A model generated the notes under the pieces. The model did not search any database, was not told where the DNA came from, and worked only from the letters and a program-made list of their open reading frames with translations. DNA of 62,151 bases, counting the filler, from Circinaria calcarea (Eukaryota), in the NCBI GenBank assembly GCA_051942165.1. It is 3 parts of 3 records of this genome, joined end to end, with 100 filler letters (N's around TTAATTAATTAA, not from the genome) between each part and the next. Parts side by side here need not be neighbours in the genome. Positions count along the whole stretch, not along the records: positions 1 to 20,701 come from JAVECS010000167.1; 2 more parts are not named here. The stretch is one strand, 5' to 3'. How positions within the stretch are numbered: position 1 is the first letter of the stretch; each line of letters starts with the position of its first letter. Below, in pieces: positions 1-62,151 of the stretch. Made by a program: the position numbers and the translations under genes.

Positions 1-792
1 TCCCAGCCACGCGAAGTAATCCCTGCAAAAGCTCGCACAGGGCTATTGAGCCCATCTGCGCCAACCAGGAGACGGGCGATGACAGGTGACGACTGAGAGG
101 AAATTGTAAGATGGGGATATGAGGAGAGATTTAGGGATGTGAGGGGAGTAGGAGGAGACCCGTGAGTAATGGAGGTTAGCTTTGTAGGAGAGAAGATGGT
201 GATAGGGGGAAGGGTCGATAGCCGCTTGAGCAGGCTGCGGGTGAGATTTGAGTTCTCCATCATTGTGGCGATTGTTTTAGTTGCAGAGGGGACCATTTCG
301 GATGGGGTGGAAGACCAGTCAAATGAAACTCGGGACGAGGTTATGCCATCCCAAACTTGCATCTGGTGGTAGGGTTGGGTGCGTGAGTGATCAATGTGTT
401 GCCATGCGCCGATATTAGAGAGGAAAGATTGGGAAGCGGGGGTTAAGGAACTGGCACGATTGGAATATTGGTCTGATGGTGGATCCCATTCGCCGGAAGG
501 GTTCAAGTCTTGGGATTCAATTAGGGCAAGCTTTAGGGACGACGTTATAGGAGATGCCCCTACATTAACATTTTTAGTATCTCTGATCCCATCGTGAGTG
601 CGAAGAGCTCGGCGTACGCAAAGCTGTCAGCAAGCTTAAACCTGCTGGTCCTCCACCGACACACACGACATCGTAGATTTCCGGGTGCTTTGGAGTATCT
701 GTTGCAAATGTCCTCCTTCGCAAACGTAGTGATTTTGCACATGATGAGCAAACATATGGTCTGATTGGTACGCCACTGGGTAGTGGCTTCAT
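1..792 (-). CDS. COQ6: Ubiquinone biosynthesis FAD monooxygenase Coq6, 5' part (runs off the window start)
   Basis: Exon 1 has a mitochondrial-targeting-like N-terminus and the Rossmann motif YDVVCVGGGPAGLSLL. After a GT..AG intron, exon 2 reads ...SNRASSLTPAS...MQVWDG...ARLLVGADGLNSPVRAFAGITSRGW, typical of UbiH/Coq6. Confidence 0.9.
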
Positions 793-1208
793 GACTCAAA
801 AGATGCGAGCTGCGTGACTACACCAAGTGGACCACCAAGATACTTATGCCATATCACGTAGTTGCCAACAGTTCAGATGATATCCCATATGGTAGCGGGT
901 ATCATTTTAGCTAGCTGGATTGAGAACCCGAACCGCGATCGTGGAACGGGTAAGGATACGCTAAGGTAAGCGAAATCCGGGCACCAACCAGTACTTAGTC
1001 GCAGAAGCTAGCCATTTCCATTCGACATGTCCAATATGTCTGCTGCGGTTGATGTCTTCCTCCCTTGGGGGATCGTTTCAATTCCCAATATATTTAATCT
1101 AACGAGTAACCTGAGCAATTACTCCAATTTCTATACTTAAATATTACTTCACCGTAACAGAGCTATATTCTACATTAGTTCATTCAATATTGCAATTATT
1201 CACCTGCA

Positions 1209-1679
1209 ATGTCCGCCCAAGATCTAGTCCAGATATTCGCCTTCGTCAAATGTCGTCCCGACCTCTCCGAGGAGCAATTCCACCATTATTGGGGGAATGC
1301 TCATGGCCCAAAGGTTGCTCCATGAACTCTTAAGTACGGTTCTTATGGATACACGCAGGCATCCTTTTTTTTTTGGTCTTCATTTACTCCCGCGGCCCCC
1401 CAAAAGCCCCATCAGCTTTCTTCTCCTCAAGTTTCGCATCGGCGAGTCTCCACTCAATATCATGTCTGACCCCCTCTCCTTCCCTCTAGGTCCACAGACC
1501 CCAACATGCGCTCCCAATGGTTCACCTTCTTTCTCATTCTTCTACTTACAATCGAGTTTGACGGTTACGCGACCTTTGAAGTCGAATCTTTCGAAAAGCT
1601 CAAAGCAGGGCTCCTGGATCCCTACTATATCAATGTCATCGCGCCGGACGAGCGCGAGTTCCTAGACAAGAGTGATTAG
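1209..1679 (+). pseudogene. EthD-domain (dimeric alpha-beta barrel) protein pseudogene
   Basis: ATG 1209 gives MSAQDLVQIFAFVKCRPDLSEEQFHHYWGNAHGPKVAP*TLKYGSYGYTQ, with TGA at 1323-1325 where Trp is expected. Exon 2 from about 1490 needs a frameshift to reach IEFDGYATFEVESFEKLKAGLLDPYYINVIAPDEREFLDKSD*, which matches the EthD C-terminal motif. Confidence 0.75.
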
Positions 1680-2290
1680 GGTATGCTAGTATGAGTGTTA
1701 ACCTGTTGCTCGACCGGAATGAACTGTGCCAACCCTGTTTCAAGAATCGACGCCATTATCCGGTTCGTGGAACAAGGTCGGCACAGTGCATTCCGTCCGA
1801 GCAATACGTTAAGGGATATGATTTCACTGGCCATGGTACTTATCATCGATCACATCGGTAGCTTTAAAAAAGGGAAGACATTGTGACTATCGGGACATGA
1901 TTTGAATTCGATTGAAGAAATGGCGTTAAATTAAAGGTAATTACTGGCAAACTCCATAACCAGCACTTACTAGACAGCATAAGAGTAAACGATCCAGACA
2001 AAAAGCTTTAGAAAAGTCGTGTCAACCGTATAAAATATCGCAAAGGGGAAACTAGGATAGGATATCGACTAAACGCCAACGAAAAGCAGAGAAACAACAA
2101 AGAATGAATTAAAGCCGATCAGGCACGTAATATATGGACAGCACTGTAACAACAAAAACGACAGGAAGCCATACCATACAAATACTGTGCATCATTCCCG
2201 CTAGCACCGTGTCTCAGCTGTGGGGATGAGGATCCATGGACGGAGAAGACCTTCGAGTGGTCCCAGAGATTTAGAATAACCTAGCCTTGG

Positions 2291-3123
2291 TTAGTGTTCT
2301 ACTTGCAGTGATTTAGAGGGTAGCGAAGAATCGGAATGAATGCTGAAAGGACGAAGATGGATAGCCATAGACACGCAAAACTTGACAACTTGACCTGCTC
2401 CTGCTGCTATTAGTTTACGTGTCGAGGGGCCTGCCCCACGTGATTTCTCGTGGCTCATCGTCTGGTTTGAAGGATGGTTCTGTTGTCTCTGAGCCCTGAT
2501 GGATTCACCTGCTTTTCCGGAAAGTGGTACGCTCGGTAAACTTGTTGGCCTTTTTAGTTTGTTGATCATGTTTTGATACGAAGAATCATCCAAGCATGCA
2601 CGAATATCGCAAGTGAGATTATGCAGACATTGCCGGGAAATAGTTTGTGGGGTCTCAAGGCGCAGAAATGAGGCTATACTCCATTGCCAAGGCTCCCACG
2701 TGACAGGGCCATCTTTGCTCCGATCTTGATATAGATCAATAGCCCCAGGTGGAAGTCTAAAACCAGGAGGGGTCGGATACTTGTAACCGCCTCGTGCCAA
2801 GTGAATGGGCCATACTGGAGGACGCCGATTGCATTTAGATGAGACCTAAATTTCTTGGGTTAGCAGATGGGTTACTGTCAAGGAGGTACCAAACTAACCA
2901 CAAGGCAAGCGAAGAAGTCATCATTTGTAACGTGACGCCTATCCTTGTAAATATCTGGTAGTAGAACAACCCAGTGACCGCCGCTTCCCCTTATGAAGTT
3001 TCCTCCGAATCGGCGATATGGATTGTTGTAGTATTTGACAATTTCTCCTATTCTAGGATCGTCTGGGAGACAACCACCTCCGCAGCGGTCTTGGTGTCCA
3101 CATCCTCTTGTTGGCGCTGCCAT
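2291..3123 (-). CDS. Hypothetical protein, about 259 aa, putative PemK/MazF-like fold (paralog A)
   Basis: Exons 3123-2899 and 2845-2291 are joined by a 53-nt intron (GTTAGT...GCTAAC...TTTAG). Clear motif similarity to 17200-18025. Confidence 0.75.
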
Positions 3124-4236
3124 GTTGTTCTTCTAATAATATGAGATAAATTTATAGAGTATCAATCGACGTACAGAATGGAGAGTAGTAAATGGGATGA
3201 GGTTGATATGGACAGAACAGAAGAGCTTCAGTGCATGTATATATAGAGATACAATCGAGGGATTAGTGATTACCATACCAGGTCACCACTTCAAAGGACT
3301 GAACTGAGATGATACCATACCATTATCCTCCAGCCTTCTATCGTAGACATGGAGAACGCTCATTGAAAGCTGTCTGCTAGAAAACTTCCTAATCCGCTTT
3401 CCCGAGTCATCCATACTCAAATATGGACAATGACATTGTCTGACCGTACAAAGCGCCATATCCCAAGGACAAAGAACCATTGAAGACCAGGAGCAACCTT
3501 AGTATTGCATATGAACAGTACATAGGAACCAAGCGAAGGACCTCAAAGCAGAACATGGTACTCCGCGGAGACTTGATATTTCGAGCCTGTAGCAAGAGTT
3601 TTTCAAACGGACTAGACACTTCGAAAAGACGTCGAAGTCTAAGGCAGAGTACTCAAATCGGAGGAGAGACAGTCTCATAAAAGGGGTTCAGATTTGAAAC
3701 AGGACAGTTTTTCCATCCAGAACTCGGGGGTCATTGTAAAGACGAGACTTCTTGCTACATCAAACGATGAAAATCTCAGAACAATCCTATTGTATCCTTC
3801 ACAAAAATACGGATCGTCCACGATCAGCTCAAGATATGAAAGGGGCGTTGGACATCCCCTTGAGACTATGCTGGCGTGTTATATCTTTGCCAAGTCTGGG
3901 ATAGAATAGCTGTTCGGTGAAATCATGCTGGAGATATTGACGTTTCTGTTGCGTCGTTCATGAAATATCAAGCTCAATGGTGATGAGGAGTAAAAGCTGC
4001 GATGGTGTAGATCCCCTGTCGGGGCTAACTTCTTAGTGCAGTTCGGCAGACCCCGCTGCACAACATATTATCGTCGCTGGTGATTCGTGGCACATTACAT
4101 AGCCATCAAAGCTATTGGTTGCTTTCTAACCTTCCCCACGTAGTAAGGCAATCGTCCACGAATTCGTCTCTTGAAAACCTAGTGGTAAGTCTTATCCAGG
4201 TGCCTTTCAGATAAACCACTCTAATCCGACTAGACT

Positions 4237-4842
4237 ATGATTAAGCAGACCTTGCGAGATGGAGGCGAATGTGATGCCGCCACTACGCGACAGCTGGCAG
4301 AACGTAATTTGGATATGTTAAAGGCCAAGTTCTCTCAACCATCAGTCATTCAGCAGAAGTTTTCCCTCGCAGCCGAAGCCAAAGCCAACGGTACCTTCAC
4401 CAACCCTCCTCTGCCTTACGCTCCAAGGCATCTTCTATTTTACGGCTCCTTGATGGACCCAGAAATCCTACAGACCGTCCTCAACCTCCCCGAAGCGCCC
4501 TCTCTTCGTGATGGCAGCATTAAGGATTACACGATGAGAATGTGGGGCATTTACCCAGCTCTTGTACCATCCAAGGGGTCAAGGATTGAAGGCAAAGTGT
4601 ACTTGTGTGAAACAGCCCAGCATTTTCTGCACCTAATCGCGTACGAGACAGGCGCATACCAATGGGTACCTTGCCGAATAGAGCTGCAGAACGGAGATAT
4701 CATTGAGCGTGGTCGAGTATTTGTTTGGGCTGGAAAGCCAGATAGCAAGGAGTTAATTGACGGCAGTTTCGACTTCGCCAGATATCAGCAATATTTTAAG
4801 CCATCGGTGCTCAAAAAGCAAGCCCATGGTGGTATTATATAA
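4237..4842 (+). CDS. Gamma-glutamylcyclotransferase / AIG2-like protein
   Basis: Intact 201-aa ORF with LFYGSLMDPEIL, YPALVP, IEGKVY and L..YET..Y motifs. Confidence 0.85.
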   Translation: MIKQTLRDGGECDAATTRQLAERNLDMLKAKFSQPSVIQQKFSLAAEAKANGTFTNPPLPYAPRHLLFYGSLMDPEILQTVLNLPEAPSLRDGSIKDYTMRMWGIYPALVPSKGSRIEGKVYLCETAQHFLHLIAYETGAYQWVPCRIELQNGDIIERGRVFVWAGKPDSKELIDGSFDFARYQQYFKPSVLKKQAHGGII

Positions 4843-5637
4843 CTGATTTCATGATTCTGCACGCAGGTATAGACCATCAATGCCCTTTTTAGCTATAGTT
4901 TTCCCCCCACTTCTCCTTTAAAGCCGTGCCAACAGAAAGGAGGTGCGTTACAGGGAGGGCGTTACGTCTTCAGCAGGCTGCATGGTATAATCGGAATGTA
5001 TGTATTATAAAGGCTACTGAAATACTATGTTGCTACTATGAAAACACTGTGTGTTTGTAGAGAGTGTGTGTGAAATATGTGGGGGAGAATACTCAGGGGA
5101 TTGCTGAGACATGGAGCGAATGTTTCCCCGCCATGCGCTCCAATCATAACATTCGATTATTTTTAGCTGGTTTTGGCAACGCCGGTTTTCACTAGCTAGA
5201 TCATCCGTCCAGACTAAGTTCTTAGTGCCACGCGGCTGATCCCATTGCTTCGATCTCTCATCTCTCATCTCGAGTCCTTCTCTTCCTCAGCCCTCCTGAT
5301 AACGCTTGCGTGCAGATAACCTTTCCCACTAGTTAGATCCTAGTCACACCCCACGTCTTGAGGCTCACAATTGCATTGACACCGCCGTGTAGCGACGAAC
5401 TCGTCGTATTGTGAAACTGGCTTGATAATGAGCCAGCTCTTCGCACTGCTATAGCCATAGGATTTGATCAAGCATTCTGTACAAGGTATGATTGGCTGAG
5501 AGCATTATTCCGTGCCTACCTAACTCTCTCTGAATATAGCGAAAATCACCCTCAACCCCCCCAAGTGATGTCAAGTGGGCATCTCCGTGGTTAACTACTT
5601 ACTCGCCTTTTAAGAACATACTCATGCTTCTATCCTG

Positions 5638-8600
5638 ATGGCTCAGCCTATCTCGTTTCAACGCGAGACTCATTCGGGGACAAAACATTGTACCGCTCTC
5701 TGGCCTGAGGGGAAGAGCACCGTCTTTGCTAGGCTACCACATTATGATTTACTTACCTTCATGGCTATGGCGCAGAGGCTGCCTACTCTCCATCTCTTCG
5801 ATTTCGTTCCGACCTTTAGGCAAGTTAATTCTAGGAGAGGTCTAAGTGGAGCGGTCCATGCAGCTTCCCTATCATCTGAGCTGGGTATCGTTTTCAAGCG
5901 ATTCCATGTGACGCTTGATTTTACCGAGGAAACGGCGTACAAAGCGCTTATATGCGAACTTATGGTACTGGAACATCCTATTTTGAAGCAACATCGAAAC
6001 ATACAGGAGCTTCTTGGAGTAGCGTGGGATGTTCAAATATTTCAAGGAACATTAGTCCGTGTTATGCCTGTTCTCGTTTTCAAAAGATCCGATCGTGGTA
6101 CGCTGGTAGATTTCATGAACTCCGGGGTGTCCTATATACAGAGAGTACGATTTTGTAGAGATATCGGAAAGGCTATACAAGCAATGCATAAGCTCAGTAA
6201 GTATTACATCCCTGCACAAGAAACTGAATCTGACAGCAATTCGTACAGATATCGTGCATGGTGATATTAAACCTGATAATATCTTGATTTTCAAAGACGA
6301 AACTGGCTTTATGGCTAAAGTTATTGATTTTGGTTGCTCCTGTTTTGGATCGAGAAACGATGATCTGGTGTTGTTAAGCCGTACAGCTCAGTGGGCAGCT
6401 CCTGAAGTCGGTACCTCACATATATCTATTGAAGCAGCTAAGCTAGCTGACATATACTCCTACGGTATGCTGTGCGCTTGGATATTTTTCGGGCAGGGTA
6501 TGCCTGTTACTGACTTTGTTCGCCTGCCTTCTAACTTCGACCAAGCTGCGGAACACCTGATGCAGATAAAGGAGACAGGATTAGAACAATCACAAGATAC
6601 GTCCGTTGCTATAAATAGAAGTGTGCAGGGCATGAGGATTTTTTTCGAGTCCAGCTTCCAAGCAACGCAAGAGAGACGAGCGCGCGATATAGAATATCTT
6701 CTGGACCAACTGCGCTGTTTGTTGATGGAATGGAATATGGGGTGTGTCCAATGCGATTATCCCTCTACAGAATAGCTTTTACTGATAACCAGATAAGACA
6801 GGGAGGTTCAACTAGTAAGCAATATTGTCTTACAGACATGGTCTTGACCGTAAGTTAAAGAGCCTACCTACTCAGAGCGGTATTGACTATGTAGCTCGTC
6901 GGTGCCACGAGACTCTCTTGTGTTAAAAGTCATGTTCAGGCTTTTATTACACAACTGTTGATCCTCCTAATACTCGGGCGGGAAAATAAGACTTTCATTC
7001 CCGGCCAACCTCAATTGGTGTATGATTTATTACATCTCGATGCTCTTCTTTGGTTAGGATCTTTCCTTATAATCTTATTAATCAGTACCGGCGCCATAAC
7101 GTACATTGCGTATCAAACTTCTTCAGGCATTTTCTCAGGTTACGTCAGTTATATCGCTCTGGGGGTCCTTGCAGCCTTACCACTCATACATATTGGAATC
7201 TACCTCTGTTTTTTCGAGGAGTTGAAACATCTTTGGTATAAGCTCCAACATATATGGCGCTCACTCTCCATCTATGGAGAAACACAGCACGCTATACCGC
7301 ACGTAGGTAGCACTGCCAACATTTTCCGCTCGGTATTCGATATGCTAACACATCCCAGTTGCCGGATATATACTCCTTCTTAAACGAGACTCATTATCTT
7401 GTACGGGAGCAGCTTGTTAAAGACCTCGAGAGGAGGATACAGAGGGGCTGTATAAAATGTAAACCAGATGCTGCACTTCAGCTTGCTCTGTGTTATTATA
7501 CCGCTCTCGGAACTCCAAAAAATACAACCGCATCCGAACGTTGGCTTAAGTATGCCCAAAAAACCGAGAGACATTTAGGAAAACTGTGTAAAGATGTTGA
7601 CTACAGTATAAATCTGAATGTTCGTACCAAGCTTGTGATTCTTGAAGGTAAAGAATTTAGATCTTACAGCCATATGTTCACTGTTCGAGATAAGGATAAA
7701 TATTTCGAGAATATACTTCCAACCCTGATAAGAAGGATTTCACAGGAGATTGAGGGGAAGGAAGCGTCCAAGGTGGGCCTACAAACCATCGCATCGTTGC
7801 ACTGGGAACTAGCCACGATATACTGGGTGCATAACGATCTCGAATTAGCAGAATACCATTTCAGGGCCGAAAAACTCATATATTTGGAACGTCCATTTTT
7901 GGGACCTTGTAAATACATTTCTGCAAGGACTTCACATAAAAGAGAGCGTCAGTCTTACGCAACTTCCACCGCTCTTGCGACAGTACTTGACGCCCAAGGG
8001 AGGGAGAGCGAAGCATTAAAAGAACTCCAAGCCGATAGATATTTAATGAAAAATCCGAACGGAAGTCATCCTGACTGGGCAATACTTTCTGTAACACTTG
8101 AGAAACGAGATTTCGTTTCAAGGGCCATGCTAGCAAATCTCCTCATCCGACAGGAGTGCTCAGATATAGCATTAAGATTGGATCTTCTTTCTGACCTTGA
8201 TGATATTCGATTTCATCGAGACAAGGATAGCTATATTATGACGCAGTGTTTAGAGAATATACTAGCACTTGCGCAATTGCTTTTTAAACAAATGCGGAAG
8301 GATACGGCTGCAGATCTTCTCCGAAAAAGATTAAAAGCACATGTCGAAATGTTTGGTACGTTACACCCAAGGACAATGAAAGCCACGAGCGACTTTATCT
8401 TCATACTATCTAATATGGAAGATGAACAACTCGACGAGGCCATATGCCTACAACCCCCGACACTGGACAACTTCTCTGAGGAGGTGAACACAGAGGTCTT
8501 GTTATTTAAAACTGCCTTTGCGCTTGCACTTTCTAAGAAGGGACGCATCGATGATGCCATTGCTGAGATAGATCTAATTCTGCAGTATAAGAAGCGAAAT

Positions 8601-10409
8601 TGGACTCATGGAGAGTACGTGACTCAGGGTTGTATTAGCGACCTCGCTAGCAGCCTTTGTGTACAGGGTGAGGGAGAATATGGAATGCCAGCACTCATGC
8701 AGCATGAAATGTTAGAAATCTCTAAAAAGACGCAGAGTCTAGAAGTCAAGGCGCAAATCATTGCTATTTTATGCACTCTGCCTAGACTAGGCGCACTCGA
8801 TGAGGTTCTGACAGGAATGAGATTGCTGGAGGAAGCTCTAAGAAATTTATGTCAAGATCAGAGGGATCGAATCAAGATGCAAGGATTTATCGTGTTCATT
8901 CTCGCAAACCTTGGCCTTTGCTTCGAGAATCCGCTCCTAGTAGGCGAAGCATTGGATCTTAGCATCGCTCTAAAAGAAGAGGTAGTTGAGAAGCCTGGTT
9001 GGAACGAGATAGACCGCCTGTCTGTTATGCGATCGCTAGCCTCTGTTTATTGGATAAAAAGCTTCATCGCCTGCCAGTGTCATGGGTTTGGGATTCATGA
9101 TCTGAGCTGGATGGATCAAGCGGAGCAGATCCATCGCGAAGCAATATGTATGGCGACCGCAAGCTTTGGTGATGACCATGAAGAAACAGTTCATACGATT
9201 GAAAAGATGGACAGTCTTCTTGCTCGCCATGGGACAGCACAGGCTGATCCTTACCGACTCAACGTACTGCACAGCCTTTTGAGAAAGGAATTCCTAGGAC
9301 CTGGCTGGTATAACGGTTGCTGGGGCTCTAAATTTCTAGATTTCTATGATGCTCTTGACAAGTATAATGCTCAAGACGCATACTTTCATAAGGGGCAGGA
9401 GAGGTATTTAGAGGAAACGCTTGGAGAGGAGCACCCTGGAGTTCTTGCCGAAATTGAGCGGCAAGCTCGAATCAACCCACAGTACGAAATCTTTAAAGAT
9501 ACCCGAAAGCCTTTGATCTATGTCCTGGAGAGTATTCGCAAATACTATAAACATAGCAACATGAAGCCAGATTATCATCCGCAAGTCATCAGGACCCTTG
9601 AGGCCCTTGCTCAGGCATATCGGCGGGAAGGTAAAACATTTCAATCTCTGGCAACCTCGAAGTATGTTTTGCATCTTGCACGCAAGACATTCACAGGAGG
9701 CGACCGCCACCCTAGTTTTATAGCGTATCGCATACGCTTGATGAAAACTCTGTTTCAAGATAACGTGACATTCGCCAAGAAGGTTGAGAATGCTAGAGAG
9801 CTTCTGAAATTGTCTACAGAAACTTTGGGTATACAACACACTCAAACCCTATCGTGTATGAATGCACTTGCCGAAATCCTTTGTGAGCAAGATCAGAATA
9901 GTGAGGCAATGCATCTGATGCAAGATGCTTTGGAGCTCGGCCTGCCATTCTTAGGTGTTAACCACAGTATTGTCTCGCAATCGTGGACTAATTTACTGGC
10001 GGCAATGAATTATGCCACTCGTGACAGCGGAGACTTGTTGGTCAGAGTTGAGGAGATTATACACAGCCTCAGAGTCGCTTCACAACCGTCGGAACCTATA
10101 TTCTTCGATTCAGCGAGTCTCCTACGGGTCTTCGCTGAGGTAAAGCGTATGACTTTAGGGGCGATTGTTCTTGGGGACGAACACAAGTTTACAAGGTCTG
10201 TTAGGGATTCATTCATTCTTCTACTTTGGTATGGCTGCAATTTGAGGTTCGACGTAGCGGTTCAAGCGCTGCAAAGATTAAAGGACATACCGTGGGCAGG
10301 GTTCAGGCCTTCAGTGACATTTGAGGATAATTACGGATCACTTGAGGCGATATTTAATAGACTGAAAGTATACCTGGATATACCCAAGGACCGTTTATCC
10401 CGCTTTTAG
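5638..10409 (+). CDS. Multi-exon protein kinase - hydrophobic/TM segment - Sel1/TPR-repeat protein
   Basis: Kinase motifs VFKR, HGDIKPDN, DFG, APE and DIYSYG, with introns 6197-6248, 6850-6894 and 7303-7358. These are followed by 2-3 hydrophobic segments and about 1000 aa of Sel1/kinesin-light-chain-type TPR motifs (AALQLALCY, FGTLHPRTM, LGEEHP, LGIQHTQTL). The splice donor near 6742-6746 is ambiguous, so kinase and TPR parts could be separate genes. Confidence 0.7.
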
Positions 10410-13400
10410 GCATAACAACGCTCAATCCCGTTCGCAACAAGTATTTCGAACAATTCCATTGGGCGTAATCCTGAATCCAAACTCGCCAGCTCTCCATTCA
10501 GACAAGTTTTCACTGCGTCACGATACACTGCGCCCATAGTACTTCCTAGTTGAGGGACGACGTCCAATAACCAATTTGGATTTGTGTTCTCCGGAAGACG
10601 GTCTGCTCTGTCAGCTTGGACTATAACCTCAACTGGTCTCCACAAGCCAAGTTCGAGCAAGACAACCCCCATACTGTAATAATCGAATTCTGGATGGTAT
10701 CTGCGCATCGAGTGGGAGTCTCGATGCTTAGGATGCTGGTACGGTTTCTGGCTCTGCTCACGAGACGGTCCAGACGTGAATTCAATTTCCTTATCGGGTC
10801 GACTGTGATCAAAGCCAACCAGGAAAGGCTGCTGGAGAGCGCGACTTAAATCGATGTGTTCTACTTCTTTTATTGGCTCTCTCTGGCTATCCCCCTCTGC
10901 TTTTGCACTATGCTGACTCGTTACTAAGGAAGCTGAAGAAGCGGTCTCAGAGGTAGATGCTAGTGGCTGTGAATCTAATCTCCTATCGCGGGCTTTCCTT
11001 GAAAAGGCGTTAAAAATGTTTTTCGAAAGCTTTTTTTTCCCAATCTGACGCGGACTTGGGAGTATATGCTTTTCATCCCTGATTGGAGGCGCAGGCTGTA
11101 ATTTCTTCTCCGATGTATTAGTGACGGCCACATAGGCTTGCGACAACTCATTGTCGAAGAATAGAACGTTAAGAGAGGAGATGTTCTTATGCAGCCATCC
11201 AGTCTTGTGAACAGCCAAAACACAACGTGCAAGACTCTGTGCAAGATTGAATAGAGTTCCGAGATTAGGCCGTTGGCAGCCGAGAATTAAGCTCTTTAGG
11301 CTTACGGGTTTAAGCGATAAAGAAAACAGCGGTGGGAAGCCGTAGACCAGACTAATTGCGTTATGCGAGAGATCTAAAAAGTAACCCGTGCATTGAAGTA
11401 CTCGAAAGTAATCTGGCATTTCTGGATTGTTCAAGAGCTCTGCCAGGGCATCTGCACGATTATACAATTCATCCCCGTGGTGTTGTCCAAGCCAATCGGG
11501 GTCGTATGACATTTGCTCGATTAATACAGTTTTCTCAACGCCTTCCATTTCAGAGATTGTCCCGAAGCAGTGAATACCGAGCTTCGTCGATACTGGAACT
11601 TGATGATCCGTTAAAAGAAGTCTCTTTCTCGCATTGGGTTGAAACTGGTGTACTCGAGCTGTCAAGTATTTGATCGTTGATAACAGGGTAAGATTTCTGC
11701 TCAGACTACCTTCGTCAAGGTCATGCAGTTTTCCAAGGGTATAAACGTTATTGGCGCTTAGTATTTGATTCTCAAGCAAGCCATTCATCATATGTACTAA
11801 GGGTCGAGGAGGAAGAGCCCATAGCCCATCGTTCAGTAGGCTTAGTTGACGTCGGTGAATTTCCGTTGCTGGAAGTACATGCTGCTTGGCGCTGTGAACA
11901 ATATCGCGTTTTTTCCAAAATTTCCGGGTAAGTTCTTTGTTTTCTTTTATAAGATTAACTTCAGAAAGAAAGGCCAGCAAAAGCTTGTGAATCTCGGCGA
12001 AAACCTGTCTGGAGCCCAAAAGCCACTGACGTAGTGAGTCGTTTCTGAGAGAAGCAGGAACTTCGAAGCCAGAATAATCTTCGAGTAGTTTAGCACTCCA
12101 TCCCCATAGAATAAATCTCTTACGCTCAATATCAAGCAAAGTATCATCCAACCAAAATTCGCGGGTCGCTTCGAAAACTCTGCACACGGTCTTGACTATG
12201 GTCTCTTGCGCTCGTAAGAAGATCTGAATAGTCACGCTATCTGCTGTAGGTCGGCTATCTGGGTTAAATGCTAGCATGTCTCTAATAAGTAATAGATGCT
12301 TTTGTTGGATATTCGTAATTTGATTACTCAGAGAGTCTAGCATTCCGGTAACAGCTGGATTGGGTTTGTCGTGGGAATGAAAAAGATAGGCCGTATACTC
12401 GCCGGCCCAAAGCGTCGTCCGTCGCTTTTTCTGGAAGTCCTCAACCGCTTGCGCTTTGTTCTCAGGGTGAAGGTTATGAATGAGAATCTCAAGTAAAATG
12501 CAGCCAAATGACCAGATATCACTAGCGCGACCCACGATTCCCTTCGAGAATGTGTCGTCTTGTAGGGGTTCACATTCGGGAGCCAGATAGTCGCCATTAC
12601 CGGCTGCAAATATTGTTTTCGACGTCTCGGGACGGAGTCTAGAGAGCCCAAAATCGGCGAGGAGGAGCTTCCTTTGCCGAATTAGAATGTTCCTAGGGGC
12701 GAGATCATAATGACATCCGATTAGCTCCAGGTCATACTCTTTAGAACAATACTGATGCAGATTCTCAATTGCGGAAGAAAGACCGTACAGCTGCTGAAGC
12801 AGAGCATGCTCGAAGGGGAAGAACACGCTCAATGCATCTCTTTCTTTATCGCGTAACACTTTGGAGAGAGTCGCATCAGCTCGCGGGAATAGGAAGTTAT
12901 GTTCTGGAGGATCGTTCAACACTGTATAAGAAGCTAGAAGCTCAATGATGTTCTCGTGTCTCAACGACTTGAGTAATGATAGGATCCTTTGTTCGCTCTT
13001 AAATTCGCGGTGTGCTTGTTCCAGAAGTCTGCCACCATGGGCGTCCGTTTCGAACCTGAGTAGCTTCCGGACAATGGTGACCTGCAAGGTGTTAGAAATG
13101 CATATACTATGCCTACTATCTCTTACCTGATCGCCCCCCTGAAACCCAAATCCATGATGAGTACTAGGTAAAGTGACTTCGTACACGTCCCCAAAACCCC
13201 CCCCACCTATCCATTTACTTTTAACAAAAGGTATGACAATGTCGGTTTGATATATACGGTGAGCGCGCCCCTCTTCAAAGTAGGGAGCTATCACTTCCCA
13301 CTGGTGTCTTTGAATATCAAAAATCGCATCGTTATCATTCATAAGAATCCTTGTTAAGGTCTCCTGTTCGAATGGAAGCCTCGAGTCCAAATGCCCTGTT

Positions 13401-13663
13401 TTTGATGATTGATCTGTCTCCACAAACTTCACTATAAGATCAACCCTGTTTCGCATTATCAGCAGCGCTAATACCCTTTTCCCACCATTGAAAACTGCTT
13501 CCATGCAGTTACGTTTCCACAACATATCTATTTCTGTTTTCTCGATGCATTCACGAACAGTATCCCGAGTTAAGATGCTATTCAGTGCACCCTCAGTTAA
13601 GAAATACTTCGACTCTGCACTCTTCACCAAAGCTTCCTTGAGATTCTTACGAATCCGCTCCAT
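10406..13663 (-). CDS. Protein kinase - HeLo-like helical domain - kinase-like domain protein (about 1070 aa)
   Basis: ATG at 13663 and a likely in-frame 45-nt intron 13126-13082 (GTAAGA..CTAAC..TGCAG). Kinase motifs are GGGGFGDVY, VRK, HYDLAPRN, DFG, APE and SDIWSFG. Then comes LDIERKRFILWG (HeLo-like E..R..LWG) and a second atypical kinase-like domain (WLHKNISSLNVLFF, PFLVGFDHSR, YQHP, DYYSMGVVLLELGLW). Confidence 0.85.
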   Translation of the reverse strand: MERIRKNLKEALVKSAESKYFLTEGALNSILTRDTVRECIEKTEIDMLWKRNCMEAVFNGGKRVLALLIMRNRVDLIVKFVETDQSSKTGHLDSRLPFEQETLTRILMNDNDAIFDIQRHQWEVIAPYFEEGRAHRIYQTDIVIPFVKSKWIGGGGFGDVYEVTLPSTHHGFGFQGGDQVRDSRHSICISNTLQVTIVRKLLRFETDAHGGRLLEQAHREFKSEQRILSLLKSLRHENIIELLASYTVLNDPPEHNFLFPRADATLSKVLRDKERDALSVFFPFEHALLQQLYGLSSAIENLHQYCSKEYDLELIGCHYDLAPRNILIRQRKLLLADFGLSRLRPETSKTIFAAGNGDYLAPECEPLQDDTFSKGIVGRASDIWSFGCILLEILIHNLHPENKAQAVEDFQKKRRTTLWAGEYTAYLFHSHDKPNPAVTGMLDSLSNQITNIQQKHLLLIRDMLAFNPDSRPTADSVTIQIFLRAQETIVKTVCRVFEATREFWLDDTLLDIERKRFILWGWSAKLLEDYSGFEVPASLRNDSLRQWLLGSRQVFAEIHKLLLAFLSEVNLIKENKELTRKFWKKRDIVHSAKQHVLPATEIHRRQLSLLNDGLWALPPRPLVHMMNGLLENQILSANNVYTLGKLHDLDEGSLSRNLTLLSTIKYLTARVHQFQPNARKRLLLTDHQVPVSTKLGIHCFGTISEMEGVEKTVLIEQMSYDPDWLGQHHGDELYNRADALAELLNNPEMPDYFRVLQCTGYFLDLSHNAISLVYGFPPLFSLSLKPVSLKSLILGCQRPNLGTLFNLAQSLARCVLAVHKTGWLHKNISSLNVLFFDNELSQAYVAVTNTSEKKLQPAPPIRDEKHILPSPRQIGKKKLSKNIFNAFSRKARDRRLDSQPLASTSETASSASLVTSQHSAKAEGDSQREPIKEVEHIDLSRALQQPFLVGFDHSRPDKEIEFTSGPSREQSQKPYQHPKHRDSHSMRRYHPEFDYYSMGVVLLELGLWRPVEVIVQADRADRLPENTNPNWLLDVVPQLGSTMGAVYRDAVKTCLNGELASLDSGLRPMELFEILVANGIERCYA

Positions 13664-13859
13664 TGTTTTACTTCTTCTTTCTTTGGAAGTTGTGGAATTG
13701 CGAGTGAGTGTCGAGGTTATTTCGGCTGACACAAGGCTATCAAGGCCATTTTCGAGAGCGACTAGCCTCGAATTTAGCACTGTGTAACCAGACCTAAAGC
13801 AAATTACTGTAACCGGGCGTCAGATCTGGTAAGATCCTTTCTACCAACAAATAGCTATC

Positions 13860-14146
13860 ATGCCACAAGTCACCCAGGTTCTTGAGCGGAGATACGTCGA
13901 CAAGGCTAAGCTCCTACAGTTTTGTCGTGAAGAATTCGGATCTGGCAATTTTAGTATCGAGGTAGCCATCCATTGAGTATTTTATAGTATATCAAGTTAA
14001 AAGGCTTATATAGCATGACGATGAACACTACGTCTTGACAGTCCCTCGAAGATTGATAAAGGTATTTACTTTCATCCATTGGAACTATACACTCTGATAA
14101 GCTTATACATTCGGGGTATCAGGCAGAGATTGCGAAGCTCCAATAG
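13860..14146 (+). CDS. 57-aa three-exon microprotein (absent from the ORF track)
   Basis: Exons 13860-13961, 14014-14061 and 14123-14146 with phase-0 GT..AG introns of 52 and 61 nt give MPQVTQVLERRYVDKAKLLQFCREEFGSGNFSIEHDDEHYVLTVPRRLIKAEIAKLQ*. Confidence 0.75.
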
Positions 14147-14623
14147 CACACAGCTGTTTCCACATCTTTTCTAGCAGACCCTTCTTAACCAGCCGAGAAC
14201 CATCATCCGTTGGGCTATCTCACCTGCTTGTGGTAGAATGAAGTGGGTATTCCGCGCTAGTCGACGAACGAACAGGAGGAGTTTGGGGACAATTGTAAGA
14301 TGGCGGAATACTAGACCTAATGTGGGAAGCTTGCGACGTTATCCACCATTCAGTGGAAACGATTAAAACCCAAAGATATCCTATCAAGCCGCTTGCAATG
14401 GTATGCTGCTACTGCAGGGTGATCATATTGGCTTTACCCCACCTGCAAAGGTTTGCCTTATTGCCTAGGCTATGGATGTAGAACAGTCACCGATCGAGAC
14501 AGCGTGAGCGTAAGAGGTGCCAAGATACCATAGCCCCAATTGATGAGATTCTTTCCCCCGGCTATAAAGTTCAACCCTTTCCCGGTACAGAGAAAGCACA
14601 CAGCATTCCTCTGGCTAGTATCC

Positions 14624-16633
14624 ATGGCAAACTCTGAACCAGCAGGCCCCGTTGTTGATGATTTACATATCTTAGATGATCCCAAAGATGCTTATACGCA
14701 ATTAGAGGAGGAGGCAGGCCGGTTGTTCATTGAAGAAGGATTAAAGGTTCTTGTATGGCCGAATGACAGGTGAGCTGCTCATCTCTGATTACACAGTCTA
14801 CCTAGTACTGATTGGCTTAGCGGCAAGCAACTTTCTCTGATCATTGATTCTACGGCTTTGGATGACTACGTTCAAGTAAGATAACTACTTCTATACGTGC
14901 CTATCCTTATCATTCAATTCTAACGAAGCTCTAGCGATGTCTTTCAGAAGGCAGAAGCAGTTTCTTGTGGGTTCACTTGTCTTTGCCCTCCTCATTGATG
15001 ACTGAACTCTCCATTCCGCAGAATTCTCCAGCAGGAACACACATGGAGCCACATTCTCATAAGCCTCGATTGTTTTAGGACTATAATAGCAGCCTTTGGG
15101 GTGTTCACGCCTTTTATTGAATTCATCAAAGCCTTTGGCTTGAAGGTGTCGGAAAGCGATGAGAATTTCATTGCCTATCACCGCAGGAGCTCTTCAATAC
15201 TTTCTGGTGAGTATCGAGCAAGGTTCCCAATATTCTACTTCAACTTACCCATCCTACTTACCCACCCTACTTACCTACTCTACCCGATGGCCAAGTCGGG
15301 GTACTCCACCCCACGCCGAAAGCCTCAGCTTCTACTCCACCCCAGAGGCTTAGGGTATGGTGACCTTGGTATTGAGGCATCCAGAGGCGCATTGCTAATG
15401 ATCTGGTTCGCCTCGACAAGAAATATGCTATAACCTTCGTTATCCAGAGAAGAGCGGCCGGAGTAATCATCCTATATGGTCAATCCGACACGTCGCCGTG
15501 TACCAGCAGTACCATCACAAGACCGGGATATCCAGATGGCTCCTACTACAGCCATCCGAGCGCATGAAACAAAAAATCATAAGCATTATCCAGGCCGATG
15601 GTTGTTTAACTAATAATCCGGTTATCCCACATCTCGCAATTCTGCTATCGTCTGAGAAAGGGTGGAGAGGGTATATAAGCGATTTACAGGAAGAGCTTAA
15701 CGAGCTGGTATAATATATTTCAGTTCAGATATTGTTCTTCATGCTAGAGTCTATAAAACGCTGTAAACCAGATTTCTAACCAGTTATAACATAGGACTAC
15801 AAGGCACAATTCTTCAAACCCGCTATATCTGACAAGGACTCATTCTATGTCCGTTTCGGTGACAGTCAACTTTTGCATCGCCGTCGACAAAAACTCCTAA
15901 AGTCATTTGCCGTTCTAGAAACCTGTATTAGCGTTGCTCAGGGTTATCAGCACTTTTGCAGAGACTTCGATAAGGCGTCTCAGACCCGAATCCCCCAGTC
16001 TTTCTATGTCGAGATAGAATTGTATATTGCCAAAATGCAAGCCCACAAGCGGGCAGTAAATCTACTTCTGAAACAGTCCGCGGGTACCTTGAAGCTGGTC
16101 AGTCATGTCTAATGGACGACCCTCTTACATATGGCTAACCTCTGACAATACGAAAGCTATTCCAAGTTCTCCAATTCCGGAACGATGAGGCATTTGCAAA
16201 AAGCAATAGTATCATGGAACATAATAGCCATGTACTTACAAACCTTGGGACTAGTGCCCGAGAAGAGAACAAGGCTATCATTGTGCTCACAGAGCAAGGG
16301 CGTACCGATTCGAGATTCATGAAGATCCTAACATTCATTGCTGTGTTATTTCTGCCTGCGGGTCTTGTGGCGGTAAGAACCTATCCTTTACAGCTGAACA
16401 TTCCCGTCGATCCCAACGCTGACGAAGAAACCCATCAGAGCATATTTAACTCCGGTCTAATCGTTTCCGTGAACGATGGTGAAGCATCAATGCAGACTCA
16501 CTTTAAGCCTGCGACGCAGTTTTGGATATATCCTGTCTCTACAGTTTTGCTGATGTGCGTCACAACTGTACCTGTGGTATACCTTGGGAGACGTAAGAGC
16601 AAGAAAGATATGGGCATGCACAGTGTTCATTGA
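14624..16633 (+). CDS. CorA-like (2 C-terminal TM helices) membrane protein, about 472 aa, 8 exons
   Basis: Exons 14624-14769, 14821-14875, 14935-14966, 15022-15206, 15421-15707, 15795-16097, 16157-16372 and 16439-16633 splice in frame (1419 nt). Motifs include EICYNLRYPE, WSIRHVAVYQ and WLLLQPS, a coiled-coil stalk, TM1 MKILTFIAVLFLPAGLVASIF and TM2 QFWIYPVSTVLLMCVT. Confidence 0.8.
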
Positions 16634-17199
16634 AAAAAACTCATCGGTGAATGGAGAACACTAAGGAAGCAGGAGACTATAATGCCTCAGTCCACCACGG
16701 CCTATGGTATGGAGTGAGCGGGCGTTTGGCGATATAAACTTGATACTTAGGTGCTCTTTACTCTTAGCTACCTATGGACACTTTCAACAAATTGTGACTT
16801 CTCCTACAACGCCGCAATCGTAGCCGAATGAACGTACGCTCCAAACCCATCCCACTCCTCCCTCTACGCCTCTCTTCATACTTCCCCACCACCCATCTGA
16901 CAGAGCCGGCGCCTCAGACCGGGCAAAAGCACAGATTCTACTTAGCCAAAAAAAAAGGGGCATAAAACTTTTCTACAAGAGCTTGATTGTAGGGACTGTA
17001 TTAAGAAAGTGAAAGAGCTAATTACATGGGAAAAGAAATGGGAAAAGGGATGCTGACAATGTATATAGTAAATTAGACAGAAAAGCGACGATGAGATATA
17101 TAATGCAAAGCGCCACAAAATCGAGGAATGAAACATGCCGCCTGCAGATGTTGTTATCAGTGCTAGTTCCTAGACATCGAGCCTAGGTGATTCGGGATT

Positions 17200-18025
17200 T
17201 CAGGAGGCTTGCTTGGTTGTCGATGATTGAGATGATTCCTGATTTAGGTCAGTTTTTTCGCAAGGCGGCGACGGCGAAGAATTGGAGGAATTTGTATAAG
17301 GAACTGAAGCGTTAGGGCGGATAACTTGACCTGCTGTCATCCCGTCAAGCTCGCTCGGTTCCCGTCCTGCGCTACTCAATAAGGCGTTGAGTGCTTTGAT
17401 CATATCTTGGTATGATTGATCGTCCAGCCTCGCGCGAAACAAGGGGTCCTGGTTGAGGACATGGAGGCATTGGCTGGGAATGGTTTTGATGTTGTGCATA
17501 CACACCTTGGAGAGTTTTCTCCACCGGCAGATATGCCATTGGATGCCGTCGTACTCCCCTTGCACTTGATATAGGTGAATGAGACCCGGGAAGTCAAGAG
17601 GAAATTCTCCGGACTGATATACTGGGCCTTCCTCTCTGTTTTCGAAGACGTAGCTCACATCTCCGGCCCTGCACAACTCGCAAGGCGGATCTCCTGTAAT
17701 CTGTTGATACATGATAAGTAAGCGACTGCACATTAGAGATTAGACTAACCACTAGACAGGCATTGTATTTGGCGTTCTCGATTTCAGCTGGATTTTTATA
17801 AGCATCTGGTAGCAACATCGTAAAGTGACTTGGTATATGAGGGTCGTCTATGACTTTGTCCTTCTTGTAATCTTTGATGTATGACAGGAGGTCTCCTGCT
17901 CTTGCGTCAGTAGGGATACATCCGCTGGCGCATGCCGCTGTATGTTGTCCCTTCTCGTGGGAATCATCTCCGAATACCCTATGTTCTTTTGGCTGCGTAG
18001 CTGTTTTGTCAGAAGCGTTACTCAT
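17200..18025 (-). CDS. Hypothetical protein, about 258 aa, putative PemK/MazF-like fold (paralog B)
   Basis: Exons 18025-17750 and 17700-17200 with a 49-nt intron at the same position (after ACLV, donor GTG|GTTAGT) as in 2291-3123. Confidence 0.75.
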
Positions 18026-19625
18026 TTTGCTTATATACTGAAAGGATATCTGATACTGGAATGTGATATTATAAGAGATGGCTAGTATTGCTCGTAGAGA
18101 ATATCTGTATAGAATAGAGCAGAGCGTGCTTGGAAAGGGCAGATATATAGCCTTTGAAATACAGAACTGCTATACCAATTACCATGGGACAGACCGCAGA
18201 GACTGAGCTGATACCAGACAATTGCGGTGTTCAACGGCTCTCCATCAAAGACGGGCTGAAGGAATAACGGACCATTCTGAAATGGACAACAAGCTCCCCG
18301 GGTCTCATACTATCATACCATTGAAATTACATTTTGTGCTACGGCAAGTACTAGGCAAGCAAGTGACAAGCCGGGAAAAGCAACAAATGTACAAAGTTGC
18401 TGTCCTAGACAGGGAGAAATAATATAATTCAGGCGAAACGTGACAGAAGGTTAGAACTGCAATGTGCAGCATGCTGCTTGTACGAGATTAGATTCAAAGG
18501 TCTTTCATAACCATGTCGCAAAGAAGCCACAGATAAACAGAAGGGTAGTCAATGGAGTCGAGAAACAATACTACTTCACCTTACCACCCTTGACGACCAA
18601 AGTCAAACAGCAAAATGTTATTGTCTTCTGCTCTGCTTCCTAAGCTCGATGAGCCTGCTACTTTTGTTTGAAGTCTGGTCAAAACGTAAAACAGGACATG
18701 CTACTTGAGTCATCCAGCTTCAAAGCTTGACAATGGCATTACCTCACCAGAACGGAGTTTCGCTACTTATTTAAACGGCTTAGAAGGGTTCTAGAAACAG
18801 TGCAACATCCCAAAGTGCCTTGGTCAAGGGGAAATGGAGAGTACAAATTAAGACATGTTTGGACAGAAACCACGACAAAATCAGAGAGAAGCATTGCATT
18901 TCGAACTGACTGAAACGCGAGACTGCGGCCGATAGTTTGTCAAGTGATTCCAACCCTCAAGGCAGACAGGTCCAATCCCGAGTCCTGGACTTGAAAGCGA
19001 TGAGTGAGTAATTGGGATTCAGATCTGAAACACGACATACTTTGATACAGGTCATCTTTCAAAGAAGAGAGATTGCCCCTATACAAAGCACCATTTTCCT
19101 CTTCATGACAAACAGTCGACAGGGTTCGTTCAGAAAGCACCACGCCATATCGTACCCAAAGGTACTAGAGGCGATCAACCAACAGCGTTATTACGCGAAC
19201 ACGGGGTAATTGCCCTCGAGCACCATTGTTCTCCACACTATCTAACTTTCCAAAAGCTGCTATTATTGTACCAATAATACGATCCCTAAGGTAGTTCATT
19301 GGCACCGTCGACGCGAAACTGAATAGGAGGTATCTATACATCGAAGGCTTTGTCTTGGCAAATGGAATTTCATGCTTGTTCCAAACGTGGTCTAGGCTCC
19401 CGTCAAGGCTTAGCCTCACGCAATGTAGATCCTCACGCACAGACCCGTTCCGGACCCCTTCTTCACTCTGGATCCTGGACATGGGCTCTCCGTACTCACT
19501 ACCCCTCGTCAACTTCCACTTACCCTTCTCAACTCCTCAGCGAAGCACCTACTTCATCAATCTTGTGAGTGAAGGCAGAGAACGTCTCTAAGCATTTGCT
19601 TTCCTTAAAACACGCAACCAGCGTC

Positions 19626-20272
19626 ATGTTTGCTTCCAAGCGCTTAGGCAAGGTATGTTGAGCTGAACCCATTACCCTTTCAGAGACCAATCTATTCTAA
19701 CATGTCTCAACAGGAGCTCACCAAGGTAACCGATACCTAACGAGAAAATCATTTACTCTCAACTAACACAACCACTCCATATAGATCCACGAAACCCTCC
19801 CTCCCGGCATCACCCTCGTCTCCGCCCCGGACTTCAAAGAATGGCTCGTAGACATACGTGTCCTGGATTCCAACCCTCTCTACCTAAACAAGACTTATCG
19901 CCTCCGCTTCCGGTTCTCCAACAAATACCCCATTGGTACCTCCCTCCTCTTCCTTCTCCTCTTTCCCCTCGTCCAGCTCCATTAACAACCATTCCAGAAG
20001 CCCCCGAAGTCACCTTTGTATCCTCCACAACCCCACCCCGCGAAATCCCCATCCACCCACACATCTACTCCAACGGCATCATCTGCCTCGACCTCCTCGG
20101 CACGGCCGGCTGGAGCCCCGTCCAGAACGTGGAGAGCGTGGCCATGAGTCTGCAGAGTATGCTGACGGGAAACACCAAGGATGAGCGCCCGCCCGGGGAT
20201 CAGGAATTTGTAAAGAGGAACACGCAGAGGCCGAGGGATATCAGGTTTAGCTATGAGGATAGTACCGTTTGA
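19626..20272 (+). CDS. Ubiquitin-conjugating enzyme E2, UBE2W-like
   Basis: MFASKRLGK|ELTK|IHETLPPGI...YRLRFRFSNKYPI|EAPEVTF...HPHIYSNGIICLDLL...WSPVQNVESV. Four exons, including a 12-nt microexon at 19714-19725. Confidence 0.9.
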
Positions 20273-20701
20273 GAGTTTATGGGGTGGGAAAGGGAAAAGA
20301 ATGTATAGAACGAGAGGGTGGAATCGAGATGATTGTTTAGCGTGGAGTTACGAGGCGCTTGGAGCTTTTGGAAAAAGGGGTAGTGCAACTTTTTAATCAC
20401 GTTGAATACAGACCCGGACATGCAATACTTGGCATATCAATTAGGAGTCTTTTCGCAACCCTTGTACTTTCACGCATCCGGCAGGAAAGCGCTGAATGCG
20501 GTAGCACGAGAGCAAACACAAATCAATCAGACCTAGGACCCCAATTATGAACAACACAATATCCGGTATCTATATTTCATTCAGAATCAAGTATACCATA
20601 CCCCTTCTAATACCTACAAGAAGAACCTCGGGTCTCGTGAAACCTACCCCCTTATTCCTCTCTTCCGGTCCCTCCTCCTCCTTATTCCCTTTCCCTTTTC
20701 C

Positions 20702-20801
20702 NNNNNNNNNNNNNNNNNNNNNNNNNNNNNNNNNNNNNNNNNNNNTTAATTAATTAANNNNNNNNNNNNNNNNNNNNNNNNNNNNNNNNNNNNNNNNNNN
20801 N
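20702..20801. other. Assembly gap with TTAATTAATTAA spacer
   Basis: N-runs flank a 12-nt linker with stops in all six frames. Confidence 0.98.
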
Positions 20802-21761
20802 CCCCCGGGGGGTGGTTTTTTTGGGAGGTAGACTTGTGGAATATTCTACTGCGAGTTGAATTGAAGCTGGAGGGTTGGTGGAAAGGGTTGTGGGGAGAGG
20901 ATTGATGACGGTGATGGAGAGGTGTTTGTGTATAGTGGGGGAGGGAGGGAAGCTCGAAGGAGTCTCTTTTTTACATTGTCTGCTATGGAACGAGTTCACA
21001 CGGACGTCTGCGGGTGTGTGATGTCATGGTGATTGAAAGCTATATGGTATCGGACTAATTGGCCGGAGCGGACTCCCAGGGGGATAGGGTTGAGTGGCCG
21101 TTATACAACGTGCAGTTTCATAAAGTTTAGGTAAGTTTTTAGCGAGGTAGGTGGGGTAATTCCTGGTGGGGGCACAAAAGGGACGGAGTAAAACCCCGTC
21201 CACGCATACCCAAAATAATCATATCCAAAGCCAAACCAACAAATCCCATGCATACCGTAATTCCATCAGCGCTTTCTGGCAGCAGTACAGGACGAGCCTC
21301 TCGCCAGGTTTATCTTGGAAATTTCTGGCATGGTAACCGAGGAAAGTCGCCCGCGTTCTCTCCTCTTACGGGCCTCTTTAGCTTTTTTGCCCTCCTCTCT
21401 CTTTCCTGGTTCCCGCCTCCTCTGGCATGTCAATTTCTTAACGCTTTCGCTGTCGTCTTTTTGGCTTTACTTTCTGCGGCAGCCGTCTGATCTGCCTTAG
21501 ATTTTATGTGTAATAACGATTTCTACATTGCTTATCACTTTCATTCATTTTCTTATTCACTAAAATTACTGCTTATTCTATTCTATTTTATTCATTGAAG
21601 CTCCATTATCCTCAAATTAATATCTATTTCTTCGTAAAGGGCTAGGACCAGTCATACTTATATGAAGCTGTGATACTGATCGCATCATCAAACTCTGAAC
21701 CGAGCGAGTTGTTGATAATTTATCGGAGAATAAGCGAGTGTCCGCTATTCTACATGGTAGT

Positions 21762-24011
21762 TTAGAAAACTCCGAATTCCGAACTCCCATTGCGGTCTTG
21801 GAGCATAGGGCTCAGCTCGGAGGGGCTATCAGCGTGTACGGTCCCATCGACTTCCACCGGCCCATCGGTTTCCACCGGTTCATCGACTTTCATATCATCA
21901 TCCACGTTCTCCTCCGATGGTTCTTCAAACTGTCGATTGACCCAATATACCATATCACGATCATAACCGACCACGTTCCAGACTCTATCCCTCAGAACTT
22001 TTGCAAACGTTTTCTCCGGATTGAAACAATCACATAGGGATGAGTCTAGATCTTCGAGGCGTTTTTCGTGTATCGGACGTAGGCGTGTGAGTACAATCTC
22101 TTCAAACTCCTCTCTCAATCGTCCCCACTCCTCAGGCTTACCCTGAAAGTTACCAAAAGATCCAGAACACTCAAAATCCTCTTCTCGATCTCGAGACAGT
22201 AGGAAGGTCGGATATGCCTTAATATGGAGCAATGGCTTAAACATAACACACTCCCAATCTAAAAGAGAGACGAGCTTGTCCTTGTCATCAACAAAAAGGT
22301 TGTGATGAGAGATATCTTCATGAGCAAGTATCGTTGGAACATCAGAGAGTAATCCACCATAGAAGTAGAGTATGACAATTCGTCGAAGAGACTTTAGCGA
22401 CGGTTGCGTACGCTCGCTCCAACGAGCTTGAGGCCCATACTTTGCTCTGTTCAGCTCATCCTCCCTCTTCTGTTCCTCTACGTTCATCTCTTTATAGAGT
22501 TTGCCCAACTCTTTCTCCTTCCAGGCTTGGTTTAGCTCAAGTGCTGTTTGGTAAAAAGGATCGTCCAATTCTTGCTGTTGAACATCCAACAAGGCATCGT
22601 AGTATTCAAATACAGTCTTGAATGGCCCTCGGTTGACGCTATAAGTCAACCGCCGATCCTGGGAGAATCGGTGCTCCACGGAAGGACCAATGAAGAATTC
22701 CATTTCTGAATTCGTCCAGCGTAGATAGATTCCGCCAATTGTGTCACTCTTGACCCTCGATAGCTCATCCGCCCAGTCAGCAACCTGATTCGTGATGCGA
22801 GCATGATCTTCGTTATCCATGTCAGTCCATCTTTCGTTAAGCTCTATGCCTTGAACCTTTTCCATCAGCATCCACTCTAAGCCTAGATGATTGTTGGTCG
22901 ACGAGTCGTATGCATAGATCACTGGGACGGGTATACTTGTAAAATGTCGGATGAACTCTGTGGTAGCTACCTCGCACTCGATCTTGTAATATGGGTCGAT
23001 AGGAAGCGGTATGCGAAAGATAAACTCTCCAGGTTCGCCAGTTACCTTGTTAAAAGTCTTGATGGTGTAGACACTGTTGTATCCTCCTTGATCATAAAAG
23101 TCAATGATAAGACGACTTTGATCCATACCGAGCCGCTCCAGAAGAGGCGTAGCAGTAAGTCGGATACGGTCGATGTTAGGTTCGATCTTGCAAAGTATGA
23201 CATTGCCGTGAAATAAAGTGTGGATACATCGTATTAGGCGTTGCTGCCTTTCAATTGAGAATGGTTGTGGGCCTTCATTAGACACGCGAATCGGATATTG
23301 AGGCTTTGCTAAGCTCTTGTAGGTTTCATATGAGATTTGCGGTGAAGAGGTTGAAGTTGAGCTAGAGCAACTATCATTATTCTCTATATCCTCGTTATCA
23401 TCGAAGGATCCGTTTTCACTCAAGAGAGGGCTTTCGACATCCTCTATCTCCTCATTGGTGTTGGAGGGTTCGCTTTCATTCGGTGGAGGGCTGTCATAGC
23501 CCTCCGCCTTTTCATCTTCATCCGAGGACCCTACATCGCTCAGCGGAGGTTTTACTGTTGGTGCTCGAGCAGAGTCGTCATGACCCATCTGTCTCAAGGT
23601 CTCGCAGGTCGGGCCGAGGTTGGCTCTCGTCAATTCATTGGATGAGGTCTTGGAACTACGTGGTCGTCAGCACATCGCGCTGTAACATTCGACTTGTGCT
23701 TACCATTTCTCGGATAGGTTATCTTTGAGCAGATCTGGTGGAGTTTTATCTGGCGTTATCATGCCCACCGGATGTTGTTGTATCGGTGTTTTTATGGTAC
23801 GAGGAAGCCTCTCTGGCTTAGAAAGCTCTTCTGCAACCATTTTGATGAATACCCGAGTTAGAGGCCCTCCTGGTATAGTGACTTGGCCGTGCAATATATG
23901 CTGGCCGGTTACTGATTGGTTTGCTACTGCTTGATCTGGCACAGCGTGTTCTAGCACCGCCTGGCCCTGTACAGGCTCAAATGTTGCCGCGTCTCTGTCC
24001 GTGTATATCAT
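21762..24011 (-). CDS. Aminoglycoside-phosphotransferase (APH) family kinase-like protein with acidic N-terminal region
   Basis: Motifs QGGYNSVY, FIFRIPLP, CEVATTEF, PVPVIYAYD, WMLMEKVQG, LAHEDISHHNLFV and LLDWE. An upstream exon (ATG 24011) joins in frame through a GTAAGC..GCTGAC..TAG intron near 23702-23655. The start is uncertain. Confidence 0.8.
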
Positions 24012-24549
24012 GTTCCTTAACAAACCAAGGGCATCTATGGTTAGCTCGAGCAGGTGAAAATCGATCTCTATGGCTTCTGATGGTCGAGGTAGAATAGGAA
24101 CGGAAGTACACTAAGGCAACAGGATGAGCCAGGAGTTTCACTTTCCCAGGAGTTCCTGTCTAAATTACTGTCATGGTGAATAAATTTGGAGGTTAGAGGT
24201 TGAACATTGAGTCAACAATGGAGGTAATAAAAATAACAGATAATAAATGTAAAAACATAAATACAAAAGTTGCCGAGGTTTGTAGAAGGAATAAAACGTC
24301 ATACCGCGGGTTGTAAGCTAATTAGGAATCGCGTTGCTAATGGTTATAGAATCCTGCTATCCTTGCTCCATCATTCATGTATAAGGACAAAGCTAGTAAG
24401 TACTTTCAAAATTGCTATACAGAAAGAAATCTAATACTTTTTACCCTGCAGATAGTAAAAAGCAATAATTGAAACCAGTTTACTTCTATAAGCTTATCCG
24501 TATTCTATTATCAAATAGAGTAAATAAATATCTAATTGTAAAGCTCAAT

Positions 24550-24694
24550 TGTCACGGAACGGGACTAGCCCTACACTGCCAGGCGCGCGGAGCGGGCTTA
24601 TTAGGCTCCGGCGACACTGTAGTTAGAAGCATTGCCCGAAGCTCCTGTGACTGAGGGGTACTGTCACTATCGAGTAAGCTGAGGAGACGTAACA
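24550..24694. mobile_element. Probable solo LTR (145 bp) in an AT-rich, RIP-like context
   Basis: GC-rich segment starting TGTCACG and ending CGTAACA (TG...CA termini, inverted repeat with one mismatch) inside TpA-rich DNA. No clear target-site duplication. Confidence 0.5.
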
Positions 24695-24966
24695 ATTCAA
24701 GCGTTATATGAAGATCTTGTAAATGATAAACCCCCGGGGGCTACGAATAGCGAGGTCTGTTAGATAGCCAAATTAGCTTTTGTATAAATGTTAAGATTTA
24801 AATCAATCAATCAATCGATGAGTGAGGAACACCTGCTATACTAAAGGAGGAATATGTCCGATTCATGGTATACCCTTCCCATGCTTGAAAGACATCCGTG
24901 GTATCAACCCTAGTATCGTCGACTCCTAGAAGGTACACAATTCCCAGCCTCCTAGCCTTCCATCTA

Positions 24967-27893
24967 TCACAACGCCCCTTTATCCTCCGCTCCCGCACCT
25001 TTGCCCTCCCCTCCCGCACCCTTCTTCTCGCTTGCCATGCTCAAACCGGCACATAACTTGCCAAAAGCCACATCTTCCGTGGCGGCAAAATAATCTAGCG
25101 AGTCGAGGAACAGCCCCAAATACCGGTTGAAGTGCTCCTCGTAATTTCCCAGCGCATCCTCCATTGTCACCATGTGGCCCGCGTCAAAGGTTTTCAAGCG
25201 CTTTGGAATGGGATGAAGGGGTGAACGAGATTCCCTAGAGAGGTAAGAGAGGGCGGCGGGTGTGCCAGCGAGTGAGGCATCAGCGGAGCACAGAGTACGG
25301 GACGTCGAGGTGATATGCGTAGTAAAGCGAGTGCAGACCTTGATGATTTTTCCCCATAGCTATCAGGGGCAGGAGTTAGTAGAGCTCATGTAGAGGAGTT
25401 GGTAAGGCTGCGGGGAAACATACCCGTAATAGTCGTGGGTTTAGAAGCATTAGTTCTTTCAAGCATGTATCAAGGAAATAGACATGGTCTAACATTAGTT
25501 CGTCAACGGTCCTGTTGACCCGCGGCCGGCCATCTCGAAGCTGTTGCGTCCTTACGTTAGTGGCGGATTCGTTGACCTTTTCCATCAAGATGTTCCAGTT
25601 GGGTTCGATAACTTCAAATGTACAATAGTATATGAGTTGCTGCACAAAGCTAAGCATTCGTGCTCGCAATGTCCATGATCTTCGCTTCCACAGCTCCAGC
25701 TTCCGATTCGAGGATTTGTGCGTCCAGCTCATGATTTTGGTGTGGTCTTCCCAACTATTGACGATAAGGCTCTCCAGATGCCGCATCGAAAGGATGTACC
25801 GAAAGATGATCTGATATCGTAAGACATTCTTGCTATTGATGACAAGAGACACCGGGAATGGTACGGAGTACTTGAATTCGAGCGCTTGGAACCCGCTCAT
25901 CTTGTTATCGTCTTCCACCGCAGCTTGCGTTATCTGTGTTAATGATGTTCGATTTTGTGACATAACCTCGTCCGCTTCGTCTCCTTCATACCCCGTGACA
26001 CTGACGACACTCAGGAGAAATTTGGTCAAGGGCCAATTACTCATGTTGACCTTTACATCTTCTTTGTAAGGGTCTTGAGCCGCGACACTACCAGGCTGCC
26101 GAAGAACTAGGTCAAGAAGAGCCTGTAGCTTGCTTTCGTTGACTGATTTGGCAGGTTTCTTCAGCTCCGTATCACTCAGCAAGAGAAAATAAGAGAAAAA
26201 GTCGGAGTGATCAAGGAAGAAGTAATGTTTCATTGATCGAAGACGAGCTGGTAGAGCGTGAGTTGTGACAAGCAATTTCAAGAGAGCTGAGTTCGCATGA
26301 GCATATGCTCCATTGACATTACCGAGGAATCTTGGATCGTCAAAAGTTTTCGGAACTTCTTTGACCTCATTACCGATATCGACACCTCCACATTCCCTGA
26401 CAACGTTGAGGTACTTTCCAGCCAAGAGCACCTTTTCCTTTATTGCTTCAAGCTGCGGTGGTACATCAGTGTCACGAATAGTATATCTCTTGTCCCAATA
26501 TTGGTCTGTATAGTCTTCTAATAGCTTGTCTTTCCCTATAACCTGCTCTTCTTTAACCAAGAATTCAGCGTGAGGGTCCTTGATGCCTCCATGGTGGAGC
26601 CATTCGTTCAGCATGGTCATATAGGGTCGGCTAGCGTCTTGTAGCAGTCCTTGGAGAACATCTCTTGCGGCCGGATCTCCTGACATGAAGGAAAGCCGTT
26701 CCGTGAGATGGCGCAGTATATTTCCACCTTTGCAGATTTTGGATGACCTGCTTCCTGGAACAGGGTCACCGTCTTCTTTGAGCTGTTTAAGTATTTTATC
26801 ATCGTCAAAATCATCAACAAACTCCTCAGGATCGTCTTCTAATAACGAATTCTTCCGGAGCAGCTCTTGACCCAAGACGTAGAGTTGGAACATCTTATGC
26901 ATTGTTGGTAAAATTTGAATATGAAGAATATGAAGTGTGAATGAGGTGTTCGAAATGAATTGATTTTCAAGTTGTGCTATCAGTATAAGATACTCTTTGA
27001 GTAGCTTGCGCATCGAGGAGCATAGCGCGTGGTTGATCATACCAAATTCCCCCCTACTCTGTACTTCGACAAACGCTTCTACAGCACAGTAATGGGTAGC
27101 CATTTTCAGCATCGTCGTCGTAAGATCTCGCAAACTAGGATCCAACCCAGGTAGAATTGTAAAGCTTGGTCCAACCAGGCGGTCGTTTTCAACCATTGGG
27201 TTATAGGATTTAGCAAAGCGAATGTATTGCCCTTCATGGCCCATGAACGCAAAGAGTAAGTCTTCAACTATTGCTGATTCCTGAAGCTCAGAGGACAATT
27301 GATTTAGAGGTTGCGGCCATAATGCATCGGGGAGTCGCGATGACAGCGGCGGTGCTGATACCCGAATAGCCAAGGGCGCGGATGTGTGAGCCACCAGCGT
27401 AACCTTTGGGTTCCACTGCGCTGAGACATGACTATGTCAGCTATGCAGCCAATGTGTTCTCTCACGAGACAAAGAACTAACGAAGGGCTTCCTTCCTACT
27501 CCTTGGCCGTGTCGCCTCATCATCGACAGTTTTCGCCCTCCACGAGTCCTTCTTTTCTCCCCTAGCCTTGGTAACATCTCTCTCCCGATCCTCTGCTACA
27601 GGTCTCACACTTTTCCTCGTCCGAATTTGAAATGCGTCCTCGGATATTATCTGCGTTCTCTCTGTCCGCCTTCCCTCCAAGTTTCTGTAAGATCCATTTA
27701 TCCCCGACGATGCTAGAGTGGTCTTCCTAGATGGGGCATTGCTGGCAGAGTCCTGCGGCCCCAACTCGCTGCCCAGCTCCGGGGAATCTGCGGCTCCAAT
27801 GCGTGAAGATGGCACGCGTGATCTTGCGCTCGCGGTCGCAACTGATCTTCGCGTAGTCCGGGGGACATTTCGAGCGGTTTCTAAGCTTGACAT
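24967..27893 (-). CDS. SPC97: Gamma-tubulin complex component GCP2 (Spc97/Alp4)
   Basis: QESAIVEDLLFAFMGHEGQYIRF, PYMTMLNEWLHHGGIKDPHAEFLV, KVLLAGKYLNVVRECG, RLRSMKHYFFLD and YSVPFPVSLVI. Three exons spanning ORFs 27477-27893, 25376-27394 and 24967-25197. Confidence 0.9.
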
Positions 27894-28283
27894 GACAGCG
27901 CATCCTCAACAAAGCCTTTAATGACAATGCCTCAATATGGTCGAGTGTTGGCGGTTTTCTGCTGTGCTTCTGCTGTGAAACGACGCGACGTGAATATTTA
28001 GCGAGGAATACAATTTCAGCCCTATGTAATACGCTTGACTGATTCGAGACAGCTCTTTCGGTGAAACAGAGGAGCCGCAGCTCCGGAGACTTGCGTAGAC
28101 TTGAGAGTGTACATCTTCAATTGAGTGGGAGCTAACTATCTTCCCATTAGCCAGCATCACCGCCTTTTAAGGAACTTCAAAACGACTCAGCTCACTTCCA
28201 CAATAGATATCCTACCTCATCGCTGCTTGCAATCACCCGAGGTCTTTTTTCTTTCTTTGTCCTAGATCTAATCGACTTGCAAT

Positions 28284-29236
28284 ATGTTTATTGCCAGATC
28301 TGAATACGGTAAGTCCCTCAGCCTGCACTTTACTGGTGATTCTATTTGTTAATGGGTGAAAGATCGCGGTGTCAAGTACGTATGTAATCAATGAGATGGC
28401 AGAAGCAGGCTGAGCTCCGAAACAGCACATTCTCCCCCGAAGGTCGCCTCTTTCAGGTCGAATACTCCCTAGAGGCTATTAAGCTTGGCTCAACCGCAAT
28501 AGGGGTAGTCAACTGCGCTCCGACGACACCTGATTTATGCTTACACGTTCTAGGTCTCGACTAGCGATGGCGTCGTCCTCGGCGTTGAAAAGCGCGTCAC
28601 CTCTACCCTCCTCGAGACTTCTAGTGTAGAGAAGATCATCGAAATAGACCGTCACATCGGGTGCGCCATGTCCGGGCTTCAAGCCGACGCGAGGTCCATG
28701 ATCGAGCATGCACGGGTGGAAAGTCAAAACCATGCCTTCAACTACAACGAGCCGTTACGGGTCGAAAGTTGCACGCAAGCTATATGTGATTTAGCGTTGA
28801 GGTTCGGAGAAGGAGCAGAGGGCGAAGAGAGCATCATGAGTCGACCGTTTGGAGTGGCGCTACTGATTGCCGGGATCGATGAAGATGGACCACAATTGTG
28901 CGCCGCAATATCTCCGGATCAGACTTCACAAGCGGATAAGACAAACTAACAACTGGCAGATTTCACGCCGAACCCTCGGGAACCTTTTATCGCTACGACG
29001 CCAAAGCTATAGGCTCGGGCTCAGAAGGAGCGCAAGCCGAGCTCCAGAACGAATTTCACAAGTCACTCACCCTGCCTGAGGCGGAAGCCCTGGTGCTCAA
29101 GACACTGAAGCAGGTCATGGAGGAGAAGCTGGATTCGAAAAATGTACAGTTGGCGAGTGTTACCAAGCAGAAAGGATTCCGGATTTACTCCGATGCGGAG
29201 ATGGAGGAAGTTGTCAGTAGATTACCTACGAATTGA
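28284..29236 (+). CDS. PUP2: 20S proteasome subunit alpha-5
   Basis: [39 protein letters not shown]...[50 protein letters not shown]; multi-exon. Confidence 0.95.
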
Positions 29237-29548
29237 AGTTGCATTAGAAATCGGTTTTCGGCCGCATTCATAGATTACTTGTTGCCCGCATGCCTTTGAC
29301 CTTTTCTTTTGTGAACAGTCACAATGATCCATCACCTGCTCTATTCAACAGGGCCCTACTTAGCCTCCATCCATAATGCAAAGGCAATGCGCATCCAAGT
29401 TTTTACGCAAAGGTACTCGCGGCGTTGCGGTAGAGATGTGTCCTATGTGACGGTCGCCTTCCAAACATGCCACTCAGGAGGCACCGACACAATGCTGTGG
29501 AGACCCAAACGCCCATTACCTAACCTTCATCAAAGTCATATGCAGTGA

Positions 29549-30620
<1,072 letters not shown>

Positions 30621-32139
30621 GATGGCTGTCAACTCCAACCACCAGAGGTGTTTTGGTGTTTAGCAACTGCAAAACGGGCGGGATTAGGATACGAGGGTCT
30701 CGCTTCGTTCATCAACGAGGTTTTGATTAAGTTCTGATATCGGCGATCCCGGCTCCTTGGGCACCAGCCCACTCGCCTTACCGGGACCTTTTTTTTTAGC
30801 GGCAGCCCTCGCTTCCACTTATAGCTCGGCGCCTCTCCCGAATGAGTCGAAACTTGACCTATTCTGGGACATGAGCTGTTCGGAAAACATATTGCTTGAC
30901 CTTGGCCACCTAAAGTAAGATAGGTCTGATGTTACAGCAGTAGCGTATCGTGTATTCAGGATTACAGGTTTTAAGTAGAGCAATTACTCTTTTGGTACAT
31001 CGGCGAGTTCCAGAGCACATACCCAAGCGAATTTGAATGACGAGCTGAGGTCGTTGTGGTTCTTGTAATAAGAGAATTGGACCAGATCAAGTACGACCCT
31101 GCGGTGCATATGCCCGGTCCTTTGTTCCCATCCAGAGAGAATATCCTATGACCTGTCACTCGATGATCCGGGCGAGAGCATGCCCGGCAGGAATCCTCCT
31201 TCCGTTGGCGATTATCTGACTTTGGAATAGAGGTCGTGCATGTGACATGACCCATTGTAATGGTCTCCAACAGACGCGCTAATGAGCCTCCTCTTCGAGA
31301 TTGGATGAGACATACTCGCTACCGCTGCCATGGGTTCCCCTCGGTCCGACCCCAGGCTCGCTCGCCGTGCTTCCTGCGTAGTACTATGGTGGTGCTATCA
31401 CGAAGTCGCTGCTCCCACCCGTTCGTCTCCGTCATTGCACCCCTTCTACTGTCTATGTTCGGTGACGATGTCGTAGTCAGACAGCTTTGAGGATTCTTGA
31501 AGAAACAGTCGTACGGGAACAGGCCTCGTCGAGCTCCGAGCTTTCTTTGGGCGAGATCAACCGGTTGTGTAACCATTGGTCTCCTGTCCTCTCGAGGCAG
31601 TTTTCACAGGCTGCCCCAATTCTTACAGAACAACCCAGTTACCAACGTCGACTACGTCGTCGTCTCCTTCGGAAATTCCGAGGCAGATATGCGGTAAAGT
31701 TACCGTGCGTACGAACGTTACTCCTTTTAGCATCGAAGAGACGGCATCGTTTCGAAAGGTGCCCACTGCAAACGTGGCAGCTATAAGCTCGAGTCCTTCG
31801 ATGTAATCGAGTGCAACCGAAGGCCAAATCTGTCTAGCAGCCAACGTTTGACTGCTTCTCCTAATTACCTAACATCGACACAAGAAAGAGGTGAGAGATT
31901 GAACCGGACGCTAGAATTGGAGTATGCGGTAACATCCATTAGATCAAGTGGTGCACGAACCTTGACAGCCAAAAGTGTGGATTTGGCAATTGAAATATAT
32001 TTAAAGCTTTAACATAGACTACATAAGGTCAGACAATACGGCGACCTAACGTACGAGCTTCTTAGCAGGTGGAATGAATGAAAACCGAAACCGTCCATGT
32101 GGAAACCCCGGCCGAAACCCATGAGATGCTCTAGCCTCC

Positions 32140-33903
32140 TCATCCGCTAGGCTTTCTCCCTATGGAGACATATCTGTGGTCGTCAGCATAACATATTGGC
32201 TAGTGGTAATCAAAAGCATACATGGGAAAATATGCCTTGAAGCTAGGGTCAATGGCGATCGCGCTTGCACGTCCGACCAGTTCGTCAAACGCATCAATGC
32301 TCATGCCTAGGATTCTTGTGAAAGGATACAAGGACAATGTCCCCAAGCAATGTTGGATTATGTCCCTGTTTGCGCATCCAATTCGCCTCCCCCGAGCATC
32401 TGGGGACAAGTCATCAGCGGACAAGCACAAGAACGGTTTAAAACAGACATGCAGTAGATCCTTGCTTTGCCAAGATACTCAACAATGGGGTACAAAGAGG
32501 TACAGTACAGCAGACAAATCTAAGACGGTGAAAGATCAGAGTTGACTCACCGTTCGCCCACGCACACAGAGGCATAGGCACCATCCTACTCTCGATATCG
32601 ACCAGGCCAGCTGCTTTGAACATGTTTTGCAGCTGTAGTGGAGCTCGAGGATCCTTGTTCTCTCCCAGTGCCCTTATGTAATGCTCGCTCCACTGGCGCA
32701 GAGCATTGTCGTCAGAGATTGAATCATTGTCCGACTGACACATATAATAGCATTCGACCATCTGTACCCAGCCTCCCGGCCTTAAAACCCTTGTCATGAT
32801 CAGCTCAATTTGATAGCGTGACTCGTCCAGAAAATGCCTCCACTAACTTACCTGACGATATCCCCGATGTAGGTTGGCCATCTAGTCCTGTTGATACCAC
32901 CGCCAACTAGCCGAGAGTGGACAAGATCAAAGGTATTAGATCTAAAATTGAAAGGCTTGTTGAGATCATCGAGCTAGAGGCTAAATCAGCACCATTTCAA
33001 GTCGATGAAGGCTTCGAAGAAATAGGTTAGGCATATCATGAGGGAGGAGCAAGGATGATAAATTCATATCCATGGAGCGTTTATACGGCGCTCGCAAGCC
33101 ATAGCATGGCCGATTCGGGGCCTACTGTGAGAGTCACCCCTTGATGCATTGCCTCCCAATTTCATATCAAGGTTCAGCCAGACAACAAGATATTAGGTCA
33201 ATAAATGAAGCTTTCGTCCAGCAGGACGTCTAACATGTACAGTTGAGAGGGTTTTGTTCTACCACTTGCGAACAACCTAGCTCTCCCGACATAGAGCATC
33301 AAGTCGAATCGGTGATGAGGGTGTTGATGCCTGGTCTCTGTCTCACAAGAGAAACTTTTGAGAGCGATGAAAGCGTCATACCTGTGGCCAGAAGTTTTCT
33401 GGTGTATCATCAGATTTTAGCTGGGGCGATATATCAACGCCGACAACCTGCTCAACGTATATAAGTACGTTCCTCCTGCTTTCGAGGGCCAACGTCCTAC
33501 GCTGCTCCCGGGATAGGCATGGGCCACTTCCACTGCCCATGTCGCAGAACCATATCCAAGGTCCAACACGTTCTTGATGCTCGTCAGGGGTGGGAATATC
33601 AGTCTGCGGTCGAAGAGTATATCAAGGACCTTATGTTGACGGTCCAAGCTTTCGGCTTCTTCCTATCAACGATTTGTTTAGGCCAGGGCTCTATGGGCAT
33701 CAGTCAATGGCACGTACCTCGTCCACAGGTTCGAAGTGGATAGCATGATCGATCGAATACTTTTGGTATTCTCGCCCATGTATGATCACGGTACGACGGA
33801 ACTGGCTATCGACAGCCGCCGGATCAGAGTGAGGATCCCTAACCACACACGTTCAAATTAGTGTCGTTGGTTTCAACACGGATTGGCGTTTGGAATACAC
33901 CAT
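32140..33903 (-). CDS. LaeA-like class I SAM-dependent methyltransferase
   Basis: Spliced product includes HGREYQ, PVDE|EEAESLDRQH, VLDLGYGSATWAVEVA, VVGVDISP, LDDLNKPF, FDLVHSR, VLRPGGWVQMVE and YVSIGRKP. About 7 introns. Confidence 0.85.
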
Positions 33904-36900
33904 GACTAGTCTCCTGAAGCTCTCGGGAAGATCCAGTGTACCGAATTTCTCTGCTTGTCTTTAGGCATATGAAGTATTGGAGAGAGCTTAAAATTCCCAG
34001 CTGGCGTTTTGATATGGTGTTGAGAGACGGTGGTTCGTTCTTGCGTGCGAGGGTATTCTCGTTATTCGAATGGCGGCTTCCTCGTTTTTATTTCCATGAC
34101 CGCACCTGACCCGGAAGACGAGGGGATTTGAGTGCTGGATAGATATCGCTGCTGCGGCTAGGCATGGCCGTGGTGCATGGACGGAAGCAGCATCCTTCGG
34201 TAGGCTAGACGACCGATGTTGCAGGCCGGATCCTTTGGAGCCATAGAAACCAGGTACAGGTCAAGTAGCTCGTGGGGACTGGCTCGACGAAAGTGCTCGA
34301 CCCGAGCATTCCCCTTCGACTAACCACTTCAGTGCCAGCAGGGGCTTCAGGTAAAGCAAGTTGTCAGGCACGTAATCAAGCATCCGTGGGTGTACCTAGG
34401 TATGGCCTACCGAGCTAATGTTGTCAGTCTGCTGCGGAGACGCGGTCGACCATACAGAGGCACAGCTGAAAGGCACCAGCGCAGCAGTAGAACGGCGAGG
34501 ATGCCGCTCGCCGCCGATGCATTAGCTGGGGGTTGTGAGCAGTCGGATATCATCATTGCTCTCCACCTCCCTCACGTATTCTGGATTGCTACATCGTTCC
34601 GTGTACAGCTGCCATTGTCGTTGCCACTCGAGTGCATGATTGATTATCTACTCGTGCTATGGAGGTGCATCCACAGACTATCACCCTAATCCCAAAGTGG
34701 ACCACCTTTTGCTTTTCCTTCCAGCCATGATGTCCCTAGTTTTCTGGCACAGCTACTCACATCAGTGATAGGAGTCTGGCCAACTTCCAATCACGTCGCC
34801 TTTACAGCTGGAGCGGATTGCATAGGCAATATGTACAAGAGGAATTCCCTGTTCGAACACGAGGTTTCATTGTGGCAATGCAATATGTTGTACAACATAC
34901 GTACGAAGGCCTGGGGAATTCTTATCGTCAACAGTTGCTATCGAGGTTACCTTCTGGCAACATGATCTCGTCCCCCAAAGGGTTCGGCAATCTGCATGAA
35001 AGGAACTCCGTATCGAATCACACACATGCATAATTTCGCACCCCAAGCCATGTGCAGCATCAAACCCGTTGACATGGCGTTGGGTCGAATGCGGTTCATC
35101 GTTCTTAATGCGTGATAGCATCGGTGGTCACACAGTACTCGTATACCACCACGCCTACGAGCCCGATATTCAAGGTCGGGCATCAACAATATTGTCGATC
35201 AAGCGTACACCGCCACTTCGGCAAGGCCGATTTCCGCTTTTCCTGCTTATACTGCTAGGATACGATAATTGTCGAATATCATAATAGGTGTGGGAGCCCT
35301 TCATTCAAGCATCTATCCGATCCCATTCTAGTATGGACTGACTGTTTCTGACATACATGTGGGTACTTTCTAAGGACTGGACAACTCATGCGCCTAGATT
35401 ACTTGAACCTTCAGCAACGAGAGCCTAACGGAAGAGATATCATTGTATCCCCAACCTATCATCTGCGTCAGTCGTTTAGCCGGAACATGCCGTCCCGAGA
35501 TGAGCAGTGATACTCACCAAGGTTGGTTCGCGGATCTAGTGATTTCTTTCCGGCGAACGCCCCGCTGCAAGTCAAAATCGCTCGACCAAGCATCGGAAGC
35601 TGCGCAAGCTTCCGCGTCTGAGTGCTTTAAGACTCTAAGGGTCATGACAGGGGTATCGGACCTCCGATTTACATCTTTCAAATCCAAATCCACCGGCGAT
35701 GCAAGAGTCCAGACTGAACGGTCTGGGATCTGCGATGTTTTGAGGAGGTGGAGTATTCGAGAAGAATGGAGATCTCCATTCAGAGCACGAAGACTCGCAA
35801 CCTCAAGGAGATGAGTCCTATCAAGGTGCATTGCATTCGCTCGCCGCGTGACTGCAATACATCTACTAAAGCATCTACTCCGACTCGAGGCCGTTCTATC
35901 TTGATTATTCCGCATTACTCCAGAGAGACTGGATCGAGCAGCACAACACAAGGCGTTTGGTCTAGCACCGACTGTCGGTTTGCCATCAATCACAGGCCGC
36001 ACATGGCCTCGAGGGGGATGTCTCTCAATTTCCCAGCAGTGAACCACCGACCTCTGGTTCTGCGATGAAGAATGGCGCGCCCTGCTTTTGCCGCCGGTTG
36101 TCAGTTATCACGGTTCAGGTTCCCTTGTGTGATTTGGACGCAACTGGATGTTAGTGAGTATATCAGCTGGTGATGGCTATATCGTCATACCTACTTAGGC
36201 AGACCGGCATCAGGTATCTCTGCTACCTACAATTGGATGGATATTAGGTAGAGCATTGAATATCATTGGAGGATATCGCCCCTTATATTGAGTGTTTATC
36301 TTGTGGGCCTGACTGGCTAGTCCCTTGAATTGTAATTAATTCTTGCAGCAAGGCGTCGACGTGACTCGGAAGTAATATATCCCAGCTCTTCTAATGGGGG
36401 CGTATTCACTCTGTCTCATGCCTTCTGTACTTCCGACCGAAGGCCCATTGCATGTAAAGCTTTTGTCGCTGGATACTCCTGACTTGCCACAAATGACCGT
36501 GGAGGGAAGGTACTTTGCCCCCCGACTCGATTTAGCAATCCCCCAGGTCAATGCGCAGGTGGGAACTAAGGTGGGACTATAGTAGTCATGTCCGCTAGAC
36601 TAACTACTATAGTAAGAGCAAGGCTGTTACATGTGTGCATGTCCTAAGTTCTCCGGTGCGTCATTTGCCGCGACTACCCTAGAACAAGTGACCACATAGC
36701 GGTAATGAAACTAAAGTGCGACGGTTTTATTATTGTTAAAGCTAACTGGCAAGGCAATAACTAAAGTGCCTAGCCTGTCCGGAAATTGCTCGATTCCTTC
36801 TTGGGGGCACCATCCCTCTTCTGACCGTACTTGGAAAGATACACATTGATCTTTCCTACCGTCCGAGATGATCGAAAGGGATACATGGACGTGAAACATC

Positions 36901-37067
36901 TTCTCCCCAGACAGATCCCTGCGGCCGACATCGCAAGTTTCATCGAACAGTAGACCCCCTATCTCGCCAAGATTTCCTTTTGGAGGGGCAAGCCGCGGAC
37001 CGGTCCACAAAGGAGATAGCCAATCAGCAGGTCGAAACTCTCAACCATCCGAATAAACGTCTCTGAG

Positions 37068-38489
37068 ATGACAGCCTCCGCTGTGTTTCGACCTCGGGTG
37101 TTTCTCGATGTGCAAATCGGAGTGGATCCGGCAGGACGTCTAATCATTGAGCTGTTCAACGACAAAGCTCCCAAGACATGCGAGAAGTAAGTGTGGCCAC
37201 CATTCCAAATACCCACACCAGTTGTCAGAAGCGCTCGCTTTATTGATAGGAAGTGGAAGTGTAATTGACCTCGGACAGCTTTCGTATGCTATGTGCTCCC
37301 CCAGAAACCACCGAATCGTTGACCTACAAGCTCTCCCCATTTCACCGTATAATCGATGAGTTTATGGTGCAGGGAGGAGATATGACTTCAGGTGACGGGA
37401 GAGGAGGCCAGAGCATCTATGGTGGGGAGTTTGAGGATGAGAATATAGGATGGCGTGAGATTGACTCCAAAGGATTGGTCTGTATGGCCAATCGTGGCAA
37501 AGGAACGAATAGCAGTCAGTGAGTTCGACCTGCTCTGGAAGAATCATCTTCTGGAGGCTAGCAGGGTCTGACAACGTACCTTCAGATTCTTCATTACCTT
37601 GGCACCTTGCCAGCATCTGAATCCTAAGTACACCATCTTCGGACATGTCGTTTCTGGTATGGATGTTTTGGATAGATTAGCTAAGGTGAAGGTTGATAAG
37701 AACGATAGACCGTTCGAGGATGTCCTCATCTCCCGATGTGGAGAACTCGAGCGCCGACAGAAGAAACCGACCGTGGCTTCGCAGGCAGATTTTGGAGTAG
37801 GCGTTCGAGGTAAATCTTACGCAAGCTCAGATCGTGGTCGCAAACGGGTCAATCGGTCGCCATCCCCTAACCGTTCATCTTCGGAATCAATGGCATCTTC
37901 ACATGGTCATCATAAACACCGAAAACAATTTCGGAAATCGACATCCCCTAGTTTCCCTCTTACATCCTCGAATCGCCGCAGAAGTGATACAGAGATTGAC
38001 GAAACTCGCCGTGGCCGTGCACTCACGCGCTCTCCGTCCCCTTCAGCCTTGAAGGACACTTCAACGCAATCCCCTGTACAGCGTAACCATCGTCGTGAGC
38101 GAAGTCCCTCGCGCTCAAAATCTCGACGAGATTTTCCTTCTCCACGTCTCCGACGCCAGCATACACGGTCAAGGTCACGCTCGAGATCCTTTCAAAATGC
38201 GTACAGGCCTGCAGGCGGTCAGAAGCGTCGGATGGATGAAGATCAGTTTTGCAGAGAAGATGGGAAGCGAGATCGTCGCAGCGGTAGATTTGAGGGTGTC
38301 ATCGAGCAGGGCCACGGCAGTAGATCTGGTAACCGCAATGGAGGACTCCGTGAATGCGAACAACGGCAGGGTGATTACGGCTATAATGGCAGTACTAGTG
38401 GGAGGCTAGGGGTTGGCAACGGTGACGATATCGGGGGCGAAGTTCAATTCAAGGGTCGAGGGAGCATGAAATACAGAGAAAGACGATGA
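37068..38489 (+). CDS. Cyclophilin-type PPIase with RS-rich C-terminal tail
   Basis: RPRVFLDV..GRLIIELFNDKAPKTCEN|F...FHRIIDEFMVQGGD...SIYGGEFEDEN...MANRGKGTNSSQ|FFITL...HLNPKYTIFGHVVSG, followed by an Arg/Ser-rich tail ending FKGRGSMKYRE. Confidence 0.92.
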
Positions 38490-39050
38490 CGAGCCGACCT
38501 CACCGTCACAAACCCACGTTTTCCAAGCGTGCGTGCGACTTTCTTCTATGGCTACGGATTTGTAGCTTTTGGGAGCTGGGCTATGATACCCCTTTCTTGC
38601 GGTACTGTTACAGAATCGTTTATTGTATCTTGGGTGACTAGATAACAAGTCTATCGGTTGCAATGTATTATTCTGCCGTGACTTTCTTTGAATCCGGAAT
38701 TGCCACATTTTTCCCTGGGTATACAGTTCCAGGTAGCACGGTGAAAAAGCTCACTACCTTTGTACAATGAAGCTCAGTTGCCTGAAGTGAATTTGGCATA
38801 TTGGTATAATCCAAAGTTTTATTTGTACATTTGCTTAATGCAAGATCTGGCACTATGATAGTACGGTAGCCAATCGCCGTGATTCCGATTCGGATTTGTT
38901 TTCCATTATGTCATAAAGTCTCCGATACTCGGAGGCAGGAAAAGGTGATGGATAATAGAAAGATAAAAGACGGCCAAAAGACTGTAAATTGATATTTGTA
39001 CATTTGCTTGACTGTATCGTGCTGCTTAACGTGTTAATACCGTCGTCGCT

Positions 39051-41427
39051 ATGCCTTCTGCAGATTACAAGCCTCGGACTCTGTACGACAAGGTCTTCCA
39101 AGACCACATTGTTGACGAACGCGCAGATGGAACCATATTGCTTTATATAGGTACCATACATTCATCTACATATTGCCGCCCAGACGAGGCTCTGATATGC
39201 ACGTAGATAGACATCTCGTGCACGAAGTCACCTCCCCAGTCAGTACACTCGAGATCCTCACAGAATTATGGTGCTCACTAGTAGGCAGCAAGCTTTTGAG
39301 GGTCTCAGAAACGCAGGACGAAAGGTCCGGAGGCCAGACTGTACACTTGCTACTACGGATCATGTGTGTGCATCTTCTACCTGGGATATTGAGAAACGCA
39401 TGTTGACATCCCCAGAACGTACCTACGACACCGCGGAAGAATTTCAAGAACGTTGGCCAATTCGTTGAAGAAGCCGACTCTCGGACACAGTGTTTGACGC
39501 TCGAGGACAACGTCAAAAGGTTCGGTCTCACCTACTTTGGATTGGGCGATAAGAGACAGGGTATTGTACACATAATTGGGCCCGAACAAGGCTTCACGCT
39601 GCCTGGAACGACAGTGGTCTGCGGGGACAGCCACACCTCAACGCATGGCGCCTTTGGAGCGCTGGCTTTTGGTATCGGGACGAGTGAGGTGGAGCATGTC
39701 TTGGCCACCCAAACAATCATCACTAAACGCAGCAAGAATATGAGGATACAAGTTGACGGAGCCCTTCCACCGGGCGTTAGCAGCAAGGATATCATATTAC
39801 ATACAATTGGCGTAATAGGAACAGCAGGCGGTACTGGTGCCGTCATCGAATTTTGCGGATCAGCGATCAAGAGCCTCAGTATGGAAGCAAGAATGTCGAT
39901 ATGTAATATGTCAATTGAAGCAGGTGCACGAGCAGGCATGGTTGCGCCCGATCAGAGAACATTCGAATACCTCAAAGGCAGGCCCTTGGCTCCAAAGGTT
40001 GATAGTCCGGAATGGAAGAAAGCAATCAAGTATTGGTCAAGCTTGAAGTCTGATGAGGGTGCGAGCTACGATGAAGAAGTATTTATTGACGCCAAGGACA
40101 TTATTCCAACGGTATCATGGGGTACTTCGCCACAGGATGTTGTGCCTATCACCGGTATTGTCCCTGATCCAGAGGAGTGCAAGACCGAGGAAAAAAGGGA
40201 CAGTGCAAGGCGTGCATTAAAATATATGGGACTTACACCAGGCACACGCATGGAAGATATAGAGCTTGATAAGATATTCATTGGATCATGTACCAATGCT
40301 AGGATCGAAGATCTACGTGCTGCAGCTCACATTCTTGAAGGTCACAAGATTGCACCAAACCTGAAGCGAGCTATGATCGTTCCTGGTTCCGGTCTCGTTA
40401 AAGAGCAGGCAGAAGCAGAGGGTCTGGATAAAATCTTTATAGACGCTGGCTTCGAGTGGAGAGAAGCAGGTTGCTCCATGTGTCTTGGGATGAATCCAGA
40501 TATTCTGTCACCCAAGGAACGATGTGCCAGTACGTCGAATCGAAATTTCGAAGGTCGCCAAGGCGCTGGCGGACGAACACACTTAATGTCACCTGCAATG
40601 GCTGCTGCAGCTGCAATTGTCGGCAAGCTTACAGACGTAAGAAAGCTAGCTAATCGAGACGCCGCCCCTAGAAAGGCGTCTCCAACATTAGAACTAGGTC
40701 CCGAAGTCCCCGATCTTGATACGGAGGATGACTTTGATCGTCTGCTAGATCAACCAGAAGACAAAGAGCCTCATACTAACACCGCCTCACCAAAGCCCTC
40801 AGCCGGGTTACCCAAATTCACAAAGCTCAAAGGGATCGCTGCACCCATGGATCGAGCAAATATTGACACAGATGCCATTATTCCCAAACAATTCCTAAAG
40901 ACGATCAAGCGCACCGGCCTAGGTTCTTCTCTCTTTTATGCTCTACGGTATAATGAAGACGGGTCTGAAAAGCCAGACTTTGTTCTTAACAGAAAACCCT
41001 ATCGCAATGCAAAAATCCTCGTTGTAACCGGTCCGAACTTTGGCTGTGGCAGCTCCAGAGAACACGCACCCTGGGCTCTCCTCGATTTCGGCATTACCTG
41101 TATCATCGCTCCCTCTTACGCCGACATATTCTTCAACAATACCTTTAAGAACGGCATGCTCCCCCTCGTAATCCCCGACCAATCCACCCTCCTCAGAATT
41201 GCCGAAGAAGCCCGGCAGGGCCGTGAGATTGAGGTGGACCTGGTCAATCAGCACGTCAATGACGCTTCTGGGAACAAACTAGCCGACTTCGAGGTGGAGG
41301 AATTTCGGAAACATTGTCTGGTGAACGGCCTGGATGATATCGGCTTGACGATGCAGATGGAGGAAGAGATCAAGAAGTTTGAGGCTAGGAGAACGAGGGA
41401 TACGCCGTGGTTGGATGGCAGTGGATA
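39051..41427 (+). CDS. LEU1: 3-isopropylmalate dehydratase (fused large and small subunits), 3' end lost in gap
   Basis: [83 protein letters not shown] and [13 protein letters not shown]. Confidence 0.97.
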
Positions 41428-41527
41428 NNNNNNNNNNNNNNNNNNNNNNNNNNNNNNNNNNNNNNNNNNNNTTAATTAATTAANNNNNNNNNNNNNNNNN
41501 NNNNNNNNNNNNNNNNNNNNNNNNNNN
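41428..41527. other. Assembly gap with TTAATTAATTAA spacer
   Basis: Same artificial N-linker as at 20.7 kb. Confidence 0.98.
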
Positions 41528-41528
41528 C

Positions 41529-42350
41529 TCATTTGCTCCAGGGCATGCCTCGGCCTCACCGTTCCTTCGCCTTCCTCCCGAAATCCGTGATCGAATATAC
41601 TCCTTCATCTTCGTGAACAGATTTGTGATTCGGATTCACAAGATACCTCATCGCCTTACTCAAACTCATTGCCTTTACCCATACACTTGGGACGAACATC
41701 GACATCTGAGATCCGGCCCTCATCATTGTCGTGGATATCCCTTTCCTTCGGCCTCTGAACCGCAAAGCCTCGGTTTATCCCTCATCAAGACATGCCGTCA
41801 GGTCTATCACGAGGTCACCTCTCTCATCTACTCTACTAATACGTTTGAGATCGATCATCTCGATAATTTGATTTACCTGAACCAGACCATCATACCCCAT
41901 CGGATGGCGAGCATCAAATACATGCAAGTAAGCTGGAGCTTTTTCTGGCTCCCTCTATGCGATAGTGTTAGGCTCCCGGCAACGGACCGACCAATGGACG
42001 ATGAAACCTGGTTGCGATTCTGGAATATAATTGCCACCAGGATGCCAGGACTCGTTGGTCTAGATCTCACCTTCCGGCTCTTTCGGGGCCCATACGAACA
42101 TGAAAAAATCTGGCTGAAGCCAATCATGAAAGTCAGAGGGCTGCAGCAATTTATACTGGAGATAGTCTATCAGAATTACGAGATGATTAATGAGGACGGC
42201 CCAAGTGATGATGTTCTCAAATTCAGGAAAGAGGTTGAAGCTGTGGTTTGCCAACCACGAAACCGCAAGTTGTGGAGGGCGCGGAGTTTCGACAAGTCTA
42301 TGAACGGTGAGAGTAACTTAAGGGTTCTGTCAGGATTAGGAACGTCATAG
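41529..42350 (+). CDS. F-box-like fungal hypothetical protein, 5'-truncated by gap
   Basis: Open frame from the gap: SPFLRLPPEIRDRIY...LSLIKTCRQVYHEVTSLIYSTNTF...W..FW..IA..MPGL..L...WLKPI. Confidence 0.75.
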   Translation, partial: SFAPGHASASPFLRLPPEIRDRIYSFIFVNRFVIRIHKIPHRLTQTHCLYPYTWDEHRHLRSGPHHCRGYPFPSASEPQSLGLSLIKTCRQVYHEVTSLIYSTNTFEIDHLDNLIYLNQTIIPHRMASIKYMQVSWSFFWLPLCDSVRLPATDRPMDDETWLRFWNIIATRMPGLVGLDLTFRLFRGPYEHEKIWLKPIMKVRGLQQFILEIVYQNYEMINEDGPSDDVLKFRKEVEAVVCQPRNRKLWRARSFDKSMNGESNLRVLSGLGTS

Positions 42351-44875
42351 CACGACTGTCGCATGGCACAAGGTGTGGTTGTATCCGGATAGCGGAGATT
42401 GCTGCTCGACCTGGCACAAGTCATCCTCGAAGAACGCCCATGTACAAATAAGATACCATCCGGGCCGTGTCGAAGTGCTGATGGGACTGCATCACGCTAC
42501 GATGCTCGTTCCTGGGGTGGTGCCCATGAAGCCGTCCCTCTGATCGCCTATCATCTACTCGGTAACGACTTCTCTCCCCCTATGAGGGAATTCGACCAGT
42601 CTCTGAGCCTGCGTCAGCATGAGCCTTGAAACGTCAGGGTTTTGAGGCGGGGCACATTGGGGTGTGCGGGAAATATGTGAATGTGGAGTGCATTAGGACT
42701 ATGATTACTACCGCGGCAGTGACCCGGAACATGAGTACGACTTACCATGCCGATGCACCTTGCGAGGCCGACGCATACTACCTAAATGAACGGCTGCTAG
42801 GCTAGTATTTGTAGCTTTTGAAGAGGTAGGCACATGCCCTCTGCCTCGGTATGGTACTCGGCTCCATCATTTCGGAGACGCGTATTTTCTCCACAAGGTT
42901 ACATTCTAACTAGGACGGCCAGCTCCCTGAAGCAATGCTATGCAGGCCACGTAAGATGAAAGAATGAAATCGCGCCGTCGAGCAACTCCGTTACTTTGCC
43001 GTCCATTCTGGACAGTGTGAATACCATCGTGGAAAGATACAGCAGGATCTAGCCGAAGAACGCATGGGATGAACGAAATGGATCTGGGGGGCATACCGCC
43101 TGTGCGAGCGGGTCGAATATGAATTGCGGGGAAATTCCAGACTACTCGTGCCTGCCAAGACATGATTAACGTTGTTCTGAGGGAGTCTGGAAGTTGAAAG
43201 CGGTATGAAGTTGTAGATAAGGACCCTTAATGGCCCCCACAATTGGACAGAGGCGCGATGACCGATTCAGCACTGGATCTGGAATTATTACGGTGGGAGC
43301 GGTAGCAGGACGGGCTCGGCGGGGGATGCGTGGGCAGCGTTGATCCATCAGGATGAGGCTGTGGAGATGATGATGGCCGTTGGGTATCTTACAGAGTGGG
43401 GAGACTTTGCGCCGGCCTGGTGGCTGTTCTTGCTGATGCATGTTGGGTTTCGCTGGAGTGGTCGGGCCCTCCCCAACTCTATGCCCAATTTTGATTGACG
43501 GCTCCAACTTTCCAGTCTCGGATTTCTTTACTTCCACCAGAGAATGGTAGTATACCTACCCCGGTAGTCGTGACAAAGTGACAACTCCCACTCGGGCCAG
43601 TTGTACCTGAGAGGAGTAAGAGGCTGCTATTCTAACCCCGTGAGCACGTTTCAGCCATGCAAGGACAAGCTCCTCTTCTCGTCCCTGATTGCATTCAGCC
43701 CTCATCCCCAATGTAACACGGAGAAAACGTGAGCCAACCCGAGCCTTGCCATGCCGGCCCCAGTCTGCCAGTCCAATCCGCTCGCGGTGCTTCCCCACAT
43801 GCGCGATCACGGTAGGACTTTGATGCCTTGACGTCGGATGAGAGCGTGTGGGGGGCATTGGCGATCCGACCCCGTCCCACACGACGAAGCCTTTGATACG
43901 ACGCCTTCCACCCTCACTAACGTTCGCGGGCCCGATCCTCCCAACCAGATCTGGACCTATTCCCACGCCTCACGGTCATCCCCCCTTTCCCTTACGTCCG
44001 ATACTTTTTTTTCTTCTGTCCTTCGGGGAGCAGATAGTACACACACTGTCCATCATCCGCGCCCCGGCCCATCCTTCCCACCCTCCCGGATACCGCAACC
44101 ATGCATGCGTGCTGCAGGCGGCCTTATGATACGCCCGACAAAAGATAACAGCTTGATTACGAAGTCTTCTCCCCCCACACCATGCATTTGCTCTGCAGGC
44201 AGGCAGCATTCCCTAGCACGTGTGGCCCCCAGATTGTTCCCAATTCACCCATTGTGACCTGATGGAAGAGAAGGTCGGGCTTGAGAGTCGCAAGGATTAG
44301 AAGATTGGCTTTCTATTTATCATGGTGCTCCCTCGTTCCACCATTCCCAAATCGCTCAAGGGAAGCGAGGTTAGATGGGTACATGGGGGAAGCAATATGG
44401 AGCTGTCCCCGAGTTGGGATCGGAAGGTCTTTCGGTCATCCTTTTCCGTGTGAGCCGGGATGCGACACGCTTTGGAGCCTGTGATGTTGTCGTTGCTTTG
44501 CCAGCAGGGCCCTCAAGCCACAGAGGCGGAGGAACATTGGCAGGATAGCGGCGGGAGCTGGCATGTAACAGATGCGGTCTGGGGAAGTGTGCGATTAGAA
44601 ATCAAGGGAGCAACAGATGTTCTAATAAGAAGGCTCCGCGCCTCTCTCCCACGCGTCTCTCAGAAGCCCTTTCCTCCCTTGCGTGCCCTCAGCTCCTTTT
44701 TTCTTTCTCTTCCCCTTCGTCGATGACCAGCAAATTAAAAATTCCAACGCATTCGGATGACTTCATAGGCCGCTCGACCGCTCCATCTATAAATAAACTG
44801 ACCCTATCATCGGGCAACAAAGCAGCTTTCCAGCTAAAGCGGAATCCCAGCCCAATTGCCATCAGCCCAGTAATG

Positions 44876-46442
44876 TTTTAGTGTTCCCCACAATATTCTC
44901 ACTCACGAGCTCCGAAGAAGGCAAATACTATAGCGCCGCAAGCTGAAAGGCCCCATCTTATTTCCACATCCAACAAAATCAAATCATTCAGTCAGGAATC
45001 CGCGCTCTCGGGCAGACGTACGCAAAACCAAAAACCAACGGTTGCCCCTCCCTTTTCGTTCCGGCACTTGACTTCTCGCACTCCGCTTAGCCCTAAGGGA
45101 AATCAGCTGTGGAAATAAGGCCTTTACGTCCCCTTTGTCGACGATCTGGCCGAGGATCAAAATTCCTGCACCAATCTTGCGTGCACTGGATAGGATACAA
45201 TCTCATCATCCGCCCCGATTCAACTAGCACCGCAAAGTATCTATTGCAGCCAGTACCTGCATTTCAGCTGGCCGTTGGCTTCGAGTCTCTCTGCCATCCT
45301 CTTCTTAACCGCTGTCGCTGTCGTCATTACCGTCGCCGTTTTTTCTTGTTGACTACCTCACAGTCTCCATCCGCCACCTTAGACTCCTCGACGGCACGGC
45401 GTTGCATCGCAGTCGCAACCGGCTTCAGTATCGGCCCTTTAAGAGCCGTGGACGGTGAAGCGTGAAGCGGGGGACATTGGACTCTGGAACAGCTCAACAC
45501 TACCCAACGCCAAGCGACTGACTCCTTTATTTGGTTCACCGTCTCACCAACGGAGGCATCTCCACACTCTGCTCCGCACTAAGGTAGAGCCGCGAAAGTC
45601 CAAGGTAACTGGCTGGATTCCCGCATATTGACCAGCACACTACGCATGTTTCTGCTTTCCGCTATCAAAACCAGCCCAATCTGTCGGCTCTTCCTCTTTC
45701 CCCACATCAAGTCAATCGAGAATTCACACCAGCATCAGCTGCCTGTTCTCCGCTCCACCTTTTCGGAAAACTAGGCCGGTTGCTTGCGCAAGCATCTGTC
45801 CCTGCTTTTACCCAGGGAAGCTCTGCAACGTTCCGACGCTCCGGCAAGACACCTTATCACGCGATCCTCTCCGCTCTCAGCGCCATCTTCATCCTCAAAA
45901 GGTTTCGGATCTCCTGCCACTTGGCAAAGTGGCAGCGTGATTTTCAGCTAACCACGCCGCCTTTGGGGGTCTAAGAAAAGACAACTCTTAGAAGGTAGTG
46001 GGTCCTCGAGAGTTAGATTACCTTATACGCGGCCTGTCAATTAGGCTACCAGCGGGACCTCCACCAAAGACTCCACTCGTGGTCCAATCGCATCGAGCAG
46101 GAAGAAGGGATTCGCCGTCGCTAAAGCACTGCCTTAAAGCTTCCTAAGCCTAAACCGCCCTTCCGGCCGATCCTCGTTTTTCTCTCCGGTCCAAGCCGAT
46201 ATCACCTCTACCAACTATCCCTGTCCATCTCTGCGGTGTGACGCATTTGCAAAGCTGCAAAGCAAAGGACGGCGGTTGGAAGAAAGGATTCCCAGTCGGG
46301 CAATCACCTCGATTTACAGCTCACCTGGTTTGACAACACCAGCTTTGTTGATATCATCGACTACACCACTCTTCCCAGGTTCGTGCGATAGTCTAACGCT
46401 TTTCAAGGGTTGACCCTTTTTGCGCGGAGCGCCCGCTGTCAC
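44876..46442 (+). promoter_or_regulatory. Long AUG-depleted putative 5' leader / regulatory region of creA
   Basis: TATAAATA at about 44788, only one plus-strand ATG (45646) in about 1.57 kb, several SYGGRG sites and a perfect hairpin at 45914-45935. Confidence 0.55.
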
Positions 46443-47909
46443 ATGCAACGCGCCTCATCTGCGGTGGATTTCTTAAATCTGCTGAACCCCAAGTCACCTC
46501 CGCATACAAGGGAAGAAGGACAGAATATCGGATTCTACCATCACCAGGAAGACGGCATGGCTGCTGCGGTAGGGACGATGGGAGTACCGCGGTTGGTGGG
46601 AGGCCTACACTCAGGTCCAGATGACCGACAAGATTTACCTCGACCATACAAATGCCCACTGTGTGATAAAGCGTTCCATCGGCTGGAACATCAAACAAGA
46701 CATATACGAACCCATACGGGCGAGAAACCGCACGGCTGCCAGTTTCCCGGTTGTACTAAACGGTTCAGTCGATCGGATGAGCTTACCCGGCATTCACGAA
46801 TACACAATAATCCAAACTCGAGACGAAGCAACAAATCACACAATGCTGCGGCAGTGGCCAACTACGCTCAGGAGCATGCATCTGCTCTGATGATGCCTCC
46901 GCCTCGGAAATCAATGTCGCAGTCGGCACCAACTTCAAAGGTCGGTTCGCCGAATGTTTCCCCACCGCATTCGTATTCTGCCTACTCCACCCACATGCCA
47001 TCCACCTTGGGACCGTTTGCTCGACACGACGATGGCGGAAGCCCGAGTAACAATCCTCTCGATATCAATCTACTTGCTACTGCTGCCTCCCAAGTGGAGC
47101 GAGAAGATTCACTCCCCGCATCCGCATCAGTATCTCATCCCAGCGTGGCCCGACATCATTACCAACCCCATCAGCATCAACATCATCCATATTACACCTC
47201 CCGATTACCTTCAATCTCCACCTACGCCTTCGGTCCATCCGCTAGTATGTCACGGTCCAATTCCGATCACGAAGACCCTTCTCATCTTCGCCCATCTCAC
47301 TCCCAAAAACGCTCCCACCCATCATCTCCACAATCAACCGCGCCTTCATCTCCCACTTTCTCCCACGATTCACTTTCCCCAACTCCCGACCACACCCCTC
47401 TCGCCACCCCGGCACATTCGCCTCGCCTCCGTCCGTATGCCTTTACGTCCACAGGCCTATCCTCCTCAAATTCCTCAACAAGTGTCTTAAGCGATATGGC
47501 GGCCCCTATGTCAATGCCTCTCGCCACATCCATGTTCGCTCACCATCTACCGTCAATTCGAAATCTCTCCCTAGCACAACAGGTTCCCGCCCTTGCGCCC
47601 ATGGAGCCTCCTGCCGGTGAAGGTCCTTCTCCCCCATATTATATCAATCACCCAACGAATAACACATCTACGTCAAACCAGGGTTCTCCGTATGGGAGCT
47701 ATAGTGGGATTGGCATGCAACATATGCAAAGCCAGGGTGGTAGGATTACCGAGATTATGAGTCGCACGGATGGTGCCCAAAGGAAGCTACCGGTACCCAA
47801 GATTAGGGAGGTAGGGGTTCAAGAGTTGATGATGGGGGGATTCGGAGGCGGCGGGATTGGAAGTGGGGTAAGTAGCAAGGAAGGAAGTGTGGCTGGTGGC
47901 GAGTTTTGA
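46443..47909 (+). CDS. creA: Carbon catabolite repressor CreA (C2H2 zinc finger)
   Basis: [15 protein letters not shown] start, fingers [54 protein letters not shown], and [43 protein letters not shown] and QRKLPVP. Confidence 0.97.
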
Positions 47910-48419
47910 GAGAGTCGTGCAAGCAGGAATGAACATTCAGGATAGTTGGAACATTCACTGGGCATGTTCCCAGGATGATACTGCCTCAAAACGCACCTTA
48001 CGACGCGCCACTAATCATCCTTCAATCTCTACTCACAATCATCGTCATCATAAGGTCTCGGCCCATAGAAACCGAAGCTTCTTGAAGATTGATACAACCC
48101 ATCTTATCCAGGCTGATGACTGAGCAACTTTTTATTCTACCGACCTCGCACCTCTAATAGACATGGCGAGCAATTTGGTGAATAGGAATAGGAGTGATAA
48201 TTCACTGACTTGGGAATGGAGCGGAAATTGGAAGGCACAGATAGACTCGGCTATTTCCCTGGGTGATAATTCTGCGATACCGAATCTTACTCTTTTCTTC
48301 GTTTTCAGCGAAAGCGTAGGCCGGCTGGCCAGGGGGTGGGAAATTTTTTAGATATACCAATTTGCGCGCTGGGACTCTGTTTGAGCAGAGTTTATAGACA
48401 AGCCTAGTTCCATTCAATC

Positions 48420-48453
48420 ACATCTTGAGAGCAATTACATCTTGAGAGCAGTT
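48420..48453. repeat. 17-bp tandem duplication
   Basis: ACATCTTGAGAGCAATT followed by ACATCTTGAGAGCAGTT. Confidence 0.8.
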
Positions 48454-48620
48454 CCATAAAACTGATTTATATTCCAGAGTCGAAGAGTAAGCAATCTTCT
48501 ACCAGTAGAAGGAAGTCGCTGAACTCGGCAGTGGAGGTGTAAATACTAAAAGGTCAAATGAGCGCTTGGACCAGGTCTAATGAAAGGAGATGTATAAAAA
48601 TGTCCCCAGTCCGCCTTTCA

Positions 48621-50197
48621 ATGGCTATCAACTTTGGACATAATCTCTATCCCATGGAAGATAAGGATGTCTCCAATTTCACCTCTTCTTCTTCTCGTAG
48701 GTCACAATGAAACCTCTATTCCCATTATCTGCTTACAGTCCACAGACCGATTGCCTACCGTGTCAGCATCTCAGGCTCTTCAAAACTTCAACTCTTCACG
48801 ACATCGAGCCATTTCGACCGGCTTACCGCAGCTAGATGGGCTTCTACAGAGCGGGGAGTCTACCTCGGCCAGCCAGCATGTTCTGCGTGGCGGGCTTTCA
48901 CGGGGTCAGGTGACCGAAATTTATGGGCCGCCTGGGGTTAGAATAATTCCTGGACACCTTCATTATACCATGTCTAATTCCAAGCATAGGTTGGGAAAAC
49001 TACGATGGCGTGCGTGAGCTCCCCTGATCACGCTTCTGGTGGTCTTGCCCGGGGGAAATGATGCCCCTCATCTTGCCCAGTGCTCGACCCCTTTGTGTCC
49101 ATGCTTATATTGCAAAGTATGCAAGCAGCCGCCAGCTCACTCCACGCAAGTAAATGTGTTACTTGGATAGGTCAGTTGGAAAAAATAAACATGAAAAATA
49201 GCTGTGGGTGGGATATTGGCAAAATGTTCTTTCTGACCACGGGCAAGATAGATACAACGTACGCCATGATCGGACCAAGGTTCATAGACATTCTCTCCAA
49301 TTATCGTTTACCGGATGATCACGAATTGCCATCATCTCCACCTGCAGCCCTCTCGATGCAGGAGTTGCTGGAAAAGTTTAGCCACTTTGTCACCCCTACG
49401 CTACCACACTTACTCGCCCTACTGGCGCACCCATCTCCATCATTTCCACCAGAAGACACAAGCCTTATCATCATAGAATCGGTCTCAACGCTATTGGCGA
49501 CTGCGTTTCCCCGAGTAGTTGAGGCTTATGATAGTAAGCTAACCCCGACTAAGAAGAACGAACCTACTCAATGGGCATCATCTAGAAAATGGTCCGTGAT
49601 GGGGGACTTTGTCACTCGATTGGGCAAGCTAGCTGCGATCCGGAATATCGCCATCCTCCTGACCAGTCAAACCACCACCAAAGTCCGAGCAGAGACTGGG
49701 GCCGTCCTTTATCCTGCCATCACTACTAAAGCTTGGGATGTGGGGGTCAACAGTCGGATCGTCCTCTTTCGAGATTGGCCGCCAAGTACCAAGGACGATG
49801 CAATCCGAGGCTGCCACAGTGACGCGGTGAGGTTCGCTGCAGTGATCAAAGCAGGGGGAGTCTCGCGTGATGGTATAGGCCGAGTGGTACCCTTTAGGAT
49901 TGAGAAGGTACTTTACAGGAAGCATGGAGTCAGTTGTTCACTAATTGGATATAGTACGGCCTGCACGAAATTTCAATCGACCTGGGTCTCGATCGAGCGA
50001 TTCCCATTCCTGCTGTCCCGACTCCAAGCCTGAAACGGAAACGAGATGAGATTGCTGACAGTCAGTCCGAGGAAGGAGAAGCAGGTTCAGATGAAGAATA
50101 TGGATGGGAAGGCGACGACGACCCGCTGGTAGGAGAGGATCTCTCTGATAGCAGTCCGAATCTTAACGACACCGTAACCGATCGACATGTGGATTGA
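48621..50197 (+). CDS. Rad51 paralog, Rad55/Rhp55-like DNA repair protein
   Basis: HRLPTVSASQAL, ISTGLPQLDGLL, GGLSRGQVTEIYGPPG|VGKT (Walker A split by an intron), LIIIESVS and an acidic tail KRKRDEIADSQSEE. Confidence 0.85.
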
Positions 50198-53100
50198 AAA
50201 CATTGTCCCCACAGGGAAACATGTGAGCATGAGGAACTCTATTACTCGATATGACGTCTATCTCGAACTATTGGACGCTCAGGCCAGGCGATTTTGAAAA
50301 GGCTTCGAACAATCGTAAACCCGCAAACATTATTGACGGTGTGGAGTGGCGGGACTCGCTGGAAGAACCCAAGCCCTGTCTTTGGTTATCGAGCACGGGG
50401 CTGATCATCGATAGAGTATATGCGCTGTCCAGAGCACCACCGTTTTCCCACGGCAGCTCTTTGCGGCAACCAAATCATGTTTATCACATTCCATCGAGAT
50501 CGGATAGACGTCCAGACGCATCGAAAAATGACGGGCGCTAGTCCTGCATAAACGCACCCCACAAAGTCCCAAGCACCACAGCCGAGAGGGAAGGATATGC
50601 ATTTCCGGACGGTGGGGTACGCGCATGCTTCATGTTTCAGTGTGTCATGATCTCGCATATCTTGTGCGACGTAGTGATGCGAGAGATAGCCAAAAGTCGT
50701 ACAGGTTTAGGGAAAGATAAGCATGTGAAAAGGGCATGTGTTTGGGATTTTCCGGCCGGCGGATTGGAAGATGAAAGATAGGTATCCCAAGGATATTAGG
50801 ACAATCAGCTCGGGCGGGCACATGCGCTCCTATCTCCTCTATCAATTCGGGATGAGAGCGAAGAGATGTGAAGGGAGGGAAGAAATGGCGTGATTAGGGT
50901 ATCAGCATGTGCCACACACCACACAATCTCCAAGGCAGAGGCCGAAACGTGCATGTGGAAGGGTCTAGCGTGCATCCGGAGTGCATACGGGGCTGCAGAT
51001 ACGATTGGGGACCTGACGGGGGGGCATCGAGAGGAAACGATGACAGGATTCCGGGGAAGGATTGCTGCTGATCCGAGAGGAATGCGCTAGCGTTGCCCAG
51101 ATAATCCGTCGGCGGGGCTAGTTCCGAAGCCCCCGGCGCCACTGCTTCCGGTTGGAAGGCATCAATCATTCCCCTTTCGAAAGAATCATCACTTCGACCT
51201 TACGAACAGCGGTGAAGCCTTAATTTCCCGCCATTATGTCAATCGTCAGAGTCAGGGATCCTCTTCAAGCCCTGCGTGCGCGAAATCGCCTTGTGATTGG
51301 GCGATTCGGAATCGCTGACTTCCCTCATCTCCCGCCAAGGTTGCCTTTCCCGCCAAATCCCTTATTCGGCAACCCAAAAAAGAAACCGCATCGCCTCAAC
51401 GCTTCTGACGTGGTACGGCATAGAAACGGAAGTCATGCGTGACTAAGGAAAATGTATTCCCTAGAGCTTCTCCCCCGCAATTGCAACGCAAACTGCCCCC
51501 GCAAAACCCAACGGCTCTCTATTTGCCGACATCTAGCCAAACACTCTAACTGAGTTTCCCGCTTGTCGAGGGGTCTCGGGACTATATTCGTAGAAGAAGT
51601 GACGATCTCGCGAGAGGTGACTCATCATCCCTTACGTATCATCCCGTCAGGGAAAACCCTCCCCATTAAGATGACAGTTTTCATTCCGTTTGGTTTTTCA
51701 CGAGTTCCTGAGTTGAGGCTACCCTGTTCCTTGTTTTCCATGTGGTTCGTTGGCATATACCGTCAAGGCATATACACGCACAGTTACAACTGAAACTTCC
51801 CTCTGAATCACCACTTCCATTTCCGTCCACCCGCAATCCCCACCACAATATCCTATCAGGGACTCAGCCGTTTTGCCCCTTTGATTGAGTGTACTCGAAC
51901 ACTACCAGACCACAGTAAACCCCTCCGACAACCCCCACATCTCTCTAACCGAGGCTCTCCTTGCTCTGATTGTGTTTTTCCAGTATATACCTCTTTGTTG
52001 GCAGGCAGGCAGGCAGGGGCTTACCAAGCTATGTGTTTGGCTACAAAAAGTCCCATGCTCAACAATTTCCTACGTAACCCCGTGAAAGCATTCGGTTTTC
52101 GCTGCTGCATGGATAGAATAGTTTAGATATGACACGCACACTCTGATAAGCAGCAATATATGGCATGCCATGCCACCATTACATGGCTGCCGTAAACACC
52201 TCCCCTCTTTATATGCTTCCTCTCCTCTAATAAGATCGACGATTCATAGTTTTGAATTTTATTTAACAACTTCATAATCATCCAATTCCTCGAACTCTCC
52301 ATTCTTAGCAACAGTCCAAGGGGGGGGTAACCCTGGTCTGATGCTTTGGATCACAAGATATCTGGTTTGGCCCTTTTGCTGGTTTGGTGTGGTCGGTCGG
52401 TTGGTCCCCGAAGTTTCCGCCAAAGTGTCTGTTACTGTACTGCAGTTTCTATCCTATCCCTTGGCCCTTCGCTTTTAACCAAAAACGGTTAAAAGGGGGC
52501 GGGTTCGTTTTTTCCAAAGTGATCGAGAGCCCCATAGGGGGCTAGGTATCGTTAAACATGGTCTAAGCCTTGAGTTTTTTGGATTTTTGGGTTTTTGAGC
52601 GGGGGAAGAGGGGTTGGACAGCTCATATCAACATGCCCTCTCAGTCCTTAAACGGTTGTGCTGGTGGGCTGGAAAAAAAGGTGCTCAAACCAACCAGCCC
52701 GTAACTCGTTTTTATGAGGGGGGGGCCCTCGAAGTTCTGGGAAGTTTCGGTTTCGGTTTCTTACGGTCGGTTTGCGGGACAGCTAAAACCCCCAGAGGGG
52801 TTTTTTTTTTAAAAAAAATGGATCTTAGTTTGGTTCTGGTTCTGGTCCTGGTTTTTTTTTTTTTTTTTCCCCCGAGAGTGGGGTGGATCAGGTTTTTTTT
52901 GTGGGGGGGGGATTTATCACCGAACCTTTTTTCTTTTTCTTTTCTCTCTCTGCTAGCCCTTTCCCGTTCTCTCTCGCTTTCTTTTCTAGTGTTTAAAGCA
53001 TTAGCTATGACATATTCATTTCTTTTCTATACCTCCTTCACCATTGATTCGTGCTCTCAAGGAACTTTGCTCGAAATACGATTGAAATCAGTTGTGCCTA

Positions 53101-55205
53101 TCCATTTACCCGTAACCTATCCATCTACTCCTTTTCCCTCCTTCCCCCCTTCCTTTCCCCGGCTCATTTCCTTCCAAGCTGAATACACAAAAGGCCCAAA
53201 TCTGGCTTTGATAATCTTGTTATCTCGGCATTTGATATGCTACCAACCCTCCCTCTCCTTTCGGACGCCTCCCGCACTTTCATACCCCACTTTCCTTCCT
53301 TAAAAAGCGGATAAATATACATCACCGTTTCTTCATTTCCTCTCCATGGATTTTGTTTTTTTTTGGAAAGGGGGTAGGTATTATGGCTCTGCCATATACG
53401 CTTTTTGCGTTTGAATTTCTTTTTTTGTTTTATCGTTCTCTTTTTCTGTTTTATCGTTCCACTTCTACGCCCTTTTCCTCCCCTTTGAAGCTACCCGTCA
53501 GACGGCTTGATGGTTCTATCTAATTAGTAATTAATATTAGTATTGAGCTAAATCCTTCCCTTCCGTTCCCTTTCTCCTGTTGGAAGAGCACAGGGCTTCT
53601 TGAGTTACGTGTTACCTACGCGTAATGCGCGGTCTATGCTCAACCACTCTAAACACACGATCAAAGTTACTTTCCACTACATAGCTGTTAAACAATATGT
53701 ATAGTGGTATGGGGTGCTCTCTGAGGTGTGTGACATTTCCTCCCCCTTCTCCCCCCCTCCCCCACCTTTCTTCCCTTGCTTTCCCTATCCAAGCAAACCT
53801 CGTCTTCCGTTCCAAATTCATTTCTCCCCTCCTCTCCTTTGCTTGTCCCTCTTCTCCCTACTCTCAACTGTTAGAACGTGCAATAATAGCATAGAGGAAT
53901 TTGCATTGACATTGATATGAATTTTTGCTAGTGATTCATGTATTCTAGACAGAAGGAAAAGCACATGTGGGCATAGAACCCTATGTAATATAATCGGAGT
54001 GACGGTAGCATTTCGCGTATACAACATGGGGTAGGGAACCCCTATGGACCCTGAACGCCTCGATTGCGAGCCGCGTGTACGCGAAGCCACAGTCGCTCGA
54101 ATCGAACAGCGTATGGGCTGAAATCGTGACAACAGGCTAGGGGGAAGGAGTAGGGCTGACATTTCACCGTAAATTTTAATGAAATAACTGTCGCTCGTTT
54201 TCTCATTAATTCCTGTCAAAATTCCACCAAACTTCGCCCTCCCCCCTTTCCCCTCCGCTCTCTATTCTCGCTTAGCTGATAGCGGGTTATAGTACTGCAC
54301 TTTTTATGCCCCGGACGCCTTTTTATTTTTCACCTGGAGATTGCGGTCCAGTTTTCGCCCTATGCCTAAGTATCCCGAGGGTTCTTGCCTTCGGGGTCAT
54401 GGCCGGGAGGTGGTGAAGGTATCATCGCGCTAGGCTTTGATACGGAGAGCGATCATGGGGGCCAATGAGTTTACGGAAGCGCCAAAAATTGAAGGGAAAT
54501 GGCCGTGTCGGCTATGCCGCCAGAGAACGGCGGTTGGGACGTTCTGGAGACGTGACTGGAGTACTTGATGTAGGCGCGGGGGGGTAATCGATTTGATTAT
54601 AGGCGGTACTTGCGCGCACGGCAGAGTGGTTTTTTTTTTCTTACTTGGGAATCAGATGTCGAAGCCTACCATTGAATAAAAGGGGCTCCTGAGCCTCAAA
54701 GACCCTTGAATGAAAGCAATTGAATAAGGGAGAGGGCAAGCGAATCCATACGCGAATAAGAAAGATGACAGAGGTGAAAGATATTAACAGCTTGTTATTC
54801 TTTTTTAATATAAAACTCTAATCAATTGGATCCCGCTAAAGGGGGGGTTGGGGGATTACCCACACCGCAAACTTACCATTATGGCATACAAAATTCAAAC
54901 CCTTCGGCAACGCACTTATACAGCTCCTCATTCTATCTCCCCGTGATACCCACACTATTAATCCTATATATCGTCGAGCGTTCCACACCGCGGCATTCTT
55001 CTACGAATTCAGGACAGGCCTTGGATTTGAGCATGACGAGTTCTACGATTGAGGATGAGTGGATCCGAAAGTCCTAACGGGCTGGGGGGCGCTGGTACAC
55101 GGAGAAACGGTAAAATAGGGGAAACAAGGAATGGGAACCAGGAAAAGTGGGCGAAGGAAATTAAGAAAAAAAGGAGCTCGATCCCCGGAGGGCCATCCAC
55201 CTCCA

Positions 55206-55634
55206 TTACCGTTTGGTGTGATTTGGTGCCCTGTGAGACAGAATCGCCATGATGGGTAAATAGCCTATGCGGGAGCGATAGTGGTCCAGAGTGGTAATCG
55301 TTCTGCATTTCATTTCTCCGCTTGAGGTTCCTCCACGGCTAAGATCACGGCCGCTGTGCCCACTGCACCATACTGACATCCTATTTATTGAATAGCTATC
55401 CGAGGGAATAACACCCGGGGGGTCGCCCTTTTTGCCCGTATAAATGCAATAATCGCAATTCAGGCCAATCCAATTGCGGCTCGACGATTCCAAGTCATCT
55501 ATATCATCGCAAACAGCCTGGATGCCTGGGAAAGTCTGGCTATATTGGTGATTCCGGCAGATACACCTTGTCTCAAGAGAGACTACAGCTGCTGCATTCA
55601 ATGCCGCCGCGAGTATGACTTTCATGGAGACCAT
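55206..55634 (-). CDS. Small secreted cysteine-rich protein (142 aa), effector candidate
   Basis: Signal-peptide-like MVSMKVILAAALNAAAVVS, 7 Cys, and TATA-like elements upstream. Confidence 0.55.
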   Translation of the reverse strand: MVSMKVILAAALNAAAVVSLETRCICRNHQYSQTFPGIQAVCDDIDDLESSSRNWIGLNCDYCIYTGKKGDPPGVIPSDSYSINRMSVWCSGHSGRDLSRGGTSSGEMKCRTITTLDHYRSRIGYLPIMAILSHRAPNHTKR

Positions 55635-58580
55635 GCTATTTGAGTCCTGGCTGGGATTCTTCGCCCAACGATATCTGAGACCTATCAGTGAAAGATGAGA
55701 AGAGCCTAGATAAATATATCTAAAAGGCAAGTCCGCTTTACCTTGACTGGCTATGACTGATTCCGTATTAAGATATCCAAGTCTAAAGATCTGAGTCTCG
55801 TACACTTCGATGAAGTTAGAGGTGGAAAGAAATGCTCTATATATAATATTCTTCTAGGCATCCAACGCAAATCCCCTACTTCCTCCACTTTCTCCAAAAA
55901 TGCAAGCTCAATGCGACTTTTATGAAGTATATGTCATGATGCCTCTTCGGATGCTGCTCTGCACAATAGAATGATGGATAGGGAATCGCTAAATCCTGAC
56001 GATATTGTCTTGAGTGCCCTCGGATCAGCTCGTATATGACTAGTAAACCGACTCATACCATTGCCTGCATTTTCAAACGTCGGGGTAGATAGAAGATCTT
56101 ATGCAACTTCCAGTACGATCATCATTCTTCCGTTTTTCCCTGTACATTTAACGGAGCCAGATGTCTTCTCAAGCAGAGAAGGATGATGTAGACAATGCAT
56201 TCCTGATTGGTAAACCGAAACCGCTATCGCCCCCAGAACACCTACTTGGAACCTTAGCACAACAGTGGGTTACGCACATATGCATAACTGCAGAGACAGG
56301 CGTAGCCAAGAAGTGGAGAATAATAAGCAGAGGTGCTCCTCCGATGCGGAGCACAACCTGAGCTCGGATGCAATGCAAAGCAAAGGGCAAAGGGAAGGAA
56401 TCGAAGAACTATCCTCACGCATGTATAGTGACTTGTCTTGCAGAGACGATATACCAAGGGCTCCGTCAGCCCTTTCATGGGTGCCTTTTGCTAATCTAAG
56501 TTTCGAGGAGAAATCCGGTTGAGAATCAGTATGCCGTCACAAGTACCTATCAAATTGGACAGCCTTGGCACCATGGCGATGTAATGCAATACAAGGCCGT
56601 TGACAATAAGGTATCTGGTGTACGTGGGGCTCACAGTACACTATCGGTGCAGATGCAATTCAATAGTGATGGCAATGTTCATTCGACCGGGCTATATTCT
56701 AGTCCGCTAGCAGTGGTCTCGGAAAATGCTGCAATACCGAGTGCATTTTCTTCAGCAGCGAACTCTCCGTCTAAAGAAGTTGGTTATCCAAATAACAGAG
56801 CTCCATCCTCGGACCCCTGAATCAACGCCATCTCCAGTATGGCAACATGACAGAACAGAAAAATAAGAATAAACCATATAAAGCGCCTAGGACGGTGGAT
56901 GAGTGTAGGCCGTTATAATACACATACTTAGGCACCCCGAGCACCTACAGAGATTTCGCCCGTTTTTATATCCAATTACAAAAAAACCTGGTTACGAAAA
57001 ATAATATTACTATCAGCAGCACCTATTTGTATCTAGCAATGCCGCTACCTTCCCCTTTATATTCCGTACTCCCCGGCAACTCCTGACCCCTTTAACGCTT
57101 GCCTTCCGAACTTGTCTGGCTTACATCTGCTAGCGTAACTTTCCTCTTTAAGCACCTCGCTAAATGATCCCGTCATCGTCTTTTGCTACTTGCCTTCAAT
57201 ATCAGTCTAGCTTGTTGCTGGCCGCGTAGCTTCCCCCCCCCCCACCCCCCATTATCCTTTCCAGAGGGCTCCGCAGTGTGACCCATCCCGTGGACATGCC
57301 TTACGTTCCTATGAGAGTGGTCATGACAGTTATGGTCTCTGAATTTTGCTTGGTGGTCGTCGAATGTGATGATCTCGGCCGCAAGACCAAAAAAACACTT
57401 TTGCTCACCTGCTCCTCGTGCGCCATTCCTTATCACCATCAATACCGGGTAGCTTATAGTATATGGCCCTGTCCAAATCAATTGATAATAATCCCTCGGA
57501 ACAGTGTCCCTGCACAGACAACAATAGCAGGCTTATGGTGATTGTAGAAAGCTGGAAAATGCCCTTTTTGTCGAGCTCCCTGTAACATGCCCTCCGTGAA
57601 CTCTTCACTGCCGTAAGTAGCAAAGCGGCGAGAGACCTTCTCGTGTATAGCATCTACTTTTCTATCGTGTGATGGCGGATGTTTGTTTTCCTAGGTAATC
57701 GCAAGACGAGAACAACTGGACAACTCATTCCCGCTTCGTCCCTCCAGTTCTCCACCTTTCCTCTCTCCTTCTTTGCACTTCCCGTGCCTTCGCGCATTTT
57801 CCTTCCACCCTCTCACTTACCAGGGGCTCTAGATGTCTCGGGCTCAACGAAGAAAAGTAAGCCTTCTATCATATGACCGAGTCTCGGATTCAAGGTGCAG
57901 CGGGAGAGCGTCCTCGGGAGTGGGATTTCATTCCGCTGGGAGAATACGAGGACGACTATGGGGAAAGTTGAGGAAGAGGAAGGGAGAGTGGAAAAGAGAA
58001 AGAGGGGGTTAAAAATAGGGATAGGAAGGTCGTGTAGAGGTTGGGGCACGGGTCAAGGATCATTTCTTAAAGGAGAAATGGATGAAGACGGGCGAGGGTT
58101 GTGCGGGAAGGAAACGATTGGACCAAGGGATGGTTTTTAATCACCCATAAAGGGAGGCCGTGGCCAAGTCGTCCCTTATTCTATATCCCCTATTCCCATG
58201 ATAATTCGTAGGGCGCCAGAGACCAGGTGGAAACCGAGTCTTGAAGGGGTGATGGACTTCTCGGGGCTTGCGGCTGATTTACATTACTATCGACCAAATT
58301 TGGATTAATCAGAAAGAAGAATTTCTAGGTTGAAAAGAGTGTAATCAACGCTTCTCCATATTAGCCAAGCTACCGGCTGAATTGACACCAACTGACAATC
58401 AAGCCAGTAAATTGCAGAAAGTTTGAAGTACTTGCTAGAAATAGACATTGGTTTTGCCGTCCGACTACTGCAATTGCAATTGCGATCCTTTTTCGCCGTA
58501 CGCAACGCCGCCCTCCCAAACCCCAACAACAACACCCGCCTCATACCCATAGCAGACCCTGCCGCGCACTCAGCACCACT

Positions 58581-59794
58581 TCAAGCAATATTCCTCTTCT
58601 CCTTGCGGCCCATGAAAGAAAAGTACCAACTAGGCTCCCCGTGCCTAACACGACAACCCAAGTCCCATTGACGAAGCTTGTTATGAAGCACGTAGTCTGT
58701 GTCTTCGTCACCCGTCTTAGGCTTTTGTTTGTCCATACAATCTAGACAGAGGCCGTCGAAGTAATTCCGTGTATGGCTTTCCGCCGCTTCGACTGCATGT
58801 CCAAGTGGTTCGGAACATGGGGGGCATGCGTGCTGCTGAGCTTTATAGGTGAAACCGTCAAGGCGGTCAAGGATCTTACTCATTGGAGTATTGAAGGCGA
58901 CGTCATTAAGCGGCCACACGTCGATGACCATAAGAGCTTTCTGATAAGAGAAAACAGTTTCTGCCTTACATGGACAGTTTGCTTCTCGAAGTAGCGGATC
59001 TATAGGCTCGAAAAGATCGCGATGAAGTATTGTTCGGAGTCGACCTTTGGCGGCATTCAGTTGTTCTGGAACAGGTGACGTCAAGAGTAAGTAGATGTGG
59101 GAGGGAACAAGAATTGACTTACGGATGATACGTCCCGGAAGATGTAACTGATAATGGGTTGATGGGTTGTGCTCAGTGATATGACGTGTAGATTCATAGA
59201 CCAATGTTTTGGTCGCAGACAGAAACCCTCGAGCATGGTCGAACGCCCAACAGGGAAAGAGCAGCTGGCGCGCATCCAGTTTTTTCACGTTCTGAGATCC
59301 GTACCAAACTGCGAACCAAGTGGTGAGCTTCTTGATGTCCATGCTGTACTTATCACCAGCAGACACCACATTCCACAACTCTGCCAGCGGAACCAAATAG
59401 GAACTATCAGTAGGTTTTTCGTGGAGAACACCAAGCCAAACTTCCAGACTCCAACCGCTGTCCTCCTTGAGTTCGACAACTTGCTCATTTGGTACATCAA
59501 AGCCGGGCGAGCGTAAGAGCATGGCGAGAACTGATGAGTTCGAAGTGACGACATCTTTCTTCACCCTGAATTCGGTAATCTGGCGGACAACAGATGTTTC
59601 ATCGTCGGGGTTAGCACGCTTCTTTGTGTACTCGATGACTCTAACGGTCAGATCAGCGGGATCTGAAATGCTGACACGCCTGGTCGGATGCTGTGTACTA
59701 TTGTAAGGAGGAACTGGTACCTGTGGCCTAATTTTGAATTAGCATGAACCACAAGACTTCGCGTTATAACATACGATAACTCAGCGGAATTCAT
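58581..59794 (-). CDS. Conserved fungal hypothetical protein with BTB/POZ-like N-terminus and Cys-rich C-terminus
   Basis: MNSAELS|PQVP...DLTVRV...EFRVKKDVV...LKED...VWLGVLH...AGDKY...LHLP..|QLNAAKGRLRTILHR...YFDGLCLDCM...CRVRHGEPSWYFSFMGR. Two introns. Confidence 0.75.
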
Positions 59795-61245
59795 CGCTGA
59801 GTCACTTGTATGGATCTGAATGTCAATTCGTCGTCAGTACTCAAGGCGGGCGGAACCGCCCGTAACGGTACGACAGGTGAGGAAGGAGAATGGAGGAGTG
59901 CGCTGAAGCCAGGACTTGGGTTTTGAAATGGACCAAAATGGCTTTGCGTTACGGCGGTGCGATATCTCTGAACCTGTAGAGGAGTGGTAAACAGTGATGC
60001 AGCGTGTCGATCAACTGGCATCAGTGGCTGATGGAGGAACCAGAAGGCGGACGTTGGGCAGTGAAAAATGCGGAGAGAATGAAGCGGTGAATGATTTCAG
60101 CACGCACCAGAGCAGGAGCGCTGCAGAGACCTTGGGCTTTATCAGAGGATTAGGGATTTCGAATAAATAAGGTAGGAGAGATGGTAAGTGAGAGTGGATG
60201 TAGAGTGACTATGGTTCCCTTATCCAGACGATATAGCTAACTGTAGGCACGATCGACGTGTAACAGGACAAGTTTGAAGTAGTCGATGGCTGAGACATGG
60301 AAGTATGAAAGAATTGCCGATAGTACCGGAAGTGATCTGGGACTGGGCCTGGGCCTGGCATTTAGATGAAGGACCTTTTCGGCTGGAAGTGAAGAGAGTA
60401 AAGGCAGGCCGAGTCGAGGAGCGATGGATACAAACGGTTGCATTGAAGTCCGGCTTCCCAGGACGGTAAACTGTGAGCTGAGATATGTATGTTCAACAAT
60501 CGCCACGACTTGCTCTTGGCCGGCAACGGTTGCTTCGAATGAGAGTTCGTCAACTGATGGCACTTTTATTATGCTTATTTCCCAGTCAACCCCCTTTGCG
60601 GATATCCATGAGAAGCAATGCTCTTGACTGTCTGAAGAAAATATAGTTACAATACTCTTGATCAAGTATCCCGTACGGATTGGCACAGGTGACTTCACCA
60701 CAACTACGTTCGACGGCGGCATGAGTAGTCATGCCTGAATTTGACAGGAGAATTCTCTGCAAGATCCTGTTTGTTGGGTTTCATCCACCCTCCCCCAAAA
60801 GATCAGGAGCATAACCCACGCGGAATCCCGGCGCAGTGAATGTGCTTGTAAGGTTAGGATTGGGTTATAGCCCAGGCAGAATGCTTGCGTCCCCGAGTTC
60901 AGGATACTCGTCGGCAACGGTAACAGAAACTTGAACCATATCGGCAGTGGAATTTCCCATGTCCTCGATTAGCTAATCTTTCCGTGAAAATTGCTGAGAA
61001 AAACACGTGGGGCGGAGATCTTCCGCGTCTACCTAATCTCACCCGATTGATTTTCTTCCAATTTATAATCATAGACGCCGTTTTCCATCCTTCAACTCAT
61101 TGCCTAGGAGCGTCCTTATTGTAGATATGCCTACTTGAGCTTACGTGAGTCTTACTTACTGCACTATATCAAGCTGAGCGGCCCAAAGTTTTATGACAGT
61201 CTCTACCAACAGGTCTATTTGATATCAGAAGCAATTCCCTTTAGT

Positions 61246-62151
61246 ATGTTCTCTGCAAAAAGTACACTGGCAACTTTGATTGATGGTTCAGTTCATCTTC
61301 ATGCAATGGACTTTGCCCTTTCCTCTATCTTATTGCCTATGACCTACACCCTGTGTCTACTGGGACCTCTGACTCTTGTGTTATTTGCTCGGGTCAGTCG
61401 TCGAAATCAAGAGTCCCAAGTAAGAGGATGCAGGAGGCTTGGTTTACAGACGCAAAGTAACCTTGCCGACGAACATGACCGGAGATATGGACTCGGGACA
61501 TCTGAACCCGGGAGCGGAGATGGCGCCTCGCCCTGGACTGTCAAGAGCTTATGGATCTATCCTGTCAAGAGTTGCAGGGGAGTCGAGTTAGACCAAGGCT
61601 CGGTGGTCAGCACTGGAATGGCGTATGACCGTCTGTTCTCATTTGCTCAATTACGGAGCACTTCCCCAGACCAATCAAATATGCCCAAGGACGACAACAC
61701 AGATGCCTCCTGGGTGTTCCTGTCCCAGAGACGGTATCCCTTGTTAGCGCGAGTCAACACTGAAGTATGGGTCCCTGATCCATCATCGACAACATACTCG
61801 CCCGAATTGCCAGATGTACAGAGCAATGGGGTGATTGTTGTTACATTTCCCTATCAAGACGGTACACTGAAGGGATGGATTGCACGCATCCTGAGTTGGA
61901 TAAAGGGTCAGAGGCTAGTGAAATCATTTAAGATACCCTTTGAACCTACGGCCCAGCAGATAAAGCAATTTGGATACACCACTGAGAAGATGAAGATCTG
62001 GAAAGATCAGCCAACATCGTTAAATATGTCATCGAGCATGGCACCCGGGCTAGGTCACTTCCTTGGAATGAGCAAGGATACTACGCTTGCCCTGTTCAGA
62101 GTCGACCCCAAGCACTATCGTACAGTATTACGATGTGCACCGCGAAAGGAG
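61246..62151 (+). CDS. MOSC-domain (mARC-like) protein, 5' part (runs off the window end)
   Basis: Open frame from ATG 61246 with an N-terminal hydrophobic anchor and MOSC_N motif WTVKSLWIYPVKSCRGVEL...GMAYDRLFSFA...FLSQRRYPLLA. Confidence 0.88.
   Translation, partial: MFSAKSTLATLIDGSVHLHAMDFALSSILLPMTYTLCLLGPLTLVLFARVSRRNQESQVRGCRRLGLQTQSNLADEHDRRYGLGTSEPGSGDGASPWTVKSLWIYPVKSCRGVELDQGSVVSTGMAYDRLFSFAQLRSTSPDQSNMPKDDNTDASWVFLSQRRYPLLARVNTEVWVPDPSSTTYSPELPDVQSNGVIVVTFPYQDGTLKGWIARILSWIKGQRLVKSFKIPFEPTAQQIKQFGYTTEKMKIWKDQPTSLNMSSSMAPGLGHFLGMSKDTTLALFRVDPKHYRTVLRCAPRKE

What the first reader, a model, noticed from the sequence alone, without database searches (positions are those of the whole stretch)
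10406..13663. Kinase fused to a HeLo-like plus degenerate kinase unit: RIPK3-MLKL-like logic in one chain
Seen: the first kinase has a complete motif set. The second has HKN in place of HRD, GFD in place of DFG, no Gly-rich loop, and a roughly 100-aa K/S-rich insertion, so it looks like a pseudokinase. LDIERKRFILWG lies between them. Known: HeLo/HELL domains are related to the MLKL four-helix bundle, and MLKL is a helical bundle plus pseudokinase activated by the kinase RIPK3. Inference: an activating kinase fused to an MLKL-like executor. The HeLo call rests on one short motif.
Basis: partly seen in the sequence, partly recalled or inferred. Interest (0 to 1): 0.7.

Follow-up and report, generated by a model that had tools for sequence, protein, structure and literature searches.

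The report
Fungal kinase fused to MLKL-like unit
This fungal gene joins a working protein kinase to a trimmed HeLo-type helical bundle and a dead kinase resembling the animal cell-death protein MLKL, and it nearly always sits beside a CorA-like membrane protein gene.

Summary
Window 10406-13663 (minus strand) is one intron-less 1085-aa ORF of a fungal genome. It has an unassigned 145-aa N-terminal domain and a kinase with every catalytic residue, though HYD replaces HRD. A ~200-aa all-helical region and a C-terminal DUF7580 domain follow. DUF7580 has a kinase fold (Z about 22) but lacks the beta3 Lys and both catalytic Asp.

DUF7580 also occurs in stand-alone fungal proteins with a bona fide N-terminal HeLo domain. 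The helical region aligns with that HeLo part (hhalign 96-98%). Its model's top Foldseek hit is HET-s HeLo, at a weak E of 0.039. A profile of the HeLo+DUF7580 proteins hits HET-S first and MLKL next, with MLKL's odd motifs aligned (LHKxISSxN, GFD).

Caveats: Pfam's HeLo model sees the region in only 1 of 60 relatives, the bundle is internal, and it lacks HeLo's hydrophobic N-terminal segment and its middle.

The family is large (1836 clusters at E<=1e-10) and I found no description of it. A CorA-like gene lies next to the homologue in 5 of 5 distinct loci with enough flank, and in the window. Kinase activity, phosphorylation of the dead kinase and toxicity are all untested. Verdict: new variant of a known kind.

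The parts
10406..13663 (-). Whole gene: intron-less ORF of 1085 aa plus stop (P0001)
   Evidence: homologues over the full length
13229..13663 (-). N-terminal domain, aa 1-145, no known family; conserved in the longer family members
   Evidence: no Pfam hit at E<=10; local phmmer finds it in 36 of the 233 proteins held; Atlas best score 0.76, no family
12224..13228 (-). Protein kinase domain, aa 146-480: G-loop 153-158, K200, E224, HYD 318-320, N325, DFG 337-339, APE 361-363
   Evidence: Pfam Pkinase E 4.6e-22, 79.1 bits; motifs; family conservation; nearest solved chains SOBIR1, FLT3, EphB1
11594..12223 (-). HeLo-like all-helical domain plus linker helices, aa 481-690; holds LDIERKRFILWG (aa 510-521, window 12101-12136)
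   Evidence: Pfam HeLo E 0.0049, 17.1 bits, below the cutoff; hhalign to HeLo of HeLo+DUF7580 proteins Prob 96.3 and 98.1, controls; AlphaFold pLDDT 87.6; Foldseek rank 1 HET-s 2wvn, E 0.039; VIA Z 9.4 to HET-S 2wvo
10409..11593 (-). DUF7580 pseudokinase domain, aa 691-1085: E716 at the beta3 Lys position, HKN 825-827, N832, GFD 950-952, conserved S954/R955/T963 in the pseudo-activation loop
   Evidence: Pfam DUF7580 28.8 bits, cutoff 27; kinase fold Z 22.3 to MerTK 7aaz, rmsd 3.0, 265 aligned; residue counts; motif alignment to MLKL through the sister-family profile
10829..11110 (-). Clade-specific disordered insert between the catalytic-loop and DFG-equivalent regions, about aa 852-945
   Evidence: absent in P0007; pLDDT under 50 for aa 862-919; composition
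13860..16633 (+). Neighbouring multi-exon CorA-like gene (PF26616-type N-domain, two C-terminal hydrophobic helices, no GMN motif seen). It is head-to-head with the kinase gene and the starts are 197 bp apart. Proposed partner; the exon borders are not defined.
   Evidence: tblastn of P0234 on the window E 1.6e-15, and on L001/L003, L005, L007, L008, L009 E 8e-31 to 3e-17; P0234 carries PF26616, named CorA-like by the Atlas; reading frames
5638..10409 (+). Neighbouring kinase + TPR gene, convergent, its stop overlapping the stop of the main gene by 4 nt. It is read here as several ORFs with an intron or frameshift.
   Evidence: Pfam Pkinase on 6254-6775; TPR_10/TPR_12 on 7359-10409; frames; same convergent pair in L001/L003

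Best explanation
The gene encodes a four-module protein of filamentous ascomycetes. The modules are an unassigned N-terminal domain, a catalytically competent non-RD protein kinase, a trimmed HeLo-derived helical bundle and a DUF7580 pseudokinase.

Shown: the last two modules are homologous, module for module, to stand-alone fungal HeLo+DUF7580 proteins. Those proteins are the fungal counterpart of the MLKL architecture (helical bundle plus pseudokinase).

Inferred: the built-in kinase phosphorylates the conserved Ser/Thr of the pseudo-activation loop (S954, T963), in cis or between molecules. This flips the pseudokinase and changes how the helical bundle is held, as RIPK3 does to MLKL.

Inferred, and less sure: the output is a membrane or ion-flux event. 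It could be made by the bundle itself. Alternatively, because the bundle is internal and has lost its hydrophobic N-terminal segment, it could run through the CorA-like membrane protein encoded next door. A kinase-TPR neighbour may supply the input.
For: Architecture
- Pkinase E 4.6e-22.
- DUF7580 scores 28.8 bits against a cutoff of 27.
- The C-terminal part of the model (model 197-606, aa 676-1085) has a kinase fold, Z 22.3, rmsd 3.0, 265 aligned.

Link to HeLo
- DUF7580 homologues include P0114 (HeLo E 7e-36) and P0160 (HeLo E 2e-33).
- 37 of the 73 relatives of P0114 carry PF14479 (28 of them with PF24476 as well).
- hhalign of the middle region against the HeLo part gives Prob 96.3, E 1.5e-9, 206 columns for the window's clade of 16. 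All 153 middle regions give Prob 98.1, E 9.8e-14.
- Against the HeLo part alone (P0114 1-230) it gives Prob 91.4 and 95.7. The reversed control gives Prob 2.0 and 0.1.
- The middle-domain model (pLDDT 87.6) has HET-s HeLo 2wvn as Foldseek rank 1 of 350,542 chains.
- In the VIA wide search HET-S 2wvo_A is rank 2 of 48,161 chains: Z 9.4, rmsd 4.0, 158 aligned. Rx CC, MLA13 and two MLKL N-terminal chains lie at ranks 7, 12, 14 and 15.

Link to MLKL
- The profile of 31 HeLo+DUF7580 proteins hits HET-S (2.5e-21), then MLKL 6lk5 (3.3e-10) and 4btf (2.3e-9), ahead of IRAK4 (6.6e-8).
- The alignment pairs LHKgirSeN with MLKL LHGKIRSSN / LHRNISSSS, and GFdYsR with MLKL GFELRK / GFELSK.

Kinase 1 is kept active: K200 in 85 of 86, D320 in 144 of 145, N325 in 142 of 145, D337 in 146 of 148.

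Domain 2 is dead but conserved: Glu at the Lys position in 140 of 147, G950 in 142 of 147, S954 in 135 of 147, R955 in 145 of 147, and T or S at 963 in 142 of 146.

A single split separates kinase-fused from HeLo-first forms on the DUF7580 tree (1 change, support 99).

Context
- A CorA-like gene is adjacent in L001/L003, L005, L007, L008 and L009, that is 5 of 5 distinct loci with at least 2 kb of flank, and in the window.
- The kinase cores of these loci are 39-54% identical to each other.
Against: - Pfam's curated HeLo model is below threshold on the window (17.1 against 23.2 bits). It matches only 1 of 60 fused relatives at E<=0.01.
- Foldseek found no match at E<=0.001 for the middle domain, and the HET-s alignment has rmsd 13.9.
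- VIA Z values of 7.7-9.5 lie in the range that the tool calls common for helical bundles. An unrelated CBL chain ranks first at Z 9.5.
- The alignment used for folding contained 31 true HeLo proteins, so the fold match is not independent of the sequence evidence.
- One of 5 column-shuffle controls gave a spurious 6-column hhalign hit at E 3e-19, so those E-values are not fully reliable.
- The window's own 606-aa C-terminal part finds nothing relevant in the PDB by phmmer, so the MLKL link is transitive.
- MLKL is not among the 50 best structural matches of the pseudokinase.
- The bundle is internal. hhalign starts at HeLo column 16, about 70 central HeLo residues are missing, and the hydrophobic Gly/Ala-rich start of HeLo+DUF7580 proteins is absent (mean hydropathy 0.77 against 0.06).
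- No experiment or expression data were available.
Confidence: 0.55

Rival explanations
1. A signalling tandem kinase, comparable to plant tandem kinase proteins. The pseudokinase and the helical region are regulatory, docking or decoy modules. The output is phosphorylation of other proteins, for example the CorA-like neighbour. The HeLo-derived region is only a structural brace with no membrane activity.
For: - The bundle is internal, trimmed, and lacks the hydrophobic N-terminal segment.
- Pfam HeLo is seen in 1 of 60 relatives.
- Kinase 1 is under strong constraint.
- A membrane protein gene and a second kinase gene are conserved neighbours.
Against: - The helical region keeps the HeLo signature: E513, R516 and W520 are at least 90% conserved in 60 relatives.
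- It keeps a bundle that aligns over 158 residues with HET-S.
- The pseudo-activation loop carries conserved hydroxyl residues, as expected of a substrate loop.
Confidence: 0.28
2. A housekeeping regulator of cation homeostasis, unrelated to cell death or immunity. In this reading a kinase with a C-terminal regulatory domain controls a CorA-like transporter.
For: - The CorA-like gene is adjacent in 5 of 5 distinct flanked loci and in the window.
- In the window the two genes are head-to-head with starts 197 bp apart.
Against: - The CorA-like neighbour shows only weak CorA similarity (E 0.08-0.2). No GMN motif is seen in the translated exons, but the exon borders are not defined.
- The module shares ancestry with HeLo proteins.
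- The family is very large and divergent, with 3428 clusters at 50% identity. From general knowledge, that is more typical of accessory than of housekeeping genes.
Confidence: 0.12
3. The second domain is an atypical but active kinase, so the protein is a true dual kinase.
For: - It has a complete kinase fold with high model confidence.
- N832 is conserved in 117 of 147, H825 in 140 of 147 and K826 in 131 of 147.
Against: - There is no Gly-rich loop.
- Glu stands at the beta3 Lys position in 140 of 147.
- The catalytic Asp position holds N, S, G or R as the four commonest residues.
- The DFG Asp position is Gly in 142 of 147.
Confidence: 0.05

Closest known systems
Stand-alone fungal HeLo + DUF7580 proteins (e.g. 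P0114, P0160, EPUS_05407 of Endocarpon pusillum = P0168)
   Same: The DUF7580 pseudokinase is the same: the window's 606 aa hit P0114 at E 4.2e-37. The helical region in front of it is homologous and collinear (hhalign Prob 96-98).
   Different: Those proteins begin with the HeLo domain, including a hydrophobic Gly/Ala-rich first segment, and have no active kinase. The window protein has an N-terminal domain and an active kinase in front, and its bundle lacks the first ~16 and about 70 central HeLo positions. The two architectures fall on opposite sides of one branch of the DUF7580 tree.
Vertebrate MLKL (4btf, 6lk5) with its activator RIPK3
   Same: Both have a helical bundle, linker helices and a pseudokinase. 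The catalytic-loop and DFG substitutions are of the same type (LHKNISSLN and GFD here; LHRNISSSS / LHGKIRSSN and GFE in MLKL). MLKL is the best kinase-like PDB hit of the sister-family profile. An active kinase is present, here in the same chain.
   Different: The bundle is not N-terminal. Kinase 1 is not RIPK-like and has no RHIM. Structurally the pseudokinase is no closer to MLKL than to many TK/TKL kinases. Phosphorylation and killing are untested.
HET-S / HET-s HeLo domain of Podospora anserina (2wvn, 2wvo)
   Same: It is the best Foldseek hit. In the VIA wide search it is the second-best match and has the longest alignment among the top ten. It shares the L-D-I-x-x-x-R-[LF]-x-x-W-G motif (window aa 510-521 against the HET-s stretch shown).
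   Different: There is no prion-forming tail and no free hydrophobic N-terminus, and the middle of the bundle is shortened. The scores are weak (E 0.039; Z 9.4).
Plant MLKLs and plant tandem kinase proteins (Pm13, WTK1/Yr15, WTK4)
   Same: A kinase or pseudokinase is combined with a HeLo-type bundle (plant MLKL, Pm13), or a kinase with a pseudokinase in one chain (tandem kinases). I saw these papers only as search listings and abstracts.
   Different: No homology test with plant proteins was run here. The domain order kinase, bundle, pseudokinase is not one I found described.

Membership tests
Protein kinase (Pfam PF00069) | Score above Pfam's gathering cutoff | tested here: met
   79.1 bits against 31.7, aa 225-478
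Protein kinase (Pfam PF00069) | Catalytic residues: G-loop, beta3 Lys, alphaC Glu, catalytic Asp and Asn, DFG Asp | tested here: met
   All are present in the window. The HRD Arg is Tyr. They are conserved in relatives.
DUF7580 (Pfam PF24476) | Score above Pfam's gathering cutoff (27 bits) | tested here: met
   28.8 bits for aa 690-1085 alone; 26.4 bits, just under, for the full protein; 52 of 60 relatives match at E<=0.01
HeLo (Pfam PF14479) | Score above Pfam's gathering cutoff (23.2 bits) | tested here: not met
   17.1 bits, E 0.0049, aa 507-586 against profile 37-101; 1 of 60 relatives at E<=0.01
HeLo (Pfam PF14479) | Profile-level homology to bona fide HeLo domains | tested here: met
   hhalign Prob 96.3 and 98.1; HeLo part alone Prob 91.4 and 95.7; reversed control Prob 2.0 and 0.1; 4 of 5 shuffles null and 1 artefact
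HeLo (Pfam PF14479) | HeLo/4HB-type helical bundle fold | tested here: inconclusive
   Foldseek rank 1 is HET-s, but E 0.039 and rmsd 13.9. VIA gives Z 9.4, rmsd 4.0, 158 aligned, within the range common for helical bundles. The folding alignment included HeLo proteins.
HeLo (Pfam PF14479) | N-terminal position with a hydrophobic first segment (the membrane-inserting part of HET-S; role recalled from the literature) | tested here: not met
   The domain starts at aa ~481 behind the kinase. hhalign starts at HeLo column 16. Hydropathy is 0.06 against a mean of 0.77 in 17 HeLo+DUF7580 proteins.
MLKL-type protein | C-terminal pseudokinase related to MLKL's | tested here: inconclusive
   Met for the sister-family profile (MLKL 3.3e-10 to 8.4e-9, ahead of IRAK4 6.6e-8; motifs aligned). 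The window's own sequence finds nothing relevant. MLKL is not listed among the 50 best structural matches.
MLKL-type protein | Four-helix bundle at the N-terminus of the protein | tested here: not met
   The bundle lies at aa 481-690 of 1085
MLKL-type protein | Activation by phosphorylation of the pseudokinase activation loop; membrane permeabilisation | not testable with these tools
   Only conserved S954 and T/S963 in the loop are seen
RIPK3-type kinase | Kinase domain closest to RIP kinases | tested here: inconclusive
   The best 60 of 549 PDB hits are SOBIR1, FLT3, EphB1, RSK, TTK, JAK2 and similar; no RIPK is among those shown
RIPK3-type kinase | RHIM tetrad ([IV]Q[IVLC]G; pattern recalled) | tested here: not met
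   0 matches in P0001; 2 of 153 relatives

The most novel reading that the evidence does not exclude
The kinase-bundle-pseudokinase gene, the CorA-like membrane protein gene and, in some lineages, a kinase-TPR gene form a previously undescribed fungal three-part module. In it a self-contained RIPK3/MLKL-like phospho-switch gates a CorA-like cation channel instead of forming the pore itself. This would be a necroptosis-like pathway with a different executioner.
Probability: 0.18. Interest if true: 0.85.

Novelty: new variant of a known kind. Interest (0 to 1): 0.62.

Why it matters
A long-standing question is whether fungi have anything like the phosphorylation step of necroptosis (RIPK3 acting on MLKL), and not only amyloid templating of HeLo proteins.

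This family puts a conserved active kinase, a HeLo-derived bundle and an MLKL-like dead kinase in one chain, so the question can be tested with single-gene constructs and point mutants.

The family is large: 1836 clusters at E<=1e-10. Its C-terminal domain is still a DUF, and no paper in the library mentions it.

The conserved CorA-like neighbour suggests a membrane partner that current models of fungal cell death do not include.

Tried and rejected
- Single-sequence phmmer of aa 480-1085 against the PDB gave only two chance-level hits.
- Pfam on the N-terminal 145 aa gave nothing at E<=10. The Atlas gave a best score of 0.76 with no family.
- Foldseek and VIA on the 606-aa model show a generic TK/TKL kinase fold. 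MLKL is not among the 50 rows listed, which does not exclude it.
- The first metagenome scan, with P0001 alone, found no relative. The 8-sequence alignment then gave 12 loci.
- The 150-sequence alignment was too large for folding. A 96-sequence alignment was used instead.
- For the CorA-like gene fragments, the local Pfam copy gives only weak CorA hits (E 0.08-0.2) and lacks PF26616.
- Sequencing runs: none was listed, so I have no data on expression or on the exon structure of the CorA-like gene.
- No whole genome is held for this window, so paralogues were not counted.
- No earlier notes exist for this genome.
- No complex prediction was sent, because neighbourhood alone did not justify it.
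- Literature searches found no description of a kinase-HeLo-pseudokinase fusion or of DUF7580.
- I considered RIPK3 homology and rejected it as unsupported.
Full report
**What is there.** The window is fungal. It holds intron-bearing genes for a gamma-tubulin complex protein, KRR1, aconitase and others. The closest named relatives of the gene in question come from ascomycetes such as Rhypophila, Amniculicola, Podospora, Trichoderma and several lichen fungi. On the minus strand an ORF is open from 13780 to 10406. The first ATG, at 13663, gives 1085 residues (P0001), and a 62%-identical homologue starts at the same Met.

**The first kinase.** Pfam Pkinase matches with E 4.6e-22. The domain has the Gly-rich loop, K200, E224, D320, N325, DFG and APE. 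The one departure is HYD instead of HRD. I aligned the kinase domains of 153 fused relatives, many of which are truncated at the N-terminus by gene calling. The catalytic residues are almost invariant:
- K200 in 85 of 86
- E224 in 103 of 105
- D320 in 144 of 145
- N325 in 142 of 145
- D337 in 146 of 148

The HRD Arg position is His in 96, Tyr in 31 and Arg in 12 of 145. This is a conserved, probably active, non-RD kinase. A profile of the window's clade finds SOBIR1 (3.4e-11), FLT3 and EphB1 as the nearest solved chains, with no RIP kinase among the 60 shown. There is no RHIM-type tetrad.

**The second kinase-like domain.** On its own, the C-terminal 396 residues pass Pfam's cutoff for DUF7580 (28.8 against 27 bits). 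The full protein scores 26.4 bits. I modelled aa 480-1085 with AlphaFold from a 96-row alignment and obtained pLDDT 84.7 and pTM 0.84. Only aa 862-919, the clade-specific insert, are disordered. Model residues 197-606 (aa 676-1085) superpose on MerTK, BRAF, EGFR, HER2 and TYK2 kinase domains with Z 20-22, for example 7aaz at Z 22.3, rmsd 3.0, 265 aligned.

The domain cannot be a conventional enzyme. Counts from 147 fused relatives:
- Glu at the beta3 Lys position: 140 of 147
- Catalytic Asp position: Asn 68, Ser 36, Gly 19, Arg 9 are the commonest
- DFG Asp position: Gly in 142 of 147

It nevertheless keeps its own strict motifs, W-L-H-K-x-I-S-S-x-N, G-F-x-H-S-R-P, T-x-G-P and Y-x-H-P. hhalign places GFD on DFG.

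**The middle region.** This was the weak point of the finding. Five lines of evidence now bear on it.

1. Pfam HeLo matches aa 507-586 at E 0.0049 and 17.1 bits, below the 23.2 cutoff.
2. A search of 1.84 billion representatives with aa 480-1085 found 3428 clusters at E<=0.001 and 1836 at E<=1e-10. Most of the 150 listed have the same order: kinase, ~200-aa linker, DUF7580. Some shorter proteins instead carry a bona fide N-terminal HeLo domain in front of DUF7580: P0114 at 7e-36, P0160 at 2e-33, and partial ones in P0140 and P0162. Of the 73 relatives of P0114, 37 are annotated with PF14479 (28 of them with PF24476 as well).
3. Profile-profile comparison of the middle regions with the N-terminal parts of 24 HeLo+DUF7580 proteins gives Prob 96.3, E 1.5e-9 over 206 columns for the window's clade of 16. 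For all 153 it gives Prob 98.1, E 9.8e-14. With the HeLo part alone it gives 91.4 and 95.7. The reversed control gave Prob 2.0 and 0.1. Four of five column shuffles gave E 0.5-0.99. One shuffle gave a spurious 6-column hit at E 3e-19, so the E-values should be read with care.
4. The middle domain modelled alone (pLDDT 87.6, nine helices) has the HET-s HeLo domain 2wvn as its first Foldseek hit among 350,542 chains. That hit is only E 0.039 with rmsd 13.9, and no hit reaches E 0.001.
5. In the Foldseek-independent search of 48,161 chains, HET-S 2wvo_A is second: Z 9.4, rmsd 4.0, 158 aligned, the longest alignment among the top ten. The Rx coiled coil (Z 8.4), MLA13 (Z 7.9), the MLKL N-terminal domain 6ux8 (Z 7.8) and MLKL 4btf (Z 7.7) are at ranks 7, 12, 14 and 15. 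An unrelated CBL chain is first at Z 9.5, and all these Z values lie in the range that the tool calls common for helical bundles.

The folding alignment contained 31 HeLo-first proteins, so the structural result is not independent of the sequence result. Against this reading, Pfam's HeLo model matches only 1 of 60 fused relatives at E<=0.01. I conclude that the region is a real but strongly diverged HeLo derivative. Compare the HET-s stretch LDIAKARLSRWG shown. E513, R516 and W520 are at least 90% conserved in 60 relatives.

**Relation to MLKL.** A profile of 31 HeLo+DUF7580 proteins hits the three HET-S/HET-s HeLo entries (2.5e-21 to 2.9e-20). It then hits MLKL: 6lk5 at 3.3e-10 in one collinear stretch from the bundle to the pseudokinase, 4btf at 2.3e-9, and further MLKL chains. 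These come ahead of IRAK4 (6.6e-8), LIMK1 and BRAF. The printed alignment pairs the family's LHKgirSeN with MLKL's LHGKIRSSN and LHRNISSSS, and its GFdYsR with MLKL's GFELRK and GFELSK. The window has LHKNISSLN and GFDHSR. The margin over other kinases is one to two orders of magnitude. The window's own sequence finds nothing relevant. Structurally MLKL is not among the top 50. The MLKL link is therefore good at the family level but transitive for this protein.

**What differs from a classical HeLo or MLKL executor.** The bundle starts at residue ~481, directly continuing the last helix of the kinase. hhalign begins at HeLo column 16 and skips about 70 central HeLo positions. HeLo-first relatives begin with a hydrophobic Gly/Ala-rich segment (mean hydropathy 0.77 over the first 30 residues in 17 proteins). 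The corresponding window stretch scores 0.06. In HET-S that segment is the membrane-inserting part; this point is recalled from the literature and also stated in general terms in PMC9815663, of which I read passages. On a FastTree of the DUF7580 domain I compared 147 kinase-fused and 26 HeLo-first rows, leaving out 38 rows with other or missing N-termini. The two architectures are separated by a single branch with support 99. The sampling came from two seed proteins, so this shows two old subfamilies but not the direction of change.

**Genomic context, a new observation.** Twelve metagenome loci encode relatives. L001 and L003 are the same sequence. L004 and L007 have 82%-identical kinase cores, and all other pairs are 36-62% identical. 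The window stretch 13860-16633 on the plus strand is a multi-exon gene whose start lies 197 bp from the start of the kinase gene, head to head.

Its N-domain is related to P0234. A source annotates P0234 with PF26616 and the Atlas names that family CorA-like; the local Pfam copy lacks this model. The C-terminus has two hydrophobic helices with only weak CorA similarity (E 0.08-0.2), and no GMN motif is seen in the translated exons. A homologue of this gene lies next to the kinase gene in L001/L003, L005, L007, L008 and L009, with tblastn of P0234 giving E 8e-31 to 3e-17. That is 5 of 5 distinct loci with at least 2 kb of flank. L004, with 519 bp of flank, shows the first exon. Orientation and order vary between loci: head to head, tandem, or beyond another gene. 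This argues for maintained linkage and against simple shared synteny.

On the other side of the window gene, a kinase + TPR gene (5638-10409, plus strand) ends 4 nt inside the stop of the main gene. The same convergent pair is present in L001/L003, where the TPR part is 24.6% identical over 969 aa (E 3e-55) and the kinase part 44%. L009 has a related kinase nearby but no TPR match. L005 and L008 have neither.

**Mechanism.**
- Shown: the domain order, the intact first kinase, the dead second kinase, homology of modules three and four to HeLo+DUF7580 proteins, and the conserved neighbours.
- Inferred: the first kinase phosphorylates the conserved Ser/Thr of the pseudo-activation loop. S954 is kept in 135 of 147, and T or S at 963 in 142 of 146. 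This would switch the pseudokinase and the attached bundle, as RIPK3 does with MLKL.
- Open: the output. It could be membrane attack by the bundle, or control of the CorA-like membrane protein. Rivals are a plant-type tandem-kinase signalling protein and a cation-homeostasis regulator.

**Comparison with print.** A 2025 review (PMC12881547; I read passages, section 18 and a figure legend) states that some HELL domains occur in proteins with a kinase or pseudokinase domain, reminiscent of MLKL. So the bundle-plus-pseudokinase idea in fungi is known. My searches found no description of an active kinase fused in front of such a unit, of DUF7580, or of the CorA-like pairing. Subscription journals and supplements were not searched. 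I rate the finding a new variant of a known kind, with interest 0.62.

Noticed in passing
window 13860-16633 (+); L001 8362-10787, L005 13082-14324, L007 1625-270, L008 3924-2575, L009 7775-6659: A multi-exon CorA-like gene (PF26616-type N-domain, two C-terminal hydrophobic helices, no GMN motif seen) is a conserved neighbour of the kinase-bundle-pseudokinase gene. It is present in 5 of 5 distinct flanked loci, in varying orientation.
   Followed up: partly
window 5638-10409 (+); L001 8056-3580 (-): A kinase (HGD, DFG) plus TPR_10/TPR_12 gene, read here as several ORFs with an intron or frameshift, converges on the main gene with a 4-nt overlap of the stop codons. The same pair occurs in L001/L003. 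L009 has only a related kinase.
   Followed up: partly
window 13860-13967 (+); L008 5763-5870 (+): The short first exon of the CorA-like gene (a motif of the type RYV-K-L...FG-GNF-E) is conserved in L001, L004 and L007. In L008 a weak copy (E 0.005) lies on the other strand relative to the CorA-like gene body. This is unexplained.
   Followed up: no
window 13229-13663 (-): The 145-aa N-terminal domain is conserved in the long family members but matches no Pfam family or named Atlas cluster.
   Followed up: partly
window 21762-23633 (-): A 623-aa ORF with an APH-type phosphotransferase domain (E 3.1e-13). This is a third kinase-like gene within 20 kb.
   Followed up: no
window 4237-4842 (+), 19841-20272 (+), 25376-27394 (-), 29549-30316 (-), 39494-41479 (+), 46410-47909 (+), 61135-62151 (+): Ordinary eukaryotic genes or exons: GGACT, a ubiquitin-conjugating enzyme fragment, a gamma-tubulin complex protein, KRR1, aconitase, a C2H2 zinc finger and MOSC_N. 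They confirm a fungal chromosome context.
   Followed up: no

Follow-up and report, generated by a model that had tools for sequence, protein, structure and literature searches.

The segment at 13860-14146 of the window, by which we mean the whole 62,151-nt stretch of Circinaria calcarea DNA that was analysed (three joined parts of assembly GCA_051942165.1), raises two questions: whether a short segment invisible as an open reading frame encodes a protein once it is spliced, and, if so, what a protein of this size might do next to a gene for a CorA-like membrane protein. The initial annotation had proposed a 57-aa microprotein assembled from three exons, possibly co-transcribed with the CorA-like gene as a bicistronic or uORF-like unit. 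The locus resides on contig C167, which makes up window positions 1-20,701 and belongs to a 31.5-Mb assembly; the style of its introns and its genes suggest a filamentous ascomycete.

In the proposed model, all on the plus strand, exon 1 (13860-13961; 102 nt, 34 aa) carries the predicted strand 1, helix 1 and strand 2 along with RY[IV]D and FG motifs, exon 2 (14014-14061; 48 nt, 16 aa) carries strand 3 and a PRxL motif, and exon 3 (14123-14146; 24 nt, 7 aa) carries helix 2 and terminates with TAG. Intron 1 (13962-14013; 52 nt) and intron 2 (14062-14122; 61 nt) are both GT-AG introns of phase 0, the position of the first being common to paralogues and outside homologues. Their removal yields a coding sequence of 174 nt for 57 aa plus the TAG; without splicing, the frame encounters a stop after 38 codons. 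Branch-point matches in the introns are weak, with no canonical CTRAC, and intron 2 has alternative acceptors (e.g. 14102, which is in frame), so the sequence alone is no proof of the model and outside evidence is needed. When P0003, an outside homologue, was the sole reference for scoring, the annotated model ranked first among 324 spliced models at the site. With a profile built from three outside homologues only, the same exons, to the exact coordinate, were the best of 37,327 spliced models from 76 tiles covering both strands of window 9001-20701, at 90.9 bits; the best non-overlapping model in that scan reached 9.9 bits.

The outside homologues themselves are informative about splicing. 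Of 41 candidates in an alignment search, 29 were matches, and none of these bore an informative name. Three of these, P0003, P0011 and P0012, cross both exon junctions without intron sequence on contigs of 1517, 3338 and 913 nt, which we infer to be assembled transcripts; homologues with conserved intron positions, whose absence the initial annotation had named as counting against the model, were found. Among the other 26, a valine directly follows the end of exon 1 in 25 (counted by eye), as explained by read-through into a GT donor in phase 0. Seven matches came from an all-length search with exon 1, of which four are short true homologues and three (P0005, P0006 and P0008) are long matches to repeat proteins that were dropped as artefacts, and it recovered no longer or fused forms of the microprotein. 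The relatives were reached only by alignment search: neither the exon-1 frame nor P0003 by itself retrieved anything but the query in word-index searches, and a scan of metagenome contigs with P0003 produced 597 pattern matches, none of them confirmed. From these comparisons, it is practically certain that the 57-aa three-exon microprotein gene is real.

P0003 shares 65% identity with the window protein over exon 1 and was the protein used for structure prediction. AlphaFold2 modelled it with a pLDDT of 60 from 10 alignment rows and of 85 from 19 rows, and the latter model places strands at residues 4-9, 32-36 and 39-44 and helices at 15-25 and 50-56, in agreement with the beta-alpha-beta-beta-alpha pattern first read from the window sequence. 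For the paralogues on contigs C656 and C687, we estimated dN at 0.19, dS at 1.33 and dN/dS at 0.14 over 63 codons, and the family is under purifying selection. Together, the alignments and the model show a conserved protein of roughly 57-65 aa that is predicted to fold. The predicted structure is small, with an open alpha/beta fold reminiscent of a ferredoxin-like domain minus its last strand, although the likeness to the ferredoxin-like small domains compared (HMA, ACT and RRM) is not significant (best Z 5.1, rmsd 3.0, 57 residues aligned). The microprotein had no useful or significant Pfam match and no match of note among PDB sequences, and the fold search gave no significant match, with a best Foldseek E of 0.27. 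The ESM Atlas holds no named cluster for it; the nearest by features, at 0.82-0.85 where values below 0.9 count as leads only, are unnamed eukaryotic clusters, mostly from Ascomycota (66-75 aa, 65-114 members), without Pfam or functional assignment. A kinship with Rad52/Rad22, suggested by a motif resemblance, was rejected when hhalign against the Rad52 exon of the same genome returned a probability of 1.4% over 21 columns. Nor did the microprotein show similarity to the soluble exon of the CorA-like gene or to the N-terminal domain of the kinase described below.

The genomic distribution of the family ties it to its neighbours. A search of the genome with the CorA-like exon identified at least 13 loci, whose contigs account for 0.61% of the assembly. 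Genome-wide searches with exon 1 of the microprotein gave matches on eight contigs, and once the window and the contig of the query exon are left out, all six of the remaining matches fall on CorA-like contigs. When the stretches around all 13 CorA-like loci were examined, a member of the microprotein family was found at 12, and the link to the CorA-like gene made in the initial annotation holds. Nine of these copies are clear and intact. Two (C129 and C708) are weak at 12-13 bits and are backed by their position and exon layout. The remaining one, on C3150 (L013, 2079-2297), has an in-frame TGA in exon 1 in place of a conserved arginine and, lying beside a CorA-like gene, is probably a pseudogene. 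The thirteenth locus, C1283, has a lone CorA-like gene, with no microprotein (best model 6.3 bits) and no kinase on its 7.6-kb contig. The arrangement of two phase-0 introns around a 48-nt exon 2 was the top-scoring model for 7 of 11 anchors, and it became the top model at C656 as well once longer introns were allowed; exon boundaries at C687, C129 and C708 were set by family expectation. Several copies have individual features: both introns of the C898 copy have GC donors, and remnants of a Tc1/mariner transposase lie between its microprotein and CorA-like genes (L008, 5571-6611), while the introns at C687 and C656 (L010 and L011) are unusually long, at 142-378 nt, and this duplicated cluster adjoins a gene for a sterol-sensing, NPC1-like membrane protein, labelled by eye from its translation.

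The cluster of the window copy also includes two kinase genes that the initial annotation did not list, one diverging from the microprotein gene at a distance of 196 nt and the other a kinase-TPR gene. The first, K1 (10406-13663, minus strand), encodes an N-terminal domain, a Ser/Thr kinase with H-x-D and DFG motifs, a HeLo-like middle and a DUF7580 region, with Pfam E values of 4.8e-22 for Pkinase and 6.8e-6 for DUF7580. The HeLo match is below the Pfam cut-off (17.8 against 23.2 bits, E 0.003), HeLo-like matches in three K1 copies have E values of 0.003, 0.007 and 0.06, and the region is internal, following the N-terminal domain and the kinase, rather than N-terminal. The second, K2 (5614-10409, plus strand), combines a kinase with Sel1-like and TPR repeats and lies tail to tail with K1. 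Between its kinase and Sel1/TPR parts, a plus-strand frame at 6895-7380 with two hydrophobic membrane-like stretches may be an exon inserted into K2 or a small membrane gene of its own, and a gamma-glutamyl cyclotransferase (AIG2-like) gene adjoins K2 at 4234-4842 on the same strand. A Pfam scan of the K1 and K2 frames found no NACHT/NB-ARC, gasdermin or protease domain.

A kinase is present at 11 of the 13 CorA-like loci, the contig of the broken C3150 copy being only 2,955 nt long, and the H-x-D and DFG motifs were found in 10 of the 11 kinases checked, the C112 stretch as examined not covering that part. The full set of microprotein, CorA-like protein, K1 (kinase-HeLo-like-DUF7580) and K2 (kinase-Sel1-TPR) occurs on C167, C416, C763, C527 and C36; no more than 5 of the 13 loci yielded DUF7580 and TPR partners. 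The kinases of C112, C129, C708, C687 and C656 have other C-terminal regions, among them, at C112, a frame after the kinase that looks vWA-like by eye and has no Pfam match. These differences suggest swapped sensor or effector domains.

Downstream of the microprotein, the CorA-like gene (14624-16633, plus strand) comprises about seven exons with partly resolved boundaries and encodes a membrane protein in which the GMN filter is missing after the first membrane helix. The same is true of all 10 CorA-like loci read by eye, where GMN is replaced by motifs such as SIFNS and TIFSS. Matches to PF01544 at the first membrane helix are weak and were found in 6 of 11 copies (best E 0.016, below the Pfam cut-off), the match of this helix to CorA in the PDB is likewise weak (E 0.07), and the soluble exon gave no CorA match; on these sequence comparisons, the assignment of the gene to CorA is a weak one.

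Cluster membership is kept among the loci, and gene order and strand are shuffled. The microprotein gene lies upstream of the CorA-like gene on the same strand at 5 of 12 loci, downstream at 1 and on the opposite strand at 6. At six loci (C167, C898, C763, C36, C112 and C527) it is head to head with a kinase gene, across 196 nt at C167 and 209-527 nt at four others, and at three (C687, C656 and C3150) it is head to head with the CorA-like gene. In the window, the 196-nt spacer between the ATG codons of K1 and the microprotein (13664-13859) is probably a promoter shared by the two divergent genes. The cluster copies are very divergent, at 20-41% identity with the exception of one recent pair. 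Across 11 loci, the pairwise distances of microprotein, CorA-like exon and kinase are correlated (Mantel r 0.61-0.63, p 0.001-0.002), and no significant correlation is seen when only the six K1-type loci are compared (p 0.10-0.19). Duplication of the genes together is enough to account for the overall correlation, and the distances between paralogues single out no partner of the microprotein. The survey shows that the microprotein gene has passed through many duplications and rearrangements in the company of a kinase and a GMN-less CorA-like gene, and the microprotein is very likely a member of a conserved cluster with these genes.

What might such a cluster do? The reading we prefer, with a probability of roughly 0.45, is that it constitutes a self-contained defence or regulated-cell-death circuit in which the microprotein would regulate, as a small subunit, a membrane-pore module under the control of kinases. 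K2 would sense through its repeats, K1 would relay the signal or execute the response, the CorA-like protein would form a non-selective membrane pore, and the microprotein would be a co-expressed binding subunit that either holds the pore or a kinase inactive or transmits to the pore what the kinase signals. In favour of this circuit are the co-occurrence at 12 of 13 loci, the GMN-less CorA-like genes, the HeLo-like matches in K1 and the head-to-head kinase at 196-527 nt in five measured loci. According to PMC12881547, fungal cell-death pathways are often encoded in clusters of two or three genes that vary in number, and fusions to kinases exist for some HeLo-like domains. Against the circuit, the HeLo-like region is internal and below cut-off, the DUF7580 and TPR partners are confined to 5 of 13 loci, C1283 has neither microprotein nor kinase, the C3150 copy is broken, the CorA assignment rests on weak matches, and the distance correlation is accounted for by joint duplication. 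A more tentative step beyond this would take the cluster for an undescribed class of module in fungal immunity or cell death. A non-selective pore derived from CorA would be opened or kept closed by its own microprotein, with the cluster kinases in control; a genome would hold a dozen diverged and rearranged copies, much like a receptor repertoire, and the key regulator would have escaped annotation on account of its small size and its splicing.

The main rival to the defence or cell-death circuit is kinase-regulated transport of ions or solutes for homeostasis, whether of a cation other than Mg2+ or for the control of stress or turgor, in which the microprotein would be an accessory subunit of the channel and defence would play no part. 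The CorA-like membrane helix fits such a function, and some members of the CorA superfamily are active without an exact GMN. The 10 CorA-family genes of a lichen fungus are interpreted as Mg2+ transporters in PMC3897900, and a passage each in PMC12345182 and 10.1101/2021.11.24.469969 mentions fungal CorA-like genes only as transporters; CorA is absent from the text and five supplements of PMC4835503, and the apparent matches to the name in PMC4986451 proved to be the word 'coral'. The absence of GMN at all 10 loci read argues against transport, and thirteen very divergent copies accompanied by TPR and HeLo-like partners suggest a diversified receptor-effector repertoire rather than housekeeping transport. 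Transport is the less likely reading, if still the best of the alternatives. More doubtful is a microprotein whose main target is the kinase, which it would serve as substrate or decoy or would inhibit, and which makes no contact with the CorA-like protein. Plant immune kinases carry integrated small domains, and the six head-to-head arrangements with a kinase, the presence of a kinase at all 11 loci with an intact copy and the non-significant ferredoxin-like resemblance would suit such a role; the alignments of the microprotein, however, contain no invariant Ser or Thr, at three loci it is the CorA-like gene that stands head to head with it, and the paralogue distances do not favour the kinase over CorA.

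Far less probable is that the microprotein frame is a uORF or first cistron controlling translation of the CorA-like gene. The window locus invites this idea, as the frame ends 477 nt upstream of the CorA-like ATG (spacer 14147-14623) on the same strand, an orientation shared with the other copies among the five already counted; position excludes such control for the remaining 7 of the 12, and the microprotein is conserved in sequence and fold as a protein. The bicistronic or uORF-like role put forward in the initial annotation is therefore not borne out as a general one, and the retention of membership under shuffled order points instead to proteins acting together rather than to control of translation in cis. 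The splice-like signals that the same annotation noted near 14401 are indeed present in the sequence: a GT-AG stretch of 68 nt runs from 14401 to 14468 and may represent an intron in the 5' UTR of the CorA-like gene. The 39-aa plus-strand frame that it would create (14320-14508) was tried as a second family member and is unrelated, at -1.9 bits. Finally, a chance splice pattern or dead remnant, for which the weak branch points might speak, is already close to refuted by the top rank of the model against outside homologues and profile, the junctions these homologues share and the dN/dS of 0.14.

A literature search, with subscription papers and bioRxiv supplements outside its scope, did not turn up any account of the microprotein or the cluster. 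Botrytis Bcvic1/2, considered as possibly involving a kinase-CorA protein, was set aside, neither word occurring in the main text of the preprint. New here are the 12 rearranged copies within one genome, the addition of a kinase-TPR gene as the fourth member, the use of strand to test the uORF idea and the estimate of selection; the novelty is the core gene set, and the function of the cluster is a proposal. A family for which our searches gave no Pfam model, named homologue or fold match is under purifying selection and, in one genome, has followed GMN-less CorA-like genes and kinases across some dozen ancient duplications, and many fungal genes labelled 'CorA magnesium transporter' may belong to such a module. 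A kinase-gated pore with a microprotein switch, if it exists, would be a new type of effector for fungal immunity and a compact, testable system of three or four genes.

How does the cluster compare with known systems? Like the CorA/Mrs2/Alr1/ZntB channels (PF01544), the neighbour gene encodes a long helical stalk followed by a pair of hydrophobic helices at the C-terminus; unlike them, it is GMN-less, multi-copy and clustered with a microprotein and kinases, and the searches we ran found no accessory microprotein for these channels. In bacterial type III CRISPR systems, a CorA-like membrane protein has been reused as a signal-gated effector under a nucleotide second messenger; here, kinases and a microprotein would take the place of that messenger. 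With MLKL/RIPK3 necroptosis and the fungal HeLo-like kinase fusions treated in PMC12881547, the cluster shares a putative HeLo-like region followed by kinase-like DUF7580 and, in addition, kinases with catalytic motifs. It differs in that this region, whose match is below cut-off, is internal and preceded by a kinase, that genes for a CorA-like protein and a microprotein are added, and that the combination is limited to some loci. The fungal NLR, gasdermin and amyloid clusters of two or three genes covered in the same paper resemble it in small size, variable copy number and a TPR sensor-like protein, and differ in that the scanned frames contain no NACHT/NB-ARC, gasdermin or protease domain. 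By its predicted gene content, then, the cluster is not a member of the CorA Mg2+ channel, MLKL-type or NLR-cluster classes, and what it resembles is a clustered sensor-kinase-pore system.
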